In this document: in pieces, positions 1-64,000 of the stretch | How positions within the stretch are numbered: the first letter of the stretch is position 1 | How the letters are laid out: every line of letters begins with the position of its first letter | Source of the DNA: an uncultured Patescibacteria group bacterium | Lineage (GTDB): Bacteria; Patescibacteriota; Microgenomatia; UBA10105; UBA927 | Assembly (NCBI GenBank): GCA_937921305.1 | Contig: CAKZSU010000006.1 | Coordinates: 1,089 to 65,088, forward strand | Length of the DNA stretch: 64,000 bases | Direction of reading: 5' to 3' | Translations under genes and position numbers: made by a program | Notes under the pieces: model-generated | What the model was told of the DNA's origin: nothing | Database searches by the model: none | Seen by the model: the letters and a program-made list of their open reading frames with translations, nothing else

Positions 1-339
1 AGCATATCGTGAAAAAACATTCATCTTCTTTTCAATACTTCTTTTGGATTCGATAACTTCATCGCTATCTAAAAACATAATATATCTTCCACGCGCATGA
101 ATAAATCCGAGATACTTTGCGTAAGCTGGAAAAATTTTCTCATTGTAAAAGATTCTACAATGATATGATTTTGCTATATCTATAGTATTATCCGTTGACC
201 CACCATCTACAATAAAAATTTCAATTTTTTTAGATGGAAAAGTCTGATGGTTGATCGAATCTAAAACAAAAGGGAGTAATTTCGCAGAGTTTAATGTTGC
301 TATAACAATTGTTAATTCTGGAGATCTTCTGTCGTTCAT
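1..339 (-). CDS. Glycosyltransferase family 2 (GT-A). The N-terminal part starts at about 339 and the gene runs off the window start.
   Basis: Reverse-strand translation begins MNDRRSPELTIVIATLNSAKLLPFVLDSINHQTFPSKKIEIFIVDGGSTDNTIDIAKSY... This is the typical GT2 N-terminus, with a 'VIxxxN' beta-strand and a 'DGGSTD' nucleotide-binding loop. The ORF is cut by the window edge. Confidence 0.6.
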   Translation of the reverse strand, partial: MNDRRSPELTIVIATLNSAKLLPFVLDSINHQTFPSKKIEIFIVDGGSTDNTIDIAKSYHCRIFYNEKIFPAYAKYLGFIHARGRYIMFLDSDEVIESKRSIEKKMNVFSRYA

Positions 340-349
340 TTAATATCAT

Positions 350-1453
350 TTAAAGAAAATTAACAATAATTTCTGATGGTCTTTTTCTTAAGGAGATTTT
401 TCTCCTTTGAAATTTATGATAATTATTTATAAATTCTTCTATTATTCCAATATTATTTTTACTTAAGACAACATTTTGACCTAATCCTTCGATTCGCTCA
501 GTAACATTTCTCAACAAGAGACAAGGTTTGCCCATGTAATACAATTCTTCCTGATTGCTTCCACCATCAGTTATAACAAATTCAGAATTTTCGAATAAAT
601 GAATAAAATCAACATAAGGAAGACGAGAAATTCTTATGATTCTTTTCGAAATTTCTAAGGGCAAAACTTGAGATAGTAGTTTAATAAAACTATTAGAAAG
701 ATCGTGAGCTAAAAAGACACAATAAAAATTAGAAGGAACAATATCTAAAACTTTGCTTATAACCTCTACCATTTTTTTCTTTCCGAAAACAACATGTTCT
801 TGTCTGTGAACAACAAGGACAAAATATTTTTTATTATTTTCTTTAAGAGTTGTAACTAAAGGATGGATGCTTCTTTTTTTGATAGCGTTTAAATATATTT
901 CTATGAGCGTATTTTGATAAGTATTCAATTTTTTCCCTCCTTTATTTTGAAGATTTTTCATTGCCCATTCATTTGGACAACAATGCACATCTGCCAAAAA
1001 AGAGATAATATATCTACTCATTTCTTCTGGAAAAGGCTCAAAAAAATTAAAAGATCTCAATCCTGATTCAATATGAACAAGTTTCAAACCATATATCTTA
1101 GCAATAAAAGATCCAATAACAGAAGAAATAGTGTCTCCATGAACAATAAAGATTGAATTTGACTTATTTAAACCATGAAATGCATCGCGCATTCCTATTA
1201 ATAAAGATATAAATGCTCTGACTGCCCATAGAAAAAATAACAACAAACAAGAATCTTTTGATTTTGGAGTAACAGCATATACAATGTCTGAATTCTTTAT
1301 AGAATCAGCAAATTCTTCAAATTGAACATCGTTTTGACCCGAAGTAATGATCATGAATCGCAACGATCTTTTGTTCATTTCTTTAATAAGAGGAATAAGT
1401 TTAATTAATTCCGCTGTTGTTCCTATAAAAAAAAATATTTTTTTATGCTTCAT
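350..1453 (-). CDS. wecB: UDP-N-acetylglucosamine 2-epimerase (non-hydrolysing), WecB/MnaA family
   Basis: 367 aa. The motifs HIESGLRSFNFFEPFPEEMSRYIISFLADVHCCPNEWAMKNL match the conserved 'H(V/I)EAGLRS...PFPEE.NR...D.HFAPT' core of UDP-GlcNAc 2-epimerases. Confidence 0.75.
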   Translation of the reverse strand: MKHKKIFFFIGTTAELIKLIPLIKEMNKRSLRFMIITSGQNDVQFEEFADSIKNSDIVYAVTPKSKDSCLLLFFLWAVRAFISLLIGMRDAFHGLNKSNSIFIVHGDTISSVIGSFIAKIYGLKLVHIESGLRSFNFFEPFPEEMSRYIISFLADVHCCPNEWAMKNLQNKGGKKLNTYQNTLIEIYLNAIKKRSIHPLVTTLKENNKKYFVLVVHRQEHVVFGKKKMVEVISKVLDIVPSNFYCVFLAHDLSNSFIKLLSQVLPLEISKRIIRISRLPYVDFIHLFENSEFVITDGGSNQEELYYMGKPCLLLRNVTERIEGLGQNVVLSKNNIGIIEEFINNYHKFQRRKISLRKRPSEIIVNFL

Positions 1454-1553
1454 AACATAGAAAAAATGATTTTTAAATTTATATTGTTATTCTTAACAAA
1501 TCTTAAAAATCATAAAAGATAAATAAAAATAATAACGTCTTTCCATAATTTAT

Positions 1554-2342
1554 TTAATAAGAAATAGCTAATCTTCTAAAAAAATTCATAAAAGCAACTC
1601 TTTTTTTCCATGGAATGGATAACACAAGTGTAAATATTAAAGCGCTCATCTTACTTAATAAAAATTCTGATCTAGTTTGTACACTTCTAGAAGAGGAACA
1701 TAAAATGTTCTCATTCTGAGAAAAATATGAAAAAGCTTCTCTAGAAATCTTCCCTTTTTCAACAACCCTTAAAAAGGTAAATAAAGGAATCATGTATGTG
1801 TAATATCCATCAAAATACGAAGATCTATAAGAACCCATAATTTCAAAATTCCAAGGATTTTCTCCCGGTATCAATAATTTTTCTAAATGACTTTTTTTCC
1901 AAAAACCTTCAATAATAACCCTATAGGGCACTCCTTTTTCATAATAACCAAATATGTTATTTTCTAAAAATACTCCATCGGGAGATATAAAAGGAGAAAA
2001 ATGGATATGATTCGCTTTTCTATCAATCATAAATTCGAAACATGTGTAAAAATTTTGTGTTTGCACATAATCAGCAAGAAAGAAATCTTCTAACCAAATA
2101 AAAAGATACTCTTCTTTTATTTGACTTAGAATTCTTAGTAAATCTGTTGACCAATCAACGCCTTCACCTGACAAAACAGTTTTGACTCGAAGAGAACGAT
2201 TATTATGTGATACTGTGTTGCTTCCTAAATAAATCTTAAAAGGACAGCCTGACCAATATTTATTAAATAAATAGAAGAAAGGATCCCATAAGTCAGAATA
2301 TTTATCACAGGACAATACAAGAATAGCACATTTATCTTTCAT
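1554..2342 (-). CDS. Hypothetical protein, 262 aa, with no recognised family. Its position between wecB and the GT2 genes suggests a sugar-modifying role.
   Basis: Intact ORF that begins MKDKCAILVLSCDKYSDLWDPFFYLFNKYW. It has no TM segments at the N-terminus and I see no clear motif. Confidence 0.3.
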   Translation of the reverse strand: MKDKCAILVLSCDKYSDLWDPFFYLFNKYWSGCPFKIYLGSNTVSHNNRSLRVKTVLSGEGVDWSTDLLRILSQIKEEYLFIWLEDFFLADYVQTQNFYTCFEFMIDRKANHIHFSPFISPDGVFLENNIFGYYEKGVPYRVIIEGFWKKSHLEKLLIPGENPWNFEIMGSYRSSYFDGYYTYMIPLFTFLRVVEKGKISREAFSYFSQNENILCSSSRSVQTRSEFLLSKMSALIFTLVLSIPWKKRVAFMNFFRRLAISY

Positions 2343-2383
2343 GAAAAATTATCCTGTTTCTATAAAATTAATGAAACAAAGAA

Positions 2384-3439
2384 TTATTCATAAAAAGTCC
2401 TTCCAATTGCTTGATAAAAATAATATCTGAATGGAGTTTTTTTAACGGTTCTTTTCATATACCACTTATCCGAAACTTTGCGAATATTTTTTTGTATATA
2501 ACATCTTTTCCTTATTGTATCTTTGATATGCACCATATTCCAAAGCAACGCTTTTTGAACGGAAAAAAATATTGAAAACGTTCCTTTGATGGCATGCAAC
2601 AACGCATACACTTCGCACGCAATAATGTGAACAGGTAATATCGTGACTAATGATATGATTTCTAAATTTTTAAGATAGCTTGCGATTCTATTCTTGAACG
2701 AATGGTATTGAATAAACGCTTTATTCATGGTTTCACTTGTGCCTCCCATTTTATGATAAATAACGGCATCTGGAACATAGACAATCCTTTTCCCTGACAA
2801 CCATATCCGATTCGCCATATCTGTTTCCTCAAAATATGCAAAAGCTTCTGGATCAAATAACTTACCATCAACCAAGACATTTTGAAGAGCGGATCGCTTA
2901 AATATCATACACGCTCCCTTTGGAGTAAAAATATCAATACTTTTTTCATATATCTTGTTCACTCGATTCATAAAACAGTAATGATACAAAAAACCTGTCG
3001 ATGTTAAAAACGCTCCTATTGTATCGTATCTATCCCTATCGTTCATGAGAAGAATTTTGCTTTGCGCGCCGGCAATTGTATCATCCTTTTCTATCGCACT
3101 AACAAGATTATTCACAAATTCCGATTCCACTTCGACATCGTTATTCAAAAATAAAACATACGCGCCTCTTGATACTTCAAACCCTCTATTATTCGCTTCC
3201 GCGTATCCAAGATTCTTATCAATAGAAATAATAGAAACATCTGGGAAATGCTCGCTCACCCATTCTTTTGTGCCGTCTGTTGAAGAATTATCGACAAGAA
3301 TAATTTCAAACGGTCTATAAGAAACTCTGAACAAAGAAGGAATGCTTTTTTTTAACCAATGCAATCCATTCCATGAAACGATAATAATGGAAACTAATTC
3401 CCTATTTTTTTTATTATCGACTCTTTTTTTTTTACTCAT
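2384..3439 (-). CDS. Glycosyltransferase family 2
   Basis: VSIIIVSWNGLHWLKKSIPSL...FEIILVDNSSTDGT...FLNNDVEVE. This is the GT2 signature, with DxS/DGT and an 'NND' variant of DxD. Confidence 0.75.
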   Translation of the reverse strand: MSKKKRVDNKKNRELVSIIIVSWNGLHWLKKSIPSLFRVSYRPFEIILVDNSSTDGTKEWVSEHFPDVSIISIDKNLGYAEANNRGFEVSRGAYVLFLNNDVEVESEFVNNLVSAIEKDDTIAGAQSKILLMNDRDRYDTIGAFLTSTGFLYHYCFMNRVNKIYEKSIDIFTPKGACMIFKRSALQNVLVDGKLFDPEAFAYFEETDMANRIWLSGKRIVYVPDAVIYHKMGGTSETMNKAFIQYHSFKNRIASYLKNLEIISLVTILPVHIIACEVYALLHAIKGTFSIFFSVQKALLWNMVHIKDTIRKRCYIQKNIRKVSDKWYMKRTVKKTPFRYYFYQAIGRTFYE

Positions 3440-4284
3440 GACAAAAAATGCTGATTATTTCTATATCTTCCAACAAGATATCCCAATGCGAGAGCAATCA
3501 TCTCAAGAGTTTTCAAAACAATAGTTCCGATAAAGATATGCACAATTCGAAAAGACAATCGAGGATTTTTTATAAACAAGAGAAATCTTTGGAAAAGACT
3601 CGATTGCTTCATAAAATTGTTTTTGTTCTCTATTTTTTTTCTAAAATTACTCATAGACAATCCATAATAAAATTTCTTTCTTAAATGAGATAAAAGATGT
3701 ATTCTTCCTTCATTGTGAATAATTACCTCGTTTATTCTTGAAATCGATTTTTCTCCGTAATGGAATATCAACCGTTGAGGAAGATCAAAATCTTCAGGAC
3801 CTGTTAACGACTCATCATACCCTTCTAATTCCCAGAAAACATCTTTCCTAAACGCTCTTGGCATCTCAATCCATGCAGCGCCAAGATAACTCTGCCTTTC
3901 ATACATTTTGCATGCTGACCAGAATCCAATCCCAATAGACTCCTCAGGAATAATAATTGCCTTAACATGTGGATCTTTCTTAAAGACAGCAATAATCTCC
4001 GAAAGAACACCATCGGACATCATCATGTCTGAATCTAAGAAAACGAGATATCTTCCTTTCGCTTTTTTCGCTCCAAAATTTCGCTGAGATGATCGCTCAA
4101 CACCATGAATATAAACTTTTTTTGTATATTGCTTCGCTATCTCTCGTGTTTGATCATGAGAATGATTGTCAACCACAATAATTTCAAATGATCTATATCG
4201 TTGTTTTCTCAAGCTTTCTAAAAGATTTTTCAAATGAAATTCTGAATTTTTTGTTGTGATGATAACGCTTACATCAACTCTCAT
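3436..4284 (-). CDS. Glycosyltransferase family 2
   Basis: VSVIITTKNSEFHLKNLLESLRKQRYRSFEIIVVDNHSHDQTREIAKQY...VFLDSDMMM. GT2 fold motifs. There is a 4-bp overlap with the upstream gene. Confidence 0.75.
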   Translation of the reverse strand: MRVDVSVIITTKNSEFHLKNLLESLRKQRYRSFEIIVVDNHSHDQTREIAKQYTKKVYIHGVERSSQRNFGAKKAKGRYLVFLDSDMMMSDGVLSEIIAVFKKDPHVKAIIIPEESIGIGFWSACKMYERQSYLGAAWIEMPRAFRKDVFWELEGYDESLTGPEDFDLPQRLIFHYGEKSISRINEVIIHNEGRIHLLSHLRKKFYYGLSMSNFRKKIENKNNFMKQSSLFQRFLLFIKNPRLSFRIVHIFIGTIVLKTLEMIALALGYLVGRYRNNQHFLS

Positions 4285-4296
4285 AAATATGATTTA

Positions 4297-5610
4297 TTAC
4301 TGTTCGTTATACCCAAGAATTGTCCATATGTTTAAGATGAAAATCAATAGAAAAACAAAAATGATGCTTGCCAACTCTATTTTTCTAAACGCCTTATGAT
4401 GAAAAAAATAAGAGATTCCAGTAAGTCCGCACAGAATAAGAAACAATCGATATGCTCCATAAGAAAATCCAAAGAATGGCTCCCATGTGTTTTGAAACAA
4501 TGATAAACCAATCACTGTCGATGAAAAGAATAAAAACAACGATCGATATTTCAACGCATCGATAAATACAACAGCTAACGCAATAGCGAGAAAGGGATAA
4601 AAGGGATATCGATACCAGCCATGACCTGGCTCATTCGGAATGCCGAAGATATAAATCGCGAAGTAAGAAAGCAAACCAAAAATGATAACCGCGTGTCGTT
4701 TCGTGTTTGAAAGAAGGATAAAAAACGCAAACCACCCCGCGTATAACCATCCATCCAAAAATGATCGATCAACAAGCATTGGATTCGTGAATAAAGAAAA
4801 CACACCGTCGAATGTTATATCGTATCGATGCAATTGAAATCGCCAAAGATTGATAAACACTTCCCAGTCCCATAGATACCCCCAAAGAAAGTACAGAGAA
4901 AAAATACCAGCAACCAAACAAATGTATTGAATTACCCTTGCGTACATACGATGATAGAACAGGAGAAAAGATCCGCCTATTGCCGCCGACCACCAAGGAA
5001 CTTTCGCAAGCGTAAGCAAACCAGCGACAATCGCGCTTCCATAAAAATATCGAGTTCGTTTTACCTTTATATATTTAACCATCGCATACAACACCAAAAG
5101 AAATCCTGGAATAAAAAAATTCTCGTTTTGAACAATCCGAGAACCTACAACAACGGTAGGGATAATCGCGTATAAAAATGAGGAAACGAGCCCAATCTCA
5201 TCACCATACATCTCTCGCGCCAGAAGAAATACCATAAGAATACTCGATATCCCCAATATCAATGCCAATCCTCGAATATGAGAAATATCAACAGTGCGCA
5301 TATCTTTTGCCCCCGAGAATAATGCGTAGCTTCCGACAATGAGTCCAAATAATGGCGGATGTTCAAGATATGGTTCGACAAGCCAATATGGCGTTCCCTT
5401 TTCACTCACATAGTGCGTTCGAAGTTTATATTGCGGATGAGGAGACCACGATACCGGCTTTCCTTTTTGAAGAATATTCATACCAAGCCATGTCCATGCA
5501 TATTCATCAAAAGTCGATCCTTCCCGTGGCCATGTGAGATAATTATGTCTTCTCAATAGAAATCCCAAGAAGAGAATACACAGCAAACTAATAATCGTAA
5601 TCTTTTTCAT
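4297..5610 (-). CDS. Polytopic membrane protein, probably a GT-C-fold glycosyltransferase (PMT/ArnT-like, orphan member)
   Basis: More than 10 predicted TM helices. There is a 'TFDEYAWTWLGMNIL' DE-loop straight after TM1, as in GT39/GT83 enzymes. The track ORF (to 5691) is probably over-extended. The internal start MKKITIISLL at about 5610 abuts the upstream stop. Confidence 0.5.
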   Translation of the reverse strand: MKKITIISLLCILFLGFLLRRHNYLTWPREGSTFDEYAWTWLGMNILQKGKPVSWSPHPQYKLRTHYVSEKGTPYWLVEPYLEHPPLFGLIVGSYALFSGAKDMRTVDISHIRGLALILGISSILMVFLLAREMYGDEIGLVSSFLYAIIPTVVVGSRIVQNENFFIPGFLLVLYAMVKYIKVKRTRYFYGSAIVAGLLTLAKVPWWSAAIGGSFLLFYHRMYARVIQYICLVAGIFSLYFLWGYLWDWEVFINLWRFQLHRYDITFDGVFSLFTNPMLVDRSFLDGWLYAGWFAFFILLSNTKRHAVIIFGLLSYFAIYIFGIPNEPGHGWYRYPFYPFLAIALAVVFIDALKYRSLFLFFSSTVIGLSLFQNTWEPFFGFSYGAYRLFLILCGLTGISYFFHHKAFRKIELASIIFVFLLIFILNIWTILGYNEQ

Positions 5611-6725
5611 ATTTGAAAGGATTGAATCGTCTTTTCCAACAATCCAAGACTTTGCTCTGTGACATCTTCCCATCGCAAGGAATGAACCCATCGTTTACCG
5701 TTTTCTTGAAATGTTTTATAGAGTTTTTTATTTCGAAGCAAAAAAACAGCTTGCTTTGCCAATTCCTCTGGAGAATTTTTTCGTATTACAATTCCAGTTT
5801 CTCCGTCCTTTACGACATCTCGAAGACCATGAACATTGTACACAACAGATGGCGTTCCTTGTTTTGCCGCTTCAAGAACAACAAGCCCCCATCCTTCTCG
5901 CATGGAAGCGTGCAATAAGATGTGAGATCTTGCCATAATTAACAACTTTTCATCTTCGGAAACTTTGCCAAAGAATGTTGTCGAATCCTGCAGATGTAAT
6001 TCTTTAATTATATCTTTTACCTTGTAAACATACCTCTCTTCTCCCGAACCGACGATAAATAGTTTCGCTTTGGGTTCTTCTTTTCTGATGTAGGAAAATG
6101 CTCGAATGACATCCTCCACCCCTTTCATTGGGACAATTCGACTCACAAATAAATATGTGGGATTCTTTTCTTTCTCTTCAGATTTTGTTTCATAGTGACG
6201 AAGAATTGGACATGGAATTGCGTGACATAGATTAGAAGATATCCCCACAGAAATTAATTCCTGAACCATTGATGGAGAATCTGTCCAGAACGGAATATTC
6301 CTTTTATTATATAAACGAAGCAAGCGAAGTTCTAACCACTTTCCAAACAAACTTATTGGAAAAGGAAATACCGTATCCCAGATATCGCCGGCGACTTCAT
6401 GAATAAACGCGACAGTGGGACGACGAAACACAAAGAATGAAAAAAACGGCAATCCATGAATTTCATCAACAATAATGTCATACGATGATGCATTGCGAAG
6501 AAGATACATGGCCGCAAAAATACAAAAAGAATACTCCCCTCCTTTTCGGATAACCCGAATTCCATCTCGAATCTCTAATGGACTTGCGGACGGAAAAGAA
6601 GAGGTAAAAAGATCAACTGCATGCCCCTTCGTAATCCATGCTTTTGCGTGTTCTTCTGTGACAATTTCCGCGCCGCCGGATTTTGGATGAGATGTGTCTC
6701 GCCAATTGAGAATCAATATATTCAT
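5607..6725 (-). CDS. Glycosyltransferase family 4 (GT-B, retaining)
   Basis: The C-terminal half has ...HASMREGWGLVVLEAAKQGTPSVV..., which is the E-x7-E motif of GT4/GT1 enzymes. 372 aa. Confidence 0.75.
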   Translation of the reverse strand: MNILILNWRDTSHPKSGGAEIVTEEHAKAWITKGHAVDLFTSSFPSASPLEIRDGIRVIRKGGEYSFCIFAAMYLLRNASSYDIIVDEIHGLPFFSFFVFRRPTVAFIHEVAGDIWDTVFPFPISLFGKWLELRLLRLYNKRNIPFWTDSPSMVQELISVGISSNLCHAIPCPILRHYETKSEEKEKNPTYLFVSRIVPMKGVEDVIRAFSYIRKEEPKAKLFIVGSGEERYVYKVKDIIKELHLQDSTTFFGKVSEDEKLLIMARSHILLHASMREGWGLVVLEAAKQGTPSVVYNVHGLRDVVKDGETGIVIRKNSPEELAKQAVFLLRNKKLYKTFQENGKRWVHSLRWEDVTEQSLGLLEKTIQSFQI

Positions 6726-7528
6726 AAGCGTTTTTTTGAAAACGTAAGATTTGGATCGTTATGCCACCGAAAGATACTTTTGCTATCGTAATACCCAAGT
6801 AATCGCAACTTTAAGAAGATATCGATCGTGTCTCTCAGCATGCGGAGTATAACTCTCCATGTATTCCACCCTGTAATGCTTGAACCAACTTTTGAGAAAT
6901 CAAGTTCTACCGGAGATTCATAAATTCTTGTATATCCCAAATGATTCGTGACAGCGAGTAATTCAATATCAAATGAAAATCCATCATGAGACATTCTTGG
7001 CAAGACGTCCTCAAGAACTTTCCGCTTATAAATTTTTAATCCAACCTGTGTATCTCTTACTTGCAATCCAAATAACACTTTTACCAGTAATTGATATCCA
7101 AATGACAAAATAGTTCTATGCCATGGATATGAAACTTTTGACGCCGGATGACGTTTACTCCCAACGATAATATCCGCGTTATACCACCGCATATGTTCAA
7201 GAAGCATAGAAATGCCAGACTCTCGAATTTCTCCTCCAGCATCGATAAACGCGACGACATCTCCACGCGATCTCGCCATTCCATATCGAACCGCGTAGCC
7301 CTTTCCTTTGTTTTGCTCATATCCATAAATTCTTAAGTGCTTATTTTTCACTTTTTTTGCTTGCTGAAGTGTGTTGTCAACAAATCCATCCACAACAACA
7401 ATCACTTCATATGGAAGGCGAGTCATGTCCAATTCCGCGATAATTGAAAGAAGATTTTTTTTTATCGTCTTTTCTTGGCGAAACACCGGGATAATGACGG
7501 AGAGAAATTCATTGGAATGATTTTCCAT
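6722..7528 (-). CDS. Glycosyltransferase family 2 (DPM1-like / polyprenyl-P-sugar synthase-like)
   Basis: LSVIIPVFRQEKTIKKNL...YEVIVVVDGFVDNT...GKGYAVRYG...AFIDAGGE. The likely start is M21 (MENHSNEF...). Confidence 0.7.
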   Translation of the reverse strand: MENHSNEFLSVIIPVFRQEKTIKKNLLSIIAELDMTRLPYEVIVVVDGFVDNTLQQAKKVKNKHLRIYGYEQNKGKGYAVRYGMARSRGDVVAFIDAGGEIRESGISMLLEHMRWYNADIIVGSKRHPASKVSYPWHRTILSFGYQLLVKVLFGLQVRDTQVGLKIYKRKVLEDVLPRMSHDGFSFDIELLAVTNHLGYTRIYESPVELDFSKVGSSITGWNTWRVILRMLRDTIDIFLKLRLLGYYDSKSIFRWHNDPNLTFSKKRL

Positions 7529-8771
7529 ATCGGTAGTATAGCAAAAGAACAAGGGTAAGAATTCCTGAAACAAACGATATGCTAACAATCACTTCATAGA
7601 GCGACGCATGAAAAAATAAAATGACAACAGAATGCACTATGCTTCCTATAAAAACAAGAAATCCAGCAATCGTTTTATTGATCGCAAGACAAACTGTCAT
7701 TAAATAATTCAGCATGGTAACAAACGCCATAAAGACGCCATATTGACTAATATATTGATTTGCATTCATAAACGCTTCCCCAAATAGGATTCGTATAACA
7801 AACTCTCCGAGAAACATATACATCCCAACAATTGCTGATGAAAGAATCGCAACAGAAAACAAACCAAAGTAAAACAAACTCGCGTATGGAATGCTCTTTT
7901 CCTTTCGTTCAGCAATCATTGGAAAAACAACAATAACGATTGGCGAAGCAGCAAAAAAAATAATTTTGCCAAATATCGTCAACGACGCGTAAATACCAGC
8001 TTCGGTCGCATCAAAAAAATGCTTTACCCAAATCACATCCATATTAAAAAACGCTGTCATGCCGAGCGTTGAAAACAATACGGGCACCGCGAATGAAAAA
8101 ACAGTTGAGAATTTTATCTGTATCCGTTCAGCTGGTTTCGCGAAAAGAAAACGAACGGAAAGCGCGTAAAATACTATGGCAATATATTCAGACATTGCGT
8201 TTCCAAGGATTGTAAGAGGAACGCTGATTGGCGCAAACGCTATACCGGAGAGCAATCGAAGAAATGTCAAAATAGACATATTCAAACTCGACAAAAAAAA
8301 TCGTTGATATCCATTTAATAAAGAAGAAAATACCGCGATCCCAAACGAGCCAACAACAGTAATATATAAATAAATAAAACTATCAAATCGATAGATGTGC
8401 GTTAAGCGCTGAAGAAACGGAAGGAAAAATAAAAATATAGGAAATGCAAGCAATGAAAGACCGATAATCCATCGCATGGTTTTTACAAATAACGAACGAG
8501 CCTCTCCAATATGATCTCTTGCTTTATAGATAGAAAAATACTTTGTTAACACGATTTGAAGAACATTCGCGGGAACGCTAAATAAAAAGAGAAAAGAAAT
8601 AAGTGTGGCAAATTCGCCATATTGTTCCGGACCAAAAATTCTTATAACAACAAGCTGATAAAGATATGCTCCAAAATTTATAATCATTGTTCCAAAAAAC
8701 ATAATGAAACTATTTCGGGCTGCTGGATTACGAAAGAGATGAAGAACGTTTTTGAAGATCATATTAATCAA
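7509..8771 (-). CDS. Wzx-like oligo/polysaccharide flippase (MOP superfamily, polysaccharide biosynthesis protein)
   Basis: 420 aa with about 12 TM helices. The N-terminus has an NxLxxFxxNPAxRNSFIMFFGTMIINFGAYLYQLVV pattern typical of Wzx/PST-family transporters. Confidence 0.6.
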   Translation of the reverse strand: MINMIFKNVLHLFRNPAARNSFIMFFGTMIINFGAYLYQLVVIRIFGPEQYGEFATLISFLFLFSVPANVLQIVLTKYFSIYKARDHIGEARSLFVKTMRWIIGLSLLAFPIFLFFLPFLQRLTHIYRFDSFIYLYITVVGSFGIAVFSSLLNGYQRFFLSSLNMSILTFLRLLSGIAFAPISVPLTILGNAMSEYIAIVFYALSVRFLFAKPAERIQIKFSTVFSFAVPVLFSTLGMTAFFNMDVIWVKHFFDATEAGIYASLTIFGKIIFFAASPIVIVVFPMIAERKEKSIPYASLFYFGLFSVAILSSAIVGMYMFLGEFVIRILFGEAFMNANQYISQYGVFMAFVTMLNYLMTVCLAINKTIAGFLVFIGSIVHSVVILFFHASLYEVIVSISFVSGILTLVLLLYYRYGKSFQ

Positions 8772-9450
8772 TAAATCGATATTTTATTAATGTCCATACG
8801 GCGCTAACCCCATCCCTCCATGTTAACTTTTTTCCTTCTTCAAATTTTCTTCCCAAATATGAAATAGGAACTTCATAAATTTGATATCCTCTTTTCAAGA
8901 GCTTTGCCGTAACTTCTGGCTCAAAATCAAATCGTCTCGCTCGAAGACGAAGATCTTTGATGACTTCTCTTCTAAATAACTTGTATCCTGTTTCCATATC
9001 GGTGATATTCGAGTTGTATATAACATTTGTGAGAAATGTGACAAATTTATTCCCTATCGTGTAAAGAAACATCGTTGAAAGATGAGATCCTAAAAATCTA
9101 GATCCATAAACAACATGAACGCGGGGATTATTGAATGGTTTCAACAATTGTTCATAGTCATCCGGCGTATATTCAAAGTCAGCGTCTTGAATCAACAAAA
9201 TATCTCCTGTCGCTTTTTTAAATCCTCTACAGACAGCGTATCCTTTTCCGTAATTTCTATCCAAAAAAATAATCCTGTGCTTTTTTACATATTTTTGCAA
9301 TACATCTCTCGTGCCATCGGTCGAACCATCATCGATGATGATAAGTTCTTTTCTCCAACCCGGAATATGTTTTTTTGAAACAACCTCGAGCACGAGATCA
9401 ATCATCGATCGTTCGTTATATACCGGAATAATAATCGAAACCTTTTTCAT
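8764..9450 (-). CDS. GT2 polyprenyl-phosphate sugar synthase (dolichyl-phosphate mannosyltransferase-like)
   Basis: 228 aa. VSIIIPVYNERSMI...LIIIDDGSTDGTRDVL...GKGYAVCRGF...LIQDADFEYTPDDY. This is the classic DPM1/GtrB-like architecture. Confidence 0.75.
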   Translation of the reverse strand: MKKVSIIIPVYNERSMIDLVLEVVSKKHIPGWRKELIIIDDGSTDGTRDVLQKYVKKHRIIFLDRNYGKGYAVCRGFKKATGDILLIQDADFEYTPDDYEQLLKPFNNPRVHVVYGSRFLGSHLSTMFLYTIGNKFVTFLTNVIYNSNITDMETGYKLFRREVIKDLRLRARRFDFEPEVTAKLLKRGYQIYEVPISYLGRKFEEGKKLTWRDGVSAVWTLIKYRFID

Positions 9451-10454
9451 ATAACGCTGTTATACACTGTTGTTGTTTCATCGACAACACGTCTCCATGT
9501 AAACTGTTTTACCCATGATAACGCCTTCTTTCCTTCTTTTTCTTTATCTTTTTGAAGAGCGATTCTAATCCCGCGAACGACATCTTCAATACTCCACGGA
9601 TTCACAAGAACTGATGGTCCGGCAATCTCCACAGGACTTGAAACATTTGACACAACACATGGTGTTCCACACGCCATAGATTCAACAATTGGAAATCCAA
9701 ATCCCTCGGCGTAAGAAAGACACAATGTTAGTCTTGCGAAAGAGTATATACTCTTCAATTCATCCGTTTCAACAAAACCCAATGTTATAATTTTTTTCTT
9801 CAACCCTTCTTTGTCGATAATTCTTTCTATTTCTTGTACTTCTTGTATCGATACATTTAAAAATGCTTTGCCAACAAGCACAAGCGGGATATCAATGTTT
9901 CTCATTGCGCGAAGCATGGTGGGAATATTTTTATTCCAATTGACATCACCAACATATAACAAATATTCATCAGGGAGACGATATTTTTTCTTAACCGATC
10001 GATCGTATGTCGGAGTAAATGAAGGATCCGGCGCGATAGGTACAACATGAACATTCGCATCAGGAACATGGACGATCCGAACGATATCGTTCTTTGACGC
10101 AAATGAATCAGTAATAATGGCTGAAACGCGTTGAAGTTTCCATTTTTGTATTCGCCATGCAATCGATCCTCGGATACCCGCAGGAAAGTGTTTTGGGTAT
10201 ACCAATGGAATAAGATCGTGAACCGTAACCACAACTGGTTTGTTTTTTATAAACGGCATCGTGAAAAAAAACGGATCGAAAAACGGATAGTGAATACAAT
10301 CAATATCTGGAAGATCGCGGAATGAAAGAAATTGATAATAGATATTGTTTTTATCAAACAAAGAAAACGCTTGAAGAAGAAGACGAAGATATGTCCCAGA
10401 TCCTCTCGCGGCATGAGCGTTACGAAGCGGCAAGATATTTATTCCGACGCGCAT
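9447..10454 (-). CDS. Glycosyltransferase family 4
   Basis: ...YAEGFGFPIVESMACGTPCVVS... E-x7-E motif. The likely start is MRVGINILPL, a typical GT4 start. Confidence 0.75.
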   Translation of the reverse strand: MRVGINILPLRNAHAARGSGTYLRLLLQAFSLFDKNNIYYQFLSFRDLPDIDCIHYPFFDPFFFTMPFIKNKPVVVTVHDLIPLVYPKHFPAGIRGSIAWRIQKWKLQRVSAIITDSFASKNDIVRIVHVPDANVHVVPIAPDPSFTPTYDRSVKKKYRLPDEYLLYVGDVNWNKNIPTMLRAMRNIDIPLVLVGKAFLNVSIQEVQEIERIIDKEGLKKKIITLGFVETDELKSIYSFARLTLCLSYAEGFGFPIVESMACGTPCVVSNVSSPVEIAGPSVLVNPWSIEDVVRGIRIALQKDKEKEGKKALSWVKQFTWRRVVDETTTVYNSVI

Positions 10455-12045
10455 AGAAATAACGAAAAACGACAAAATTAATCATCAACGACAATGTAAT
10501 CAGAGACAGCGCATTTGCGCTCCTTCTTGTTTGCGTTTCTTCAAATATAGCTTCTACATTATACACGCCCCGTTCTGGAAGATTAATATCAATGACTCCG
10601 CGAGAATAATCGACAGGAATTTCCCGACCATTTGCTATTATTCGCCATCCCGGATAGTATGTTCTATGAATACGAAGGGATGTTTCTTGATTTGTTTCAA
10701 CAGAAAAAGACACAGATATGGATGTTTCTTGAACATTACGTATCTTCCCTCCTCCGCTGACAACGCTTGTATATCGCTCGCGAATCCACGGCGTCCAAAT
10801 AGTTGAAAAACTATTTCCAAGAGACGATGTTCCATCGGTGAATGAAGGATTATTCAGATAATACGAATCTTCTCTTGGTTCATAGGCAACAGGTCTCATA
10901 TAAGAAAAAGAAAGGACTATTGCTATTCCTCCAAAGAGGATAAGAGAGGTAATCCGACGAACAAAAAACGCGCCAAGAAATGGAATCGTTATCAGCAAAA
11001 TTGACAACAAACGCCATGGATATTGAATAAATTGAAGAAAGGAGATAATTCTCCAAATAAAATCTGACATTGGCAAAAGAAAGAATATTCCAATAAAGGA
11101 AAAAACAAAAAAAACTAGTCGAATCGGTGAATGTTGTTTCCATAAAAAAATAAAAGAAACTAGCAAAATAACCAATGGAACAATACCAATCTGCTGAGAA
11201 ATTTCTCCAGCAATAATACCTGGTTGAGAAAAATTTGTTCCCCATGATGGAAAGAGCAATTGCGTAATATGAGGAAAGTGATCGCTATAGGTGACGGTAT
11301 TCAACCCAATCACATACTGTCTTTCAAACAAAGCGGGAATCCAAAAATATGCACTTAGACCTATTCCTCCAATCAAAGAAATGAACGCATTTCGATAAAA
11401 CAACTCCGTAAATATAGTCAAAAATGGAATCATAATCATCGCCATGATATTGTGACTTACAATAATCAAAGCGATGCATAAAGAAAAAAGAATTACCCTT
11501 CTCCATACGATACTGGCTAATGCGCACCATGTCCACGCAATCGCCCACAACTCGCCAATAGATCCTCGAACATACACATCAACATAGAGATATGGAACAG
11601 AAAAAAACAACACAACCCCAAAGACTGATGAAATAACAGAATAATATCTTCTTAAGAAGATATAACAACCAATCATCGCAACAAAAAGACTCATGCCGAG
11701 ACTATACTGAAATGATTGAACAAGAGGAAATCCTAGCAGAAAAAATAATGAACCGACATAATTAGGAAATGGATAATGAAAAATAAATAAAGGAAATCCA
11801 TAACCGCTGTTTAATCCCGGAGCCCATCGAGGAAATATATGTCCCTCTCTCAACATTTTGGAAAATTCATAGATTCGAATTAAATGATATTCACCGTCAT
11901 GCGTTGGAATAAAACGATTCCCAAATAACGGAAATGCGGCGAACAACCAAAGAAAAAGGAGTATGCCAATCCCTACCGCTTCTTTTTTGTAACGATGTAT
12001 CGTCTCCATAATATTAAAGACATAAGCATTACAAGAGGAAGCCAC
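10420..12045 (-). CDS. Family-B GT-C-like membrane protein (uncharacterised HDG/PRW/GYG family with a YfhO-like C-terminal domain)
   Basis: THDGEYHLIRIYEFSKMLREGHIFPRWAPGLNSGYGFPLFIFHYPFPNY straight after TM1, followed by about 11 TM helices. The C-terminus has ...YYPGWRIIANGREIPVDYSRGVIDINLPERGVYNVEAIFEET. Confidence 0.55.
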   Translation of the reverse strand: MASSCNAYVFNIMETIHRYKKEAVGIGILLFLWLFAAFPLFGNRFIPTHDGEYHLIRIYEFSKMLREGHIFPRWAPGLNSGYGFPLFIFHYPFPNYVGSLFFLLGFPLVQSFQYSLGMSLFVAMIGCYIFLRRYYSVISSVFGVVLFFSVPYLYVDVYVRGSIGELWAIAWTWCALASIVWRRVILFSLCIALIIVSHNIMAMIMIPFLTIFTELFYRNAFISLIGGIGLSAYFWIPALFERQYVIGLNTVTYSDHFPHITQLLFPSWGTNFSQPGIIAGEISQQIGIVPLVILLVSFIFLWKQHSPIRLVFFVFSFIGIFFLLPMSDFIWRIISFLQFIQYPWRLLSILLITIPFLGAFFVRRITSLILFGGIAIVLSFSYMRPVAYEPREDSYYLNNPSFTDGTSSLGNSFSTIWTPWIRERYTSVVSGGGKIRNVQETSISVSFSVETNQETSLRIHRTYYPGWRIIANGREIPVDYSRGVIDINLPERGVYNVEAIFEETQTRRSANALSLITLSLMINFVVFRYFYARRNKYLAAS

Positions 12046-13067
12046 GTCACGGCTGTCCGAATGATCTGATTATATCCTTCATATTGTCTCGTCACGATAT
12101 AAGGAAGATTTCTTAATAGCAATCCAAAGCACAACGAAAAAGAAAACATATACAACAGACGATGAGATGTATATGGCAATAACACTAAGAATGACAAACA
12201 CCAAACAAAATACCACGGATACATTTCCTCTCGAAATGGAGAAATCATAAATATCACAAACATGAACCAATACGCCTGCGCAAACGATCTTGAAAATACA
12301 AGAAGTATCGTCGCCCCCTTTACGAGAACAGATAAACACCACAAAGCAAACTTAAAACGAGGTATCAGCAACGCCAATACAGCAAACGTCATCATCACCA
12401 TATCGTTGTGCCCTTCGTTTAATACAGTAATCAACACTAATGGATTCAAAGCAAACGCGGTGACATTCCATACGCTTTTTGTTACTCGCCACACAATATA
12501 CAAAAAGAAGAAGAAAAATGCAGCGACAAACCCTTTGAACGCGATAATTGCCACCCACACATGATTCATGCTCACAAGATGAGGAATAACCGTCAACGCA
12601 ATCCATGTCGGACCATAAAGCGCTGTTTTATTTGCGGCTCGAGTAAATGCAAGATTCGGTTCGTTTGGAATCTCAATCGGTCGAACTAACCACGGATTTT
12701 CCGTGTAAGTATAGACAACTTTCGATGTCAATATGTAATTGAATATGTCATACGAAAACGCCGGAAAAGAAAATAAAAATATCGCGCTAACAATCACGAT
12801 TATTTTTTTTATTTCAAAAAAAGTTAACCGTTGATGATGAACTAAATGAAGTGTCACCCCGTAAAACCCCCACAAGGAAAGCAAAAATACCACATACATC
12901 ATTCCCGCCCATCCTCGCTTCTCAAACACAAAATATTGCAATGGAGCATGTATTGTTTGATAGATTGGATGAGTCGAAAGGACAAGATTTTTGTCAACAA
13001 ACCCATATGAATATATGAGAAACAATAAAGCGATAAAAATATATCCCAGGATGACGAATTGTTTCAT
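11973..13067 (-). CDS. Polytopic membrane protein ('GHND' family, paralog of 48738-49907), possibly a GT-C-like mannosyltransferase
   Basis: 364 aa with about 9 TM helices. It shares the motif ...LNEGHNDMVMMTFAVLALLI... with 48738-49907 (VSGHNDIVMMMFALLSYFL). I cannot confidently assign a family. Confidence 0.4.
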   Translation of the reverse strand: MKQFVILGYIFIALLFLIYSYGFVDKNLVLSTHPIYQTIHAPLQYFVFEKRGWAGMMYVVFLLSLWGFYGVTLHLVHHQRLTFFEIKKIIVIVSAIFLFSFPAFSYDIFNYILTSKVVYTYTENPWLVRPIEIPNEPNLAFTRAANKTALYGPTWIALTVIPHLVSMNHVWVAIIAFKGFVAAFFFFFLYIVWRVTKSVWNVTAFALNPLVLITVLNEGHNDMVMMTFAVLALLIPRFKFALWCLSVLVKGATILLVFSRSFAQAYWFMFVIFMISPFREEMYPWYFVWCLSFLVLLPYTSHRLLYMFSFSLCFGLLLRNLPYIVTRQYEGYNQIIRTAVTWLPLVMLMSLILWRRYIVTKKKR

Positions 13068-13576
13068 TGTCGAATGTGTTTTGCTTCTTCAAGAATAGAT
13101 CGCAAAGATAATAAAATCGGATCCTTTTTTTCATCCTGCCAAACAAATGATTTGGGAAGATAGTCTATCAATTGCTCAATAACTGTTGCATGCGTTACGG
13201 CTTGTTCGCGATGGCGTTTATACAATTCCGTTACATCTTTTCCTTCGCTCTTCGCCGCGTCTATATATCGCTGAATTTCTACCCAATATTGATTGGAACG
13301 CTTAAGAGCGTTTACGGCAAGAATATATTGTTTATATTCAAAAAGCGTTTTTGCTTCAACAAGATACTTATCAGACAATTCAGTGTAGTAATGAACTTTC
13401 GCGATATTTCCCCAATGCCAATAATATTGAAAGGCGTCTAAAATTTTCATGAGTATTCGCAGTTTGTTTCCTGGCATCGGACCTGGATATGGGAGAATAT
13501 ACTCAGCTCTAACAGTAAAACTAACAATGTGCAACATGAAAAGCATCATAACAATGCTTTTTATCACTTTCATCAT
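13064..13576 (-). CDS. Small secreted/exported hypothetical protein
   Basis: 170 aa. The N-terminal hydrophobic segment MMKVIKSIVMMLFMLHIVSFTVRAEY looks like a signal peptide. The rest is predicted helical and charged. It is embedded between a membrane protein and a GT2 gene. Confidence 0.4.
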   Translation of the reverse strand: MMKVIKSIVMMLFMLHIVSFTVRAEYILPYPGPMPGNKLRILMKILDAFQYYWHWGNIAKVHYYTELSDKYLVEAKTLFEYKQYILAVNALKRSNQYWVEIQRYIDAAKSEGKDVTELYKRHREQAVTHATVIEQLIDYLPKSFVWQDEKKDPILLSLRSILEEAKHIRQ

Positions 13577-14325
13577 GGTTCACCTTTCAAATATTTCCAA
13601 TAGGCAATTGGAACATGCAATGCAGAAAACAGTGAAAATAAAAATCCATATATTCCATCAATAAATCCTTTCTTTTGAATAAAAAATACAACGAATATTT
13701 TTATGGGCTGAAGAAAAAAATATGAAAAAAATGCTCTTTTTGAAATCTTTTTTCTTCTCAATTCATCAGCAGTCAACGATGTGTATGTATCAGCTTTTCT
13801 CCAATAATCCGCTATGGTTTCATAAGAATAGTGATAAAGATGATGAGTGAGATATCCAACAGAACCATCAACATCTATCTGCTCGTGAACACTTTTGCAT
13901 GGAAATCTTGCTTTTCCTCTTTTCACAAGTCGAATCACATAATCAGGATACACTCCTGTTTTTCTCATCCAATGTCCCCAAAAGTTATTTTTTCTTGGAA
14001 TAAAAAAACCACAATTCGTTGTTGTGTTGATTACTTCTTGAATTTCATTTTTTAATTCTGGAGAAACAACTTCGTCAGCGTCTAATTGCAAAATCCAATC
14101 AGATCGACAAGAGTCTAACGCTTTTTGCTTATTGATATGAAAAATTGGCGGATTGTCCGCATAAATAATTCTTGCGTTAAATCGTTTTGCTATATCCAAT
14201 GTGCCATCGGTGGATCCTCCATCGACAATCACGATTTCATCTGCAATATCAACAATAGAAGATAAGCATCGCTCTAGATATTTTTCTTCATTATACACAG
14301 CTAACGCGATAGAAAGTTTTTTCAT
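13573..14325 (-). CDS. Glycosyltransferase family 2
   Basis: LSIALAVYNEEKYLERCLSSIVDIADEIVIVDGGSTDGTLDIAKRF...LQLDADEVV. It is a paralog of 40808-41719, with the same C-terminal HEH.VVDG block. Confidence 0.75.
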   Translation of the reverse strand: MKKLSIALAVYNEEKYLERCLSSIVDIADEIVIVDGGSTDGTLDIAKRFNARIIYADNPPIFHINKQKALDSCRSDWILQLDADEVVSPELKNEIQEVINTTTNCGFFIPRKNNFWGHWMRKTGVYPDYVIRLVKRGKARFPCKSVHEQIDVDGSVGYLTHHLYHYSYETIADYWRKADTYTSLTADELRRKKISKRAFFSYFFLQPIKIFVVFFIQKKGFIDGIYGFLFSLFSALHVPIAYWKYLKGEP

Positions 14326-15950
14326 TGTCTCGCTAAAATAAGTAAGGGAAACAATAATATAACGCTTGCCATAGAAACAATCGTTGATATCATCCGAAAC
14401 TTTGTGTCTTGAAAGACAATGCGAATTGCATGCTCACCTTGATCAACCCAAAATGTTATTCTCCCTCTCCATCGAGGATCTTGAAATTCTATATCAGCTC
14501 GTTGATTATTCACAAAGACATTCCATCCCGGAAAATACAGCGTGTTCTCAACCAATCGCGTTCGTTCTTTTGCGATAACATGATACTCTCTCATCGTCGT
14601 TATTCTTCGTTGTTCCTTAATGATCGCGTTTCCTTCAGCGATTTCCATATGAGAAGACGGCTCGAATTCCATAAACCGAACAGACCAAATGGGACTACTT
14701 TCTCCTGTATCTGTTGTGCTTTTGTACACTCCAGTAAAAAATGATTCATCGTATGTTTTATACGCTTTCGGTTTCCACATGTGAGCAGTGGACACAACGG
14801 CAATCACGCACAACAACAATCCAAGTATCGATTGATATCGTTTTCGGACTTGAACAATGACTGAAGCTCCAATAAGACTTCCAATAAATGTCGTCATGAC
14901 AAGTAATCGCCAAGGAAACTGAAATTTTTGCAAAAGAGAAATTTTCTCCCAAATAGGCAACGATGGAGATGTCATGAGGACAAGATATCCACAAAACATC
15001 GCCCATAACCCAAAAATCAATCCTTTCTTTTTTATAAAAATGGTTAAAAAGAAAAGAATAATCATCGGCATGCCAATTTCTTTTGTAAATTCATTCCCGC
15101 CACCATAGTTCCATGGAGAACGGAGAAATGATGCAAATGGAACCATTCGTTGTCCAATTTCTCCTTTTGTCACAATATCTCGCAATGTGTACTTTCCCTC
15201 AAAAAACGCTGGAAATAGAAAAAATGCCGATAGCAAAACACTATACATGCCAAAAAGAAAAACAAAAACCAAAAATCGTTTTTTTTGTTTAGTATGAATC
15301 ATCATGTATAGAACAAAGAACACTATACATGGAATCATCATGATGCTTACAGCATTATGCGACAACAACAATCCAGCGAGAGATAGAGAGAAAAACAATC
15401 CCCACAGAATTTTTCTTTTTTTTCTCGCCAAATCAGCAATTCCCCAAAGAATAAGCGGTAAAAAGATAAACGACACATGCTCTCCTATCGCGCCGCGAAC
15501 ATAAAGGTTTACAAATCTATACGGAGCGAATCCGTACAATATCGCGGCAACAATACCGGGAATAGTTCCCCAGAAATCTTTAACAAACCAATACATCGCA
15601 AGAATGCTTGCAGCATATCCAAAAGCAAACACTAACTTTACGCTATCAACGAGTGAAAATCCTATCGCATGAAAAAAAGAAGCGATGTAAGAAGGCAATG
15701 GATACAGAAACATAAGTACAGGATGACCAAAACCCCAATTCAAGTTATTTCCCCACCGTGGGATGATATTTCCTTCGGATAAAGATTGATAAAAATTCGC
15801 TATTCTTGCGACATGGTCTTGCCCATCATGCGTCACAGGCAATCCCGGAGACAGCAAAGAACGAAGAGGAAACAATGAAAGTATCATCAAAAACAAGGGA
15901 AAGAGCAATCGTTTATTCATAGACATAAAGAATAACCCCCGGCGTTTCAT
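14322..15950 (-). CDS. Family-B GT-C-like membrane protein
   Basis: THDGQDHVARIANFYQSLSEGNIIPRWGNNLNWGFGHPVLMFLYPLPSY. The C-terminus has YFPGWNVFVNNQRADIEFQDPRWRGRITFWVDQGEHAIRIVF. The start is uncertain: the track ORF runs to 15998, and internal Met codons lie at about 15950 and about 15920. Confidence 0.55.
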   Translation of the reverse strand: MKRRGLFFMSMNKRLLFPLFLMILSLFPLRSLLSPGLPVTHDGQDHVARIANFYQSLSEGNIIPRWGNNLNWGFGHPVLMFLYPLPSYIASFFHAIGFSLVDSVKLVFAFGYAASILAMYWFVKDFWGTIPGIVAAILYGFAPYRFVNLYVRGAIGEHVSFIFLPLILWGIADLARKKRKILWGLFFSLSLAGLLLSHNAVSIMMIPCIVFFVLYMMIHTKQKKRFLVFVFLFGMYSVLLSAFFLFPAFFEGKYTLRDIVTKGEIGQRMVPFASFLRSPWNYGGGNEFTKEIGMPMIILFFLTIFIKKKGLIFGLWAMFCGYLVLMTSPSLPIWEKISLLQKFQFPWRLLVMTTFIGSLIGASVIVQVRKRYQSILGLLLCVIAVVSTAHMWKPKAYKTYDESFFTGVYKSTTDTGESSPIWSVRFMEFEPSSHMEIAEGNAIIKEQRRITTMREYHVIAKERTRLVENTLYFPGWNVFVNNQRADIEFQDPRWRGRITFWVDQGEHAIRIVFQDTKFRMISTIVSMASVILLFPLLILARQ

Positions 15951-17559
15951 TGAGATATCTTGCAATATATTGCACTCGTATTCCTTGATGATCTTCAAAG
16001 TAATTAGTTACATACAATGTTTTTTCGTTGCGTTCATTTTTTTTAATTGATCGAAACTCATAGACATCAAACGCGTGATGCGCGTCAAAACTTCCAGACT
16101 GTGTTCCTCCGTAATGATGGTACATCTTTGGATGATATCGAGAAAAAAATAAAAAAAACATATATGACGGGTAAGAGTATCGTTGACCCAATCGATTCGA
16201 GATAACAATCGAATCAAAAGCATCACGATAGTTTAGAAGATACTTCATTGCATCTGCGGCAGCGTATGAAAACGCTTCTGATTGGTCCCGAGGAAAAACA
16301 AAAAAATAATTTCTATAAAAATGATACAAACTTACACTAATAACAAAAAGAAATATAGCAACGGTTATTACGCTCTTTTTTAGAAGAGCATAACGAGAAA
16401 ACACGTGCCATAAACCAATCGCGCCAAATACTTGCCATGTTGGAAGAAATGTGTATGATCGCATCGCGTGCGGAGCTTGCGTTGTTATTGCTGCAGGGAT
16501 TGGAGAGGATAAAAACCATATCATCATAAAGAAAAAAACTTTTTTAGAAAACAGTTTATACGCTAAAACAAAGCCAATCAGAATAAATGGAAGCTCCCAT
16601 GGATACAATAATCCCATGTATGGAACTTTATGTGCTTCATACGCTTTTCCTTGAAATAGCCAAGAAAAGGAAAAATGCGACATATATTGCTGAAGAAAAA
16701 TTTTCAATGACGTTAATCGAGGATGATGCCATAACTGCACAAAGATATTCTTTTCTTCTCTTGCTTGAACAAACGCCAGCCGATCTCGTTCGTAAAACGG
16801 ATGACTTCCATTAAAGACCGTCGTTCCTTGAAACCGAATTAATCCCTTATCTGAAAATGTGACAAGAATCAGGGGAAAAAGAAGAATGAAGCAAAAAAAG
16901 AGAAGCACGATTATTTTTTTAAACTGTTTGAGAAGAACGCGAAAAAAAAGACCAAACAGTGAACAAACAATAATCGGAATAATAATTTTTTGACTTTGAT
17001 AACTATATAACGCCAAAACAAACGAAAAAAGTGAAAATGCAATAATGCTCGTCTTATTGCATTCATAAATATAGTAAAAAAACAATGCAATCCCTATCAC
17101 ACCGAACGCGAGACCAGCGTTTACTTCGTGTCCTAATCGAGATATATAGATATGCCATGGAGATATCGCCAATAAAACCATAGCGATCAATCCGATCCAC
17201 ATGTTCTTTGTTAAAATTTTCGCAAGAAAAAATGTTGCGACAACAGTAAGCAAAGAAAGAACGACCGAAGGCGCGCGAACCGCCTCGACAGTTAATCCAA
17301 ATATAAAAAGAAATGGAAGAATTAAATATACATACAACGCCGGTCTGTAATCATCGTATGCTCGAAGGAGAATAGGAAAAAATGTTCCATATTCATCTCT
17401 CCCCGTATGAAATATCGAGTAAGCGTTCCACCCCAAGGAAACTTCATCAAGAGACGGAGATGGAGGAACAGAGGAAAGATGATAGAAACGAAGGATAAAA
17501 GCGAATATAATTATGGCGATAAATATTATTGTTTTATGCATACCGAAATAATTTTGCAT
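15913..17559 (-). CDS. Family-A GT-C glycosyltransferase (PMT/ArnT-like, GT39/GT83-like)
   Basis: SLDEVSLGWNAYSIFHTGRDEYGTFFPILLRAYDDY in the first extracytoplasmic loop (DE motif). 548 aa with about 11 TM helices and a C-terminal soluble domain. Confidence 0.6.
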   Translation of the reverse strand: MQNYFGMHKTIIFIAIIIFAFILRFYHLSSVPPSPSLDEVSLGWNAYSIFHTGRDEYGTFFPILLRAYDDYRPALYVYLILPFLFIFGLTVEAVRAPSVVLSLLTVVATFFLAKILTKNMWIGLIAMVLLAISPWHIYISRLGHEVNAGLAFGVIGIALFFYYIYECNKTSIIAFSLFSFVLALYSYQSQKIIIPIIVCSLFGLFFRVLLKQFKKIIVLLFFCFILLFPLILVTFSDKGLIRFQGTTVFNGSHPFYERDRLAFVQAREEKNIFVQLWHHPRLTSLKIFLQQYMSHFSFSWLFQGKAYEAHKVPYMGLLYPWELPFILIGFVLAYKLFSKKVFFFMMIWFLSSPIPAAITTQAPHAMRSYTFLPTWQVFGAIGLWHVFSRYALLKKSVITVAIFLFVISVSLYHFYRNYFFVFPRDQSEAFSYAAADAMKYLLNYRDAFDSIVISNRLGQRYSYPSYMFFLFFSRYHPKMYHHYGGTQSGSFDAHHAFDVYEFRSIKKNERNEKTLYVTNYFEDHQGIRVQYIARYLNETPGVILYVYE

Positions 17560-17564
17560 TCAAT

Positions 17565-19193
17565 CTACGATGAAATTCGTATCGCTTCTATTCCATTTAA
17601 ATAATAAATTGTGTGTATGCTATGAGGAATTTCACTTGGCGTCCCAATGTAAAGAATCGTTCCATCGCGTTTTTCATTCTCCCATTGAATAGGACGAAAT
17701 CGAAACTTATCAAACGCATTTTGTGTTTCTTTAAATCCTCCAGATTTTGTACCTCCTTGTGAAAGATATAATGAAGGATCGTATCGCAAATGGAACAAAA
17801 AAAACATATGAGGCTGTTCCAATTTTGTTGAAACGACAATCGTTTCATATTTATCATAATGTTGAACCGCGTATTCAACCGCCTGCTTGTATCCATACTG
17901 CCAATACTCAGAATATTCATAATTTTGTTGAATAAAGTATGAAGAGAGATAATATGTAACATTCCATAACCCAACGATACACACAATAATAAAAACGCCA
18001 TAACGAATCCGATAGATTGATTTGAAAAGAAAAAATGTATATATCGTTCCAATAGCAATGACTATTTGAAATGTCGGAAGGAACACAAGCGTTCGTATAG
18101 CATGAGGCAATTCTGTTGTCGGGGACGCGGGAATAGGAGCAATCAACATCCATCCAAGAATAAAAAAGGCAACTTTTTTTCCATGCTGTATTAACCACAA
18201 TAAACCAACAAATAATAGCGGCAACTCGATATGATAAAGCAACCCCATTCTAGGGGCATGATGCCGAGCGTTATCACCCTCTAAAAACAACCACTTCAAC
18301 GAAAAATGAGAAAGATACCCATTGAGGATCGTTTTCGCATAAACAAATCGACGATTATCCAACAATAAACCAATCTGGCTATTCATCTCCCTGTCTCGCT
18401 CCAATTTTCTTACGGTATCTCTTAATAAACCAGTTGTATCCGCAAGCGTGCTTGTCCCCCTGAGTCTCATAAGCGTTGTTGGATTGGTAAATACTGGAAT
18501 TAATGGAAGGATGGTCAAAAATAATGAAAGAAAAAATAGACCAATATATCGTTTCCGTTCCCATATCTCTTTTCTAAAGGCAACAAAAAAAAGAAGAATC
18601 AACAAAGGTATGAAAACTCGTTGACTATGATACGCGTATAAACTCGCTCCCATAAGACATCCTGATACAACAAAAAAGAAAGGATTTCTTAACCCTCGAA
18701 GCAGGGCATAGATACCCCAAATGTTCAATGTCACTCCTATATTTGCTTCAAAGGCGATCCGAGAAAAATGAACATGCCACGGAGAAATCGCGAGAAGAAA
18801 CGCGCCAAGATATGGTAAATATTTCCATTTTTGCAGTAATGAAGCATGCCGAGAAAATTCTCTTACAAGAAAGAAAACGCCAATAACAGCGATTACACCA
18901 TTTATTGCAGCAGGCAAACGCGTAGACCATAGATCAAGGCCAAAGATTGCGACACTTGGAATCGCAAGATACATGTAAAGAGGCGGTTTGTAATCATCGT
19001 AAGATCGCAGAGACAATGGGAAGCGTTCTCCATACTCATCTCTTCCAGTCTTCAATATGGAATACGCATTCCATCCAAGTGCCGCTTCATCCCAATTTGG
19101 CCCAACCGGAACCTCGCCTAATTTACAAAAGCGAATCGCTATCGCAACAACAACAATACAAACTAATAAAAGATAATCTTTGAAACGATTCAT
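17565..19193 (-). CDS. Family-A GT-C glycosyltransferase (PMT/ArnT-like)
   Basis: NWDEAALGWNAYSILKTGRDEYGERFPLSLRSYDDYKPPLYMY. It is a paralog of the neighbouring genes. Confidence 0.6.
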   Translation of the reverse strand: MNRFKDYLLLVCIVVVAIAIRFCKLGEVPVGPNWDEAALGWNAYSILKTGRDEYGERFPLSLRSYDDYKPPLYMYLAIPSVAIFGLDLWSTRLPAAINGVIAVIGVFFLVREFSRHASLLQKWKYLPYLGAFLLAISPWHVHFSRIAFEANIGVTLNIWGIYALLRGLRNPFFFVVSGCLMGASLYAYHSQRVFIPLLILLFFVAFRKEIWERKRYIGLFFLSLFLTILPLIPVFTNPTTLMRLRGTSTLADTTGLLRDTVRKLERDREMNSQIGLLLDNRRFVYAKTILNGYLSHFSLKWLFLEGDNARHHAPRMGLLYHIELPLLFVGLLWLIQHGKKVAFFILGWMLIAPIPASPTTELPHAIRTLVFLPTFQIVIAIGTIYTFFLFKSIYRIRYGVFIIVCIVGLWNVTYYLSSYFIQQNYEYSEYWQYGYKQAVEYAVQHYDKYETIVVSTKLEQPHMFFLFHLRYDPSLYLSQGGTKSGGFKETQNAFDKFRFRPIQWENEKRDGTILYIGTPSEIPHSIHTIYYLNGIEAIRISS

Positions 19194-20809
19194 AAATGAA
19201 ATCCAACCAAACGAGATTCTCCATTCAACAAACGAACGCGAAACACTTCTTTAGATCCCTGAGGAACTTCAATTAAAGGAAGTATATACAATGTATTTTG
19301 TTCATACGATTCTGGATTGTGTCGGACAAATTCATATGATCCAAACCCTTTGACAGTATAAAATCCAACCGCGTCAAAATATGCATGTTTCGTTCTCCAA
19401 AACTCTCTCGGATCGTATGCTCCATAAAACAACGCATAGGCGTATGGTCTGCCTATTACATCCGACACCACAATTTTTTGATATTTATCTTTTACAGATT
19501 CTGAAAAACGAAACGCTTCTCTGTACCCATACTGCCATTCTCCTGAGTACTCTATTGGATAATGTGCATAGTAGTTGTGAAGATAATACATGATAAAAAA
19601 TCCATATCCAAAAATGACGAATATCCTGGAAGAGAAAGAAACCAATACGTGCTTTTGTTCAAACAGCACATAAACAATTCCATACGCAATCCATATATGC
19701 CATGTCGGAAGCGTATTTAAAATACGTAACGCGTGAGGAGTCTCTCGAGCAACACCGGCAGGAATGACTGCAAGCAACAACCAAAGCAACAATAATATAC
19801 CCACCTTTTTATACCTAAGAAGTACCCCAAAAAATCCAACGACAAGAAACGGAATTTCAACAATATATAACTGTCCCACATCTTGAATGGAGAACTTTGG
19901 ATTGCCGTCTCCTTTAATAAATAAAAATCTCGGCTCGAAATGATCAAGATAGTGCTTGGCGAATTCCATCGCATAATATATACGTCGATTATGAATAATT
20001 CTTGCCCACATTGTGTTTCCAGCTTGCTCAATTCGTTGATTTGCCGTTCGAACAATATCAACATTGCTAAAGATATTCACTTCTTTATATCGAAGGCGAG
20101 CTTCAGGAGAAAGTAAGTGTGGAAGAATTGGCAACAGCGCAAACACTCCTATCATCCATCCAATCGCAACCTTTTTCCTTTCCTTCCATGCATATTCTTT
20201 TGTATACCACAATAAGAAAAGAAGAAACATTGGCGAAAAATATCGAGCGCTATTAAACGTATATACCGCGGCAACAAAAGGCAAAAACACTCCGTACCAT
20301 ATGGTTGATCGAGATCGAGCAAGAAGAAACAACACAGTCGCAAGAACGATAAAAAACAACGCGATAACCGCTTCAAATCCGACTCGCGAAAGATTTACAT
20401 GCCAAGGTGATATTCCTAGGACAAAAGATGAAAGAAGCGCAAGAGTATACTTCTTTTTGTGAGATGAAAATAATTCAAGAACAAGCACGTACGTTAACGC
20501 AACTGTAGCAGTTCCAAACAATACAGAAGGAATGCGAACAGAAAATTCATTCAAGCCAAAAAACGCGATAAATGGAACAGTGATGTAAATGGGAATGGGC
20601 GGTTTATAATCTCCATATGCAATAAATGTATCCAATGGTAACAATCTTCCGTGTTCATCTTTTCCTGTTTTTAAAATTGAGTATCCATTATATCCAATTG
20701 ATACTTCATCCCATGATAATGAGGGGGGAATTTGATCAACTTTATATACTCGAAAACAAAAAGAGATACAAATAATAATGAACAAAAAAAATCTATAATA
20801 GGTCGTCAT
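19190..20809 (-). CDS. Family-A GT-C glycosyltransferase (PMT/ArnT-like)
   Basis: SWDEVSIGYNGYSILKTGKDEHGRLLPLDTFIAYGDYKPP. The likely start is M13 (MTTYYRFFLF) at about 20809. Confidence 0.6.
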   Translation of the reverse strand: MTTYYRFFLFIIICISFCFRVYKVDQIPPSLSWDEVSIGYNGYSILKTGKDEHGRLLPLDTFIAYGDYKPPIPIYITVPFIAFFGLNEFSVRIPSVLFGTATVALTYVLVLELFSSHKKKYTLALLSSFVLGISPWHVNLSRVGFEAVIALFFIVLATVLFLLARSRSTIWYGVFLPFVAAVYTFNSARYFSPMFLLFLLWYTKEYAWKERKKVAIGWMIGVFALLPILPHLLSPEARLRYKEVNIFSNVDIVRTANQRIEQAGNTMWARIIHNRRIYYAMEFAKHYLDHFEPRFLFIKGDGNPKFSIQDVGQLYIVEIPFLVVGFFGVLLRYKKVGILLLLWLLLAVIPAGVARETPHALRILNTLPTWHIWIAYGIVYVLFEQKHVLVSFSSRIFVIFGYGFFIMYYLHNYYAHYPIEYSGEWQYGYREAFRFSESVKDKYQKIVVSDVIGRPYAYALFYGAYDPREFWRTKHAYFDAVGFYTVKGFGSYEFVRHNPESYEQNTLYILPLIEVPQGSKEVFRVRLLNGESRLVGFHL

Positions 20810-22031
20810 ACTGCTTGAATATACCCAATGCGATGAGATCCGCAATTACAGCGACATGACTATCATTAAAATATCTACTTGTGTACCAGAATGAAAACAA
20901 AATTATTGCAAATCCAAGAAAAAATTTTGCAATGGAAGGATTTTTACTGAAAAACCGCAAAACAACCATTGTGGTCACGCCTCCCACGAGAATCTGCCAT
21001 ACGATAAAAGGATAATATTCATGAATATCATTAATCAATCTAAATTGATACAGCATCATCGATAATCCATACCCGCTTATAGGATACCCTCGTTCTCCGC
21101 CAGAGCTTAAATACCGAATCGTACTATCAATGAACGCGTTTGCATCCCACACAAGAAAAGGACCAACAAACAATCCAATGGTAATGAGAAACACAATACC
21201 TGATCGAACAATCGTCTTCCGTTGTGGAGTCGTATAAAACATATATAGGAGAAACAGTGGAGCGGCAAACCACATTGTTTGTTTGCTTAAGAACGCAAAC
21301 GCAAACGATATAGACGCAAGATATGGTCGTTTCTGATTTAGGAACAATAAACTTGCGACAAGAAAAAATAATGCAAAACTGTCGCTTCTACCTTCAATGA
21401 AAAAGTGAACAGACGCTGGAGAAAGCGATGCAAATACGATGGCAAGTTCCGCAAGGTCAAATTTCTTAAATAACCGCAAAAACATCCACCATATGCCAAC
21501 CATAAATACAACAAGAACCATTCTTCCATCGAAATAACCAAATATCCTATTTGCTAGCCAATAAAACGGAAATGGAACAAGTAAATACGCCGGTGGCATA
21601 ACAAAGTGATAGAGAGCAGGATTCACCGCGTCTTGATTTCCCGGCTCATCGTAATTAAACAATTCCACAGGAGTGCCAAAATATGTTTCTTTATATGGAT
21701 TCTTTCCTTGAAGGAGATATCGCATCGCCGCCTCTTGTTGCAGCACGATATCATGAACTTTCCACGAAGGCGCTACCACGTGCCGTTCATAAATAGCTCC
21801 AGTCGTCGCTCCCAAAAAAACAATCCCGAGAGATACCCAAAAAGAAACCAATCGAGCCTTTTGAAAACGGTCGGTGTAAAAAAGGGATGTCAACGCAAGA
21901 GTCATGAACGAAACAAGAAGAATACCATACAACCAATATTGATTTCCTTCCGTTGGAAACAACTTGTATCGCGTTATGACAGGAATGCTAAAAGAAAAGA
22001 GCAATACAGCCGTCAATGTCCTAAAATTCAT
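20793..22031 (-). CDS. Polytopic membrane protein, orphan (GT-C-like?). First gene of the minus-strand block.
   Basis: 412 aa with about 10 TM helices and no DE or HDG motif. It begins MNFRTLTAVLLFSFSIPVITRYKLFPTEGNQYWLYG. Confidence 0.35.
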   Translation of the reverse strand: MNFRTLTAVLLFSFSIPVITRYKLFPTEGNQYWLYGILLVSFMTLALTSLFYTDRFQKARLVSFWVSLGIVFLGATTGAIYERHVVAPSWKVHDIVLQQEAAMRYLLQGKNPYKETYFGTPVELFNYDEPGNQDAVNPALYHFVMPPAYLLVPFPFYWLANRIFGYFDGRMVLVVFMVGIWWMFLRLFKKFDLAELAIVFASLSPASVHFFIEGRSDSFALFFLVASLLFLNQKRPYLASISFAFAFLSKQTMWFAAPLFLLYMFYTTPQRKTIVRSGIVFLITIGLFVGPFLVWDANAFIDSTIRYLSSGGERGYPISGYGLSMMLYQFRLINDIHEYYPFIVWQILVGGVTTMVVLRFFSKNPSIAKFFLGFAIILFSFWYTSRYFNDSHVAVIADLIALGIFKQYDDLL

Positions 22032-22064
22032 GAGGTTATTGTACTATAATGTGTCTCATACCGC
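22032..22064. promoter_or_regulatory. 33-bp divergent intergenic region with a TATAAT-like element. This is the strand-switch point of the locus.
   Basis: This is the only non-coding DNA between the start of 20793-22031 (-) and the start of 22065-23666 (+). The sequence aggttattgtactataatgtgtctcataccgc contains 'tactataat'. Confidence 0.4.
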
Positions 22065-23666
22065 ATGAAAAAAAGCCTTAATATTCTGATTATTCTTATT
22101 GTTCTTTCTTCGCTTCCGTTTATTCACATGTTTGTATCGCCTGACTTACCACACACAAGCGACGGAGAAGTGCAAATCCCTCGAATGGCTGCGTTTTATA
22201 AAGCGATTCGAGACGGACACATTCCTGTTCGATGGGCTGGAGATTTAAATTATGGCTATGGCATGCCGTTGTTTACTTTCATCTATCATACGCCGTTTTA
22301 TGTTTCTTCTTTTCTAATCGCTCTTGGCATCCCTCTTGTTTCTGTGTTTAAACTCACTCTTTATTTCAGTTTTCTATTATCTTGCATATTCATGTTTTTA
22401 TTCGCAAAGACATTTTTTAAGAGAGAGAAGATAGCATTCCTTGTCACGCTTCTATATCAATTCGCTCCGTATCATCTCGTTGATGTGCTAATCCGCGGAG
22501 CTATTGGAACAATCTATGTGTATGCTTTTTTCCCTCTTGTCCTCTGGGGATGTTTACGAGCGAACATTCCAATTGTCACAATTTCCCTCTCTCTTATGAT
22601 TCTTTCTCATAATTCTATGGCGCTTGTTTTCTTCTTTATTACTATTGGATTTCTCTTATTATTTGCTGAAAACAAACGAAAGGCGATTCTTGGCATATCT
22701 CTTGGGCTTGGTCTCGCTTCTTTTTATTGGATTCCAGCGCTTATTGAACATAAATATACCTATGGAGATCTCTTTATGAAGGATCTTTTTCGGGTGAACT
22801 TTCCTCAGTTTCATCACTTTTTCATTCCGAACCTATTTAACGATCCGCACCTTCGCGTTTCTGAGATTGTTGTTCACTGGGGAATAGCACACACACTTCT
22901 AACAGTTCTTGCTATCATCTTTTGGAGGTCATTGCCATCAACAATGAAAATTATGTCGATATTTTGTTATGCAATCATCATTATTTCAATTTTCTTCATG
23001 CATCCTCTATCAACGCCACTATGGGAACGCGTATCGTATCTTCGACAATTTCAATTTCCGTGGAGATTCTTGTCGGTCATCGTATTCGCCACAGCAATGC
23101 TCGGAGGAATAGTCATCCATCGATATTTACCAAGAAAACCATATCTTTTTATTATTCTCGCACTTATGATCGTGTTGCCGACAATGCACTATTGGAAACC
23201 AACACAAGGATATGATCAAATTCAAGATGAACAAGTATTTTGGAATTATCCATTGAATACCACATACTTTGGCGAAACAGATGTGATATGGTCAGCCGGA
23301 CCAGCAACTGCGTATCCTAAGTCCCGAGTACAAATCATAGAAGGAGAAGGAAGAATTCATAATTTCAGAAAAATAAATCACAAACAAACATTTTCTGTTA
23401 AATCGACAACAAGCGCTCGCATAGTCAGCCACACGCAGTACTTTCCCGGATGGAGAGTTTACATAAACGGTGAAAAAACCTCCATTCAATTTCAAGATCC
23501 GAATTGGCGAGGACTAATAACATTTTTTGTTCCTGAAGGAACACATGCTGTTCGCATACAATTTGAAGAAACTCCGATACGATTACTAGCAAATCTTATA
23601 TCTGTGGGATCCATAATTATATTGATAAGTTTTCTCATTAGAAAACATTTATGCAAACGCGCATAA
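22065..23666 (+). CDS. Family-B GT-C-like membrane protein
   Basis: TSDGEVQIPRMAAFYKAIRDGHIPVRWAGDLNYGYGMPLFTFIYHTPFY. The C-terminus has YFPGWRVYINGEKTSIQFQDPNWRGLITFFVPEGTHAVRIQFEET. Confidence 0.55.
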   Translation: MKKSLNILIILIVLSSLPFIHMFVSPDLPHTSDGEVQIPRMAAFYKAIRDGHIPVRWAGDLNYGYGMPLFTFIYHTPFYVSSFLIALGIPLVSVFKLTLYFSFLLSCIFMFLFAKTFFKREKIAFLVTLLYQFAPYHLVDVLIRGAIGTIYVYAFFPLVLWGCLRANIPIVTISLSLMILSHNSMALVFFFITIGFLLLFAENKRKAILGISLGLGLASFYWIPALIEHKYTYGDLFMKDLFRVNFPQFHHFFIPNLFNDPHLRVSEIVVHWGIAHTLLTVLAIIFWRSLPSTMKIMSIFCYAIIIISIFFMHPLSTPLWERVSYLRQFQFPWRFLSVIVFATAMLGGIVIHRYLPRKPYLFIILALMIVLPTMHYWKPTQGYDQIQDEQVFWNYPLNTTYFGETDVIWSAGPATAYPKSRVQIIEGEGRIHNFRKINHKQTFSVKSTTSARIVSHTQYFPGWRVYINGEKTSIQFQDPNWRGLITFFVPEGTHAVRIQFEETPIRLLANLISVGSIIILISFLIRKHLCKRA

Positions 23667-25864
23667 CAAAAATTTTTCCATTTCTCATTCTTGCTGGAAT
23701 AACCTGCGTATTTTTTTATAAAACATTGATCTTCCGACTTCTTCCTTTTCCCGGAGACCTTCTCGTCTCCGAGTATCAACCATGGAGATCATACTCATTT
23801 CTTGGATACAATCCAGGCAGTTACCCTAGCAAAAAACAATACTTTGATACAATCCGTCAGATCTACCCATGGAGAACATTTGTCAATCAAGAGTTAAAAC
23901 AAGGAAGAATTCCGCTGTGGAATCCTCATAATTTTTCAGGACATCCATTATTGGCAAATCTTCAATCTCAAGTTTTCTATCCTTTTACAGTTTTATACTT
24001 TATATTCTCTCAACCGATGGCATGGACCATCCTCGTCATGCTTCAACCATTCTTGGCAATGATTGGCATGTTTCTGTATCTTCGATCAATTCATCGATCA
24101 ATATACGCAAGTCTTATTTGCTCTCTTTCGTACGGATTCAGTCACTATATGACGGTGTTTCTTGAATACAATACGATTGGACATGTCATTCTTTGGATTC
24201 CTTTTATCCTTTATTCGATAGAAAAAATACATGAAACAAAAAAAACGATATTTAAGACGCTGCTTGTTTTTTCAATCGCGTCAAGCGCTGTTGCTGGACA
24301 TCTTCAAATATTTGGAGGAATCGCCATATTTGCAATCCTTTATGCTCTTGTAATAAAGAAACCCGTTGCGCTTGATATCATAATACTGCTCATTATTGGC
24401 ATGGGCATCGCTGGAATCCAACTCATTCCAACAATTGAATTGCTCTATCACTCAGCAAGGGTAAATCACCCATATGAAGACTTTGTCACAAGATTGCTGA
24501 TTCAACCGAAACAATTACTCACATTTATCAATCCAGATCTCTTTGGAAATCCAGCGACAGAGAATTATCTTCTTCACGATTCCTATCCGGGAAAAGCGTT
24601 GTTTGTTGGTTTCTTAATATTCTTTTTCAGTGTGTTAAGTTCTATAAGTAAAAAGAAAACACCATGGGAACGCTTTTTTCTTTTCCTCTCTATAATACTT
24701 CTATTTCTTTTAACAAGAAATCCGATCACGGAATTGCTTTATCGCGTTCCAATTCCGCTCGTATTACAGAGCGGTCCTGGAAATTTTATTATTTTTATTA
24801 CATTCACTCTTACGACTCTCGCCTCCTTTGGCATCGACAAATGGATGAAGCATGCTAAAACCAACATCGCCTATGGTATCATTCTCGGATTAATTAGTAT
24901 CATCTTTATAGGAGCGCTCACAAACAGCACCCCTCACATTCGATCAATGGTTATTTTTTCTCTTCTCTCCTTTTCTTTTCTTTCTATCCTTCTCTTCGTA
25001 TCAAAATTTATTAGAAAGAAAGTTTTACTATACGCTACTTTTCTATTCACCGCTTTTGAGCTCTTTTATTTCTTTCATAAATTCAATCCATTTGTTCCAG
25101 TATCGCTTATCTATCCCGAAACTCCACTTGTTTCATTTCTTAAACAACAACGATCAATTGGAAGACTTTATGGATACGGTCATGGTGCGATCGAAGCAAA
25201 TTTCGCAACACAACTTGGATTATATGATCCAAACGGATATGACCCGCTATATCCAAAATCATACGGCATATTTATTTATGGAGAAAAAAACAAACCATTT
25301 GCGTTTAATCAATCAACACGATCAGACGCGACAATCATTCCGGGATTTGGCGATGAGCCTTTTGACAGCAATAAAAAAAGAAAAGAGCTTATTGACGGGC
25401 TAGGTGTAGAATATATCATTAGCGGAAAAGAAAATAATGCGACAGAAAGAACATTTCCTCCATCAGAATATCCAATTGTGTATCAGGATGATGTATTTAT
25501 TGTTTACAAAAATATGACCGCTCAACCAAGACTGTCATTTTCATCGCCAGACAATCAAGGAACAACGAATATCCTTTTATACAAATCAACAGTTGTTGAA
25601 CTAGAAGTTTCATCACCAATTCGTCAACATCTCATCCTGTCAGACACCTATATGCCGGGATGGAAAGCCTTTGTTAATGGGGAAAAAGTTCCATTTGTTC
25701 AATCCTCGCATCCATTTCGAGAAATTGAAATTCCAGAAGGCAAACATATTGTAAAATTTGAATACGCCCCATTATCATTTATCGTTGGAATTGGAATCTC
25801 ATCCGCAAGCATTACTTTTTTTATTTTTTTCATTAATTCCAAAAAGAGAAAGATTGTTTCATAA
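23651..25864 (+). CDS. YfhO-family membrane glycosyltransferase-like protein
   Basis: 737 aa. ...IPLWNPHNFSGHPLLANLQSQVFYPF... in the N-terminal region, about 13 TM helices, then a soluble C-terminal domain ending DTYMPGWKAFVNGEKVPFVQSSHPFREIEIPEGKHIVKFEYAP, as in B. subtilis YfhO-type proteins. Confidence 0.6.
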   Translation: MQTRITKIFPFLILAGITCVFFYKTLIFRLLPFPGDLLVSEYQPWRSYSFLGYNPGSYPSKKQYFDTIRQIYPWRTFVNQELKQGRIPLWNPHNFSGHPLLANLQSQVFYPFTVLYFIFSQPMAWTILVMLQPFLAMIGMFLYLRSIHRSIYASLICSLSYGFSHYMTVFLEYNTIGHVILWIPFILYSIEKIHETKKTIFKTLLVFSIASSAVAGHLQIFGGIAIFAILYALVIKKPVALDIIILLIIGMGIAGIQLIPTIELLYHSARVNHPYEDFVTRLLIQPKQLLTFINPDLFGNPATENYLLHDSYPGKALFVGFLIFFFSVLSSISKKKTPWERFFLFLSIILLFLLTRNPITELLYRVPIPLVLQSGPGNFIIFITFTLTTLASFGIDKWMKHAKTNIAYGIILGLISIIFIGALTNSTPHIRSMVIFSLLSFSFLSILLFVSKFIRKKVLLYATFLFTAFELFYFFHKFNPFVPVSLIYPETPLVSFLKQQRSIGRLYGYGHGAIEANFATQLGLYDPNGYDPLYPKSYGIFIYGEKNKPFAFNQSTRSDATIIPGFGDEPFDSNKKRKELIDGLGVEYIISGKENNATERTFPPSEYPIVYQDDVFIVYKNMTAQPRLSFSSPDNQGTTNILLYKSTVVELEVSSPIRQHLILSDTYMPGWKAFVNGEKVPFVQSSHPFREIEIPEGKHIVKFEYAPLSFIVGIGISSASITFFIFFINSKKRKIVS

Positions 25865-25870
25865 AAAACT

Positions 25871-27550
25871 ATGAAATATAAATATAATATTATTCTCTTC
25901 CTGATTATCCTTTTTGGTTCATTTATACGATTGTATCGAATTGATAGCATTCCTAATGGTCTTCAACAAGACGAGCTTTCTATTGGTTATAACGCATACT
26001 CTATTCTCAAAACTGGGAAAGACGAACATGGAAAAATCATGCCACTCCAATTCATTGCGTTCGGCGAATATAAACTGCCAGTATCCATCTACGCAACTGT
26101 ACCATTTATTTATATATTTGGTTTAAACGAAATAGCAGTTCGTCTTCCATTTGGGATATTCGGCATCGCCACTATCATTGTTTTTACTCTAATCATTAGA
26201 GATGTATTTTTAGAGAATCACAATAGAAATATAGCAATGATCATCGGCGCGTTTCTTCTTGCAACAAATCCATGGCATATATTCTTCTCTCGAGCCGCTT
26301 TTGAAGTAACTATCGCGCTGTTTTTTCTTTCTCTTTGTCTTTTATTATTGTTTTTCTATCTTCGAAAAAAACAGAATATTATTCTTTACGCTTCAATCGT
26401 CTCAGGAATGTTTGCTTTTTATACCTATAACACCATGCGATTAATCATTCCGCTGTTATTGATCTCATTGCTTTACACCATAAGAAACAATAAAAAACAC
26501 GTGTGGATGTCAATAATTATCATTTTCCTTTTTGCTATCCCATTTTTAGTGACAATATCAGATTCAACATCCGCAGTTTCCGGAACGCTTATTCACTCAA
26601 GCGCGAGAATTCAAGCTGAATTAATTGAGACGCGAAGTTATATGGTAAACATTCATCCATTCATTCAAAAAATATTTTTTTCTATACCACTGCAAACTGT
26701 CGTTGTTTTTATAAAAAACATCCTAAACAATATAAACGCTTCGTTTTATCTCCTCCATGGTCCTTTTCATGGAAATCATGGCATAGGGACGCACGGATTA
26801 TTTTTCATCTATCAATTACCACTATTTCTCATAGGTATCGTTTTTTACTTAAAGAATAAAACCATACAAACAACTCTTTTGCTTCTTGTCATGTTTTTCA
26901 CAATTATTGCAACCGCCATAACAAGAGAAAGTCCGTACGGCACAAGAAGTTTTTTCATGGTGCCAGCAATTCTTGTTATAACAACCATAGGGGTCTTACA
27001 TGTTTGGAGATGGATGGTAAAAAGAAACGTTACTATGAAATGCTTCATAATCGGAACAGTTTCTTTCTCAATCCTATATGAAGGAACTACCTATGCACTA
27101 AGCTATGCACAACGATTCCCGCAAGCATATGCAAAAGAATGGAGGTCTGCAGATAAAGCATTAATTGCGTACCTTCAAGAAAAAAACGATGAATACGATC
27201 GAATTGTCATCGACCCAGAAGCAAATCTTCTTTATATTTCATACTTATTCTATTCAAAAATAGATCCGAATGAATTCATTAATTCTGTCGAAAAAGAGAA
27301 ACCAGACAATGAGGGATTCATAAATGTAAAAAAATTTATCAATGTGGAATATCGATCGATTCATTGGGAGGAAGATCTAAAGAAGAAACGCACAATTTTT
27401 ATAACTCGACCAGAAAAAAAACCAGAGACAGCGCAAAAATTTAAAACTTTTTATTATCCAAAAAGACCTGTTGCCATAGCAAAAAAACAAGAAATTATTC
27501 AATATCCTTTTCAGGATATCGCGTATGTTGTCATATCATCGCTTGAATAA
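25871..27550 (+). CDS. Family-A GT-C glycosyltransferase (PMT/ArnT-like)
   Basis: QQDELSIGYNAYSILKTGKDEHGKIMPLQFIAFGEYKLP. Confidence 0.6.
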   Translation: MKYKYNIILFLIILFGSFIRLYRIDSIPNGLQQDELSIGYNAYSILKTGKDEHGKIMPLQFIAFGEYKLPVSIYATVPFIYIFGLNEIAVRLPFGIFGIATIIVFTLIIRDVFLENHNRNIAMIIGAFLLATNPWHIFFSRAAFEVTIALFFLSLCLLLLFFYLRKKQNIILYASIVSGMFAFYTYNTMRLIIPLLLISLLYTIRNNKKHVWMSIIIIFLFAIPFLVTISDSTSAVSGTLIHSSARIQAELIETRSYMVNIHPFIQKIFFSIPLQTVVVFIKNILNNINASFYLLHGPFHGNHGIGTHGLFFIYQLPLFLIGIVFYLKNKTIQTTLLLLVMFFTIIATAITRESPYGTRSFFMVPAILVITTIGVLHVWRWMVKRNVTMKCFIIGTVSFSILYEGTTYALSYAQRFPQAYAKEWRSADKALIAYLQEKNDEYDRIVIDPEANLLYISYLFYSKIDPNEFINSVEKEKPDNEGFINVKKFINVEYRSIHWEEDLKKKRTIFITRPEKKPETAQKFKTFYYPKRPVAIAKKQEIIQYPFQDIAYVVISSLE

Positions 27551-29153
27551 ATCTCTCTTGATCATTCTCTTTCTCTTTTTTGTTCATCTTGTCTTTCTTC
27601 ATCATTTTTTTAGACAAGGAGTTCCAGAAACACATGATGGAGATCTTCATATGGCAAGATTTGCCACATATAAAAAAGCGTTTATCGATTTTCATATTCC
27701 TCCGCGATGGGCTAAAGATTTAAATTATACTTATGGTTTGCCGGAACTTAATTTCTTCTATCCCGTATCAGGGTATATCGCTACAATGCTTTCATTATTA
27801 GGAGTATCATATGAAGTGATTTTTAAACTCCTTCTAAGCATCTCTTTTCTTATAGCGCCAATAGGTATGTTTTTTTTCCTGTCATTGTTAAGTTCTCGAA
27901 TCAACGCAATTCTTGGAGCGTTTCTCTTTGGATTAGCACCATACCAATTTCTAAACATGTATGTTCGAGGAGCATTGGGAGAAATACTTTCGATTTCGAT
28001 TGTTCCGTTTGCTTTATATTTCTTAACCATGGGAATTCAAAAGAAAGCATTACATTTATTTATTCTTGGAGGTATTATATCTTCTCTTATTATTCTGACG
28101 CACCATGGCGTAGGACTCATGACATTTCCATTTTTTATAGCATTTTTATGCTTCATGATATGGAAATATAAAACGCCTTTTAGTTATATGTTAATGTATT
28201 TTATTCTTACTCTTGGAATCTCAGCGTTCTTCTGGATTCCGGCATTTTTTGAATCGAAATATACACATGCAGCTCTTTTCTTTGGAAATATATATAAAGA
28301 ACATTTTATCTCTCCGCTTGAAATGATTCTAAAATCATGGGGATTTGCTCCAAATCCGAATGAACCAGATGGACAATCGCCTCAAATAGGATTAGTTGGA
28401 GCTATTATTTTAATAATAAGCATAGTTTCTCTAATAAAGAGAAAACAATTATGTTCGCTAACACTATTAATAGTATTGACTTTGTTTATCTGTTATTTTC
28501 TACCTCTCTCTATTTCAAGTCCAGTATGGGAAAACATTAAAATATTAAAACTCTATCAATTTCCATGGAGATTTATAGGATTGGCAAGCATACTGTTGCC
28601 AATATTCGTTAGCTTATCAAATATCACAAAGAAACCAATAATTTTATTTTTTCTTATCTTATCACTCGTGGCACAAGCATTCTTGTATATTCCACAAAAG
28701 AATATTATTCACAGAGAAAATAATTGGTATGAAAATTTTCAGTCGACAACAGCTGTTCATGGAGAATCGACACCAATATGGACAGATGGATTAAAGTCAT
28801 CCTATCCAAAACAATATATAGAAATCATTGAAGGAGTCGCTTCAGGAGAGCTTACTCAAAGGAAAACGCAACAGATTGAAACAATCATAAACGCGCAAAC
28901 CGATGCGAATATTCGCTTCAACACATTATACTATCCCGGATGGAAAGCATACATAAATAATCAAGAAACACCAATAGAATTTCAAGATCCAAATCATAAA
29001 GGCATCATTACGGTTAGAGTTCCGAAGGGTCTCCATACCGTTGTTCTTCAATTTGAAGAAACAAAACTCCGAATGGTAGCAAATATAATAACAATTGGCA
29101 GTGTCATGTTTGCGATAGGTTCTTTCCTATGGATAAGAAAACGTTATTCATGA
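27525..29153 (+). CDS. Family-B GT-C-like membrane protein
   Basis: THDGDLHMARFATYKKAFIDFHIPPRWAKDLNYTYGLPELNFFYPVSGY. The C-terminus has LYYPGWKAYINNQETPIEFQDPNHKGIITVRVPKGLHTVVLQFEET. Confidence 0.55.
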   Translation: MLSYHRLNKSLLIILFLFFVHLVFLHHFFRQGVPETHDGDLHMARFATYKKAFIDFHIPPRWAKDLNYTYGLPELNFFYPVSGYIATMLSLLGVSYEVIFKLLLSISFLIAPIGMFFFLSLLSSRINAILGAFLFGLAPYQFLNMYVRGALGEILSISIVPFALYFLTMGIQKKALHLFILGGIISSLIILTHHGVGLMTFPFFIAFLCFMIWKYKTPFSYMLMYFILTLGISAFFWIPAFFESKYTHAALFFGNIYKEHFISPLEMILKSWGFAPNPNEPDGQSPQIGLVGAIILIISIVSLIKRKQLCSLTLLIVLTLFICYFLPLSISSPVWENIKILKLYQFPWRFIGLASILLPIFVSLSNITKKPIILFFLILSLVAQAFLYIPQKNIIHRENNWYENFQSTTAVHGESTPIWTDGLKSSYPKQYIEIIEGVASGELTQRKTQQIETIINAQTDANIRFNTLYYPGWKAYINNQETPIEFQDPNHKGIITVRVPKGLHTVVLQFEETKLRMVANIITIGSVMFAIGSFLWIRKRYS

Positions 29154-30838
29154 TTGTCATCATTACTTGTTTTGGAGCCTTACTGCGATTCTATAAGCTT
29201 GGAATCGTTCCTGACGGTTTTCATAGGGACGAAGCGTTTCTTGGCTATAACGCATATTCGTTATTAAAAACAGGAAAAGATATGTCTGGAAAACTCCTCC
29301 CCTTACATTTCGAATCATTTATTTATAGTCCAGGAGGATATAGCTACGCTAGCATACCATTTATCGCGATCTTTAGACTTGATGAATTTTCTACTCGATT
29401 CGCGTCGGCGTTTTTTGGAACACTGACAATTCCGTTATTATTTCTCTTAGCGTACAAACTATTTCCAAAAACACCACGTATTGGAATTCTGGGATCCTTT
29501 ATTCTCGTCATAACTCCTTGGCACATTAATCTTTCAAGAACCGCCACAGAAAACATTCTTGTTACATTTTTTCTTTTGCTCGGAATATATTTTTTATTTG
29601 TATGGAAAGACCATCAAAACAAACTTCTATTTCTTTTGCTTGGATTTATCTCAATCTCTCTTACGCTCGTTATATATCAAGCGCCAAGAGCATTTCTTCC
29701 TATGTTTATTCCATTTATGTTTAGTATCTTGTTCTTCGATAAAAAACGTTCTATATTTCTTCCATTAGTTTTGTATAGTATTTTCATACTTCTTCCTGTT
29801 GGATTAGTTTTAAGCAACTCTCATCTCTCAACAAGAATGAAAACTGTTAGTATTTGGAGCACAGAAAAAACATCGCTTATAATTCAAGAACAAATAAGAG
29901 AAGATGGCGTAAGAAATATTCATCCTCTTGTTTCTAGAATAACCCACAATAAAATTATCGGATATACGGAAGAATTTTTAAGAAATTACTTTCTTCATTT
30001 CTCCTACGATTTTCTCTTTACTGACAGAGGAATGCCAGACAGATATAGAATCCCGCATGCCGGACTTCTGTATATATCCATGATTCCTCTCGTGCTTTCA
30101 GGAATTTATTACCTCATGACGGAGAAAAAAAGGATCGGATGGTTTCTGATCGGCTGGATAAGTATCGGCATTATTGGAAGCGCATTAACATTTGATGATA
30201 TTCCAAATCTGCAACGAACCGTTTTTATCGTTCCAGCGGTTTCTCTAATCATAAGCGTTGGAACATATTCATTACTTGGCATACGATCAAACATTCTTAG
30301 AATTGCCACAACGGGGATCTTTCTTTTCGCTTTCTTTTTTGAAGGATATCGCTATCTTCATCATTATTATGTCCAACAAATCGTTCATCGTCCATGGTAT
30401 AGACAGGAAGGATACCGAGAATTAGTTCAATTCATTCAGAAAATTGAACATAAATACAACAATATCGTTATTACAAATAGAGAATCGGCGCCGACTATCT
30501 TTTTTCTCTTTTATACAAAATACGATCCAAAGCAATTTCAAGAAGAAACAAAATATTCCACATTTAGAGATTTTGATAGAATATCATTTTATAAATATAT
30601 TTTTTCAGAAGAAGAATGCCCATTGAAAGAAGTGTCCTATCAAAGCGAGAAGAATCCGAACATCATAGTAACGAATTGCTATGGAGAAAAAAATTCGCTT
30701 TATGTAAATTCTGGTCTGTGCAAAGAACCAAAAGTGTGTGCCAATATACTCCGCACTGTTCGAAGAAATGATGGAACGAATGCATTTTTTATCTTAGAAC
30801 CAACAGGTGTTACTTCTACTTCAACGTCTCTTCAATAA
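29129..30838 (+). CDS. Family-A GT-C glycosyltransferase (PMT/ArnT-like)
   Basis: HRDEAFLGYNAYSLLKTGKDMSGKLLPLHFESF. This is the last gene of the plus-strand block. It overlaps the convergent GT2 gene by 18 bp. Confidence 0.55.
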   Translation: MDKKTLFMIVIITCFGALLRFYKLGIVPDGFHRDEAFLGYNAYSLLKTGKDMSGKLLPLHFESFIYSPGGYSYASIPFIAIFRLDEFSTRFASAFFGTLTIPLLFLLAYKLFPKTPRIGILGSFILVITPWHINLSRTATENILVTFFLLLGIYFLFVWKDHQNKLLFLLLGFISISLTLVIYQAPRAFLPMFIPFMFSILFFDKKRSIFLPLVLYSIFILLPVGLVLSNSHLSTRMKTVSIWSTEKTSLIIQEQIREDGVRNIHPLVSRITHNKIIGYTEEFLRNYFLHFSYDFLFTDRGMPDRYRIPHAGLLYISMIPLVLSGIYYLMTEKKRIGWFLIGWISIGIIGSALTFDDIPNLQRTVFIVPAVSLIISVGTYSLLGIRSNILRIATTGIFLFAFFFEGYRYLHHYYVQQIVHRPWYRQEGYRELVQFIQKIEHKYNNIVITNRESAPTIFFLFYTKYDPKQFQEETKYSTFRDFDRISFYKYIFSEEECPLKEVSYQSEKNPNIIVTNCYGEKNSLYVNSGLCKEPKVCANILRTVRRNDGTNAFFILEPTGVTSTSTSLQ

Positions 30839-31738
30839 TTCTCGATCCTTTTTCTTAAACAATCGTTGCGATTCTTTTCTCTTACGAAGGACAACGAATA
30901 GACGCTTCAACGCGTCAAAATATCCGAAAATAAAACTTGTATCTCCTTTTATAGACGATTGGATAAGACGTATATGAAGATAGACTACATGCTCACAGAG
31001 ATAAGAATAATCAGTAATATTTTTCCATATACAAAACAATTGATTTCTATACGAAACTCGCTTGACATGCGAGGATTTCATCCTTGTTTTTATCATTCCT
31101 TCCTCATGTCTATGAATGACCACGCTTCTTGATTCAAAAATAATTCGATATCCGCTCTTTCTTGCTCGATATGAAAGATCAATGTCCTCCCAATAAAACG
31201 GATTAAACAATTCATCCATTCCGCCAAGTTTCATCCAATATGATCGACGAAACGCCCCGCTTCCTCCAGAAACCCACGCGGTATCGGTTTTTTCGACCTC
31301 TCCTCGCTCATGCATAATCATTCCTTTGTGCCAATAAGCAATTCCCCTTCCTCGAAGGATAATCTGATATCCTTCAACGCTCTTATCCATGCATCCTACG
31401 GCAAAAACAGAAGAATCGGAAAAATGAGGAAGCAAGTATTCTAAAAAATGATCTTCTGGTTCAACATCTGAATTCAACAATACAACAATATCTCCTAAAG
31501 CATGAGCAACACCTACATTAACCGTGCTTGAAAATCCATCATGACTTTTCTTTTTTATTAATCGAACATGCGGATAATAGTTTGTAATAAAGTCAACAGA
31601 ATCATCCGTAGAGGCATCGTCAACAACGATAATTTCATGATTTTTTGCCGCTTTTATAACTGCGGGAAGATACTTTTGTAGCAGATTTTTCCCATTCCAA
31701 TTTGGAATAACAATGCTAACAGAGTATTTACAATTCAT
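30821..31738 (-). CDS. Glycosyltransferase family 2
   Basis: YSVSIVIPNWNGKNLLQKYLPAVI...EIIVVDDASTDDSVDF...VLLNSDVEPE. Confidence 0.75.
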   Translation of the reverse strand: MNCKYSVSIVIPNWNGKNLLQKYLPAVIKAAKNHEIIVVDDASTDDSVDFITNYYPHVRLIKKKSHDGFSSTVNVGVAHALGDIVVLLNSDVEPEDHFLEYLLPHFSDSSVFAVGCMDKSVEGYQIILRGRGIAYWHKGMIMHERGEVEKTDTAWVSGGSGAFRRSYWMKLGGMDELFNPFYWEDIDLSYRARKSGYRIIFESRSVVIHRHEEGMIKTRMKSSHVKRVSYRNQLFCIWKNITDYSYLCEHVVYLHIRLIQSSIKGDTSFIFGYFDALKRLFVVLRKRKESQRLFKKKDRELLKRR

Positions 31739-33989
31739 ACCTCAATTCTAGTCTATGTTCTCCATCTGGAATGACAATGCCCATAAACGCGCCGTTGGTC
31801 TGATATATTTTCACAGATGTTCCATCAACATATGCTTTCCACTGCGGCGTATATTGCGTTCCTATCACAAAAAATCGATGAAATATCGCTCGTGTTTCAA
31901 TAACAGCTCGAGCATCTTCATATGTTTCTATACGAACATATTCTGACGAATCAAGCGGGTACGATTGAATATCAAGATTTCCTAATACAACAGCTTCTTG
32001 ATGTGGATTGATCTGAAATAATGTTTGAAACATTGAGGAATACTCTGATTTTGAAATCACCCGAGAAACAAAGAAAAATCTTGATAAAACAGAAGATCGT
32101 TCATAAAGATATGTCTGTCCTTCATTCATAATAAACTTTATATCTTCACGATCAGTCATTGGCCCATATGATAGAACATATTTAATGTTTAACAAATTAA
32201 AAAGTGGATGATCCACATATGACGGATGAATCATACGATTGAATCTATACGGTCGCTCCAACAGTCCATTTCCTCTTTGAATAGATGCTATGAAATCTTC
32301 ATAATGTTTTGTGTACAAAGGATCGTATCCCGAAACCATCTCTATGCCGTAATACGCAGCGACATTTGATGAAAGAATACGATCATCCAAAGAGATAACT
32401 CTGAACGGCTTTTCTTGCCGTTGCAAATAAGTAATAATTTTTGTTGAAGGGAAAAAATAAGACACATCGGTAAATGGCGTAAATTTTCTGCCGAAACGAA
32501 ACAGATCAAAAAAAACAATCAAAAGAAGCAATATTCCAACAAGAACCAAAGGTATTTTTTTTCTTAATAAGAAAATACCGCCACCTATAAAAAGGAGCAT
32601 CGTTGGAAGAATACTGTTGCGAAACGCGATTCGCATATACTCAACCATGTCTTCTTCTCCATGGCGAAACAACATCCACGATATGAATGCAATCGACGCG
32701 ACACATGCGAATACCATCCCCCACAAAACGTTAAATCTTCTCATATTTTCTTGGTTTGTTTCTAAAAATCTTTGAAATCCATACGCAGAAAAAATAGAAA
32801 GAATAAAAACAATAAGAACTAATAAACGCGTTGGTTGAAGAGAAGAAAGAAGAGGAATAGAGTATTCATATGGCAATTTCGCGATAGATGTGGGTAAAAT
32901 AAAAAGGAAACTCAAACAAAGGATAAACAAAAAAAGCTTCTTTTCTCGAAATGAACTATATAAAATTCCTCCAATTGAAAATACTACTGAAACTATTCCT
33001 ATATACCCCACAAGTTCTCCGTAATTCCATGTTCCCCAATAATTCATCGTTGCCGGATTCCCAAAGAAATCTGGAATCAAAAATTGAAGAAGATGTTTCC
33101 ATGGAACAAACCATCCTTCTTTTAACATCACATCGTGTTCGATAACTCTACTAGACTGAACGACAATCGAATAAAATTCTTTCCATTGAATGGAAGTAAT
33201 ACTAAAAAAAACTGGCAATGCGAGAAAAAACCTACGTATTCTCTTCTTCGCGATGACGTAGAAACACAAAAAAATAAACACATACAAAAATATCTGCGCA
33301 TGACCTGCGAGAAATGAACATGACATAACGACACCTAATGTAATTCCATTGAATATTCTACTTTTACTTCGATCAATAAAAAAAAGCATCAATGGCAACC
33401 ATAAAGCGGTATGAACCATTGTTCCCCATGTGAGCCACGCAATGGAAAATCCAGAAAACGCCCATGCTATACTTCCCAAAAGACATGCAAAAGGATGCAA
33501 TTTTTTTGATGAAAGATAGATATAAAGAAATACGCCAGCAAGAGTTGGTTGAAGTATTATAAGCAAAGACCATGCAATTGGAAATGAAAAAATAAAAAAT
33601 AATGCATTCAGCGGATATAACGCTCCTGCTTGAATATTCCCAAGTAATGGACTTCCGCTAAACGCATAAGGATTCCAAAGGGGAAGTTTACCTTCTTTCA
33701 GCGAATCGATGGCAATCTTCCTCCACGGAATCTGTTGACGAATGGGATCGGTAATTAAAAAATTCTTAAATGGAATACCTCGAGGATATTCCTCTGCGTA
33801 AAGATCTCTCCACGGATGATACATGCCAACCAATGTGTCCGATGGTACAGGCAATTTGCCTTGAAAAAAGAATGGGGCAAAAAATAAGAAAACAAATAGG
33901 AGAAAAAACAAGATACCGATGCATTGTTTCATATATTTATTTCGATTAAACCTATTGAATCTCATATAAGACGCAACATTCTTTATCAA
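31728..33989 (-). CDS. YfhO-family membrane glycosyltransferase-like protein
   Basis: 753 aa. ...LPLWNPYAFSGSPLLGNIQAGALYPLNALFFIF... The C-terminus has QYTPQWKAYVDGTSVKIYQTNGAFMGIVIPDGEHRLELRYEL. Confidence 0.6.
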   Translation of the reverse strand: MIKNVASYMRFNRFNRNKYMKQCIGILFFLLFVFLFFAPFFFQGKLPVPSDTLVGMYHPWRDLYAEEYPRGIPFKNFLITDPIRQQIPWRKIAIDSLKEGKLPLWNPYAFSGSPLLGNIQAGALYPLNALFFIFSFPIAWSLLIILQPTLAGVFLYIYLSSKKLHPFACLLGSIAWAFSGFSIAWLTWGTMVHTALWLPLMLFFIDRSKSRIFNGITLGVVMSCSFLAGHAQIFLYVFIFLCFYVIAKKRIRRFFLALPVFFSITSIQWKEFYSIVVQSSRVIEHDVMLKEGWFVPWKHLLQFLIPDFFGNPATMNYWGTWNYGELVGYIGIVSVVFSIGGILYSSFREKKLFLFILCLSFLFILPTSIAKLPYEYSIPLLSSLQPTRLLVLIVFILSIFSAYGFQRFLETNQENMRRFNVLWGMVFACVASIAFISWMLFRHGEEDMVEYMRIAFRNSILPTMLLFIGGGIFLLRKKIPLVLVGILLLLIVFFDLFRFGRKFTPFTDVSYFFPSTKIITYLQRQEKPFRVISLDDRILSSNVAAYYGIEMVSGYDPLYTKHYEDFIASIQRGNGLLERPYRFNRMIHPSYVDHPLFNLLNIKYVLSYGPMTDREDIKFIMNEGQTYLYERSSVLSRFFFVSRVISKSEYSSMFQTLFQINPHQEAVVLGNLDIQSYPLDSSEYVRIETYEDARAVIETRAIFHRFFVIGTQYTPQWKAYVDGTSVKIYQTNGAFMGIVIPDGEHRLELRYEL

Positions 33990-34141
33990 TCAAAGGTTTT
34001 AATTATTTTTCTTTTAAGAAGATATTTTTCAGAAGATTTTCTTAGCATAATATGCGTTACCCCCTGCTCCTTAAGATATTGAACATCGTTTATCATTTCT
34101 CTTCTTTTCATTTCTTCCTTTTTTGCTTCTTCGCTATTTAA

Positions 34142-35848
34142 TTATGATAAAACATATATTGGTCTATGTATCATATAGGAAAGATATAATTGTCCATAAT
34201 CAAAAGGATATCCAATCGGCAAGATGAGAGCATTCTTAGACAATACGTTTTGTGCATCGTTATAAAACTCAGCCTCGTGATGTGTGATAAAGGTATAGGA
34301 TAATTTCGCTATATTTTCATAGGTGACATATAAGGTTCTTGGAAGAGTAATCGAAATAATAAATAGCGATAAAAGACTAGATACAATAGGAGGAAATCGA
34401 TGAAATACATACGTCATCGCCAATGACGCGAAAATACTCATCAATATAACCGTTGTAATTAAAAAATTTACCGATGTTGATCCCCCGACCTTCTGCAAAT
34501 AAAACATCCAGACAAAAAAACTGCTTATCATCGAAAAAAGAAAAAAGAGAAGAAGCGAAAGAGAAAGGATGCGAAGAGATACTCTTGTTTGTATGATTCC
34601 AATGATTTTTGATCCGTATGTCACAACCACAAAAATACAAAACATCATACTATCTAAAAACCATACGCGTGGCATGTTGTGATGTTGCATAAACACTTCT
34701 CTCGTAAGTAACCAATGAGAAACTCCCAATTCTGGCATAGCAAAAAAATCATGAACTCTCCATAAACCGCTAAAAAAGAATCCACCAGATTCCCCTTTGA
34801 CTTTTGGCATAAATAAAACGATGCTTATCAAGACAGTCGCCACAGCATAAGCCATTAATTGCATATCTCTTTTAAACAATGAATAAAGAAAAACGCCAAC
34901 CATCCCAGCCCAAACAAAAATACCCGTATACGCTTTATAATGAATAAGAGAAGCGAATATAAATACTCCCGCAATAAAAAGAAGAAATCTTCTTTCTTTA
35001 ATACAAAATATAAGAAACGATAAACCAGTAAATAATCCAACGATTGAAAACGCCCGCGGATAATTAAACAAAAATCCAGCGCCACTCTCCATAGCGGCAA
35101 AATAAAACATAAACTGAGTATTTAATAAAAGAACAAATAAAAATACCGCGTCAGCCCCAAAGTAAAGGAAAAATAACAGACACCGTAAATATGTTTTATT
35201 CGCGTTTATTGCCTTCGCAAACACATACGCGGATAACCCCAAAGATATGGACAATACGATAGAAAAAAATTGATATGTTGTCGTGACAAGAGGAAGACGA
35301 AATATCCTGACAAATTCCACAATAACTAAATGACTAAGATAATGATAATCGTATAATTCTACGCCAAATAATCCCGGTTCATGTGGAGGAAATCGTTGTG
35401 TTAGTTCATGAGTAATAGCCAAAAAAAGAATATTATCAGGCACATGACCACAACATCCTATAACGCCGCGTGATGTAAGAATTCCCATGAACCACACGCC
35501 GAGCACCTGCGTTATCACGCCAAACAACATAATCAAAAGAGCAACAATATCCACTGAACGGAATAATCGAGAAATAGTAAGTTTCTGTTTTGTAAACAGA
35601 AACCATGCAAGAAAAAATATCAAATATACAACTATTCCAGATCGGATATGCAATCTTCCAAAGATATAGGAAGCCGCTCCCCAAAGAAACATTCCTGTTA
35701 AAAACGACAACACATGAAAAACATGCTGATTTTGAATGTTTTCTATATGACGAAGAAAAAATCTCCCGGGAATATAAAACGCAAAAACCATCGCAAAGAG
35801 AAAGATAAAAAGATGTATAAAGAACTCGATAGTGAATGTTGTAGCCAT
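34142..35848 (-). CDS. Large polytopic membrane protein, orphan (possible GT-C-like or O-antigen-ligase-like; family not recognised)
   Basis: 568 aa with at least 14 predicted TM helices and no obvious large soluble domain. No DE, HDG or YfhO motifs. Confidence 0.35.
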   Translation of the reverse strand: MATTFTIEFFIHLFIFLFAMVFAFYIPGRFFLRHIENIQNQHVFHVLSFLTGMFLWGAASYIFGRLHIRSGIVVYLIFFLAWFLFTKQKLTISRLFRSVDIVALLIMLFGVITQVLGVWFMGILTSRGVIGCCGHVPDNILFLAITHELTQRFPPHEPGLFGVELYDYHYLSHLVIVEFVRIFRLPLVTTTYQFFSIVLSISLGLSAYVFAKAINANKTYLRCLLFFLYFGADAVFLFVLLLNTQFMFYFAAMESGAGFLFNYPRAFSIVGLFTGLSFLIFCIKERRFLLFIAGVFIFASLIHYKAYTGIFVWAGMVGVFLYSLFKRDMQLMAYAVATVLISIVLFMPKVKGESGGFFFSGLWRVHDFFAMPELGVSHWLLTREVFMQHHNMPRVWFLDSMMFCIFVVVTYGSKIIGIIQTRVSLRILSLSLLLFFLFSMISSFFVWMFYLQKVGGSTSVNFLITTVILMSIFASLAMTYVFHRFPPIVSSLLSLFIISITLPRTLYVTYENIAKLSYTFITHHEAEFYNDAQNVLSKNALILPIGYPFDYGQLYLSYMIHRPIYVLS

Positions 35849-35851
35849 GTG

Positions 35852-36877
35852 TTAAAGAAAAATTCTATCCAATGTTTGATAAAAAATACTTGTATCAAAT
35901 TGTTTTGCCCTATTTATCGTTTTTTTTCTCACTAATGTTGCCTTTTTCTGATCTTTGATTAACGATAGTGTTCTCTCTGTCAATTCCTCTTTTGACTTCC
36001 AAAACATCCCAGAGATTCCGTGTTCCACAATCTCTTTCTGACCACCCGCAGGATAGACAAGAGGAATAGCTCCTGACGCCATCGCTTCAACTGTCGAAAT
36101 GCCAAAATGCTCAACACACTCCGGATGGTTCGATTCATCCTCGCCATATCCAGTCGCATGCCAGTAGACCATTGCTTCTCCATATAAATCTAATAAGGTA
36201 TCTCTTGAGATGTTAATCAACAATTCAATCGGGTATCCGTGAATCATTCGCCGAATTCTTTGTTCTTCATCTTTGTCAGCGTCTAATATCCCACCAGCAA
36301 GAATAAGTTTCCATTCCTTCAATCCATCATCAACCATCCGTTGAAACGCTTGAATCAATATTTCTTGTTTTTTTGCATTCATGCCTTTTGTCAATCTTCC
36401 AACAGAGAGAATAATTTTCTCTTTTTTCTTCTCTTTATAATCGTCTATATGAATTGATGGATATACGACATGGGCGTTCGCAAAAAATGTTTTATCGATG
36501 AATTTCTTCGTGAATTCTGAATTAACAATTATGTCAGCAATTCGCAAACGTTTAAGCAAAGTTATTGGAGAAAAAAGACGCACCCATGGAACAGGAAACT
36601 GAAAAATACAATATGTTTTCTTTGCAAAAGAAAAGGGCAAGCTGCCATCGCTATAAAACAACAAAACATCTAATCCGCGAGAGTCGAATACATCTCTCGT
36701 TTCAAGATGAGACAATGATATACCAAACCGTTCTTCGGCAAGAGATACTTCGCCAGGATTATTCGTAAAGTACAAAACTGAATGATTCTTTTTCAAAAAA
36801 TATGACGCAAAAGTGAACATGTACTGTTCTCCTCCGCCCAATGTATCATGATATGGATTATAGATTCCGACGATCAT
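35852..36877 (-). CDS. Glycosyltransferase family 4
   Basis: ...VEHFGISTVEAMASGAIPLVYPAGGQKEIV... E-x7-E motif. 341 aa. Confidence 0.75.
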   Translation of the reverse strand: MIVGIYNPYHDTLGGGEQYMFTFASYFLKKNHSVLYFTNNPGEVSLAEERFGISLSHLETRDVFDSRGLDVLLFYSDGSLPFSFAKKTYCIFQFPVPWVRLFSPITLLKRLRIADIIVNSEFTKKFIDKTFFANAHVVYPSIHIDDYKEKKKEKIILSVGRLTKGMNAKKQEILIQAFQRMVDDGLKEWKLILAGGILDADKDEEQRIRRMIHGYPIELLINISRDTLLDLYGEAMVYWHATGYGEDESNHPECVEHFGISTVEAMASGAIPLVYPAGGQKEIVEHGISGMFWKSKEELTERTLSLIKDQKKATLVRKKTINRAKQFDTSIFYQTLDRIFL

Positions 36878-39161
36878 AAAAATATCTTCTTAATGACTCA
36901 AATAAAAGCACCACACATGTGAATCCAGAAATCCAAACGCCAATCATAAACAATCGAGGTTGATAATACAAATCGACAATCGATATTCCTTCTGGAATCG
37001 CCACGGCTCTAAACGCGTGATTGGCGCGGAGCACCTTTGACTCTTTTTCATTTACTTTTACTTTCCATCCAGGATCAAATACCTCTGAAAGAAACAGTAT
37101 CCGCGGAGTATCTGTTGTCGCTTTGATTCGGACACTGTTTGGTCGATATGAAATGACTTCAACATTTCCGACTTCTCCTTTTTTCGGCTCGATAGAAGGA
37201 TCTTCTTCCAAAACCACAAGACCTCTCTCAACCCGATTTGCGAGGAATGATAGTATCTTGTTTTTATCTGATAAGATAACATAGTCATGAAACAACGCAA
37301 ATCGAGGAGAAGGAGTTACATCTTTAAGAATTTCATAGTGTTCATCTTCGTATACAGATACATAGTCAGGATATTCCCAATGAGGAAATGTCCATATATG
37401 TCGTCCATCGCTCTTTCTATAAAGAACCCAATTCACGCCAAGAATATCAAACCATGTTTTTGTATAAACGCCGTGCTTATCGATGCGAACGACAGATCGC
37501 TCCAATGGTTCAATAGTTCCTTTTGACGCAGCAGAGATAAACTCTCCATATCGCTTTTGATACATCGCGTCATAACCTTCAATAAAGGGGATATGCGCAT
37601 GCATCGCAAGTTCATTGCCAAATGTTCCGAATGCTCGATCATTTCCGATTTCTTTTTGAAGATATGAAATGAGTGGAATTGAAGGATACACATAGTCTCT
37701 TGGATCAAATGGCATCCACTTGAGAGAAAATCGAAGGAGATCAAACGAAACGCATAGAAGAAAAACAATTATTATTGCTTTTCTTATTCTTCGGAATTTC
37801 CTTCCAAGGATGAGACATCCTACAAATACAATAGACAACACTGTTGGAAGAGTCATATTTCGTTTCACAATTTGCATATACTGTTCTTGAATGTGAAAAA
37901 AGAAAAGAATATATACCCAAGCAATTCCCAAAAAGAATACGATGAAAAGAGAAAAACTTTGTATTCTCAAAGATCCCTTCTTTTGCCAATCTTCTTTCAA
38001 TTGATCAAATCCAAACGATGAAAGAACGATAAGCGAAAAACTAAACAATACAATCATTCTTGTCGCCACACTTGTTGAGATGATAGAAATCTTCATCGCG
38101 TACAATAACGCATTCAACGGCGAAGCAAAAGAGACTAACAAACTCATAATCGCCATCACGAGAAATACGATCTTTCCTTTCTTTTTTGAGAATATAGCTC
38201 CGTATATCGCAAGAAATAAGGGAATGACGCCGATATAACTCGCCCACTCGGCGTATTGACCAAACCAATCATTCCTTGTCACAGGATTTCCATATACATC
38301 AGGAGCAAAAAGCGTAAGAATATAGCTCCACGGAATCGAACCAGTGGTAAAACTTTCTCCTCGATTTGATTGCAGATATGCATGAAGTGTTGTCAACACC
38401 TGCACGCTTGATAGCAACATTCCGAGAAATACAAAAAGGAATAACGCTCCTTTTTTCTTTGTATACCCGAGGATAAATAGCATTAACGCTCCCACCACAT
38501 ACATGCTTATTTGATAATGACCAGAAAGAAATGAAAACGCGATACTCAACGCAATAAGAACGCCATATCTCCAACGAGATGATTCTTCGTACAAAACAAC
38601 ACCAAATAATGCAAGTGGAAACACAACGATCGCCCACCCCAATGTTCCATATGCCATCCAAACTGTCATAAATCCAAAAAACATAAAACTTACGGTTCCA
38701 AGCAACGATGAAATAGTTGACACTTTAATTGCCCGTAAAAATAAAAACATGCAGAATCCCGCGCATAGTGGTTGCAGAAGCACATGAAGACTCCATGCGT
38801 CAATAAATGGAAAAACAAAAAACAGAATATTAATAGGAGAAAACACTGCTGATTGATAATTGCCTGCGTGGGGAGTTCCCGAGAATAGGTACGGATTCCA
38901 CAATGGAACTTCTCCAGATTTCCATGTGTCTATTGTTAGTTTTTTCCACGGAAATATCTGAGTAATAACATCCGGCATCGCGTTATTCTTTACCGGCATG
39001 CCATAATATGCGTTCCACGGAGGGAAAAACGACACAAGATATGTTGATGGAAATGGAACGCTTCCATGAAGAAAATATTGAGAAGAAAAAATAAACCAAA
39101 TAACAACAATAAAACAATATGGCAAAATTTTTACAATAACTGACGATGTTGTTTTTCCCAT
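36858..39161 (-). CDS. YfhO-family membrane glycosyltransferase-like protein
   Basis: 767 aa. ...VPLWNPYLFSGTPHAGNYQSAVFSPINILFFVFPF... The C-terminus has VFDPGWKVKVNEKESKVLRANHAFRAVAIPEGISIVDLYY. Confidence 0.6.
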   Translation of the reverse strand: MGKTTSSVIVKILPYCFIVVIWFIFSSQYFLHGSVPFPSTYLVSFFPPWNAYYGMPVKNNAMPDVITQIFPWKKLTIDTWKSGEVPLWNPYLFSGTPHAGNYQSAVFSPINILFFVFPFIDAWSLHVLLQPLCAGFCMFLFLRAIKVSTISSLLGTVSFMFFGFMTVWMAYGTLGWAIVVFPLALFGVVLYEESSRWRYGVLIALSIAFSFLSGHYQISMYVVGALMLFILGYTKKKGALFLFVFLGMLLSSVQVLTTLHAYLQSNRGESFTTGSIPWSYILTLFAPDVYGNPVTRNDWFGQYAEWASYIGVIPLFLAIYGAIFSKKKGKIVFLVMAIMSLLVSFASPLNALLYAMKISIISTSVATRMIVLFSFSLIVLSSFGFDQLKEDWQKKGSLRIQSFSLFIVFFLGIAWVYILFFFHIQEQYMQIVKRNMTLPTVLSIVFVGCLILGRKFRRIRKAIIIVFLLCVSFDLLRFSLKWMPFDPRDYVYPSIPLISYLQKEIGNDRAFGTFGNELAMHAHIPFIEGYDAMYQKRYGEFISAASKGTIEPLERSVVRIDKHGVYTKTWFDILGVNWVLYRKSDGRHIWTFPHWEYPDYVSVYEDEHYEILKDVTPSPRFALFHDYVILSDKNKILSFLANRVERGLVVLEEDPSIEPKKGEVGNVEVISYRPNSVRIKATTDTPRILFLSEVFDPGWKVKVNEKESKVLRANHAFRAVAIPEGISIVDLYYQPRLFMIGVWISGFTCVVLLFESLRRYFYDRRNL

Positions 39162-39871
39162 AATTTTGTATAGGTAATCAACATACTAAACCCTTGATAC
39201 ACGCTCTCGATAATTCCGATCGTTCCAACGCTCCATCCGCGTTGCTTCAGATATGAATCAAAAAATCCAGTAAAAAACACGCGAAATAATCTCCATGAAA
39301 CAACTGGCGGATGATTCGAGGAAAAACGAAGATCCGCTTCTATCTCAGACCAATCATTTGTTTGCTGAAGCATATCCTCCAATGTGTTGTGACTTCTATG
39401 AATAAGCGGATGACGCAATGTTCCCACTGATCCTTTAATCCGCGCTGTTTCATGAATTCTTCCTTCCCACCGTTCCAACGCGTCTTTTCTTATCAAGCGA
39501 ATCATTCCGTCCATGTATGGCCAAAGATGATTCATATAGATATTTCTTCTTCTTAAAAAAAACGCTTGATAGATATCTTGCTTTGTCGACAAAAGAATTT
39601 CTTGTTTAAGCTTCTCTGTCACTTCTTCATCTGTGTCCACATAGAATAACCAATCTCCTCTTGCATAAGATGCTCCAGCGTTTCTCATGCGAGAAAAATC
39701 CATCTCAGAAACATGGATCACTCGAGCTCCGGCGTCTCTAGCAAATCGAACAGTCGAATCAATTGATCCATTGTCAACCACAATAATGTCATTGATCCAT
39801 GATCGAAAACTACTAATCAGCGATGCAATTCGAGATTCTTCATTTTTCGTCAAAATAATACAACTTATCAT
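39131..39871 (-). CDS. Glycosyltransferase family 2
   Basis: The likely start is MISCIILTKNEESRIASLI... ...IIVVDNGSIDSTVRFARDAGARV...LFYVDTDEEV. Confidence 0.7.
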   Translation of the reverse strand: MISCIILTKNEESRIASLISSFRSWINDIIVVDNGSIDSTVRFARDAGARVIHVSEMDFSRMRNAGASYARGDWLFYVDTDEEVTEKLKQEILLSTKQDIYQAFFLRRRNIYMNHLWPYMDGMIRLIRKDALERWEGRIHETARIKGSVGTLRHPLIHRSHNTLEDMLQQTNDWSEIEADLRFSSNHPPVVSWRLFRVFFTGFFDSYLKQRGWSVGTIGIIESVYQGFSMLITYTKLWEKQHRQLL

Positions 39872-39881
39872 ACGAGCTTTG

Positions 39882-40811
39882 TTATGCTTTCTTCCATGAA
39901 TATCGATTTCCAAATCTTCTACACGCCGCATCTATAATTGCGCGCTTTTGTGAAAATGAACCGAAGCGCATCATCCGAATTGCTTCTTTTACCAACGCGA
40001 ATTTTGTTCGAGCAGAGGTATACGAATACCCAAACAACAACCTATTTCGGGTAAAATAATATTGGTGAAACGGATTACCCGGACGATCAGTCGATCCGGC
40101 GTTTTTATGCCAGACAATGGATTTTGGCACATATACTACTCTCCACCCCTGTTGTTTCATCCTCAAAGAAAAATCCATATCTTCCACATACGCAAAATAT
40201 CGTTCATCAAATAGTCCCACATCATCAAAACAAGAAGTTCGAATCATCATTGAACATCCTGTCGCAAAATCAATGTCGCATATTGCATCATACTTACCAT
40301 GATCTACTTCATCAACGCCTCGATGAAATCCATTCACATGATCCCAATCAATCATTCCTCCCGCATACCATAAAACTCTACCCCGATCGCCATCCTGATA
40401 TCGCTCATAGTGAAATTCTCGACCGTTCATAAAATAAATTTTTGATGAAGCGATGCCAATCGATGAATCAGAAAACACATCCAAAAGCGCTTTTAAAGAA
40501 AAAGAATCAACAATAGTGTCATTATTGAGAAGCCAAACATATTCAGCTCCGTCACGCATCGCTTGTCGAATTCCTCTATTATTTCCTCCCGTAAATCCTT
40601 CATTTTTTTTATTTTGAATAAAAAAGACATCTGGAAATTGATCGATCATTGTATCAATCCTTCTATCGTTCGATCCATTGTCAATAACATATATTTTTAA
40701 TGAAATGTTACTCTTTTCAAGTTTCTTAAGGGACGAAAGACAGTTGATGGTATCATCGGTTCCGTTCCAATTCACAATAATAATTGCGACATAGGAAATA
40801 CTATTCTTCAT
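39882..40811 (-). CDS. Glycosyltransferase family 2
   Basis: VAIIIVNWNGTDDTINCLSSL...IYVIDNGSNDR...FTGGNNRGIRQA...LNNDTIVD. Confidence 0.75.
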   Translation of the reverse strand: MKNSISYVAIIIVNWNGTDDTINCLSSLKKLEKSNISLKIYVIDNGSNDRRIDTMIDQFPDVFFIQNKKNEGFTGGNNRGIRQAMRDGAEYVWLLNNDTIVDSFSLKALLDVFSDSSIGIASSKIYFMNGREFHYERYQDGDRGRVLWYAGGMIDWDHVNGFHRGVDEVDHGKYDAICDIDFATGCSMMIRTSCFDDVGLFDERYFAYVEDMDFSLRMKQQGWRVVYVPKSIVWHKNAGSTDRPGNPFHQYYFTRNRLLFGYSYTSARTKFALVKEAIRMMRFGSFSQKRAIIDAACRRFGNRYSWKKA

Positions 40812-41719
40812 AGATATCGAGTTAATATCAATCGAATTCGCAACAATAATCGATGAAAAATTGACTTCGCTTCTTGCATCTGTTCATGAATAAGCCAATA
40901 GTTGAAATCTTTTCTCGCTTTTTTCAATTCTCTTGAAATATCCGATAACACAACATCTTGAGAGGGAAATTCACCTCTCTCCCATATCTTCGCAAAAACA
41001 ACAAACGTATAAAACGCCTGAAGCATCGCCAACACCAATCCGTGCATCCCATCTTTATATCCTTGCTGAGCGAAATATATTTTTATAAAGTCGTTTATTG
41101 GCATGCGTATAGCGTCATACCAAACAATTTGTTTGCCCGTTTGTCGCAAATGCAACACTTCATTTTCTGTATAGAGCACATCCATTTTTCTAAGAAATTG
41201 TGAAATCGAATCATAATTATGATGGAGAATAGGAGAAGAAAGCTCCGCTGTTTTTCCATCGACAACAAGATGCTCATGAATATGATTGCAAGGGAATCGT
41301 CCTTTTCCTCGCCTAAATAAACGAAGTTGTTTGTCTGGCCACCATAACCCATGCCGTATCCATTTTCCAAAGATTATATTTTTTCTTGGAATCCAGTACC
41401 CATCAACAGTGCTGCTATCTTTCTTTAATACCCCCCGAATCTCATACTGCAATTCATTTGTGACTTCTTCATCGCCATCAAGATTAAGAATCCAATCTTT
41501 TGTCGCTTGCTCAAATCCAAGATTCTTATTCTTATTTAGCATCGGATCATTCTTCTTATGATATACCTTTGCTCCAAAAGACTTTGCTATATTAGGAGTT
41601 TTATCCGTTGACTCGTTGTCAACAACAATAATCTCGTCAGCCCACGACACAGAACGAAGAACTCGCTCGATATATTGTTCTTCGTTTTTCACTGATAGAA
41701 CAACGCTTATACTATACAT
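40808..41719 (-). CDS. Glycosyltransferase family 2
   Basis: ISVVLSVKNEEQYIERVL...EIIVVDNESTDKTPNIAKSFGAKV...LNLDGDEEV. It is a paralog of 13573-14325. Confidence 0.75.
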   Translation of the reverse strand: MYSISVVLSVKNEEQYIERVLRSVSWADEIIVVDNESTDKTPNIAKSFGAKVYHKKNDPMLNKNKNLGFEQATKDWILNLDGDEEVTNELQYEIRGVLKKDSSTVDGYWIPRKNIIFGKWIRHGLWWPDKQLRLFRRGKGRFPCNHIHEHLVVDGKTAELSSPILHHNYDSISQFLRKMDVLYTENEVLHLRQTGKQIVWYDAIRMPINDFIKIYFAQQGYKDGMHGLVLAMLQAFYTFVVFAKIWERGEFPSQDVVLSDISRELKKARKDFNYWLIHEQMQEAKSIFHRLLLRIRLILTRYL

Positions 41720-43169
41720 AATGCCTCCGATGAAATAATTGAATAAACGAACGAATATTCTGATAATCGATTATCCATAATGTCACCATATATAGTCCCA
41801 TTCCTGCGCCCGCTAACGCAAGAAGTCCTAAAAGCGAATGAGGAATGATTGAAAGAAACAAAGCGTAGAAGACGATTTGAGGAAAAATCGCAAGAAGAGG
41901 ACGAGACGCGTTTCTGTAAAAGTCAAACGGAATAATTCGCCGAACCACATGCAAGACAAGAAACACGCTCACCAATGAAATAAGCATAAGCGCAAACGCA
42001 AATCCATGAAATCCGACCAAGAAAATGAATAACACGACAAAAATCCATGTAGAAATAACCCATCCAATCATAAAATAGAGTGTAATATGAATTTTTCCAA
42101 TAGCGTTTAATGAGTTTGTCAGCGGTGTTGAAACGCTCGCGGTAATAGAACCAATACAAAAAAATAAAAACGAAAGAAACGCTCCCTCCCATTTTTGATA
42201 TTTCGGTATTATCTGAACAACTGGTTGGTAAAAAAATATCATCGCTGTGTAAATCGGCAATACACACGCCATGATGCCAAAAACAGTTCTGTTCAACGCG
42301 ACTCGAAGCGCGTGTTGATCGTGTTGAATCCGAGAAAACGCTGGAAACGTCACTTTCGTAATATTATCCATAATCGTTCGAAGAGGAAGTTCTGAAACTT
42401 TTTTTGCAAATGAAATAAGACCAATAATATCAAGCGAAAAGACCCTTCCTAGAAAAAGGATCATGAGATCATCCTTAAGCAACGCGAGAAATGAATTTGA
42501 TTGAAATGGAATGCCGTATTTTATCAATTTTTTCGCGGATTGCGCGGAAATTCCAATCTGAATCATCCACGGAGCAATCAGATACAACGAGACCAAACCA
42601 ATAATTGCCCTTGCCGTTACGCCATACACAAAGCTCATGACACCAAATCCCTTCCACGCAAAGAATACGGTAACAATATTGAACGAGAGAACTTCAAGAA
42701 TTTGTGGAATCACCAATTTTTGAAATTGAAGACCTCGCTCAAGAAGAATCGATGGAATAGTCTTCAATGAAGAAAGAAAAAAAGAAAACAGTAACGCTCT
42801 GAACAACCAAATACCATCATGATCCAACTTATACATATTTGTTATCCAAGGCGTGAGAAAAATTCCAACAGCAATAATTGTTCCGACAAGAAGTTGTTGA
42901 ATCGTAAACGTTGTGGCAAGATCCTCTCGCGTTACCGATTCCTTCTTTTGAATCAAGGCGCCGGCAAGACCAATATCGGAAAAATATGTTAAAAACGCGA
43001 TAAGAGAATTAACAACCCCAAACACGCCCCAATGTTCGCTTGAAAGAAACGCGGCAAAAAAACCAGTTGAAACAATCCCAACGATCTGAATAATAAACGT
43101 TCGTTGAATGAGAATGAATATACTTGTTGTCGATCGACGTTTAACTTCTTCAAGATTAAGTTCAGTCAT
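41712..43169 (-). CDS. Wzx-like flippase (MOP superfamily polysaccharide biosynthesis protein)
   Basis: 485 aa with about 14 TM helices. ...VVNSLIAFLTYFSDIGLAGALIQKKESVTRED... is the classic Wzx 'DxGLxxALIQ' motif. Confidence 0.7.
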   Translation of the reverse strand: MTELNLEEVKRRSTTSIFILIQRTFIIQIVGIVSTGFFAAFLSSEHWGVFGVVNSLIAFLTYFSDIGLAGALIQKKESVTREDLATTFTIQQLLVGTIIAVGIFLTPWITNMYKLDHDGIWLFRALLFSFFLSSLKTIPSILLERGLQFQKLVIPQILEVLSFNIVTVFFAWKGFGVMSFVYGVTARAIIGLVSLYLIAPWMIQIGISAQSAKKLIKYGIPFQSNSFLALLKDDLMILFLGRVFSLDIIGLISFAKKVSELPLRTIMDNITKVTFPAFSRIQHDQHALRVALNRTVFGIMACVLPIYTAMIFFYQPVVQIIPKYQKWEGAFLSFLFFCIGSITASVSTPLTNSLNAIGKIHITLYFMIGWVISTWIFVVLFIFLVGFHGFAFALMLISLVSVFLVLHVVRRIIPFDFYRNASRPLLAIFPQIVFYALFLSIIPHSLLGLLALAGAGMGLYMVTLWIIDYQNIRSFIQLFHRRHYV

Positions 43170-43905
43170 AGCGACGGAGAAGGCGATTCCATGGACGTTC
43201 TCTCAACATGCGAAGCAATCCTTCCAAATCTCTTTGCGCTGTTTTCATAACTCTCACGGTTGATCCCGGATTGTCGATCCATGTTACCGGCTCTTCATAA
43301 ATACGATACCCCGCTTTTTCCGCGATCAGCAATAATTCCGTATCAAAGAACCATTCATTATCTTGAACAAATGGAAGCACCTCTCGAACAACTTGGCGTG
43401 TGACCGCCTTAAATCCGCATTGCGCGTCGGTGAAATGAACCCAAAAGAACAGTTTAATTAACGCAATATATCCTTTTGATGTTATTGTTCGCAGCATTCC
43501 TCGTTTAAAAACACGGCTTCCTTTCGCGTTTCTTGTGCCAATAGCAAAGTCATACCCGCGGAGCAACGAACGAACGAGCGGAGGAAAATGCTTTAAATCA
43601 GTGGACAAATCAACATCCATATACGCGAGAATATCATCGTCAGACTCCATCCATGCTTTTTTAACTGCCCTTCCTCTTCCTTTTTCATCAAGATGATGAT
43701 AGCGAACATGCGGCATTGTTTTACTTAATCGTTTTGCAATCGCTAGGGTGCTATCTGTTGACGCGTTGTCAACTATTGCGATGTTCCAAGAAAAATCTGA
43801 CAACGCGGTTTTCAAGTACTCAGAGATCGTCTTGACACTCTGCTCAAGCTCCGCTTCTTCATTGTACACCGGGATAGCGATGTTAAGAGACGGTTTTTTT
43901 CCCAT
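43162..43905 (-). CDS. GT2 polyprenyl-phosphate sugar synthase (DPM1-like)
   Basis: LNIAIPVYNEEAELEQSV...NIAIVDNASTDSTLAIAKRL...GRGRAVKKAW...LAYMDVDLSTD. Confidence 0.75.
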   Translation of the reverse strand: MGKKPSLNIAIPVYNEEAELEQSVKTISEYLKTALSDFSWNIAIVDNASTDSTLAIAKRLSKTMPHVRYHHLDEKGRGRAVKKAWMESDDDILAYMDVDLSTDLKHFPPLVRSLLRGYDFAIGTRNAKGSRVFKRGMLRTITSKGYIALIKLFFWVHFTDAQCGFKAVTRQVVREVLPFVQDNEWFFDTELLLIAEKAGYRIYEEPVTWIDNPGSTVRVMKTAQRDLEGLLRMLRERPWNRLLRRYD

Positions 43906-45559
43906 AGGAATACACTAATAATAACACGCTCAAAACGCTTATTATATTTCCTATAAATCGAACAGGTGTATCGATAAATCTCATTTCAATTGTGCTAAAT
44001 CCTTCTGGAATGCGAACAATAGCTCTGCTGTTATCAAGACGAATATATTGCTCTTTGCCATTGACCCAATATCGCCATCCAGGGAAATGCGCGTGCTGAA
44101 GAATTATGTCATGTTGTTTTTGACTCATGATTTCAAATTTTTTATATGTTTCTTTATTGATAGCTTGCTTAAATTGATATACCGTACTCTCCGGAATAGG
44201 AAGTTTTATAATTTCCTCGGCGGATTTCGGTTTTGGGATATCTGGCGGCAAATACTCATCGGAAATTTTTGATGCTCTATATCGAAGATCTTCCTGTGTT
44301 TCAAAACTCGCGGGTGATCGATCATACAGATATTGAGGAACGAAAAATTTTTTGTTTACGAAGATATTTCCAATCATAATCATACAACTTATAAGAAAAA
44401 AACCATATCGATATCGATATCGATGAGGAATCGACAAAACCAAAGAAATTGTTAATAACGATATCCCGAATGCCGTATAAGCAAGAAACCGCCATGGATA
44501 TTGAACATAAGAAAATCCAGGAATTAAGATCCATAAAAATTCAGAAAGACTTGTCATAAAAAAAATCGAAAGCAAAACAACTCCCCAGCCGAATACCCCA
44601 ACAAACACCAACTGATTCTTTCGCTTCCACGAATAAAGCAAAGCAAATCCGCTACTCACCATAATAAAAAACGCCAACTTGCCAAGCATAAATGACAGTC
44701 CATCTTCGCATCCAGAGACAGATCCTCCGTACCCCCATGGGGAATACCAAAATTGACGAAGACATACAAAGTGATCGACAACGTTCGCAGTCGGTCCAAT
44801 TTGCTCTGAAACAGAAATAAATCTCATTTCTACGATCGCTGGAAGCCAGAAAAACGCGGAGAGACCTAATCCGAATAATAAACCAATCTTCAAAATGCCA
44901 AAAGGAAGAACCGATTTCTTTTTTATAACTACAACAATAGCAAAAAATACTAAGAAAAAGAGAAAAAACACTACTGTAGTAAATCCAAGAATCGTGTGAG
45001 ACAAGACAACTCCCGCTACGCCGATTGCTCCAAGATATATCCCTATTCTATATCGTCGCTCAATCAGTGTCGCGTATACCGAACCAAACAAAAACGGAAA
45101 GAACACAAGCGTCCATAATTCTCCAATCGCGCCGCGAACATATAATTGCGTCGCATGATACGGCGCATAAACATACACAATAGCAGCAACTAACGCGATC
45201 ACAATTCCAAAAAAACTGGAATAGATCAACACCATTAGTATGGCTGGAAGCACCATACCGATTACCATCATTATTTTTGTCGCAGCAAGGCCAGAGAAGC
45301 CTAATGCGTAGAAAAAACCGCCGACATAATACGGAAGCGGTCCATAAAAATTAAACAGTGGATATCCATAACCATATCCCAAATCAGAAATCCATCGAAC
45401 AGGAAATTGACCATTGAGAAGAGCTCTTCCCATAGAAACAACTCGCGCAACCTGCGTATCATCATGCATAGGGAAAAATCCATCAGAAAGAATAGGTTGA
45501 ACAACTGGCAAGCATAACACAAAAGACAATAAAACAACAAAAAAATATTTAACGATCAT
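43883..45559 (-). CDS. Family-B GT-C-like membrane protein
   Basis: MHDDTQVARVVSMGRALLNGQFPVRWISDLGYGYGYPLFNFYGPLPYY. The track ORF (to 45862) is over-extended into the upstream gene. An internal start MIVKYFFVVLL at about 45559 lies 5-8 bp from the upstream stop. Confidence 0.55.
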   Translation of the reverse strand: MIVKYFFVVLLSFVLCLPVVQPILSDGFFPMHDDTQVARVVSMGRALLNGQFPVRWISDLGYGYGYPLFNFYGPLPYYVGGFFYALGFSGLAATKIMMVIGMVLPAILMVLIYSSFFGIVIALVAAIVYVYAPYHATQLYVRGAIGELWTLVFFPFLFGSVYATLIERRYRIGIYLGAIGVAGVVLSHTILGFTTVVFFLFFLVFFAIVVVIKKKSVLPFGILKIGLLFGLGLSAFFWLPAIVEMRFISVSEQIGPTANVVDHFVCLRQFWYSPWGYGGSVSGCEDGLSFMLGKLAFFIMVSSGFALLYSWKRKNQLVFVGVFGWGVVLLSIFFMTSLSEFLWILIPGFSYVQYPWRFLAYTAFGISLLTISLVLSIPHRYRYRYGFFLISCMIMIGNIFVNKKFFVPQYLYDRSPASFETQEDLRYRASKISDEYLPPDIPKPKSAEEIIKLPIPESTVYQFKQAINKETYKKFEIMSQKQHDIILQHAHFPGWRYWVNGKEQYIRLDNSRAIVRIPEGFSTIEMRFIDTPVRFIGNIISVLSVLLLVYSYGKKTVS

Positions 45560-47078
45560 ATCGTTTCGGTATGAAAAATTTATAACCAAGCAATCCGCCG
45601 TAACACAGCATAAAACAGAGAGACGCGCTATTCGCGACAAATCGCGGAATCGTCTCTCGAAACTCGGCAAATATTTCGTGTTCTCCTTTGAGAACAAAAA
45701 AACGAATAAGACCATTTGGATTATCATAGGAGATCTTTTGCGGCAAACCATTGACCAACACACCCCATCCCGGATAATAAATCGAATTAATCTGAAGCAC
45801 GCTATCTTCTTCCGCAATAACGCGAGCTTTGATCGTTTGAGTAGTGGCAACATCAAACACAATCTTCCCTCGTCCTTGCTGAAAAATCATCCGTTTATAG
45901 GATCGCTCTGAGGGAATTTCTCGCACCCATCGCGGCATATATTCTCCTGAAACAGTTGTAGTTGACTCGTTTGTCGCGTAAAATCCTTCTGGATGATTCA
46001 TATACTCAATAAGGCGAAAAAACGAAAGCGCATGAGCGTAAAAAGAAATAATAACCAAAACAATATATAACATCCGAAACCTGTCTCTCAATACATCAAC
46101 TACCAACGCGATGAAATAAGCTGACAAAAAAATTGAAAGAGAAAACATTCGAAATGGAAATTGAAACAATCGAGCAAATGATTCAATTGACCAGACCCAT
46201 TGGGAAAAAGATGTTAATAAAAACAATAGAAAAATATTACTAAAAAAATAAAAAGATATGTACGATTTTTTTAGGAAAAAGATCAATAGCGATGATAATA
46301 GACCAATCGTTGGGAATAGATACGAGAATCGATTATCAAGAAAAAAACTTTGAGGATTTGAAATTATTTTTGAATCAAATATAACGTATCGTTTCTCATA
46401 TAGCGCAGGAAACCAAAAAAATGTCGCCATACCAATACCTAAACAAAATAACAAAATTCCCTTAATATTTCTTCGCAAAGCAAGAAGCAAAAGAAAAAAA
46501 CAACAGAATATCAATGCCACAGAATTATGACTAATAACAAGGAAAAACACCGCAGGAGCGATCAGCATATACCGTTGTCTTTCAATCGCGTACAACACTA
46601 TCGCCGCGAAAGAAAACGCAAGCACCTCGCCGACAGATCCCCGCTCGTAAAGATCAAATAAAAGATAAGGAGAAACAAGATAACTAACGCTGCCAATAAA
46701 CGCTGAAAATGGAGAAACAAATACCCGAAGCCAAAGATAAACAAAGATTCCAGAAATAATAACTGATCCCCCCATAATGATTTTCACAGCGTCAAGAAAA
46801 GAAAAACCAATACCATGAAGCATCGATCCGATGTACAAATATCCTGGATATAAAAAATTTGAAACAGGATATCCATAGCTATTGTTCAACCTTCCTAAAA
46901 ACCGAACAGGAAATTGTCCTTCTCGAAGACTTTGATAAAACGCCGAAAGACGAATAATCATCCAATCGCCATCGTGTGTCACGGGAAATCCCGAATGAAA
47001 CAATGGAATAAGAGAAGCACATGCGGCAAATATGACCGCAACAAGGAACACGATGTGTGTACGATTATGAATATTCAT
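45549..47078 (-). CDS. Family-B GT-C-like membrane protein
   Basis: THDGDWMIIRLSAFYQSLREGQFPVRFLGRLNNSYGYPVSNFLYPGYLY. The C-terminus has YYPGWGVLVNGLPQKISYDNPNGLIRFFVLKGEHEIFAEFRET. Confidence 0.55.
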   Translation of the reverse strand: MNIHNRTHIVFLVAVIFAACASLIPLFHSGFPVTHDGDWMIIRLSAFYQSLREGQFPVRFLGRLNNSYGYPVSNFLYPGYLYIGSMLHGIGFSFLDAVKIIMGGSVIISGIFVYLWLRVFVSPFSAFIGSVSYLVSPYLLFDLYERGSVGEVLAFSFAAIVLYAIERQRYMLIAPAVFFLVISHNSVALIFCCFFLLLLALRRNIKGILLFCLGIGMATFFWFPALYEKRYVIFDSKIISNPQSFFLDNRFSYLFPTIGLLSSLLIFFLKKSYISFYFFSNIFLLFLLTSFSQWVWSIESFARLFQFPFRMFSLSIFLSAYFIALVVDVLRDRFRMLYIVLVIISFYAHALSFFRLIEYMNHPEGFYATNESTTTVSGEYMPRWVREIPSERSYKRMIFQQGRGKIVFDVATTQTIKARVIAEEDSVLQINSIYYPGWGVLVNGLPQKISYDNPNGLIRFFVLKGEHEIFAEFRETIPRFVANSASLCFMLCYGGLLGYKFFIPKRYDR

Positions 47079-48580
47079 GGGAGGAAATGATGGACAATTG
47101 GTTGAGTAACGCGAAATAATCGAAGTTTCACTGTTGGATTTGTTCCCTTCTGATATTCGCCAATCAATTCAAGCGGCCAATCAGGGGGAGCGCCTTGTGT
47201 TTGATTAAGAATAAGATATGTTGGTCTCTTCAACGCAGATTGAACAATCTCTTGAGGCAATACTTCAGGTAATGGCCATATCCCCTTAATCATAACATTT
47301 GGATTGTTTGCCAAATATATTTCTAACGCGTAAGGAAATAATCCAAATGTTCCCTCTGTATACACTGCGATTGCTCCCTTCTTTGCTTCGCCTCTAAGAA
47401 ATTCAAGGGATTCCTTTACGCCGTATCCAGACGGCCAATCATCGATAAACTGTCCTCTGTCCGCGTACGGGATGGGAGCATACATTGGATTTGTAATAAT
47501 CACATATGAAGCCCACACCGAAGGTAAAAAAACAATCAATGAGAAAAAATTTTTATACCAACGAGATCGAAGAACAGAAAAGATATGATAAAACGAATAC
47601 GCGGCAAGAGGAAGAAGCGGCATAGACATAAATAAAATAAATCGAGGATATAACACTTTTCCAAAATATGCCAATCCAATCAATGGAAGAAAATAATATA
47701 AAAATAATAAAATCATACTTTTCTTTCGAAATGCGAGAGAGAAGAGCGCAAGAAACACAATAGGAATCGTCAAATATCCAATCAACCAGTCAAGCAATCC
47801 TCGAAGGTTTCCAAGAAAAAAAGGATAGAGGAAATAAAAATTCCTAAACGGATGAACAAACACAAAATCCTTCTGCGCGATCATATGAAAAAACGGAGAA
47901 AGACGAAGAATACCATATATAAGTTGAGAAATCACAAGTGATACAAACGCCAACCCGACCCAATGAAGCAATCGCTGTTTCCATCGCTTATGATGGAAAT
48001 CAAAAAGAATCAATATGATAGGCAATAGATACAATGCTATAAATCCAGATGTTTTATTCAACATTCCCGCTCCCAACGACATACCCAACAATAACGCGAC
48101 ATCCAATCGACGATACCGAACCAAAAGAATAGAAAAATAGAGACTCCATATCGCCAACGCTGCGGATAACGAATCATATAACGCAAGACGGTCATACGTA
48201 AGCGAAAAAGGAGAAAGTATATACATGAAAGCGACAATAAGAATGATTTTCTTTGAGCGAAAAAGTTCATAAGAAAGCATTACAAGTCCAACCAATGTTA
48301 ATGCTCCTGCAGATACGGAGACTATCCTACCCGCCAAAAGAGGATCGGCAAATAAACGCAAAGAAACCATCATTATCCACGGGAATAATGGCTGTTTTCC
48401 GTCAGTAAGAGAAATGAAGCGCCAATTCGGATCTTGTCCACCTATTTGCGCCCATCGAATGTAGATTGCCTCGTCGGTAAAAATCGGAAGCGCAGTAAGA
48501 TTAATACTTCTTGTCAGAAAATAGAGAAATAATATCCCAAATCCAATCAAAATCATTTTCCATGTCATTAAAAACTTCAT
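47075..48580 (-). CDS. GT-C-fold glycosyltransferase, PMT_2/GT39-like
   Basis: 501 aa. ...ALPIFTDEAIYIRWAQIG... is a DE-loop after TM1, followed by about 11 TM helices and a C-terminal soluble domain. Confidence 0.5.
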   Translation of the reverse strand: MKFLMTWKMILIGFGILFLYFLTRSINLTALPIFTDEAIYIRWAQIGGQDPNWRFISLTDGKQPLFPWIMMVSLRLFADPLLAGRIVSVSAGALTLVGLVMLSYELFRSKKIILIVAFMYILSPFSLTYDRLALYDSLSAALAIWSLYFSILLVRYRRLDVALLLGMSLGAGMLNKTSGFIALYLLPIILILFDFHHKRWKQRLLHWVGLAFVSLVISQLIYGILRLSPFFHMIAQKDFVFVHPFRNFYFLYPFFLGNLRGLLDWLIGYLTIPIVFLALFSLAFRKKSMILLFLYYFLPLIGLAYFGKVLYPRFILFMSMPLLPLAAYSFYHIFSVLRSRWYKNFFSLIVFLPSVWASYVIITNPMYAPIPYADRGQFIDDWPSGYGVKESLEFLRGEAKKGAIAVYTEGTFGLFPYALEIYLANNPNVMIKGIWPLPEVLPQEIVQSALKRPTYLILNQTQGAPPDWPLELIGEYQKGTNPTVKLRLFRVTQPIVHHFLP

Positions 48581-48737
48581 GATGGATTGTATTATATCCT
48601 AGATACAATGAGTCAGACAAAATTTTTTCTAAAAAAAGAGCAACCATATCAAAGTTGTATAAAAGTCTCTTGAAACTATGGATATTTCGTAAAATCATCG
48701 AATGAATTCGAATGAAAATTTATAAATCATAAAACAT

Positions 48738-49907
48738 CTATGGAAAAAATCTTCTACCATTATTAGCGTAGCTCAAAAACAATACAAACATAACGGAACA
48801 CACTATCAAAGCGACAAATGCATCAAAGAATCGTTGAGGATATATTGCCTGATCACCGATGCCAAAGTATAAAAAAGGAATATACTTAAAAAGAAGAATA
48901 AATCCGACGATACCGATCGTCCAAAATAAACGAGACAGAGGAAGTAACGAAGCAAACGAAAGCATCCATAACCAATACCACGGCAAAAATTCTCTTCTCG
49001 TCAATACCAACAACGACGCAAGAGACATCAATGCAACTGCTTTCTTCGATGACCAACCGATAATAAATAAAGGGAGAAGAATAATAGTCATAAACTTTGT
49101 CGCCACAGACAATGAATAAAAGAGCAACGATGATAAAACATGTCGCTTTAACCACAAAAAATATGAAAGCAACGCAAACATCATCATGACAATGTCATTG
49201 TGTCCACTTACTAATACTTCAATAATCACCAACGGATGAAATGCAAACGAAGCCATCCCGATCAATCGATAAGTATTTTTCGTGATTGTCAGTATCTTGC
49301 CAATCATCCAAATCAAACCGATATATGAACCAATCTGAATAATTTTCATCGTCCACAACAAAAAAAGCATTTTCTCAAAACTCAACAGGTACTGAACTAT
49401 GCTTAAAAAAATCCAGAACGGCGTATACGGACTGTTCACATGCGTCCACCGCATAAATGAAAGCATCGCGTCAATACCTCGAAACGCCAACGGTTTTACT
49501 TCAAATGGGTTAACCCCATACACAAGAATCATCCGTGGATAAAAGATATAATTGAAAATATCGTACGAAAACGCGGCAGAATAAGAACATAAAAGAATAC
49601 CAGCCATGGCGAATACTATACACCACAGATGACGTTCAAAAATCATTCGCTTCCACAACGCAAATAACACACTTCCATACAATCCCATCATGGAAAGTAA
49701 TACCGAGATATATATCCCTGTCGCCAACGGACGTTGATAAAATCCGACATATTGAAATTCTTTCTGAATCGTTTGAACAATCGTTTCTTCAGAAAGCGTT
49801 AAACTCAAATCAATTTGCGTGTAACTGAAAAAAAATAACGCAAGAGCGTTTATAATCGAGAACAATAAAAGAAATAAGAAGACAAATCGTTGACGACGCG
49901 CATTCAT
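48738..49907 (-). CDS. Polytopic membrane protein ('GHND' family, paralog of 11973-13067)
   Basis: 389 aa. It shares ...VSGHNDIVMMMFALLSYFLW... and the overall TM pattern with 11973-13067. Confidence 0.4.
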   Translation of the reverse strand: MNARRQRFVFLFLLLFSIINALALFFFSYTQIDLSLTLSEETIVQTIQKEFQYVGFYQRPLATGIYISVLLSMMGLYGSVLFALWKRMIFERHLWCIVFAMAGILLCSYSAAFSYDIFNYIFYPRMILVYGVNPFEVKPLAFRGIDAMLSFMRWTHVNSPYTPFWIFLSIVQYLLSFEKMLFLLWTMKIIQIGSYIGLIWMIGKILTITKNTYRLIGMASFAFHPLVIIEVLVSGHNDIVMMMFALLSYFLWLKRHVLSSLLFYSLSVATKFMTIILLPLFIIGWSSKKAVALMSLASLLVLTRREFLPWYWLWMLSFASLLPLSRLFWTIGIVGFILLFKYIPFLYFGIGDQAIYPQRFFDAFVALIVCSVMFVLFLSYANNGRRFFP

Positions 49908-49909
49908 GC

Positions 49910-50662
49910 TTATTTATACAACCCTCGCCATGCGTTAAGCCGAATTGCAATAATATCCATAATCCCCTGAAGAGAGTCTTTGATGGGATTGACTCGCCTT
50001 GTCTCAACATAATGCCATTCTACCGGAACTTCCTTTATCTTGTATCCTTTTCTCTTTGCAACAAACAGAATTTCAATATCAAAACCAGCCGTAACCATCG
50101 CGCCGGAGACTTCGTGCCCTTTCCCATATCGCTTTAATGAACGGAATACATCATACGCGACTTCGCGACGAAACGCCTTAAATCCACACTGCGTATCAAT
50201 AATCCCGTGCAATCCAAGAATAATGCTTCGCAACGCCATAAAGCCTCGAGCCATAATCTTTCGTGACAATGGCGCTCCATGACGCTCACCACTTCTTGAG
50301 CCGATAACAACATCGTACCCTTTACCGAAAAATGGAAGCAATTTCCGAATCTCATGAAGCGGCGTTGCCTGATCAAGATCGGAAAATAATACGATATTCC
50401 CTTTTGCCGCAAGCATACCAGTAATAACTGTTGCCGCTTTTCCTTGATGAGGATTAAATATCGCCTGAAATCCTTTGTTTTGATCAACAAAATCGGCAAG
50501 CAACCGTTTTGTCATATCTGTCGATCCATCGTCAACAATAATCACTTCCCATGAAAAGAAAACATGCTGAAGATATCGAACAACCTTATCCAACGTACCT
50601 AATCGTATATTTGTTTCTTCATTGTACGCTGGAATAACAATAGAGATATCACATGGTTTCAT
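49910..50662 (-). CDS. GT2 polyprenyl-phosphate sugar synthase (DPM1-like)
   Basis: ISIVIPAYNEETNI...VIIVDDGSTDMTKRLL...GKAATVITGM...VLFSDLDQATP. Confidence 0.75.
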   Translation of the reverse strand: MKPCDISIVIPAYNEETNIRLGTLDKVVRYLQHVFFSWEVIIVDDGSTDMTKRLLADFVDQNKGFQAIFNPHQGKAATVITGMLAAKGNIVLFSDLDQATPLHEIRKLLPFFGKGYDVVIGSRSGERHGAPLSRKIMARGFMALRSIILGLHGIIDTQCGFKAFRREVAYDVFRSLKRYGKGHEVSGAMVTAGFDIEILFVAKRKGYKIKEVPVEWHYVETRRVNPIKDSLQGIMDIIAIRLNAWRGLYK

Positions 50663-52257
50663 TCTTCTCCTTTGTAATGAACGAGCTTAAATAATTTTAC
50701 TGGAAAGACATCCTTTTCTTCGACAATTTCCGCTCTTCCAAACCCAGCAACCTCCCAGCTAGCATGCCCTAATGGCTGACATGATGGATTTTCACAGATA
50801 ACAATAAGCTGATCGGTCACAGTTGTTCGTTCTGGATCTACGGACGGTTGTTGAATAACAATCGGCGATCTTCCCCATATTTCAAAGAAATATCGATATG
50901 CATGATCGGAGTTTGTCGCCGTGATTAATGCAAAATTAAATGGTTTTCCTTCCGAGAGATCCAACGCCGCCTTCGCGATTCGTTTTGTTTGCTCCAATTG
51001 ATTATTCGGAGGGTACATAAATGGTCTTCCCTGCCAATTATAGTAAAACAGTCCGCCCCATACGAACAAGCCAATCGCAATTCCCGCTTTTGTTTTCATA
51101 AGTTGCCAAAGAACAATGCCCACCGCAATAAACGGAAACGCAAAAAAAATGCCGAAGTAATAATCATAAATACTTCGCTGATAAAATCCAAACGACAAAA
51201 TAGACCATAAAAACCATCCAGATAATAACATTGCTCCCAACCATTGCTTACGCGTCAGTATATTTTGCGAAGATTTCCGAATAAAACGAATACTCATATA
51301 GACCACAACACCAATTGAAATATAGAGCGTCGTACGTATCAATATGACTAAAAGATTGATATACCAATCAGAATATCCATTCCACACTTCATATTGAGGC
51401 ATGCGAAACAACAACCGTCCATAAGAACGAAACGTAACATCATGAACAATCTCGATGAATTTTCCTGGAACAAACACTGTTTCATTTCCTCCCAGAAAAA
51501 AATTGATAAGCGCTGTTGTATTGGGAAACGAATGGCGAAATTCAAACGCCACAAACGGGGAAAGCATAAGAAAAAATCCACAACACCACACCGCAATATG
51601 CTTAAAAAGCGACCTTATTGAAGAAACAATAAGAATCAATAAAGAAAACGCGATGAGTATTGAATATAAATAATGAAATTGGATACCCATCCCAGACACC
51701 ACCCCAATAAAAAAAACAAGGATTGTCTTCTTCTGAACAATGAATCTCCATAAAAGGTAGAGAAGAAGCAAGGAAAAAAAAGGCACAAGGTTAGGATTCC
51801 ACGATGATCGAGCATACGCGATCACCAAGGGAGAAACAGCATATAAACTCGCTCCAACAAGCCCGACAACAGGATGAAACATTGTGCTTCCCACATGAAA
51901 GACTAAATAAATTGTCGCAATTCCGAATAACGCGACCATAATCGCGGGACCAACTGGATCAAGATTCCACAACCAAAGAAACGGCGCCATGAAGTAGTAA
52001 TACAATGGTCCAAGAAAGAATCCGCCGACCGACGCTGTTGGCCCAAGAAAGACCATGTCTCTATCAACGATCATCCGTTTCACAATTAATACATCTCTTC
52101 CTTCATCGCCTAAAAACGTTAAATACTCATGAATACGATGTAATCGAAGATATGCGCCAAGGAGCATAATTATTGTTATGCAAGAAATCAGAAGATGCTT
52201 TAAAGAACTACAATTCATGAGTGTAGTATACCTTACACCAATCTCTTTTTTCTCCAA
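50659..52257 (-). CDS. GT-C-like polytopic membrane protein with a DE motif (ArnT/PMT-like, orphan)
   Basis: 532 aa. ...HEYLTFLGDEGRDVLIVKRMIVDRDMVFLGPTASVGGFFLGPLYYY... after TM1, then about 11 TM helices. Confidence 0.5.
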   Translation of the reverse strand: MEKKEIGVRYTTLMNCSSLKHLLISCITIIMLLGAYLRLHRIHEYLTFLGDEGRDVLIVKRMIVDRDMVFLGPTASVGGFFLGPLYYYFMAPFLWLWNLDPVGPAIMVALFGIATIYLVFHVGSTMFHPVVGLVGASLYAVSPLVIAYARSSWNPNLVPFFSLLLLYLLWRFIVQKKTILVFFIGVVSGMGIQFHYLYSILIAFSLLILIVSSIRSLFKHIAVWCCGFFLMLSPFVAFEFRHSFPNTTALINFFLGGNETVFVPGKFIEIVHDVTFRSYGRLLFRMPQYEVWNGYSDWYINLLVILIRTTLYISIGVVVYMSIRFIRKSSQNILTRKQWLGAMLLSGWFLWSILSFGFYQRSIYDYYFGIFFAFPFIAVGIVLWQLMKTKAGIAIGLFVWGGLFYYNWQGRPFMYPPNNQLEQTKRIAKAALDLSEGKPFNFALITATNSDHAYRYFFEIWGRSPIVIQQPSVDPERTTVTDQLIVICENPSCQPLGHASWEVAGFGRAEIVEEKDVFPVKLFKLVHYKGEE

Positions 52258-53357
52258 ATAACTTTTGAATACATCGCATAGTTATAAAACAACCCTATCC
52301 CAACGCCAATGATGTAGAACAATCGATACCACGAAACGCCAAAGAGATGCGTTCCAATAAACACTGAACTTCCTTGAATGAGGATTGCGCCAAGCGCAGA
52401 AAGATTAAACTGGAAAAATTTTATTAAATACCTTCCGTGCTGAATTTTTCTATCGCGAAATGTCCACGCGTTATTGAAAATAAAATTCGAAATAATCGCA
52501 CATTCAGCGCCAATAACGCTTCCAATACTTGGGTGCAATCCAATAAGATGAACTGCAATCTCCAAAACAATCGTATTGATGATAAATCCAAAACCGCCTA
52601 CAACAAGAAACTTTTTAAAGTTTCCATAACGAAGCCAAATAAGACGCTGACGAAATACATATGCAAACACATCTCTGATATATTCAGACGGAGCTATCTT
52701 CGAATGACCAAATTTTCTATCAACAAATCGTATTGGAATTTCTTTAATTCTTGCTCCTGCTAACACTGCGTTGTGCAAAAACGCGATTTGAAACACATAA
52801 CCGGAATATTTTGCTACCTTTTGTTTATTTAATTCATAATATTTTTTATAAAATGCACGATACCCTCCTGTCCAATCATGCAAATATGAACATCCAAGAC
52901 CAAATCGAACAAACATATTACCAACCACGCTAAATATTTTTCTATGAATGCCCCAATCAGAAGGAATCGCGCCTCCCGGAATATATCTGCTTCCCACAGC
53001 TATATCATATCCATCATCCAATGCTTGAATAAACGAGGGAAGCACTGCTGGATCGTGTGAAAGATCAGCATCCATCTGTACAATAATATCTGCGCCCAGT
53101 TTCTCTACCGCATAGGTCATTCCTCGCAACAACGCCTTCCCTAATCCTTGTTTTTCCCCTATGAGAAGATGAACATCGTTATGCGTCTTCGCGTATTCTT
53201 TTACTGCGTCAGCCGTGCCATCGGGAGATGTATCATCAACCACAAGATAAGAACATGAATGATGAGGAAAAGAGGAGAACGCTTCCCGCGCTTTTTCCAA
53301 CAAAACGAGAATCGTATCCCGCTCATTATATGTGGGGAGAATAAGAACGACATTCAT
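52233..53357 (-). CDS. Bifunctional-architecture GT2 polyprenyl-phosphate sugar synthase fused to a C-terminal GtrA-like 4-TM domain
   Basis: 374 aa. N-terminal VVLILPTYNERDTI...YLVVDDTSPDGTADAVKEY...GLGKALLRGM...IIVQMDADLSHD. The C-terminal approx. 120 aa have four hydrophobic helices (FLVVGGFGFIINTIVLEIAVHLIG...), as in GtrA/Ppm1-type fusions. Confidence 0.7.
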   Translation of the reverse strand: MNVVLILPTYNERDTILVLLEKAREAFSSFPHHSCSYLVVDDTSPDGTADAVKEYAKTHNDVHLLIGEKQGLGKALLRGMTYAVEKLGADIIVQMDADLSHDPAVLPSFIQALDDGYDIAVGSRYIPGGAIPSDWGIHRKIFSVVGNMFVRFGLGCSYLHDWTGGYRAFYKKYYELNKQKVAKYSGYVFQIAFLHNAVLAGARIKEIPIRFVDRKFGHSKIAPSEYIRDVFAYVFRQRLIWLRYGNFKKFLVVGGFGFIINTIVLEIAVHLIGLHPSIGSVIGAECAIISNFIFNNAWTFRDRKIQHGRYLIKFFQFNLSALGAILIQGSSVFIGTHLFGVSWYRLFYIIGVGIGLFYNYAMYSKVIWRKKRLV

Positions 53358-53390
53358 ACGAAGAGCGGGTAAACCGCATAAATCATTCTG

Positions 53391-54350
53391 CTATACATGC
53401 TCCCGCCAATAATTCAAAAGATCAGCCATGGTTTGTTCAAGCGGGATCATTGGTTGCCATCCTGTTTTCTGAACAAACTTTGTATTGTCTCCGATCAAGA
53501 CAGGAACATCCGACGGTCTCATCCTTGCCGGATCTTCTTTTATCTCTACCTTAACTTTACTCATACCAAGAAGCATCGTGAGGACATCTCCAATCCTCTC
53601 TGCTCTTCCTGTGCAAATGTTATAAACCTCTCCGGGGTCACAGTGCTCGACAGCGAGAAGATATCCCTTTACCATGTCGCGAACATCGGTATAATCCCGT
53701 TTTGCGTCAAGATTCCCCACATAAATCACCGGATCTTGTTTCTTTTTCTCTATCAGCGCAATCTGTTTCGCGAAGTTTGATTCAGCGAATGTGTCTCCTC
53801 GTCGAGGACCGGTATGATTAAATCCTCTTGTCCGCACAATTTTCAAACCATACGACTGATAATATTGATACCCTAAATAGTCCATTGCAACTTTTGAAAC
53901 AGCGTATGGAGAAAGCGGACGAAGCGGATTCGTTTCTTTTATTGGAAGCTCATTTTCGTACACCATGCCGTACTCTTCCGAGGAACACGCGATTTGAATA
54001 ACGCAATCAAGCTTTGCCCGTTTCACAGCTTCAAATAAATTCGCTGATCCAATAATGTTGACATCAAGCGTTACAGCGGGAGACACCCATGAAGTAGGGA
54101 CAAATGATTGGGCGGCAAGATGAAAGATGACATCAGGCCGAATACGTTCAATAGAGCTGTATAAACTATGCGAATCAAGGAGATCTGCCTCTTCAAGTTT
54201 TAATTTATCTTGAATATGTACAATGTGATCAAGCTTGCTTCGAACGCGAACATAACCGTACACTTCGTATCCTTTCTCTAGCAATAATTCCGCCATATGG
54301 CTTCCAACAAATCCAGCAATACCGGTAATAAGCGCTTTTTTCTTTTCCAT
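53391..54350 (-). CDS. NAD(P)-dependent SDR of the GDP-mannose 4,6-dehydratase / GDP-4-keto-6-deoxymannose reductase (Gmd/Rmd) family
   Basis: ALITGIAGFVGSHMAELLLEKGYEV...SPYAVSKVAMDY...RGFNHTGPRRG...YVGNLDAKRDYTDVRDMV...EDPARMRPSDVPVLIGDNTKFVQKTGWQP. These align with the Gmd/Rmd core. GFVGSH rather than GQDGSY favours the short Rmd-like/archaeal-type enzymes. Confidence 0.6.
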   Translation of the reverse strand: MEKKKALITGIAGFVGSHMAELLLEKGYEVYGYVRVRSKLDHIVHIQDKLKLEEADLLDSHSLYSSIERIRPDVIFHLAAQSFVPTSWVSPAVTLDVNIIGSANLFEAVKRAKLDCVIQIACSSEEYGMVYENELPIKETNPLRPLSPYAVSKVAMDYLGYQYYQSYGLKIVRTRGFNHTGPRRGDTFAESNFAKQIALIEKKKQDPVIYVGNLDAKRDYTDVRDMVKGYLLAVEHCDPGEVYNICTGRAERIGDVLTMLLGMSKVKVEIKEDPARMRPSDVPVLIGDNTKFVQKTGWQPMIPLEQTMADLLNYWREHV

Positions 54351-54390
54351 AGTCCTCCTTCTTATAAATCATTATAAACGATATTGTATA

Positions 54391-55689
54391 CTACATCCTT
54401 CCAACGCCATAGTACATATACCCTAACTTTTTAACAAACTCTGGATCATAAATGTTTCGACCGTCAAACAAAACCCGTTGTTTCAATCCTTTTGCAAGGC
54501 GAACAAGATCAAGGTTTCGAAACTCGTTCCACTCAGTAATCACCGCTACCACATCCACATCTTGGCAAGCGGAATACGGATCTTTTGCATAAATGACAGA
54601 AGACGGAAGAACTTTTTTTGCGTTTTCCATTGCTACAGGATCAAAGACGATAATGTCAGCTCCATGATTGAGAAGTTTTTCAATAATCGTGATCGATGGA
54701 GCTTCTCTCATATCGTCGGTGTCTGGCTTAAAAGAAAGACCAAGAATAGCGACTCTTTTTCCATGAATGTTTCCTTCAAAGTGCCTCAATATCTTTTCCA
54801 CGAAATGGTCTCTCATGGAGTGATTGACCTCATCAACCGCCTCAAGAAGACGAAAATCATACCCATGCCCCTTTGAAAGCGCAATCAATGCCTTCACATC
54901 TTTTGGAAAACAACTCCCTCCGTAGCCAACACCAGGATAGAGAAAACTTCTTCCAAGTCGACTATCAAGACCTACCCCCTCTAACACTTTTTCCGCATCC
55001 GCACCAACTCGTTCTGAAAGAACAGCGATCGCATTAGCAAAGGATATTTTTGTTGAAAGAAGCGAATTTGATGCATATTTAATAAGCTCCGCCGTCTCTA
55101 CATTGCATAAGACAAGGTTTGTGTTAATCGGTTTATGGAGATCAATCAACATATCTCTCGCTCGATCCGATGTTGTCCCAATCACGACGCGATCTGGATG
55201 CAATGTATCATGGATAGCGGTGCCTTCGCGAAGAAATTCCGGACACGAAGCAATGGCAAAACTTGCTCCCGGAGGTTTTACTTTTGCAAGAATTTCCCCA
55301 ACTTTCTTGTTGGTTCCCGGAGGCACCGTGCTTTTTGTGACAACCACTTTGTAACCCACTAAATTTTTTCCAATTTTTTCAGCAGCGGCGAAGACATTCG
55401 TCAAATCCGCTTCTCCTGACGGTTTCGGAGGCGTCCCAACGCAAATAAAGATAATTTCAGAAGGGACTACTGCTTCTTTATAATCCAATGTAAATAACAA
55501 TCGCCCCACGTCCACATTTCTCTTTACCAAATCAGATAATCCTGGTTCATAAAATGTCGCTTTTCCCTGCTTTAATATTTCTATTTTCTCTTTTGTTCTT
55601 CCCACAACCCATACAGTGTTGCCAAAATCGGCGAATACCGCGGCGGTAACAAGTCCAACATATCCATGACCAATAAATGCTATTGTCAT
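54391..55689 (-). CDS. ugd: UDP-glucose 6-dehydrogenase (nucleotide-sugar dehydrogenase family)
   Basis: MTIAFIGHGYVGLVTAAVFADFGN... (N-terminal Rossmann fold) and the ...GYGGSCFPKDV... catalytic-Cys motif of UDP-Glc/GDP-Man dehydrogenases. 432 aa. Confidence 0.8.
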   Translation of the reverse strand: MTIAFIGHGYVGLVTAAVFADFGNTVWVVGRTKEKIEILKQGKATFYEPGLSDLVKRNVDVGRLLFTLDYKEAVVPSEIIFICVGTPPKPSGEADLTNVFAAAEKIGKNLVGYKVVVTKSTVPPGTNKKVGEILAKVKPPGASFAIASCPEFLREGTAIHDTLHPDRVVIGTTSDRARDMLIDLHKPINTNLVLCNVETAELIKYASNSLLSTKISFANAIAVLSERVGADAEKVLEGVGLDSRLGRSFLYPGVGYGGSCFPKDVKALIALSKGHGYDFRLLEAVDEVNHSMRDHFVEKILRHFEGNIHGKRVAILGLSFKPDTDDMREAPSITIIEKLLNHGADIIVFDPVAMENAKKVLPSSVIYAKDPYSACQDVDVVAVITEWNEFRNLDLVRLAKGLKQRVLFDGRNIYDPEFVKKLGYMYYGVGRM

Positions 55690-56552
55690 ACTATTTCCTT
55701 TTTTATCGTTTTCAAACCTTCTTCGAATGAAATTGCTTGAAAGCCTAGTTTAGTAATTTTAGCATTGGAAATAAGAAGTTGAAAAGCCCTCGGAGCTCTC
55801 CCTTTATAAAACTCCTGAGCCGATGTCTTCTGCACCAAAGAAAAAGAATACCCAAACACTTTTGCGACACTCTGCGCGGCTTCATACGCGCTTATCGCCG
55901 ACGGACCTACCACATGATAGACGCCAAACGAGTTTCGCTCGACGAGAAGACGAATACCCTCCGCAATCGTTTGAAGATGCGTTGGAACAAATATCTGATC
56001 CACGGGCGCCGAAAGAGTCTTTCCTTGTTTTAATACCTGAATCATCCGCTGCACAAAATCAGGACGAGATCCGCAAAGCGCTCCATACGGAAACGAGATA
56101 CGAACAATCAACGCATTTTTCCCAAGCATTCTTACTTCTTTTTCACCCATATATTTTGTCATTGCATACCATCCAATCGGGCTTGGCTTATGTCTTTCAG
56201 TAAACACTTTTTTTCCGCCGGGAAACACAAAATCTGTGGAAAGATAAAGAAGTTTTTTCCTGTACTTTCGGCATGCTTCAACGATATGTCTTGTTCCCAA
56301 AACATTCACTTTCCATGTTGAGCTCTCCTCGCCAAGATCGATCTCTTGTTCCGCTTCATCAACATTTGTTTTTGCCGCAAAATGAAATACCCACGATGCG
56401 TCCGATGAAGCAATATGCCATTGAATATCGTGACGATTTGTGATATCAACGCCTGTTTCTAAACTCAAATTTTCAAAAGTAAAAGAAGGAGAGAGAAATT
56501 GAACAACATATGAACCAACCAATCCTGACAATCCTGTACCTATAATCTTCAT
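55686..56552 (-). CDS. rmlD: dTDP-4-dehydrorhamnose reductase-like (RmlD family)
   Basis: 288 aa. MKIIGTGLSGLVGSYVVQFL...VFHFAAKTNVDEAE...YAMTKYMGE... The RmlD-type short SDR lacks a large N-terminal extension. There is a 4-bp overlap with rmlB. Confidence 0.7.
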   Translation of the reverse strand: MKIIGTGLSGLVGSYVVQFLSPSFTFENLSLETGVDITNRHDIQWHIASSDASWVFHFAAKTNVDEAEQEIDLGEESSTWKVNVLGTRHIVEACRKYRKKLLYLSTDFVFPGGKKVFTERHKPSPIGWYAMTKYMGEKEVRMLGKNALIVRISFPYGALCGSRPDFVQRMIQVLKQGKTLSAPVDQIFVPTHLQTIAEGIRLLVERNSFGVYHVVGPSAISAYEAAQSVAKVFGYSFSLVQKTSAQEFYKGRAPRAFQLLISNAKITKLGFQAISFEEGLKTIKKEIV

Positions 56553-57565
56553 AGACTCTTTCCATATTGCTGTTCATAATAGGATCGATATGCACCGCTT
56601 TTCACCCGCTGCCACCACTCTTGATGCTCTTGATACCAACGAATAGTCTCCTTCAACCATGTATCAAAATCATGCAATGGTTCCCAGCCTAATTCGTTTC
56701 GTATTTTTGACCAATCAATCGCATATCGCCGATCGTGTCCTGGACGATCTTTCACAAATTCTATATATGACTCATCTTTTCCCATGTACGCAAGAATTTT
56801 TTTGACAATAGAAAGATTATTGATATCTTCTGTTAATCCGCCGATACAATAGGTTTCTCCGATTTTCCCATGACGCAATACCATATCTATTGCCCGACAA
56901 TGATCTTCCACATACAACCAATCTCGCACATATAACCCATCGCCGTAAATAGGAACCTTTTTCCCTTCCATGAGATTCGTAATCGCTAGCGGAATAAGCT
57001 TCTCTGGAAACTGAAACGGACCATAATTGTTGGAACAATTTGTGATCGTTATCGGCAATCTATAGGTATAAAAATACGCTCGAACAAGATGATCTGACGC
57101 CGCTTTCGTCGCGGAATACGGACTCCTCGGTCTATACGGCGTCTGCTCGGAAAATATTTGCTTTTCAGAAAGATCCAACGATCCAAAGACTTCATCGGTG
57201 GACACATGGTGGAATCGTTGAATTTTCCTTTCTCGAGCTACCTCGAGCAACACATGCGTTCCAACAATATTTGTGCGAACAAACGGAGAAGGATCAAGGA
57301 TAGAACGATCCACATGGCTTTCCGCGGCAAAATGCACAACCACATCGCATCCATCCATCGCACTTCGAACCGCGTTTTTATCGCAAATATCCCCCTTAAT
57401 GAACACATCACAAGGGTTATTCTTTACTTCTTGGAGATTTTCTAAGTTTCCTGCGTATGTCAGCGCGTCAAATGTTACGACCGTATCTTCCGGATAATGC
57501 CGGAGCCAGTAGAGAACAAAATTGGCGCCGATAAATCCAGCGCCCCCCGTGACGAAGAGTTTCAC
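56549..57565 (-). CDS. rmlB: dTDP-glucose 4,6-dehydratase
   Basis: MKLFVTGGAGFIGANFVLYWLRHYPEDTVVTFDALTYAGNLENLQEV...YSATKAASDHLVRAY... This is the near-canonical RmlB N-terminus and YxxxK. 338 aa. Confidence 0.85.
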   Translation of the reverse strand: MKLFVTGGAGFIGANFVLYWLRHYPEDTVVTFDALTYAGNLENLQEVKNNPCDVFIKGDICDKNAVRSAMDGCDVVVHFAAESHVDRSILDPSPFVRTNIVGTHVLLEVARERKIQRFHHVSTDEVFGSLDLSEKQIFSEQTPYRPRSPYSATKAASDHLVRAYFYTYRLPITITNCSNNYGPFQFPEKLIPLAITNLMEGKKVPIYGDGLYVRDWLYVEDHCRAIDMVLRHGKIGETYCIGGLTEDINNLSIVKKILAYMGKDESYIEFVKDRPGHDRRYAIDWSKIRNELGWEPLHDFDTWLKETIRWYQEHQEWWQRVKSGAYRSYYEQQYGKSL

Positions 57566-58299
57566 AACTTTCCCTCTTTTACCATCTGCGCGACTTCATT
57601 ATTCGCGCGAAGCAATTCATCATACGATGTTCCAGCGTCAACCCACCAGTCAATAATTTCACAATACAAGTTTCCTTTGTTTTTGTAAATGTTATTTAAG
57701 TCTGTAACTTCTAATTCTCCTCGCTGAGACGGTGTTAACTGTTGAATATATGCAAACACATGATGATCGTACATATAAATGCCTGTTTGCGCGATATCAG
57801 ATTTTGGATACTCAGGCTTCTCCTCAATAGAAATCACTTTTCCTGACTCATCAATCTCTATGACGCCATATTGCCGTGACTCAGTGTCTTTATGAACACC
57901 AAAAATAACCGCGCCTTCCTCTCGAGATTCAAATCGGTCTACCGATGGACGAAGATCGTACGAAAAAATATTGTCGCCGAGAAGCACAAGAATTTTCTCA
58001 TTATTGGCAAAATCTCTCGCTAAAGAAATCGCATCGGCGATTCCGCCTTTTGGATTCTTTTGAATAGCGTAATAGAGCGTCAATCCAAAATCTTCTCCCC
58101 CTTTCAAAAGCCCGGCAAACTGACCAACAGCCTCAGGAGACGATGTAATCAAAACTTCTTTAATGCCAGATTTCACCATCGCTTCGAGCGAATAGTAAAT
58201 CATCGGTTTATTGTAAATGGGAAGCAAGTGTTTATTCGTGACAAGCGTCAATGGTCGAAGCCTTGTCGCTAATCCTCCTGCTAAAATAACACCTTTCAT
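57562..58299 (-). CDS. rmlA: Glucose-1-phosphate thymidylyltransferase, short form
   Basis: MKGVILAGGLATRLRPLTLVTNKHLLPIYNKPMIYYSLEAMVKSGIKEVLI is the sugar-nucleotidyltransferase signature. 245 aa, short archaeal/CPR-type form. Confidence 0.8.
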   Translation of the reverse strand: MKGVILAGGLATRLRPLTLVTNKHLLPIYNKPMIYYSLEAMVKSGIKEVLITSSPEAVGQFAGLLKGGEDFGLTLYYAIQKNPKGGIADAISLARDFANNEKILVLLGDNIFSYDLRPSVDRFESREEGAVIFGVHKDTESRQYGVIEIDESGKVISIEEKPEYPKSDIAQTGIYMYDHHVFAYIQQLTPSQRGELEVTDLNNIYKNKGNLYCEIIDWWVDAGTSYDELLRANNEVAQMVKEGKL

Positions 58300-58307
58300 A
58301 TATGCGA

Positions 58308-58580
58308 TTAAATAAAGAGGACAGTATATAATATCGCCAATCCAATCCCGGCAATCAACACGTATTCTATCATAACCTTGACATATAAATCACCTTCAAT
58401 ATAGTGATAGACAATCCCCCACAAAATATACGACATCGCGGCGATAAATCCTACAAGGAACTGGAGATCTGGTTTCCCCTGAAAAAGAGAAATTGCAAGA
58501 ATCGTAAATCCAAAAATAATACAAAGAACAAGTGGATGAAGATATGTATGATGAATAATGTTTTTATTATGATGCTTCAT
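58308..58580 (-). CDS. Small 3-TM membrane protein, hypothetical
   Basis: The likely start is MKHHNKNIIHHTY..., where an ATGA-type overlap with the stop of the CAP gene is expected. It has three hydrophobic helices. The track ORF extends to 58694 inside the upstream gene. Confidence 0.35.
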   Translation of the reverse strand: MKHHNKNIIHHTYLHPLVLCIIFGFTILAISLFQGKPDLQFLVGFIAAMSYILWGIVYHYIEGDLYVKVMIEYVLIAGIGLAILYTVLFI

Positions 58581-59503
58581 AAGACGCTTCCATGAATAAT
58601 CATATTGCTTGCGATCAAGATTGCCAAGAAAAATAATCCATGGGCGAAGGTCGATCCAACAGCTCGAACTTTCTTCTTCTTTGCCATAATCCATATATCC
58701 AACAACAACACGCCAAGAAACATGCCTCCGAACATCATCGTGATATCTCGACGCACTTTTACAACATCAACCTGTGGCATAGAGATAACGGATGGAAACG
58801 GAATCTCATTGATAGACGCCGCAACTTGCGGAACTTCAACAGAATTTGTCGGCGATCCAGCATCAGCAATCATCGATTCAGATGCAGTAGATTCTTCTGT
58901 CGGCTCATCTACCGCTTGACTTACCGGACGAGCGGACGGACGAGCGCCAAACATTTGCACCACAAGTGTTGTTTCTTCTCCTTGAAGTTTTCCATTCACA
59001 ACAGCGAATCCAACATCTTTGTATCCCTTTTTAAGGATATTATCCCGATGACTCGAAGACGCCATCCATGCGTTGACAACGCCGGTGCTATCCTGAAAAT
59101 TCTTCGCCAAATTTTCACCTGCGACGGTATATTTATACCCAGAAGCAACAATAAAATCCCACGGCGTCTTTCCATCAGGAGACACATGTGCCCAGTAATT
59201 TTTTGCAAACATATCTTCTGCTTTTTTCGCAGCCGCTTGAGACAATTGCTGATCAAGACGAAGGGGAGACAATCCAGCCTCTATCCGTTTTTCATTAGTT
59301 TTTCTTAATAATTCCTGGACTTGAATATTTGTCGCGTATCCCAACACATCAGGAAACCATTGTGTCATCATCCGAAGACCAATATTTATGACAAGAAATG
59401 CCAATAAATACAGCATCAAGACATCGATGTGCAACGCCTTTGCCCTATGATTATTGCCGTGATGAGGGATAAACAAATGCTTTACCAACGAAAGAAGACT
59501 CAT
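58577..59503 (-). CDS. CAP/SCP (PR-1-like) domain protein with an N-terminal TM anchor and a C-terminal TM segment
   Basis: ...NEKRIEAGLSPLRLDQQLSQAAAKKAEDMFAKNYWAHVSPDGKTPWDFIVASGYKYTVAGENLAKNFQDSTGVVNAWMASSSHRDNILKKGYKDVGFAV... matches the CAP domain motifs (HxxNxxR, GENL, HRxNIL). There are hydrophobic segments near both termini. Confidence 0.65.
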   Translation of the reverse strand: MSLLSLVKHLFIPHHGNNHRAKALHIDVLMLYLLAFLVINIGLRMMTQWFPDVLGYATNIQVQELLRKTNEKRIEAGLSPLRLDQQLSQAAAKKAEDMFAKNYWAHVSPDGKTPWDFIVASGYKYTVAGENLAKNFQDSTGVVNAWMASSSHRDNILKKGYKDVGFAVVNGKLQGEETTLVVQMFGARPSARPVSQAVDEPTEESTASESMIADAGSPTNSVEVPQVAASINEIPFPSVISMPQVDVVKVRRDITMMFGGMFLGVLLLDIWIMAKKKKVRAVGSTFAHGLFFLAILIASNMIIHGSVL

Positions 59504-59553
59504 ACTCTTCCATCATAAAATAGGATCAATGAGTAATTCTAGAGGGAAGAAGA

Positions 59554-60123
59554 TTATTGTTGAGGAATAGCGTACACAACACGACGTTTTTGATCAAATG
59601 CGCCTTCGCAGGTATACAATGTTAATCGATTATCCTCAGAAAAGATAGCCTCCACATCATGTTTTGATACCGTTTTTGATTCAATTACTGTATACAAATG
59701 ACTTCTCTCTCCTTGATGCAATTCAATTGCATCGCCGGGGACAAGTTTATGGAGATCGCCCCACAAATTTTTCCAGTTATGCGCATACAAAATCACATTC
59801 CCTTCGCCGGGAACCGCGGATGTAGAAAGCCACGCAACGCTAGTATCAAACAGTTGCCACGCGTTATCTTTAACAATTGCTGCTTGAATAACATGCTGTT
59901 TATTAATTTTTGGAATATAGATGCTTGTTGGCGGTTGTTTTGTTGTGCTTTTCCTCTCGTGCTGATCCACAAGATCGACTACGAATGAAGCGTTCATAGG
60001 CACATAAAACTGTTGATCGCGAATTGTCGTTGCAACCCGATAAGAAGTATAAAAAAGAACTGCTGGAACCAGAAAGACAAAAAGACGAATAATCTTATCG
60101 CGAAAATTTATGATATATGCCAT
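59554..60123 (-). CDS. Sortase-family transpeptidase
   Basis: 189 aa with an N-terminal TM anchor, ...VILYAHNW... (catalytic His region) and ...NRLTLYTCEG... (the TLxTC catalytic-Cys motif). Confidence 0.7.
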   Translation of the reverse strand: MAYIINFRDKIIRLFVFLVPAVLFYTSYRVATTIRDQQFYVPMNASFVVDLVDQHERKSTTKQPPTSIYIPKINKQHVIQAAIVKDNAWQLFDTSVAWLSTSAVPGEGNVILYAHNWKNLWGDLHKLVPGDAIELHQGERSHLYTVIESKTVSKHDVEAIFSEDNRLTLYTCEGAFDQKRRVVYAIPQQ

Positions 60124-61219
60124 AGAAGATCGTTCCCATTAATAAAGACATCGCTATGGCACTGTATTGGTCTAATCGACCCGTCGCGCCCAAAACATCT
60201 GTAGAAACACCCAACACCTGTCCTCCGCCAATCGAAGTAGACACTCCTAACACTTGACCGCCATTTCCAACAGATCGCTCGTCAGAAGGATCTCCCGGCA
60301 TGCAATCATTGATTCCGCGAACTTGAAAATAATATGTCGCGTTGGGATCCAAACCTCCTATGACAAACGATGTGATATTTCCCGTAGAAGGAACGCCAAA
60401 TTGATAACTCCCAGAAGATAATCCATAGGATATCGCATATGTTGTTACCGGAGCAACTTCTGTCCACGATAAACTAACCGTCGTTGGACTCGTTCGAGTA
60501 ATCGACGTAATCGATGGCTTTGCTGGTTTTCCCGCAGGACACTGTTGCGCTGTTGGATTCGTATTCGATCCGCCACCATTTGATCCTGAAGAAGATTGTG
60601 ATTGAGATGTCGGCATCGGTGTTGGCAACGAAGATGGAGACATCAGCGGTGTTGGCGTTATTGTTGGCGTCGGTCCGCCAGTATTACCCTCATTACATGG
60701 TTCGGCGTTAACCGCTCTCACGCCATCAACATCATATCCATCGGCAATGTCATCGGTAAAAATCGTCGGATCGCTGATATCTGTTATTCTGACATAGTTT
60801 ACACATGAGAATCCGCTTGGCATATCGACTTGTCCATCTTGGACAACTGTTCCAGCGAGAACCCAATTGACACCATCTTGAGATACTTCTATTCTTGCAC
60901 GCTCCTCTGGATAATTTGGCCAAGTAGATTCAACAACAATCACCCCATCACGAACGCCATTATCAAAACGAAGTACGATATTCCCGCCAAACCCAAGGGA
61001 AAAGAAATATCCATCGACATTACTATTTTCCGCCGGACCAAGCGCGGAAGAAGGATTGCTTCGTATTGCCGGCACTGGATTGCCATTCTTCATTAATCCT
61101 TGTGAATAGGAGATAACCTCGTCAGCCCATGGACCCAAGCCATCGGGTGTCGCAGCGAAAACAATAAAAAAAGACAACGAAACAAAAAAGAATAGTGAAA
61201 GAAAAAAGAGTTTTTTCAT
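60095..61219 (-). CDS. Secreted surface protein. Signal peptide, jelly-roll/lectin-like N-domain, Pro/Thr/Ser-rich linker, fibronectin type III domain, and a C-terminal sorting-signal-like tail.
   Basis: The likely start is MKKLFFLSLFFFVSLSFFIVFAA (signal peptide). The linker is TPTITPTPLMSPSSLPTPMPTSQSQSSSGSNGGGSN. The FN3-like region is PSITSITRTSPTTVSLSWTEV...YYFQVRGIND. The C-terminus is ...GGQVLGVSTSIGGGQVLGVSTDVLGATG-RLDQYSAIAMSLLMGTIFYGIY-HKFSR (motif, hydrophobic stretch, basic tail). Confidence 0.6.
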   Translation of the reverse strand: MKKLFFLSLFFFVSLSFFIVFAATPDGLGPWADEVISYSQGLMKNGNPVPAIRSNPSSALGPAENSNVDGYFFSLGFGGNIVLRFDNGVRDGVIVVESTWPNYPEERARIEVSQDGVNWVLAGTVVQDGQVDMPSGFSCVNYVRITDISDPTIFTDDIADGYDVDGVRAVNAEPCNEGNTGGPTPTITPTPLMSPSSLPTPMPTSQSQSSSGSNGGGSNTNPTAQQCPAGKPAKPSITSITRTSPTTVSLSWTEVAPVTTYAISYGLSSGSYQFGVPSTGNITSFVIGGLDPNATYYFQVRGINDCMPGDPSDERSVGNGGQVLGVSTSIGGGQVLGVSTDVLGATGRLDQYSAIAMSLLMGTIFYGIYHKFSR

Positions 61220-61270
61220 CCTATATTTTTTTAATAGGGGTATTATATAGAGAAGAATTATTTTTGTCAA

Positions 61271-61461
61271 ATTCAGTACTCGTTTTTTTCTTAAATACCT
61301 ATTTTTTAAAATATTTATTATTTATTGCAGATACAGCATAAAATTTAACATTATAAATAATAATATATTATTGATGATTACAAAAAAATAGTAATATTCT
61401 TCATATATACTTCTCTATATCGATCGTTAATTAAACACTTTCTGTATCAAATTAAGAAAAA
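61271..61461. promoter_or_regulatory. AT-rich 190-bp intergenic region upstream of the surface-protein/sortase operon. Probable promoter.
   Basis: It is more than 80% A+T, with several TATAAT/TATATA-like hexamers and long T/A runs. It is the largest non-coding gap in the window. Confidence 0.4.
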
Positions 61462-62775
61462 CTATGTATGTTCTATAGGTGCATAGAAAAGAAAAAAGAA
61501 GAAAGGGAAACGCGTTTTTAAAAATTTCATGACCTTAAATATAAATGTTTCATGCAAGTAAGGAAGGGTAATCATATTCTTCCCTTCAGACAACTGAATA
61601 TCAGTCGTATGAACATATGGACTCGAAACTGTCGCTACTTCTCCGTTATACATCAAGGGCAATCGAAACAACCCAGTTGCATCTGTGACGATATTTCTAT
61701 ATCGCGTCTCAATAAATATCTCACTAAGAGGTTTGCCAAGTTCATCTCGAACGATTCCAAACGCTTGTTTCGGTCGATAAAATTCCTCAAGAACCGATAT
61801 TCCTTTTTTTCTTTTCCCATCGATTGTTATAAGCTCTGTTGAACCCCCAGTGCTTACCCAATAATTTACCCCAATAACATCTAGATGTTCGACAAATACT
61901 TCAAGAAATTCTCGGAGAAGACTTGCTTGAGCTTCTTCTGAAAGTTTTCCATGAATATCAGGAATTGGCAACCCAAATTCTCCTATCATGATTTTCCCCT
62001 TGCTTCGGTCTGCGTACCGTTTTAAATCTTGTCTCATTTTTTCTGGCGTTTTTACATAATGATCAATCGTGACAACCCCATCAAGAGCGCTCGTCATCTC
62101 CTCGTCCATGATCAGAAACGCGACATCGCCATTCATAGAGTATAGATTTGCTTGGACGCGTTTATTTATTCGGTCAAACGATTCTTTCGCGATCGCATAT
62201 TCCTCCAGTAAGAATCGTTTAAATCCCTCGACATCTCCCGTCATTCGCGGATCGCCTGGACCGCCATTTTCACATTCTGGACAAGAAGTAAAAAGATCGC
62301 CATCTTCAAATAATAGAGAATTATTCAAAATAAATTCTTTCAATTGTTTCTTATGTTCTTCTCGTGTCATTTTTTTGTATCCAAACCATTCTTCCCATCC
62401 AGAGAAATTACCTCGAAACCAAATATTTAATTTTTCCGCTCTTGCATAGTGAACCCATCGTTTCATAAATGGAATAAATTCATTATCATAGGGTGTCGCA
62501 ATAGCGATATGCGTCGCGCCAATATCTTTCGCCAATAAAACTTGACGCTTGATAATTTCATCAAACGACTTGTCATTTCGCTTCTCTTGCGCGACATCTC
62601 GAGAAAATTTCATCGTATCAATAGAGCGAATCTTCCACCACCCAGTCAATGACTCACCATCTAATCCTTTTGCATGAATACCATCAGGAAAAAAAGCGAA
62701 CCCCATGAGGCATATCACAATGATGAAGCGGCGAAAGAAACAAAAAAGAAAAAAGACAATTCGTTGTCTATTCAT
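61462..62775 (-). CDS. Membrane-anchored glycoside hydrolase, clan GH-A-like TIM barrel (family unresolved)
   Basis: 437 aa. N-terminal TM (FFLFCFFRRFIIVICLMGFAFF), ...GATHIAIATPYDNE... and ...KIMIGEFGLPIP... resemble the NE acid/base and (I/V)xEFG nucleophile motifs of clan-A GHs. Confidence 0.45.
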   Translation of the reverse strand: MNRQRIVFFLFCFFRRFIIVICLMGFAFFPDGIHAKGLDGESLTGWWKIRSIDTMKFSRDVAQEKRNDKSFDEIIKRQVLLAKDIGATHIAIATPYDNEFIPFMKRWVHYARAEKLNIWFRGNFSGWEEWFGYKKMTREEHKKQLKEFILNNSLLFEDGDLFTSCPECENGGPGDPRMTGDVEGFKRFLLEEYAIAKESFDRINKRVQANLYSMNGDVAFLIMDEEMTSALDGVVTIDHYVKTPEKMRQDLKRYADRSKGKIMIGEFGLPIPDIHGKLSEEAQASLLREFLEVFVEHLDVIGVNYWVSTGGSTELITIDGKRKKGISVLEEFYRPKQAFGIVRDELGKPLSEIFIETRYRNIVTDATGLFRLPLMYNGEVATVSSPYVHTTDIQLSEGKNMITLPYLHETFIFKVMKFLKTRFPFFFFLFYAPIEHT

Positions 62776-63967
62776 TGCTTTGATTATATCGTTCGCGAAT
62801 AATTTTTCCTATCAACGCGCTTCCTGGAAATTTATATGCTGTTTTCCAATCAGACTTTCCCCAATGACCCATAAAATTATCCTCATTCGCCATCTGCCAT
62901 ACGCCGTGCGCACCATACGCGTGCCCGCACGCGCCATAACGAAGAGAAATGTCAATCGCTTCCTTCTGATGCTTTTCGCCAAAATTACTTCGTATCCCTT
63001 CATACCATGGTTCAAGATTAATGATTGGTACGCCTTCGCGCTGCGCTTCCCGCAACGCGGATATCATAAACAATCTTCCATCTTCGCTATGCCCTGACTG
63101 AATACTATCGATATCAAGCCATGAAGGATAATGAAATAATACAAACGCTCGCATCCTCTTATGCGGATGGACCATGAGTATTCTACCGTAAGGATCATGA
63201 TCCTTAATCCATTGCCCCACGCGACTCCATTGGGCTATACGTTTTCTAAGCAAAAAAGAAGAGAAGAGATCTTTCCATCGAGACATATGCCAAAATATAT
63301 CTACTTCTCCTGCCAAACAAAACATCACAGGATATGACGCATATCTTGCTATAATTTCTTTCCACAAACGAATTACCCTTCGTACCCCAATCACATCTAT
63401 ATGATGACCCCATCCGCCAAATATGCACGGCACCATTCCATACTCAATAATCATTTGAATCCTGTTGTCAACTTCATCAAAATAGGAAGGATTGATCGCA
63501 AACGTTTTTGTAAATGGATGACCGCCATCGTTTTCTGCCTCGTGAGAGAAAAAGGGAATTTCAGGAGGAACGCCAACGATGCATTGAACAGCTGTAAACC
63601 CTTTCTTCTTTCTATCTTTTAATAAAGTTTTAAGATCGATTCGAGACGCTCGATTCGTCATGCCATACCACCATGTATCAGCAAGATAGAAAAATGGCGT
63701 GTTATCATCGTGGATAAGATGTCTTCCTGATACTTTTATTGGTCCATGAAAAAACAACTTGTTCTTCCCTTTATATGGAACAACACGATATGTTTTTCCA
63801 TTTGATAATCGAATAATTCCTACCTCTGAAGAAGAAAATCGGACACACCATGCGCGATTACCCTTTTGAAATGGCATAGCGAAAATTATCTTCCCTGATG
63901 GAAGGATCACCGCAAGGGGATTTTTTGATGCTTCTTCAATCGTTTGATACCGAGTTATTGTTTCCAC
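62768..63967 (-). CDS. DUF4038/GH140-like glycoside hydrolase
   Basis: 399 aa. ...DNTPFFYLADTWWYGMTNRAS...KKGFTAVQCIVGVPPE... resembles the N-terminal 'ffwLGDTaW' signature of the DUF4038 (GH140) TIM-barrel family. No signal peptide. Confidence 0.45.
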   Translation of the reverse strand: METITRYQTIEEASKNPLAVILPSGKIIFAMPFQKGNRAWCVRFSSSEVGIIRLSNGKTYRVVPYKGKNKLFFHGPIKVSGRHLIHDDNTPFFYLADTWWYGMTNRASRIDLKTLLKDRKKKGFTAVQCIVGVPPEIPFFSHEAENDGGHPFTKTFAINPSYFDEVDNRIQMIIEYGMVPCIFGGWGHHIDVIGVRRVIRLWKEIIARYASYPVMFCLAGEVDIFWHMSRWKDLFSSFLLRKRIAQWSRVGQWIKDHDPYGRILMVHPHKRMRAFVLFHYPSWLDIDSIQSGHSEDGRLFMISALREAQREGVPIINLEPWYEGIRSNFGEKHQKEAIDISLRYGACGHAYGAHGVWQMANEDNFMGHWGKSDWKTAYKFPGSALIGKIIRERYNQSNE

Positions 63968-64000
63968 AGTTTTGTCGCTATTGTATCTGGAAGTTCAACA

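Follow-up and report, generated by a model that had tools for sequence, protein, structure and literature searches.

Which 6-deoxy sugar is made by an operon that carries rmlA, rmlB and an rmlD-like gene and no rmlC? The question is raised by a 64-kb stretch of DNA (the window) from a tiny, uncultured, Gottesmanbacteria-like member of the Patescibacteria (CPR), which together with its flanks covers ~82 kb of a 565-kb source contig. An earlier note on the window had described an rmlA–rmlB–rmlD array that lacks rmlC and continues with ugd and a Gmd/Rmd-like SDR gene, and had offered two readings: a 6-deoxy-D-hexose product, or an rmlC gene elsewhere. The array is as described, its five genes corresponding in coordinates and family to exact ORFs with profile and PDB matches, and, with ~82 kb of the contig covered, those two readings are the live ones.

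A nucleotide-sugar block and its neighbours

The block lies on the minus strand within a longer run of co-directional genes, and the start codons of its five genes are sound, as their N-termini align with those of homologues.

61242–61270 (−): candidate promoter for the array, TTGACA-17-TATAAT, 12 of 12 matches
60095–61270 (−): fn3 surface protein (Pfam), co-directional and upstream of rmlA
59554–60123 (−): sortase, co-directional and upstream of rmlA
58577–59503 (−): CAP-domain protein, co-directional and upstream of rmlA
58308–58580 (−): small DUF5656-like membrane protein; 4-bp overlap with the CAP gene, ends 8 nt before rmlA
57562–58299 (−): rmlA-like, short glucose-1-phosphate thymidylyltransferase, 245 aa (PF00483, 195 bits)
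57562–57565 (−): overlap GTGA of the rmlA stop and rmlB start; the empty 'cupin slot', by comparison with relatives
56549–57565 (−): rmlB, dTDP-glucose 4,6-dehydratase, 338 aa, GTG start (TIGR01181, 479.6 bits, above the cut-off of 365.1)
55686–56552 (−): RmlD-family NAD(P)H-dependent 4-ketoreductase, 288 aa (PF04321 over residues 1–286, 172.7 bits)
54391–55689 (−): ugd, UDP-glucose 6-dehydrogenase, 432 aa (three UDPG_MGDP_dh domains)
54351–54390 (−): 40-nt ugd-to-SDR spacer with AAGGAGG just before the ATG
53391–54350 (−): GMD/RMD-family extended SDR, 319 aa (PDB matches)
52233–53357 (−): GT2-GtrA fusion, polyprenyl-phosphate sugar synthase with a GtrA-type flippase domain (PF00535 and PF04138)
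50659–52257 (−): PMT_2 GT-C glycosyltransferase (Pfam), in conserved synteny with the block
49910–50662 (−): GT2 (Pfam), in conserved synteny with the block
48738–49907 (−): MptA_B-family GT-C (Pfam), in conserved synteny with the block

The junctions within the block had all been taken for 4-bp overlaps of the ATGA type. Three are overlaps, GTGA between rmlA and rmlB and ATGA at both rmlB/rmlD and rmlD/ugd; the fourth is the spacer between ugd and the SDR gene, the sole junction of the block without an overlap, and its AAGGAGG gives the SDR gene a strong ribosome-binding site of its own. At 14 of ~51 co-directional junctions of the window, as counted from ORF coordinates, there is a 4-bp overlap; such overlaps are a habit of a compact genome and do not set the block apart. 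Coupling also extends upstream (CAP/small membrane protein) and downstream (PMT_2/GT2). Promoter-like sites in the region are no more numerous in total than expected by chance, and only the perfect match is noted here.

The family assignments of the earlier note hold. The RmlA-like protein has TIGR01207 as its top NCBIfam match (240 bits, below the cut-off of 360), B. anthracis RmlA 3hl3, also a short form, as its closest solved relative (E 1e-64), and 40% identity to E. coli RfbA. RmlB is canonical: along its full length it shares 52% identity with E. coli RfbB, and it shows the STDE and YSATK catalytic motifs. Together these two enzymes would convert glucose-1-phosphate to dTDP-4-keto-6-deoxy-D-glucose. 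Ugd, which would supply UDP-glucuronate, matches TIGR03026 at 452 bits (cut-off 189.8) and the TuaD model at 520 bits, below its threshold of 700.

The empty slot between rmlA and rmlB

In sister Gottesmanbacteria-like Patescibacteria rmlA and rmlB of the same operon are separated by a small cupin gene, in the rmlA–cupin–rmlB–rmlD order also found in rmlACBD, the Gram-positive dTDP-L-rhamnose operon of Bacillus anthracis, which encodes the same enzymes; among solved structures, its short 245-aa RmlA and its RmlD come closest to the window proteins. The slot holds a cupin of 139–159 aa in nine relatives (L008, L009, L011, L016, L020, L023, L025, L034 and L036), and in L008 and L009 its gene overlaps each neighbour by 4 bp; in some other relatives a NUDIX gene takes its place. 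The L009 protein is a 157-aa member of the RmlC family (PF00908, 66.5 bits), and that of L008 is a 139-aa cupin of the Cap5F/FdtA type, whose representatives in the slot span 139–144 aa. By contrast with rmlACBD, then, the partner cupin in the relatives is either a truncated RmlC-family protein or another cupin altogether. Because the 157-aa cupins have no equivalents of RmlC Lys73 and Asp170, L-rhamnose is, judged from sequence, not proven as the product in cupin-bearing relatives either. In the reductase tree L008 is nested among 157-aa lineages, which indicates that the slot's content has apparently been replaced in place.

The slot is empty here and in four relatives (L010, L092, L093 and L094), with rmlA, rmlB and rmlD intact in all five and the upstream fn3–sortase–CAP–DUF5656-like order kept in those four. 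The five genomes form one clade, monophyletic in 267 of 300 NJ bootstraps, and the lack of rmlC in the window genome and in its four nearest known relatives is a clean, clade-wide deletion without a scar. Since the contig was assembled from a metagenome, one might suspect an artefact of assembly or binning; its probability is negligible, as the same rmlA/rmlB junction occurs on five contigs from separate assemblies or read sets, with 1–3 nt differences from the window over the 4.9-kb block, and also in the four diverged relatives, which come from other projects. Together these independent contigs and relatives refute an artefact at this junction.

The earlier claim that the window encodes no RmlC-type cupin stands, and extends to the flanks. 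tblastn with E. coli RfbC returned nothing better than E 0.75; the four cupin types of the relatives' operons and a cupin HMM found no match at E ≤ 10 in the six-frame translation of the window, and the same searches found no cupin in ~10 kb to its right or ~7.6 kb to its left. In the other four cupin-less genomes, 16–21 kb spanning the operon likewise yielded no cupin. The profile built from the 157-aa cupins matched 5417 proteins, and among the best 120 of these (2%) none lies on a contig whose length equals that of this contig or of the relatives' contigs, which is weak evidence. Among 27 loci with rmlA, rmlB, rmlD and adequate flanks, 21 contain a cupin; because the other six do not, two of them at loci that do not look like CPR, unlinked arrangements do exist.

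The reductase and the missing local epimerase

The top seven PDB matches of the 288-aa reductase are all RmlD enzymes (best, 3sc6 of B. anthracis, 2e-31), and it carries the GxGxxGxxG, STD and YxxxK motifs. Its TIGR01214 score of 159 bits lies below the RmlD equivalog cut-off of 224, which, like the lack of rmlC, sets the block apart from rmlACBD, and its NCBI homologues are named merely 'SDR family oxidoreductase'. The earlier note had proposed an active-site comparison for this enzyme and for the Rmd-like SDR. In the reductase the catalytic Thr, Tyr and Lys are kept, and alignment with E. coli Fcl places Asp at Cys109 and Tyr at His179, as in E. coli RfbD; because Asp and Tyr thus replace the Cys and His/Lys pair of bifunctional enzymes, the reductase is predicted to be unable to stand in for RmlC by the known epimerase/reductase mechanism.

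The reductase is the least conserved block gene in every comparison (mean identity within the cupin-less clade 63.6%; 58–63% to the window protein), and shows no sign of decay in that clade. The RmlD/RmlB identity ratio is 0.84 there as against 0.74 among cupin-bearing lineages, every residue invariant across 30 family members is retained, there is no burst of change, and only four fixed residues are specific to the clade, none of them catalytic. Three of these four (G113, S153 and A256) adjoin conserved segments that we take to be substrate-binding in solved RmlD structures. The enzyme would seem to be still in use. Its orthologues in relatives sit in operons with RmlC-family genes, and because more distant CPR homologues (37% identity) directly follow a canonical 180-aa RmlC in L029 and L067, the family appears normally to be partnered with an RmlC-type enzyme.

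We tentatively favor a reading in which an unlinked cupin, encoded in the remaining ~480 kb of the contig, epimerises the RmlB product, which the RmlD-family enzyme would then reduce, so that the product stays an L-rhamnose-type sugar. The usual partnering of the family with RmlC, the undecayed reductase and precedents for unlinked epimerases all support it. Mycobacterium tuberculosis and Pseudomonas putida have rml gene sets in which the local rmlC is absent or not the sole one, and an epimerase specified at another locus completes the pathway. In P. putida this is RmlC2/PP_0265, encoded away from the rml operon (PMC8184846). In those two species, however, the unlinked epimerase has been identified, whereas here no cupin of the four types was found in the ~82-kb glycosylation region, where one would be expected. 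Patescibacterial genomes, moreover, are small and seldom retain redundant genes, which also counts against an unlinked epimerase, and the clade-specific changes at G113, S153 and A256 would equally fit a change of substrate.

Such a change is central to an alternative that we regard as possible but rather unlikely, in which the reductase acts directly on dTDP-4-keto-6-deoxy-D-glucose to give dTDP-D-quinovose or dTDP-D-fucose. One known pathway reaches a dTDP-6-deoxy-D-hexose from glucose-1-phosphate in three steps and without an epimerase, with RmlA, RmlB and Fcd making dTDP-D-fucose in Aggregatibacter actinomycetemcomitans and Geobacillus tepidamans. A clean clade-wide deletion with rmlA, rmlB and rmlD retained over long divergence, no cupin in the regions searched here and in the four relatives, slot contents that differ among lineages and were apparently exchanged in place, and a reductase below the RmlD equivalog cut-off, with homologues of generic name, are all consistent with direct reduction. 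If it occurred, the rmlA/rmlB slot, with its 157-aa cupin, 139-aa cupin, NUDIX gene or no gene at all, would work as an exchangeable cassette and decide which 6-deoxyhexose the surface carries. However, canonical RmlD is not known to reduce the 4-keto sugar before epimerisation, and a reductase that keeps all invariant residues without a burst of change argues against a new substrate. The usual presence of RmlC-type genes beside its orthologues distinguishes the window protein from the Fcd route. Cupin-bearing and cupin-less lineages also share one set of downstream transferases, whereas replacing a beta-L donor by an alpha-D one should call for another transferase, and the cupin searches covered ~82 kb of a 565-kb contig.

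There are two further explanations. RmlA and RmlB might be kept mainly to feed a different branch, leading to a dTDP-4-acetamido-4,6-dideoxyhexose, with the RmlD-family protein acting on a different substrate or in a minor role. GNAT, SDR and DegT aminotransferase genes at positions 14162–16958 of L096, 0.7–3.5 kb left of the window, fit this idea, as do the top NCBIfam matches of the GNAT protein to WecD models (46 and 39 bits), the WecE-type score of the aminotransferase (232 bits) and the low conservation of the reductase. We consider it improbable: these scores are all below curated cut-offs, the best aminotransferase model is the UDP-sugar enzyme PseC (327 bits), the genes lie ~55 kb from the rml block, and it would go unexplained why five diverged genomes keep rmlD intact and overlap-coupled to rmlB on one side and ugd on the other. 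Still less credible, and in our judgment very improbable, is a bifunctional 3,5-epimerase/4-reductase that needs no RmlC, as in plant NRS/ER, Mimivirus L780 or GDP-fucose synthase. The reductase belongs to the same broad SDR group and is of the same size as these enzymes, and L780 (289 aa) also accepts dTDP-sugars, but L780 depends on Cys108 and Lys175 (PMC9614988), and the window protein has the RfbD-like Asp and Tyr at the Fcl positions. NRS/ER, L780 and GMER structures are absent from its PDB sequence matches, and orthologues that share its motifs are found alongside separate cupins. The block amounts to a variant, of modest interest, of a familiar pathway, with an L-rhamnose-type sugar as its tentatively preferred product.

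Other donors and the surface-glycosylation island

The GMD/RMD-family SDR is the most conserved block gene, 75–88% identical to its close relatives. It is most similar to Rmd of A. thermoaerophilus (Aneurinibacillus; 2pk3, 1.6e-86), followed by a GDP-heptose 4,6-dehydratase (7us5, 2.7e-67), Pseudomonas aeruginosa Rmd (6x3b, 2e-53) and GMDs (about 1e-48), and scores 190 bits with TIGR01472, below the cut-off of 415. As in the GDP-D-rhamnose pathway of Gmd and Rmd, its counterparts in L015, L017 and L034 (43–47% identical) precede a true Gmd. By contrast with that pathway in A. thermoaerophilus and P. aeruginosa, no Gmd was found within the ~82 kb, and the NHTGPRRGDTF motif of the window enzyme, containing PRRGDTF where solved or characterised RMDs have GPGQ, resembles that of GMDs. 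The SDR could be a GDP-sugar 4,6-dehydratase or an enzyme akin to GDP-4-keto-6-deoxy-D-mannose reductase; with no Gmd in this region, a GDP-6-deoxyhexose donor would need a Gmd encoded elsewhere, or the SDR would itself be the dehydratase. The earlier suggestion of at least four activated sugars is therefore too generous, since no UXS-like decarboxylase follows ugd either, although one does in some relatives. The WecB assigned to 350–1453 does have a PF02350 (WecB-like) match.

The GT2-GtrA fusion, whose position after the SDR gene is kept in all close relatives, is the likely first consumer of the block's sugars; it has weak matches to ArnC-type and dolichyl-phosphate hexose transferase models. 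The PMT_2, GT2 and MptA_B-family enzymes behind it are extracytoplasmic glycosyltransferases. We propose that the sugars pass through polyprenyl-phosphate carriers and GT-C enzymes to decorate the cell surface. Many YfhO and PMT_2 proteins lie elsewhere in the window, and we read the block as the part of a very large surface-glycosylation island that supplies its nucleotide sugars. Three-component extracytoplasmic glycosylation systems (GtrA/GtrB/GT-C, ArnC/ArnT and CsbB/YfhO) show the same progression from a GT2-GtrA synthase to PMT_2/GT-C enzymes, whereas the scale here is larger, with about twenty GT-C-type proteins in one island.

The five-gene block

The five reading frames that the earlier note had described are all present on the minus strand, at exactly the positions it gave, and they encode enzymes of the kinds it named.

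57562-58299, minus strand: rmlA-like gene, 245 aa (closest structure 3hl3, 1e-64)
56549-57565, minus strand: rmlB, 338 aa (above the TIGR01181 equivalog cut-off; 52% identity to E. coli RfbB)
55686-56552, minus strand: RmlD-family reductase, 288 aa (full-length RmlD_sub_bind domain; 3sc6, 2e-31)
54391-55689, minus strand: ugd, 432 aa (three-domain nucleotide-sugar dehydrogenase; best model TuaD)
53391-54350, minus strand: GMD/RMD-family SDR, 319 aa (Rmd structure 2pk3, 1.6e-86)

The RmlA-like protein has the NTP_transferase fold (PF00483, residues 2-237, 195 bits) and an N-terminal GGLATRL motif that fits the GGxGTRL type, and its top 21 matches in the PDB are all RmlA enzymes, led by the equally short B. 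anthracis RmlA (3hl3). It lacks the C-terminal ~45 residues of long-form RmlA, and its best NCBIfam model, TIGR01207, scores 240.5 bits, under the equivalog cut-off of 360.65. A tblastn alignment of RfbA that overruns the rmlA stop by 27 codons, as though the gene extended further, proved spurious on inspection. RmlB scores 479.6 bits with TIGR01181 (cut-off 365.1) and carries the catalytic motifs STDE and YSATK, in keeping with the expected TDE and YxxxK. From this pair of enzymes we infer production of dTDP-4-keto-6-deoxy-D-glucose. Ugd contains PF03721, PF00984 and PF03720 and exceeds the family cut-off of TIGR03026 (452 versus 189.8); the UDP-glucose-specific TuaD model tops its list at 520 bits, under its own cut-off of 700.

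Three of the four 4-bp overlaps claimed for this block are borne out (GTGA at rmlA/rmlB, ATGA at rmlB/rmlD and at rmlD/ugd), but the fourth is not: ugd and the SDR gene are separated by a 40-nt spacer, with AAGGAGG ahead of the SDR start codon. A 33-nt spacer likewise separates the SDR gene from the GT2-GtrA gene that follows. Judged from the reading frames, the rml block is coupled, and the chain of coupled genes runs on beyond it at both ends. Because 14 of the ~51 co-directional junctions in the window, counted from ORF coordinates, overlap by 4 bp, such overlaps are a product of genome compaction and not a special trait of the rml block.

The slot between rmlA and rmlB

The earlier note saw no RmlC in the window, and our searches agree. 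E. coli RfbC gave a best tblastn E value of 0.75, and when the window was translated in all six frames, neither four kinds of cupin taken from the operons of relatives nor a cupin HMM built from 43 sequences matched it at E <= 10. The flanks, reached through the end genes of the window (~10 kb on the right and 7.6 kb on the left), contained neither a cupin nor Gmd. Both the epimerase and the Gmd searches covered the window, which by arithmetic occupies about 387.6-451.6 kb of the 565,362-bp contig ena:ERZ6864144:c_000000188073, together with these flanks. The only unassigned ORF of 170-190 aa, a 170-aa frame at 13064-13576, was considered as an RmlC candidate and rejected, as it has no Pfam match and reads as a secreted helical protein.

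Homologues of the reductase number 1259 at E <= 1e-10 in the protein collection, and we examined the neighbourhoods of eight of them together with 80 metagenome loci. Relatives share the order rmlA-X-rmlB-rmlD-ugd-SDR-GT2/GtrA-PMT_2-GT2-MptA_B, in which X differs by lineage (L numbers denote contig loci of relatives).

Occupants of slot X
PF00908 protein of 157-159 aa (66.5 bits): L009, L011, L016, L020, L023, L036
Cupin of 139-144 aa (weak FdtA, Cupin_2 and Cap5F C-terminal similarity): L008, L025, L034
NUDIX gene: L007, L017
Nothing: the window, L010, L092, L094, L093

NUDIX and small-cupin ORFs in relatives
L007: 8034-8573 and 9650-9940
L017: 2395-2937
L039: 1138-1545

The best PDB match of the 157-159-aa proteins is the uncharacterised 'dTDP sugar isomerase' 3ejk, with RmlCs at ~1e-9. 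The 179-aa ORF in the slot of L007 has the length expected of rmlC but encodes a NUDIX protein; this locus, like L039, also has a tiny cupin, of 96 aa in L007, between rmlB and rmlD. A NUDIX gene in this position recalls the E. coli colanic acid cluster, in which the NUDIX gene gmm adjoins gmd and fcl. In sister lineages an RmlC-family gene adjoins the reductase orthologue, and the more distant CPR homologues in L029 and L067 (37% identity) directly follow a canonical 180-aa RmlC. Among loci with rmlA, rmlB, rmlD and adequate flanks, 21 of 27 contain a cupin.

In a neighbour-joining tree of the reductase, the five sequences without a cupin group together (267 of 300 bootstraps), nested among cupin-bearing lineages; identity to the reductase of the window is 63% for L010, 61% for L092 and L094, and 58% for L093. 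L008, with its 139-aa cupin, is nested among lineages that carry the 157-aa protein, which points to replacement in place. An assembly artefact does not explain the empty slot, which is the same on five contigs from separate assemblies or read sets and in four diverged genomes. Compared with L002-L006 over the 4.9-kb block, the window shows a single nucleotide difference to the 565-kb contig and at most 3 to further assemblies of this population; 1-3 differences are too few for a test of selection. The in-operon cupin has been lost cleanly throughout the clade.

The reductase, the SDR and the sugar product

The reductase matches RmlD_sub_bind (PF04321) over residues 1-286, RmlDs are its best PDB matches, and its motifs GTGLSGLVG, STD and YAMTK align with the glycine motif and Thr/Tyr/Lys triad of E. 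coli RfbD. It scores 159.4 bits with TIGR01214, under the RmlD equivalog cut-off of 224.05, and NCBI labels its homologues 'SDR family oxidoreductase'. In every comparison it ranks last in the block for conservation, and this holds in cupin-bearing lineages as well. Dividing RmlD identity by RmlB identity gives 0.84 inside the cupin-less clade, 0.74 for cupin-bearing lineages and 0.70 across the two groups. The protein keeps each of the 49 columns found invariant among 30 family members. By these comparisons the predicted enzyme shows no decay and the gene is retained intact, and it is presumably in use.

Four residues (G113, S153, A245 and A256) are fixed in the cupin-less clade only, and three of them adjoin conserved motif segments that we take to be substrate-binding in solved RmlD structures. 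At two of the four positions (S153 and A245) E. coli RfbD has the same residue, so that the clade-fixed positions give no clear sign of a new specificity. The active site, which the earlier note had singled out for analysis, contains the RmlD triad and lacks an epimerase acid-base pair. Asp107 and Tyr156 align with Cys109 and His179 of the E. coli GDP-fucose synthase Fcl, as do the same residues in E. coli RfbD, and the epimerase activity of Mimivirus L780 requires Cys108 and Lys175 (PMC9614988). With Asp and Tyr in place of Cys and His, and hence without the Cys and His/Lys pair, a bifunctional 3,5-epimerase/4-reductase of a known type (GMER/Fcl, NRS/ER or Mimivirus L780) is excluded.

The SDR downstream of ugd is the most conserved gene of the block (75-88% identity). 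Its PDB matches rank Rmd (2pk3) ahead of GDP-heptose 4,6-dehydratase (2.7e-67), P. aeruginosa Rmd (2e-53) and GMDs (~1e-48); it is 33% identical to E. coli Gmd and scores 190.5 bits with TIGR01472, for which the GMD equivalog cut-off is 415. Its motifs SSE and NHTGPRRGDTF, the second with the PRRG(D/E)TF element of true GMDs, resemble those of E. coli Gmd (NHESPRRGETF) and of the heptose 4,6-dehydratase 7us5, whereas solved RMDs have NHIGPGQ in place of the GPRR form. In three relatives (L015, L017 and L034) a true Gmd (49-51% identity to E. coli Gmd) and a UXS-like decarboxylase come after a counterpart of 43-47% identity, an arrangement that speaks for an RMD-type role, and for a branch from Ugd to UXS, in those genomes; these Gmd-adjacent counterparts carry NHIGPRQS, unlike the SDR of the window. 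Neither Gmd nor UXS lies next to the SDR gene in the window and its closer relatives, and this Gmd-less SDR may itself be a dehydratase or a bifunctional dehydratase/reductase.

What does the block make without a linked cupin? An epimerase encoded elsewhere in the genome could complete an L-rhamnose-type product, a reading to which we give slightly less than an even chance because the reductase family is usually partnered with RmlC, because unlinked epimerases have precedent (PMC8184846), and because the searches covered the window and flanks, or ~15% of the contig. A profile search with the highly conserved 157-aa cupin family returned 5417 matches, and among the best 120 of these none lies on a contig as long as that of the window or those of its relatives, which speaks weakly against a relocated copy of that cupin. 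Nor does a cupin in the operon settle the product elsewhere: aligned with RmlC, the 157-aa proteins keep the catalytic His (His62 in E. coli) as well as His119 and Tyr132 but lack equivalents of Lys72 and Asp169, and the 139-aa proteins keep only His62 and Tyr138, so that L-rhamnose is unproven even in cupin-bearing relatives. Our literature searches turned up no description of CPR rml operons that lack rmlC; a CPR genome paper describes the full set of four rml genes.

Alternatively, the reductase could act directly on the RmlB product to give a 6-deoxy-D-hexose, which we regard as less likely. A broader proposal, which we likewise regard as less likely, is that this clade of Patescibacteria uses an RmlC-independent pathway in which, after clean excision of the cupin, the RmlD-family enzyme would reduce dTDP-4-keto-6-deoxy-D-glucose to a dTDP-6-deoxy-D-hexose. 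The rmlA-rmlB slot, occupied by a 157-aa cupin, a 139-aa cupin, a NUDIX gene or nothing, would then be an exchangeable cassette through which the surface sugar comes to differ between lineages, and the Gmd-less SDR would be a self-sufficient dehydratase/reductase. More improbable is that RmlA and RmlB mainly feed another branch, encoded by DegT and WecD-like genes shortly beyond the left end of the window; any other readings share the remaining probability.

L096 (left flank), 14162-16958, 0.7-3.5 kb left of window position 1: GNAT gene (WecD models best, 46 bits), 316-aa SDR, DegT aminotransferase

The DegT protein scores 327 bits with the PseC model and 232 bits with a WecE-type model, and the GNAT and DegT scores are all under their cut-offs. 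These genes may offer the RmlB product a second outlet, leading to a 4-acetamido-4,6-dideoxyhexose, or alternatively part of a UDP-sugar pathway.

The envelope of Patescibacteria is largely unknown and the organisms are hard to grow, so that their surface sugars have to be read mainly from the genes they carry. Automatic annotation of this locus would give an incomplete rhamnose pathway; comparison with relatives identifies the gap as a stable trait of a whole clade, not noise, and the rmlA-rmlB position as a hot spot that holds different cupins, a NUDIX gene or nothing. Reduction without an epimerase, if real, would add a new activity to the RmlD family and would be a simple genetic switch that sets which surface sugar is made. 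Should an unlinked epimerase exist, there is nothing unusual about the finding.

The surrounding glycosylation island

Nearly all of the window and of both flanks (L095 on the right, L096 on the left) is given over to glycosylation genes, and together they form one island, with ~20 GT-C-type membrane proteins (PMT_2, YfhO, PTPS_related, MptA_B and GT87), more than thirteen GT2 and several GT4 proteins, two Wzx-type flippases and a pyruvyl transferase. Homologues are named Candidatus Gottesmanbacteria or Patescibacteria group. The genes next to the block on its downstream side encode a GT2-GtrA fusion, a PMT_2 protein, a GT2 and an MptA_B-family protein, the same layout as in three-component extracytoplasmic glycosylation systems, and the synteny of the block with carrier-lipid and GT-C glycosyltransferases is conserved. 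For the island GT2 proteins the rhamnosyltransferase model TIGR01556 (cut-off 200 bits) gave only weak, uninformative scores of no more than 55 bits, and the window contains no match to tRNAs or Rfam families.

Promoter-like and terminator-like sites around the block are no more numerous than in shuffled sequence, and its intergenic gaps contain no terminator-like site. Farther upstream, a perfect sigma-70 consensus (TTGACA-17 nt-TATAAT; 61242-61270, minus strand) coincides with the annotated TTG start of an fn3 ORF. This site may be the promoter of an array running from fn3 through the sortase and CAP genes to rml, and the real fn3 gene start is probably further downstream than the annotated TTG.

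58308-61270, ahead of rmlA: fn3 surface protein, sortase, CAP-domain protein, small DUF5656-like membrane protein

The synteny of these four genes is kept in the cupin-less clade only; in cupin-bearing relatives the CAP gene is preceded by TsaE/TsaD instead. Upstream gene calls vary among L002-L006, with the CAP protein given as 264 or 308 aa and the fn3 protein as 374 or 391 aa.

Elsewhere in the island, an RfbH/DegT-like gene in the left flank (L096 19515-20686) is divided between two adjoining ORFs of 153 and 237 aa, which suggests a frameshifted pseudogene or a sequencing error. The coding strand switches at 20793-22065, with a divergent pair near 22.05 kb, and the ORFs of a convergent pair overlap by 18 bp at 30821-30838. 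G+C content is 0.28-0.33 at window positions 1-4000, against 0.40-0.42 in the rml block, and this low-G+C left end could be a segment of other origin within the island.

Follow-up and report, generated by a model that had tools for sequence, protein, structure and literature searches.

A sortase gene and the gene of its probable wall-anchored substrate beside a GT-C-rich glycan island of a Patescibacteria group bacterium

Patescibacteria are mostly uncultured episymbionts, and their attachment to host cells is poorly understood. In the stretch of 64000 bp that was analysed here (the window; contig CAKZSU010000006.1), a sortase gene overlaps the gene of a surface protein with a Pro/Thr/Ser-rich linker, at one end of a locus with many glycosyltransferase genes. 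This raises the question whether the two genes encode an enzyme and its own substrate and whether, as the initial annotation of the sequence proposed, the linker is a target of the glycosyltransferases encoded nearby. Our preferred reading, to which we assign a probability of roughly 0.7, is that of a self-contained cassette of sortase and substrate, expressed from one promoter in a Microgenomatia-type Patescibacterium, in which the substrate is anchored to the wall and carries a lectin-like head.

Gene pair and domains of the surface protein

The surface-protein gene, including the stop codon, runs from bp 60095..61219 on the reverse strand (ATG at 61219, stop codon at 60095-60097) and encodes 374 aa; the sortase gene (59554..60123, reverse strand; ATG at 60123, stop codon at 59554-59556) encodes 189 aa. 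Both open reading frames lie at the coordinates first assigned to them and, as claimed, the last 29 bp of the substrate gene are also the first 29 bp of the sortase gene (60095..60123, reverse strand). This overlap suggests that the two genes are probably translationally coupled. A sigma-70-type promoter, predicted by its consensus match only (TTGACA-17-TATAAT, 12/12 positions; 61242..61270, reverse strand), is located 22 nt 5' of the surface-protein ATG. A longer gene call of 391 aa (P0001), which starts at a TTG at 61270, was dropped because this TTG forms the -35 hexamer of the perfect promoter. The ATG at 61219 was preferred for the same reason and because the orthologs begin at the MKK position; a separate ENA/NCBI gene call for the surface protein also gives 374 aa. 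An identical cassette is present on the 565-kb contig ERZ6864144 c_000000188073.

Reading the sequence by eye, we identified a putative signal peptide at aa 1-22 (61154..61219, reverse strand), composed of MKK, a hydrophobic core and the junction VFA/AT (MKKLFFLSLFFFVSLSFFIVFA/ATPDG). Residues 2-15 are helical in the AF2 model of the protein (pLDDT 82), and the A-A-x-PDG junction is kept in orthologs. The beta-rich N-terminal domain that had been described is modelled as a confident beta-sandwich at approximately residues 25-175. We delimit this head domain at aa 23-176 (60692..61153, reverse strand; Cys139 and Cys175 invariant). It has a galactose-binding-like jelly-roll fold, similar to that of CBM32/discoidin domains at 6-17% identity. 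Residues 23-176 of the window protein gave no Pfam match, F5_F8_type_C (PF00754) included; a few distant Bacteroidota homologs do carry PF00754. On the basis of the modelled fold, the head is probably glycan-binding.

Between the head and the next domain lies a disordered linker (aa 177-226; 60542..60691, reverse strand; pLDDT <50), in which a (Pro-Thr)n core precedes a part rich in Ser, Asn and Gly. The string initially quoted for this linker is present, but it counts 36 aa and not 40; the two invariant cysteines, Cys175 and Cys227, enclose a disordered stretch of 51 aa in all (S+T 37%, P 18%). The AF2 model places disorder at residues 185-225 and again at residues 320-346. In 27 orthologs the linker measures 17-53 aa, with an S+T content of 19-54% compared to 14-24% in the rest of the protein. 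The FN3 domain that had been noted is located at aa 227-318 (60266..60541, reverse strand; Cys227 and Cys306 invariant), where Pfam fn3 (PF00041) matches residues 234-314 above its cut-off (2e-9) and the AF2 model shows the beta-sandwich fold at residues 228-318.

The sortase and the predicted C-terminal sorting tail

The product of the second gene matches Pfam Sortase (PF04203) at residues 68-185 with 69.2 bits against a cut-off of 26.6 (3.5e-19), and its catalytic region aligns to the Listeria SrtA 5hu4 (2.6e-7) and the B. anthracis SrtA 2kw8. The catalytic residues His115 (59779-59781), Cys172 in LTLYTC (59608-59610) and Arg180 (59584-59586), all encoded on the reverse strand, are invariant in 26 homologs. 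A hydrophobic stretch at approximately aa 11-28 (IIRLFVFLVPAVLFYTSY) was read from the sequence as the N-terminal TM anchor. The enzyme remained far below every NCBIfam class A-F threshold: it scored 37 bits against a cut-off of 160 with the class E model (NF033747), and lower with the models for classes C, F, D, SrtD and GN. As all class scores are sub-threshold, its specificity is not transferable from a characterised class. A pilus-type (class C) reading was rejected in view of the single substrate, the score of 33 bits versus 160 and the fact that no pilin-like motif was seen.

The C-terminal anchor signal ascribed to the surface protein is indeed present, with the pentapeptide LGATG and not LPXTG. 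The tail is built as GGQVLGVST-x-GGQVLGVSTD-V-LGATG, followed by a TM helix and HKFSR. The tandem motif forms a disordered spacer (aa 319-342; 60194..60265, reverse strand) in front of the predicted sorting pentapeptide (aa 343-347; 60179..60193, reverse strand). By analogy with sortase chemistry, cleavage is predicted between Thr346 and Gly347. The remaining part (RLDQYS-AIAMSLLMGTIFYGIY-HKFSR; 60098..60178, reverse strand) comprises a short spacer, a stretch of approximately 20 hydrophobic residues and the basic tail and is the predicted membrane-retention part, with a helix at 349-373 in the AF2 model. The candidate sortase target peptide of the tail is QVLGVSTDVLGATGRLD. In the 27 orthologs V335, L336, G337 and T340 of the spacer are invariant, as are L343 and G347 of the pentapeptide; T346 is kept in at least 90%, and 24 of the 27 have L[GA]ATG. 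The TM segment varies in sequence, yet it is hydrophobic with a basic end in all orthologs. A curated LPXTG model (TIGR01167 type) gave no NCBIfam match at an E of 0.01 or better. The absence of the canonical Pro from the pentapeptide speaks against the cassette explanation. An exosortase, archaeosortase or rhombosortase signal was rejected, given that the enzyme belongs to the PF04203 sortases and that the pentapeptide of the tail ends in TG.

The tail was found on other proteins as well. An exhaustive HMMER search with a 45-column tail profile gathered about 65 representative proteins, with the tail at the C-terminus in all but 2 of the 56 that were newly retrieved; a word-indexed search with the same profile yielded 17 short fragments only and was uninformative. 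Most of the tail-bearing proteins contain other passenger domains and lack both the N-domain and FN3, and PT-rich linkers occur on tail-bearing substrates other than the window protein. Their pentapeptides are LAATG, LGATG, MAGTG, MAKTG, LADTG and similar (mostly [LMFY]AxTG), so that the tail motif is LAXTG-like, as in class E substrates, and not LPXTG. Cluster look-ups of ten tail-bearing proteins returned no product names. The genes of two family members, P0260 and P0263, directly precede genes of sortases that are 61-62% identical to the window sortase.

In 11 orthologous Patescibacteria loci (L001-L006, L011-L014 and L027) the sortase gene lies directly 3' of the substrate gene, and in five of these (L002, L003, L005, L006 and L027) the two genes overlap by 4-20 bp. 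The recurrence of this arrangement argues against a chance juxtaposition. At the sequence level, the claim that the two genes encode a cognate substrate-enzyme pair is strongly supported by the conserved adjacency, the conserved sorting motif, the intact His115/Cys172/Arg180 and the presence of the same tail beside homologous sortases. Alternatively, the C-terminal segment might serve only as an unprocessed membrane anchor. The sortase would then have other proteins as its substrates, and the overlap would be incidental. The non-LPXTG motif, the lack of a match to any curated anchor model and the lack of another substrate in the window can be cited for this explanation. We consider it highly improbable, because the pentapeptide and the preceding VLG..T are conserved while the TM helix varies freely, the same tail is found on unrelated passengers, again directly upstream of homologous sortases, and the adjacency is kept in 11/11 orthologous loci.

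The cassette explanation, which we prefer, starts from the observed gene structure, domains and fold, catalytic residues, motif conservation, adjacency and portability of the tail. The 374-aa protein would be exported via Sec and retained in the membrane by its C-terminal helix and basic tail, after which the membrane-anchored sortase (Cys172/His115/Arg180) would cut LGATG between Thr346 and Gly347 and transfer the cut protein onto a peptidoglycan precursor. The expected product is a wall-anchored stalk with the CBM32/discoidin-like, probably glycan-binding head at its tip; the stalk itself would be made up of the disordered Pro/Thr/Ser linker, FN3 and the tandem QVLG(A/V)ST spacer. We infer that the protein is attached to peptidoglycan and that its head binds glycans, with a putative role as adhesin towards a host cell or a polysaccharide. 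Sortases have been reported to be common in CPR; for a Microgenomates genome, a structure that is not Gram-negative and genes for peptidoglycan synthesis were described (PMC6851277, PMC7143001). Taken by itself, the cassette is an ordinary example of a mechanism that is well known.

The glycan island and possible partners of the surface protein

The initial annotation counted five PMT-like enzymes in the locus. This is an undercount: the PMT_2 and/or PMT gathering scores are reached by seven ORFs, and another two narrowly miss them. The presence of many other GT-C enzymes was borne out: the window also contains 3 YfhO-type and 3 PTPS_related-type GT-C proteins, which supports its description as a very large glycan island rich in GT-C enzymes. 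In addition, the island encodes two Wzx-type flippases, many GT2/GT4 enzymes, dTDP-rhamnose (Rml) genes and a UDP-glucose dehydrogenase, a gene set that is usual for loci of wall or capsular polysaccharides.

The label 'PMT-like' is based on weak matches to PF13231/PF02366 (24-54 bits). PF02366 (cut-off 22.7) is passed, weakly, by the ORFs at 29129-30838 (44 bits), 19190-20845 (35 bits) and 47075-48580 (29 bits), while 15913-17559 scores 21.7, below the cut-off, and the remaining paralogs match the generic PMT_2 model only. No window GT-C ORF matched PMT_4TMC (PF16192) at an E of 0.001 or better. A PDB sequence search with two PMT_2 paralogs gave no match, and NCBIfam searches with eight PMT-type paralogs gave sub-threshold Agl23 matches for four and nothing for the other four; from these searches, no window GT-C is assignable by sequence to GT39, GT83 or another family. 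A DE pair in the first extracytoplasmic loop is in register in 6/8 aligned paralogs and slightly offset in a seventh (50659-52257), but this Asp-Glu motif is common to other GT-C families and hence not discriminating. Among the structural neighbours of the best PMT-scoring paralog, which was modelled, ALG12 scored 19.3, ArnT 18.1 (second in rank), PglB 18.1, Pmt4 16.3 (5th) and Pmt2 15.3 (8th). The PMT structures are not the closest structural relatives of this paralog, and since ALG12, ArnT, PglB and STT3 are slightly closer to it than Pmt4 and Pmt2, the GT-C fold does not identify the acceptor.

The nearest candidate pair for extracytoplasmic glycosylation is a block at 50659..53357 on the reverse strand, in which the gene of a predicted polyprenyl-phosphate-sugar synthase (GT2 + GtrA_DPMS_TM, 52233-53357) adjoins a PMT_2 GT-C gene (50659-52257). 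This PMT_2 gene, the nearest to the cassette, is eight genes and approximately 7 kb away. The best NCBIfam matches of the GT2-GtrA protein are weak (ArnC, 57 bits; PgfS, 55 bits; AglJ; PpgS), as is a C-terminal match of a YfhO-type protein to PgfM1/M2; similarity in the window to PgfS, PgfM1 and PgfM2 amounts to 18-55 bits, versus equivalog cut-offs of 500-1500. In eight loci with a substrate identity of 51-58% the gene order cassette-CAP-p90-RmlABD-UGDH-SDR-GT2/GtrA-PMT_2 is conserved. The GT2-GtrA/PMT_2 block is syntenic with the cassette in L001-L005, L011, L012 and L014; in L002 and L012 its PMT_2 gene lies at the end of the locus or beyond. The Rml/GT2-GtrA/PMT_2 linkage is lost in L006, L013 and L027; glycan genes of some kind are present at all 11 orthologous loci.

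It was initially proposed that the linker is O-glycosylated by GT-C enzymes of the island and that the island serves, at least in part, to O-glycosylate sortase-anchored adhesins. In this reading the enzymes would act outside the membrane, with polyprenyl-phosphate sugars made by the GT2-GtrA synthase. Actinobacterial protein O-mannosylation typically has Pro/Thr-rich regions as acceptors. The surface protein is the only one of the 52 window ORFs with an S/T/P-rich segment, and aa 177-226 are a plausible candidate O-glycosylation region. Together with the adjoining GT2-GtrA and PMT_2 genes, the gene order kept from the cassette to PMT_2 in eight loci at the above substrate identity, the glycan genes at all eleven orthologous loci and the PT-rich linkers of other tail-bearing substrates, this is consistent with the proposal. 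Precedents are known from streptococci: Pgf modifies the Thr-rich region of the LPXTG adhesin Cnm, with pgfS located just downstream of cnm (PMC5856776), and GtrB together with the YfhO-type GT-C PgtC2 glucosylates Ser/Thr-rich disordered regions (PMC12041528). Like the substrate regions in these systems, aa 177-226 are disordered, predicted to be extracytoplasmic and rich in Ser and Thr (S+T 37%). A literature search on protein glycosylation in CPR/Patescibacteria found nothing relevant.

However, we regard glycosylation of the linker by these enzymes as rather doubtful. No window GT-C is assignable to a protein acceptor (by a PMT_4TMC domain, an NCBIfam score above cut-off or a PDB match), structural neighbours score alike whether their acceptor is a glycan, lipid A or a protein, and the island carries the full content of a polysaccharide locus. 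Moreover, the specific block is lost in the three loci mentioned above, and no glycan genes were called near the P0260 and P0263 cassettes (L087 and L088) or near an LPNTG paralog in L007. PT-rich linkers are also generic spacers, and the length and S+T content of this one are only loosely constrained among orthologs. Glycosylation of the linker is a compatible addition to the cassette explanation; it does not replace it and is not required by it.

The cassette might also be tied to the island in another way. The head could bind the cell's own surface polysaccharide, thereby tethering or organising it, or form a surface module that both binds and degrades glycans, for foraging or host attack, with the adjacent membrane-anchored GH-like protein (61462-62775, 437 aa) and a GH140-like enzyme (62768-63967). 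Besides the CBM32/discoidin fold of the head, the distribution of these genes points in this direction: in L002, L012, L017, L022 and L027 an N-domain/sortase cassette is accompanied by a homolog of the 437-aa protein, alone or together with GH140, in L055 such a homolog lies approximately 5 kb from an N-domain gene, and L002 and L003 encode, directly upstream, a second head-domain paralog that is unanchored. Yet the 437-aa protein itself has only non-significant matches to GH10 (E 0.035) and CarboxypepD_reg (0.072) and no PDB match, the co-occurrence may reflect shared ancestry of closely related genomes, and no ligand is inferable from the fold of the head. We consider such a function of the head unlikely.

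Implications and comparison with known systems

An enzyme-substrate pair combined with a portable signal (QVLGAST repeat and [LMFY]AxTG) and a lectin-like head makes a genome-wide census of displayed proteins possible; in the literature searched we found no description of CPR sortase substrates or sorting signals. We think it unlikely that the tandem QVLGAST-[LMFY]AxTG tail is the general signal of a Patescibacteria-specific sortase lineage outside classes A-F and that the Pro/Thr/Ser stalks it anchors, that of the CBM32-FN3 protein included, are O-glycosylated extracytoplasmically by some of the greatly expanded GT-C enzymes, with GT2-GtrA polyprenyl-phosphate-sugar synthases as their suppliers. 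If this were true, CPR adhesins would be glycoproteins anchored to the wall, and the GT-C expansion of CPR, so far unexplained, would be accounted for in part. Likewise, were the GT-C enzymes encoded nearby shown to glycosylate the linker, some of the many orphan CPR GT-C paralogs would gain a function, and the recently described extracytoplasmic O-glycosylation of Ser/Thr-rich disordered regions in Gram-positives would be extended to a very distant lineage.

As in the decoration of lipids and wall polymers by systems of the ArnC/ArnT, GtrB/GtrC or CsbB/YfhO type, the order UGDH, SDR, GT2-GtrA and PMT_2 GT-C resembles a pathway in which a sugar is loaded on polyprenyl phosphate and transferred outside the membrane. 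Lipid A is not expected to be the acceptor, since the Sec signal, the sortase and peptidoglycan point to a Gram-positive-like envelope. With actinobacterial Ppm1, a polyprenyl-phosphate-mannose synthase, and GT39 Pmt the island shares a polyprenyl-phosphate-sugar synthase and a GT-C with an Asp-Glu pair in loop 1, whereas the window enzymes have weak PF02366 matches and no PMT_4TMC domain. The Pgf system of S. mutans (PgfS, a GT-A; PgfM1/PgfM2, GT-C; PgfE, an epimerase) acts on Cnm and WapA (PMC5856776, PMC12041528). As in that system, a sortase-anchored adhesin with a Thr-rich region, putative in the window, is encoded in the neighbourhood of GT2 and GT-C genes; however, cnm lies immediately beside pgfS, whereas the substrate gene in the window is eight genes away from the nearest GT2-GtrA/GT-C pair.

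Like the tripartite LPXTG signals of SrtA (S. aureus, Listeria, B. anthracis), the tail combines a TG-terminated pentapeptide with a hydrophobic stretch and a basic end, but its motif lacks Pro and it does not match TIGR01167. In addition, SrtA is a housekeeping enzyme with many substrates, the genes of which lie elsewhere, whereas the gene of the window sortase overlaps, and appears dedicated to, that of a single substrate. In comparison with class E sortases the window enzyme is much shorter (189 aa), is encoded by Patescibacteria and not Actinobacteria and reaches 37 bits where 160 is the threshold; the first motif position across the tail family can also be M, F or Y. To our knowledge, the conserved tandem QVLGAST element in front of the motif is not part of class E signals. 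Nevertheless, class E, whose NCBIfam model gives the best, although sub-threshold, match, has in common with the window sortase the membrane anchor and the His/Cys/Arg triad, and, as in the LAXTG signals of S. coelicolor SrtE1 and Corynebacterium SrtF (PMC5148588), Pro is replaced at the second position of the pentapeptide, here by Ala or Gly (L[AG]ATG).

Overlapping genes for a sortase and its substrate

The initial annotation of a sortase gene overlapping a surface-protein gene was confirmed, and the two genes form a genuine cassette of sortase and substrate. On the minus strand, the surface-protein gene runs from an ATG at 61219 to a stop at 60095-60097 (374 aa) and the sortase gene from an ATG at 60123 to a stop at 59554-59556 (189 aa); they share 29 bp (60095-60123), as had been claimed. 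The region upstream (61220-61461) is AT-rich and intergenic. A perfect match to the sigma-70 consensus TTGACA-17-TATAAT is present at 61270..61242 (minus strand). Since the TTG start of the public 391-aa gene call (P0001) belongs to the promoter as its -35 box, the ATG at 61219 was preferred, and P0001 is probably 17 codons too long. A separate ENA/NCBI gene call agrees on 374 aa. No terminator-like site was found in the window between the sortase gene and the following CAP-domain gene.

An AlphaFold model of the surface protein, built from 84 homologs (pLDDT 82), showed a helical N-terminal signal peptide, a very confident beta-sandwich (residues ~25-175), a disordered stretch (185-225), an FN3 domain (228-318; Pfam fn3, 2e-9), a second disordered stretch (320-346) and a terminal TM helix (349-373). 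Between the invariant Cys175 and Cys227 lies a 51-aa linker (S+T 37%, P 18%); the linker string quoted initially does occur in the protein, though with a length of 36 aa and not 40. Wall-anchored and lectin-like, on an FN3/linker stalk, is the description that fits the protein best, and its anchoring mechanism can be inferred with good confidence. Elsewhere, the CBM32/discoidin-like head domain is found with LPNTG tails beside different sortases (locus L007), with T9SS sorting domains in Bacteroidota, and in anchorless forms. In two related loci (L002:9113-9925 and L003:9057-9884) a head-domain paralog gene lies directly upstream of the FN3/LAxTG gene; the paralogs have a Thr/Asn/Lys-rich C-terminus without sorting signal, and the gene is missing from the window.

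The enzyme is a bona fide sortase. It matched Pfam Sortase with 69 bits, its catalytic region aligned to SrtA of Listeria (5hu4, 2.6e-7) and B. anthracis (2kw8), and all 26 aligned homologs share His115, Cys172 (in LTLYTC) and Arg180. A hydrophobic N-terminal anchor spans residues 11-28. The top NCBIfam class model was class E, with 37 bits (cut-off 160), the remaining classes scoring lower; judged by the curated thresholds, the sortase cannot be assigned to any of classes A-F.

The sortase gene immediately follows the substrate gene in 11 orthologous loci (L001-L006, L011-L014 and L027), so the proposed cognate substrate-enzyme pair is well supported. Substrate identity was 47-58% in the non-identical loci, and the genes overlapped by 4-29 bp in loci with gene calls. 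The sortase-substrate link is universal across the compared loci. After the sortase, three cassettes encode a conserved protein of ~170-185 aa (L087:2380-2892, L088:2258-2815 and L027:11546-12085) that has a TM segment at its N-terminus and a GxGxG motif resembling that of SAM methyltransferases, the L027 copy with a weak DOT1 match; in the window, the CAP-domain protein takes this position.

The C-terminal sorting signal

Some 30 full-length orthologs of the surface protein were found, every named one from Patescibacteria (Woesebacteria, Gottesmanbacteria, 'Patescibacteria group'). In 27 aligned orthologs the tail had the consensus GGQVLGAST-x-GGQVLGASTD-x-L[GA]ATG, with V335, L336, G337, T340, L343 and G347 invariant, and the hydrophobic helix after the pentapeptide varied freely, with basic residues at its end. 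Such a pattern is expected for a processed sorting signal, not a plain membrane anchor. The NCBIfam anchor models did not match this tail, and the surface protein is the sole window ORF that bears such a signal.

When a 45-column profile of the tail was searched exhaustively with HMMER against 1.84 billion representative proteins (E <= 0.001), 65 proteins matched, 56 of them newly retrieved; in all but 2 of these 56 the tail was at the extreme C-terminus. Because only 3 of the new matches carry the CBM32-like domain and 5 the FN3 domain, the tail is a portable sorting module. Pentapeptides of tail-bearing proteins were LAATG, LGATG, MAGTG, MAKTG, LADTG, YAATG, FAPTG and similar. Directly downstream of the genes for two unrelated passengers, P0260 and P0263, lie sortase genes whose products share 61-62% identity with the sortase of the window.

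Other Patescibacteria substrates (L017:4565-5152, L022:8959-9588, L027:7477-8169 and L054:7568-11494; forms GVLGLASTG, SFLGLATTG, GGQVLGAVLGLAFTG and EVLGVK..EVLGFKELPATG) likewise show a VLG element just ahead of the pentapeptide, which suggests a recognition motif extended past five residues. In a subfamily of tail-bearing proteins, among them P0260 (L087:999-1811), P0263 (L088:1081-1740) and similar matches, a block GDGLSD-x-KSDGGSSCPSCTAPP is conserved just before the QVLGAST repeat; its paired Cys may form a disulfide or bind metal.

Glycan genes around the cassette

Glycan genes fill the window almost without a break, as one island. Seven ORFs passed the PMT_2 and/or PMT gathering score and two more fell just below; further GT-C proteins are of the YfhO (three) and PTPS_related (three) types. 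Many GT2 and GT4 enzymes, two Wzx-type flippases, RmlA, RmlB, RmlD, UDP-glucose dehydrogenase and further SDR enzymes are also encoded. The minus strand carries nearly all genes; the sole plus-strand block (22065-30838) encodes five large membrane proteins in succession (types YfhO, PTPS_related, PMT and, slightly under the cut-off, PMT_2, and one without Pfam match). Several other ORFs of 500-570 aa (10420-12045, 34142-35848, 45549-47078) had no Pfam match. All 2-kb bins of 1-64000 show negative GC skew, and GC content climbs from left to right, starting at 0.28 and reaching about 0.42; for a Microgenomates genome, a strong disparity in composition between the strands has been reported (PMC7143001).

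Downstream of the cassette lie a CAP/YkwD-domain protein (58577-59503, minus; C-terminal TM region, weak match to the divisome-associated lipoprotein DalA) and a 90-aa DUF5656-like membrane protein (58308-58580, minus). As this pair also follows the sortase in eight related loci, the two genes may be cotranscribed with it. RmlA, RmlB, RmlD, UGDH, SDR, GT2+GtrA_DPMS_TM and PMT_2 genes come next, and the order from CAP to PMT_2 recurs in L001-L005, L011, L012 and L014. It is not present in L006 (pyruvyl transferase and GT2/GT4 genes upstream, Wzy_C downstream), L013 (RmlC and sugar C-methyltransferase upstream) or L027 (pyruvyl transferase, GH140 and a homolog of a 437-aa window protein upstream), where the cassette still borders on glycan genes of other kinds. 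No glycan genes were called around the other-passenger cassettes on L087 and L088, which are short contigs of 3-5 kb, or around the LPNTG paralog of L007. Linkage of cassette and glycan genes is thus frequent in the orthologous group, not obligatory, and part of it may be inherited synteny.

The island had been proposed to be, at least in part, a system for O-glycosylation in which its PMT-like GT-C enzymes modify the linker; this would add to sortase anchoring and not compete with it. This is a reasonable hypothesis drawn entirely from context, and for enzymes of this window we consider it rather unlikely. Of the 52 window ORFs the surface protein alone contains a stretch rich in S/T/P (0.76 over 25 aa, against 0.44 for the runner-up), its (Pro-Thr)n plus Ser/Asn/Gly linker is kept in orthologs despite sequence turnover, and PT linkers occur in other tail-bearing substrates. 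However, PT linkers are generic spacers, here varying widely in length (17-53 aa) and S+T (19-54%), the polysaccharide-locus content of the island is complete, the specific synteny with the glycan block is lost in related genomes, and no GT-C protein of the window is tied to a protein acceptor. Pfam PMT-type matches were weak (24-54 bits), no GT-C paralog of the window contained PMT_4TMC, NCBIfam gave the PMT-type paralogs sub-threshold Agl23 matches only, and a PDB sequence search with two paralogs gave no match. The first-loop Asp-Glu pair seen in 7 of 8 aligned paralogs is a feature that GT-C families share. For the GT2+GtrA protein adjoining the nearest PMT_2 gene, the best matches were weak ones to ArnC, PgfS, AglJ and PpgS, which are polyprenyl-phosphate-sugar synthases; it would fit an extracytoplasmic transfer step, whose target it does not name.

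Alternatively, the displayed protein may bind a glycan (of a host, the environment or the cell itself) and need not be a glycosylation target. The lectin-like head suggests this, together with homologs of a membrane-anchored 437-aa protein that recur, with or without GH140, beside N-domain/sortase cassettes (L002, L012, L017, L022, L027; in L055 ~5 kb from an N-domain gene). In the window this protein (61462-62775, minus; C-terminal TM segment) and a GH140 apiosidase-like protein (62768-63967, minus) are encoded just upstream of the cassette; the former had only non-significant GH10 and CarboxypepD_reg matches.

Comparison with known systems

For linker glycosylation there are streptococcal precedents. 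In S. mutans the Pgf machinery, made up of one GT-A and two GT-C enzymes plus an epimerase, modifies Cnm, an LPXTG adhesin, in its Thr-rich region, and cnm adjoins pgfS (PMC5856776); in other streptococci GtrB and the YfhO-type PgtC2 glucosylate Ser/Thr-rich disordered regions (PMC12041528). A conserved run at 50659-55689 (minus), comprising UDP-glucose dehydrogenase, an extended SDR (319 aa, under every NCBIfam cut-off), GT2+GtrA_DPMS_TM (best match ArnC) and a PMT_2 GT-C, resembles the Arn-type pathway, which loads a UDP-glucuronate-derived sugar onto polyprenyl phosphate; lipid A is expected to be absent from this organism.

That sortases are common in CPR was known before (PMC6851277, PMC7143001). 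Modestly new are a sortase lineage beyond the curated classes, a sorting signal portable across many passenger proteins, and an LAxTG-type signal with a conserved tandem QVLGAST element. The LAXTG-type pentapeptide, as distinct from LPXTG, is known for class E sortases (PMC5148588) and is shared by the window protein.

Follow-up and report, generated by a model that had tools for sequence, protein, structure and literature searches.

Organization of the sortase locus

The DNA analysed here, referred to as the window, is a 64-kb stretch in which a sortase gene and the gene for its predicted substrate lie together on the minus strand, with the start codon region of the sortase overlapping the substrate gene by 29 nt (Table 1). 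The mechanical open reading frame of the substrate extends to position 61270 in the ORF list. Its true start is likely the ATG at 61219 (Met18); the NCBI/ENA gene calls likewise give a 374-aa protein, and orthologues of the substrate are 350-375 aa long. The TTG at 61270 belongs to the -35 hexamer of a promoter-like site that agrees with the sigma-70 consensus at 12 of 12 positions, judged by consensus match only. The -10 hexamer of this site is 22 nt upstream of the ATG.

Table 1. Features of the sortase-substrate locus (window coordinates)
Feature	Position	Strand	Remarks
Small membrane protein	58308..58580	-	probably ~90 aa from Met39 (start inferred); mechanical ORF to 58694
CAP/YkwD-like membrane protein	58577..59503	-	Pfam CAP, 70.1 bits; syntenic neighbour of sortase
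Sortase, 189 aa	59554..60123	-	Pfam PF04203, 69.2 bits vs cutoff 26.6
Catalytic Arg180	59584-59586	-
Catalytic Cys172	59608-59610	-	in TLYTCEG
Catalytic His115	59779-59781	-
Predicted sortase substrate gene	60095..61219	-	374 aa from Met18; ORF list
Basic cytoplasmic tail HKFSR	60098..60112	-	stop codon at 60095-60097
Hydrophobic membrane segment YSAIAMSLLMGTIFYGIY, 18 aa	60113..60166	-	read off sequence
DV + LGATG, predicted sortase pentapeptide	60179..60199	-	LGATG at 60179-60193, aa 360-364
Unit 2, GGQVLGVST	60200..60226	-	aa 349-357
Unit 1, GGQVLGVST	60236..60262	-	aa 337-345
Fibronectin type III domain	60269..60511	-	Pfam PF00041 (fn3), 37.9 bits, E = 2.1e-09
Pro/Thr/Ser-rich low-confidence linker TPTITPTPLMSPSSLPTPMPTSQSQSSSGS	60512..60688	-	model residues 178-236
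N-terminal beta-sandwich passenger domain	60710..61132	-	model residues 30-170, pLDDT >92
Signal peptide MKKLFFLSLFFFVSLSFFIVFA, then ATPDG	61154..61219	-	by eye from sequence; cleavage site inferred
Promoter-like site, TTGACA / 17-nt spacer / TATAAT	61242..61270	-	upstream of substrate gene

The structure model of the substrate has a helix at residues 3-14 in the signal peptide region, a linker with pLDDT <50 at residues 178-207, and an fn3 domain with strands at residues 237-317 (pLDDT >90). The N-terminal passenger domain is a beta-sandwich that is weakly discoidin-like. This domain also occurs in proteins of ~612 aa with a T9SS tail (PF18962), some of which have a discoidin domain (PF00754) as well, and in Candidate Phyla Radiation (CPR) proteins bearing other tails.

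The sortase model (pLDDT 89.4) comprises an N-terminal membrane helix (residues 3-38) and a catalytic domain with strands at residues 67-187. Foldseek matched it with probability 1.0 to >100 solved sortases, and the His-Cys-Arg triad is invariant in 120 homologues. As modelled, the sortase fold and its triad are intact.

The CAP gene lies directly 3' of the sortase gene at five further loci (L002, L003, L008, L033, and L045) and ~1 kb downstream of it at L001. The gene for the small membrane protein is conserved after the CAP gene, with phmmer matches at the same six loci (L001, L002, L003, L008, L033, and L045); its product has a weak DUF5656 match. The window also contains an array of YfhO, PTPS_related, STT3-like, and PMT_2 membrane glycosyltransferases, and GT2 genes flank the sortase/tail pairs at L045, L048, and L052.

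The C-terminal tail and its family

Translation of positions 60095..61270 (minus strand) of the window ends in ...VGNGGQVLGVSTSIGGGQVLGVSTDVLGATGRLDQYSAIAMSLLMGTIFYGIYHKFSR, identical to the peptide quoted in an earlier, sequence-only reading of this DNA. The tail consists, in order, of two GGQVLGVST units, DVLGATG, 18 hydrophobic residues, and HKFSR; the stretches that span the predicted sortase signal are GGQVLGVSTDVLGATGRLD and SVGNGGQVLGVSTSIGGGQVLGVSTDVLGATGRLDQ. The scissile bond is predicted to lie between Thr363 and Gly364, and 27 residues follow LGATG, a number within the range of about 25-35 that is typical of LPXTG-type signals. A helix at model residues 349-373 covers the region of the membrane segment. 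Structure prediction leaves the tail disordered (pLDDT <50), which fits the expectation for a linear motif.

No NCBIfam or Pfam model matched the window tail, and the curated anchor model TIGR01167 gave no match to it even at E<=10. We searched the 712 six-frame ORFs of the window with a profile made from 11 tails of sortase-adjacent genes from other genomes, with the window left out. The substrate tail was matched at 50.2 bits (E = 7.7e-15), and the runner-up ORF had E = 2.2. The substrate tail is no chance feature. It is the only such tail in the 64-kb window; the genomes of relatives have two to three within 9-20 kb (L004, L005, and L009).

An exhaustive profile search of 1.84 billion representatives returned 668 protein clusters at E<=1e-3, in all of which the match is at the extreme C-terminus; the alignment figures that follow come from 159 tails. 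The family consensus is one to three G-Q-V-L-G-A-S-T units, [M/L]-[A/G/P]-x-T-G, a membrane segment, and a basic tail, with a median of 31 residues after the pentapeptide. Thr occupies P1 in 94% of tails, and Gly occupies P1' in 99%. At P4, 91% of tails have Met or Leu, and P3 is Ala in 87%, Gly in 10%, and Pro in 2.5%. The window LGATG is aligned with LAATG, MAGTG, and LPETG in this x-x-x-T-G column, which bears out the proposal that the C-terminus is a tripartite sortase sorting signal. Rare true LPxTG variants (LPETG, LPATG, and LPVTG; 4 of the 159 tails) occupy the same column, and the family member P0138 (LPATG) scores above the TIGR01167 cutoff (18.1 bits vs 15.9).

The 11 closest orthologues of the substrate share LGATG, and more distant ones have LAATG, which implies that the motif is LAxTG-like; LGATG is the form of [L/M]-[A>G>P]-x-T-G that this clade conserves. 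Contrary to the suggestion that LGATG would define the specificity of the adjacent sortase, it sets no unique specificity. No precedent for Gly at P3 was found.

The passengers of the tail family are unrelated to one another (fn3 plus beta-sandwich, a TSP1 domain, or no known domain). Together with the occurrence of the same N-terminal domain on a T9SS tail elsewhere, this implies that the tail is portable. Two mini-ORFs of 65-73 aa (L048 and L052) consist of units, motif, and membrane segment only, and their lack of a signal peptide and passenger was upheld on recheck. These mini-ORFs point to a possible function of the units themselves once the protein is anchored. The signal type is widespread in the CPR, including the Microgenomates. 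It was not found in curated models or in the searchable literature, where queries with the peptide strings or on CPR sortase signals returned nothing relevant.

Linkage of tail genes and sortase genes

Sortase and tail genes are linked in both directions. Starting from the sortases, a tail gene lies directly upstream, often overlapping, in 29 of 32 distinct CPR-type sortase genes (at least 33% identity; genome and metagenome loci). Sortases at <=30% identity, from Chloroflexota and Firmicutes, were without an upstream tail gene. When proteins were selected by their tails only, a sortase gene was immediately downstream at all four readable loci (P0154, P0129, P0248, and P0144); for a fifth protein, P0146, the contig stops 273 nt into an overlapping downstream gene. 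The 47-aa 'mini-substrate' first called for P0144 was a gene-calling artefact: the full ORF encodes 410 aa, signal peptide included.

Sortase subclades correspond to tail subtypes: sortases of one subclade go with ST-x(1-3)-L[AG]xTG tails and those of another with VLG-LA[AFS]TG tails, and at L005 and L009 the two kinds of pair adjoin each other.

The GQVLGAST units

The sequence-only reading described a perfect 9-residue duplication that was also visible as a direct repeat of ~27 nt. The peptide repeat is exact, but the DNA of the two units, GGCGGTCAAGTGTTAGGAGTGTCTACT and GGAGGACAGGTGTTGGGTGTTTCTACA, is identical at 20 of 27 bases. All seven base differences are synonymous, third-position changes, which implies that the peptide repeat is old and has been kept by selection, and that it did not arise by recent duplication. 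DNA-level repeat detection did not report the two window units, because they are too diverged at synonymous sites. Over the 7-codon QVLGVST core, the window units show 5 synonymous and 0 non-synonymous differences; within-protein copies in 18 tails (7 codons each) show 62 synonymous and 32 non-synonymous codon differences. Compared with QVLGVST, DVLGATG clearly reads as a third, degenerate copy of the unit, a point that the sequence-only reading had overlooked.

Nor is the duplication a local feature of this tail. Units recur across the family in hundreds of unrelated CPR proteins, at one to three copies, although the copy-number statistics are biased by a search profile built from two-unit tails. 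A scan of 565,000 six-frame residues for [VI]LG[AVT][ST]T gave 43 matches, every one of them no more than 70 aa from an ORF end, implying that the units are restricted to tails. Their conservation equals or exceeds that of P4-P2 of the pentapeptide, and each unit ends in a conserved Ser-Thr. In 77% of tails the last unit directly adjoins the pentapeptide (gap of 0 aa), and in 13% the two are 2 aa apart, whereas unit-to-unit spacing varies from 2 to 6 aa. This combination of fixed and variable spacing speaks for joint recognition of the last unit with the pentapeptide. We conclude that the GGQVLGVST-type unit is a family-wide element under purifying selection, and that the GQVLGAST repeat, not Gly at P3, is the novel and truly distinctive element of the signal.

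Relationship of the sortase to known classes

A structure-based class assignment, which had been suggested as a check, was run with Foldseek and left classes A, C, D, and E not separable. The best match was Thermobifida fusca SrtE (E = 3.9e-10, 24% identity), followed by class C (5.9e-10) and class A (7.8e-10), with C, A, and D all within a factor of two of SrtE. Profile-to-sequence searches placed class A first. Among the NCBIfam class models, the class E model NF033747 scored best, at 37 bits vs a cutoff of 160, and TIGR03784 gave 22.6 bits vs a cutoff of 158.25; the window sortase reached no curated class threshold in this set. Six other tail-linked sortases were likewise far below all class cutoffs. 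The earlier idea of a possible CPR-type class gains support from these results, in that the enzyme is a sortase of a CPR lineage that reaches none of the curated thresholds.

Class E sortases use a conserved Tyr of the beta3/beta4 loop to hydrogen-bond the amide at P3 (PMC5148588). Tyr128 of T. fusca SrtE, located by comparison of wild-type and Y128A chains, aligns with Thr94 of the window sortase, in a low-confidence stretch. The CPR sortase family has invariant Trp89 and Trp98. No column of the sortase alignment fully separates the partners of LGATG-type tails from those of LAATG-type tails. Residue 90 comes closest, with Gln/Glu in 8 of 9 G-type sortases vs Asp in 11 of 12 A-type sortases, a signal that is confounded by phylogeny and that comes from pairs matched by equal-sized contigs.

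A proposed mechanism and its alternatives

We interpret the substrate C-terminus, with a probability of about three in four, as a signal for sortase-dependent sorting to the cell surface. It would belong to an extended type of such signal, one common among Microgenomates and other members of the CPR. The substrate would be exported via its N-terminal signal peptide and retained in the membrane by HKFSR and the hydrophobic segment before it. The signal would then be recognised by the membrane-anchored sortase (His115-Cys172-Arg180) of the overlapping downstream gene, which would cut LGATG between Thr363 and Gly364 and transfer the protein to an amine acceptor, most probably a peptidoglycan precursor. 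The transferred part would comprise the beta-sandwich domain, the PT linker, the fn3 domain, and a stalk with two GQVLGVST units. Judging from their spacing and conservation, the GQVLGAST units, at P5 to about P25, are most likely read by this sortase lineage as an additional linear element, for recognition or docking.

A stronger version of this proposal, which we hold tentatively and at odds well under even, is that CPR bacteria have a sortase class or classes of their own, in which recognition reaches 10-25 residues upstream of the pentapeptide and the units are needed as docking elements. Such extended docking would permit a relaxed P3 (Ala, Gly, Pro) and P4 (Met, Leu) and a strict pairing of one enzyme with one substrate. 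The mini-ORFs would then be either substrates, giving wall-anchored peptides of ~30 aa, or sortase regulators.

An alternative that we consider less likely keeps LGATG as the sortase site and has the units serve the mature, anchored protein, either as an O-glycosylation acceptor (Ser/Thr) or as a polymer-binding wall stalk. The conserved Ser-Thr at the unit ends would suit such a role, as would the two mini-ORFs, in which the units would be the sole cargo after cleavage, and the extracytoplasmic GT-C glycosyltransferases in the window and GT2 genes at L045, L048, and L052. However, this glycosyltransferase linkage is loose synteny only. The last unit nearly always lies close against the pentapeptide, and V-L-G is conserved even though these residues are not glycan acceptors; both facts fit a protein-recognition motif better. 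Moreover, we know of no glycosylation sequon of GQVLGAST form. The sequence-only reading had itself allowed for a plain C-terminal membrane anchor. LGATG and the neighbouring sortase would then be coincidental, and the lack of a match between the curated LPXTG-anchor models and the window tail and the non-canonical Gly at P3 are consistent with this. It is nonetheless very unlikely, given Thr-Gly conservation of 94-99% at a fixed distance to the membrane segment in 159 tails, the sortase linkage in both directions, and the true LPxTG variants in the same alignment column.

We find it highly improbable that the sortase cuts within the units as tandem sites, in analogy to CPR tails with three [FL]P[ND]TG motifs in a row, so that LGATG would be just one site among others or a degenerate copy. 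Some CPR proteins with the same passenger domain do carry two to three tandem FPNTG/LPNTG motifs before the membrane segment, and these proteins adjoin two larger sortases; the likeness of DVLGATG to a diverged QVLGVST copy and the strength of unit conservation relative to P4-P2 point the same way. By contrast, the Thr-Gly pair is invariant in all characterised sortase motifs (PMC5148588), and here it is retained by the last motif only: the units end in Ser-Thr, followed by a variable S, D, G, or M, and are without a Thr-Gly pair. An origin of the repeat by recent, functionless slippage is refuted, since a repeat that is perfect over 9 residues in the peptide differs at 7 of 27 bases in the DNA, all synonymous, and the two-unit arrangement recurs in hundreds of divergent proteins.

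Sortases have been reported to be near-ubiquitous in Microgenomates (PMC6744442). Their substrates are missed by curated models, and the tail profile would flag hundreds of surface proteins from uncultivated, mostly host-dependent bacteria, the molecules likeliest to mediate host attachment. If a sortase does read so long a linear signal, it would illustrate how specificity can reach past five residues, and it could give orthogonal, higher-affinity protein ligation tools. The role of the conserved GQVLGAST element can be tested directly with peptides.

Comparison with known sortase systems

Class E sortases, represented by SrtE1/SrtE2 of Streptomyces coelicolor with the chaplins and by T. fusca SrtE, use LAXTG signals (PMC5148588). 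The CPR system resembles them in having a small residue in place of Pro at P3 (Ala in 87% of the family, with LAATG in most orthologues), a T-G scissile pair, a membrane segment, a basic tail, and an N-terminal membrane anchor on the sortase. T. fusca SrtE is also the best Foldseek match, and class E is the best NCBIfam class model. In contrast, the window sortase reaches 37 of the 160 bits required, and classes C, A, and D are near-equal in structure. P4 is often Met in the CPR family, and P3 is Gly in the window. In addition, the lineage is CPR rather than Actinobacteria, and the sortase and substrate are paired one-to-one by overlapping genes. To our knowledge, the conserved GQVLGAST units upstream of the pentapeptide have no counterpart.

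The canonical LPXTG signal (TIGR01167 / Gram_pos_anchor, class A) shares the tripartite architecture and the N-terminal signal peptide, and it is approached by the 4 of 159 CPR tails with LPxTG variants, including P0138, which passes TIGR01167. Pro at P3 is, however, exceptional in the CPR family, and the window has Gly. Moreover, the CPR family has a conserved repeated element upstream, and the window tail is missed by the curated model. The NF058583 family ('LAXTG motif-containing small protein') contains little beyond an LAXTG signal, as do the 65-73-aa mini-ORFs. An orthologue tail matched NF058583 only weakly (E = 0.15, 11.8 bits vs a cutoff of 65), and the mini-ORFs of L048 and L052 gave no match to this model.

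Dedicated enzyme-substrate pairs are known for the class GN 'marine' proteobacterial sortase (TIGR03784) with its LPQTG target and for class B SrtB with NPQTN proteins. As in the CPR loci, the sortase gene of these systems adjoins one cognate substrate gene, the motif is non-canonical, and the adjacency is conserved across genomes. The CPR pairs differ from them in motif, passenger domains, and taxonomy, and the window sortase scores below the TIGR03784 cutoff. They also differ in that the CPR tail is found on many unrelated passengers.

The surface protein ends in a repeated unit followed by LGATG

The C-terminus of the surface protein carries an LGATG motif that is conserved among its closest relatives and linked to an overlapping sortase gene. 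An earlier sequence-only reading had proposed LGATG as a possible sorting motif following a tandem GGQVLGVST repeat, and the C-terminal peptide that it gave is identical in the translation of the mechanical ORF; LGATG is followed by 18 hydrophobic residues and HKFSR. The repeat is perfect at the peptide level but does not stand as the ≈27-nt DNA direct repeat also described there: the copies match at 20 of 27 bases, every difference is synonymous, and a DNA repeat search of the window did not pick up the pair. This pattern implies that the peptide repeat is old and maintained by selection, and the seven synonymous differences rule out a fresh duplication. DVLGATG is likewise a copy of the unit, the third and a diverged one. 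The 64-kb window contains only one such tail.

In the mechanical ORF, the TTG read as the start belongs to the -35 hexamer of a consensus sigma-70 site, and the gene is therefore taken to have 374 codons rather than 391, probably starting at the ATG at 61219; public gene calls give the same length of 374 aa. By sequence and predicted structure, the substrate has a signal peptide, followed by a confidently modelled beta-sandwich domain, a disordered linker of Pro, Thr and Ser, an fn3 domain, and the tail. The tail is unstructured in the model, with pLDDT below 50 over the units and LGATG, and finishes with a terminal helix. Two genes just upstream encode an apiosidase-like glycoside hydrolase and a protein without a family match. 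Elsewhere in the window, about 20 membrane proteins of 500-770 aa form an array, unusually dense for a small genome, whose scanned members match YfhO, PTPS_related, STT3 N-terminal or PMT_2, all GT-C extracytoplasmic glycosyltransferases. Many have a conserved "YFPGW..V.VNG" region near the end and a C-terminal membrane segment.

Positions of features in the window and in loci (L numbers) fetched from other genomes and metagenomes
Feature	Position	Strand	Remarks
Substrate, mechanical ORF	60095..61270	-	391 codons
Sigma-70 consensus site	61242-61270	-	TTGACA-17 nt-TATAAT; 12/12 match; 22 nt upstream of ATG
GGQVLGVST copy 1	60236-60262	-	aa 337-345
GGQVLGVST copy 2	60200-60226	-	aa 349-357
LGATG	60179-60193	-	preceded by D-V
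Sortase	59554..60123	-	189 aa; PF04203, 69.2 bits; starts 29 nt ahead of substrate stop codon
Sortase residue 90	59854-59856		
CAP/YkwD-like membrane protein	58577-59503	-	after sortase
Small membrane protein	58308-58694	-	weak DUF5656 match
Apiosidase-like glycoside hydrolase	62768-63967	-	PF13204, E = 1.4e-54; with the next protein, just upstream of substrate
Protein without family match	61462-62775	-	437 aa
GT-C array	about 7500-52300		examples: 14322-15998, 23651-25864, 31728-33989, 36858-39161, 43883-45862, 50659-52257
L005 substrate/sortase pairs	6384-7626, 8899-10393		
L009 substrate/sortase pairs	4899-6180, 6490-7795		
L046 tandem-motif locus	5001-8845		
L048 mini-ORF	5001-5222		73 aa
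L052 mini-ORF	2989-3198		65-69 aa

Tails and sortases lead to each other

Loci around sortase relatives were taken from one genome per species and from metagenomes. They contain 32 distinct sortase genes of 33% identity or more whose upstream DNA is readable; for 29 of these, the gene immediately upstream bears a tail and frequently overlaps the sortase gene. Each such upstream gene closes with one or two (G)QVLG[AVT]ST units and L[AG]xTG, after which come a hydrophobic segment and a charged tail. Across 12 aligned tails, only one Gly and the pentapeptide Leu and Thr are invariant, and the pentapeptide Ala and final Gly are nearly so. Sortases at or below 30% identity, which come from Chloroflexota or Firmicutes, have no adjoining tail gene.

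In the opposite direction, a tail profile searched against 1.84 billion representative proteins gave 668 matches at E<=1e-3 and 116 at E<=1e-10, all at the extreme C-terminus of proteins of 65-520 aa. Five matches were selected on the tail alone for locus inspection, and a sortase gene lies immediately downstream in four: P0154 (no known domain, MAKTG), P0129 (73 aa, LPETG), P0248 (TSP1 domain, LAATG), and P0144 (LASTG). For the fifth, P0146, the contig ends after the first 91 codons of an overlapping downstream gene. The 47-aa call of P0144, a candidate mini-substrate, is a gene-calling artefact, being a fragment of a 410-aa ORF. P0154 and the window substrate have nothing but the tail in common, and the P0154 locus has the window order of substrate, sortase, CAP-domain protein, small membrane protein, and sugar-nucleotide genes. 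The CAP/YkwD-like and small membrane proteins follow the sortase in L001, L002, L003, L008, L033, and L045. This recurrence implies a conserved cassette of the four genes, which adjoins dTDP-sugar genes.

Anatomy of the signal

Positions were counted in 159 tails relative to the predicted cut between Thr (P1) and Gly (P1'). P4 is Met in 89, Leu in 56, Tyr in 8, and Phe in 5; P3 is Ala in 138, Gly in 16, and Pro in 4; Thr occupies P1 in 149 and Gly P1' in 158, with a median of 31 residues C-terminal of the pentapeptide. Forms with Gly at P3 include LGATG, LGSTG, LGETG, LGDTG, and LGYTG. All 11 closest homologues of the window protein (48-100% identity) have [DE]VLGATG, which implies that Gly at P3 is a clade-conserved variant and no accident; more distant homologues have LAATG.

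The unit has the consensus G-Q-V-L-G-A-S-T and occurs one to three times per tail (twice in 90%, a figure biased by the search profile), with 2 to 6 residues between units. Between the last unit and the pentapeptide there is no gap in 77% of tails and a gap of two residues in 13%. Six-frame translation of the window plus 52 loci (565,000 residues) yields 43 matches to the unit, none of them more than 70 residues from an ORF end. Unit copies inside single proteins differ by 62 synonymous and 32 non-synonymous codon differences (126 codon pairs). Text searches of the literature, covering the unit, the motif, and sortase signals from the Candidate Phyla Radiation (CPR), found this signal described nowhere.

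Sortase subclades and tail subtypes go together

The sortase subclades correspond to the subtypes of the tails. Clade I sortases, including that of the window, pair with "ST-x(1-3)-L[AG]xTG" tails, and a second clade pairs with "VLG-LA[AFS]TG", where the last unit is fused to the motif. L005 and L009 each contain two unlike pairs in tandem, one combining a "VLG-LAFTG" tail and a clade II sortase, the other an "ST-DT-LAATG" tail and a clade I sortase. Some CPR proteins sharing the substrate's N-terminal domain (P0319-P0346) instead have a tandem series of two or three [FL]P[ND]TG motifs ahead of the terminal membrane segment. Downstream of such a gene in L046 come a 309-aa protein and two larger, different sortases, one of which was scanned (top class F, 101.9 bits, under cutoff); this looks like a pilus-type cluster. 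The same beta-sandwich domain occurs in ≈612-aa proteins with the T9SS sorting domain PF18962 (P0343, P0351, P0355, P0359, and others), some additionally carrying discoidin domain PF00754, so that, in another phylum, this passenger is used with a sorting system of a different kind. Together, the subtype pairing and the shared passenger imply that the tail acts as an exchangeable module for sorting and is matched to its enzyme.

Residue 90 of the sortase, next after invariant Trp89, is Gln or Glu in 8 of 9 LGATG-paired and Asp in 11 of 12 LAATG-paired sortases, in pairs matched via contigs of equal size and with a signal confounded by phylogeny; it is a possible P3 determinant. P0329 (470 aa) combines fn3 and Sortase Pfam domains in one called protein with a sortase-like end; it reflects either a natural fusion of substrate and sortase or an assembly frameshift.

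Possible roles of the units

The substrate would be exported via Sec and then retained by its C-terminal segment, and the co-translated sortase would recognise the extended signal, cut after Thr363, and pass the substrate to a wall precursor. We tentatively favour the units as an extended recognition or docking element for the sortase (probability about 0.4), because of their fixed position beside the pentapeptide, their conserved V-L-G, which is not a glycan acceptor, and their predicted lack of structure. The main alternative is that the units act in the mature protein, for example as a glycan acceptor. Two verified mini-ORFs adjoining sortases, in L048 and L052, support this alternative. 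They have neither signal peptide nor passenger and contain nothing but a membrane segment preceded by two VLG units and LPETG or LPATG; one is immediately ahead of a sortase gene and the other divergent from one. The large GT-C array in the window fits this alternative as well.

The sortase and known classes

The window sortase has an N-terminal membrane helix, and its His115, Cys172, and Arg180 do not vary among 120 homologues. Named homologues are annotated as Patescibacteria or Candidatus Gottesmanbacteria, and genome loci with informative titles come from Woesebacteria, Gottesmanbacteria, Curtissbacteria, Doudnabacteria or "Patescibacteria group". All NCBIfam class models scored far under cutoff (top, class E, 37 bits vs 160), as they did for six other tail-linked sortases, for which the best-scoring class is variously C, D or F. 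The structure-based assignment suggested in the sequence-only reading gave a ranking without a class: class E came top in Foldseek, but class C and A structures were equivalent, and a family profile against sequences of solved sortases ranked class A first. The hallmark Tyr of class E sortases (PMC5148588) aligns to Thr94 in a stretch of low alignment confidence. We leave the enzyme outside class E; it is predicted to work like an LAxTG-type sortase but belongs to a separate CPR lineage. Foldseek placed it nearest to a Thermobifida fusca sortase of class E (E = 3.9e-10, 24% identity), yet it falls far below the class E model cutoff.
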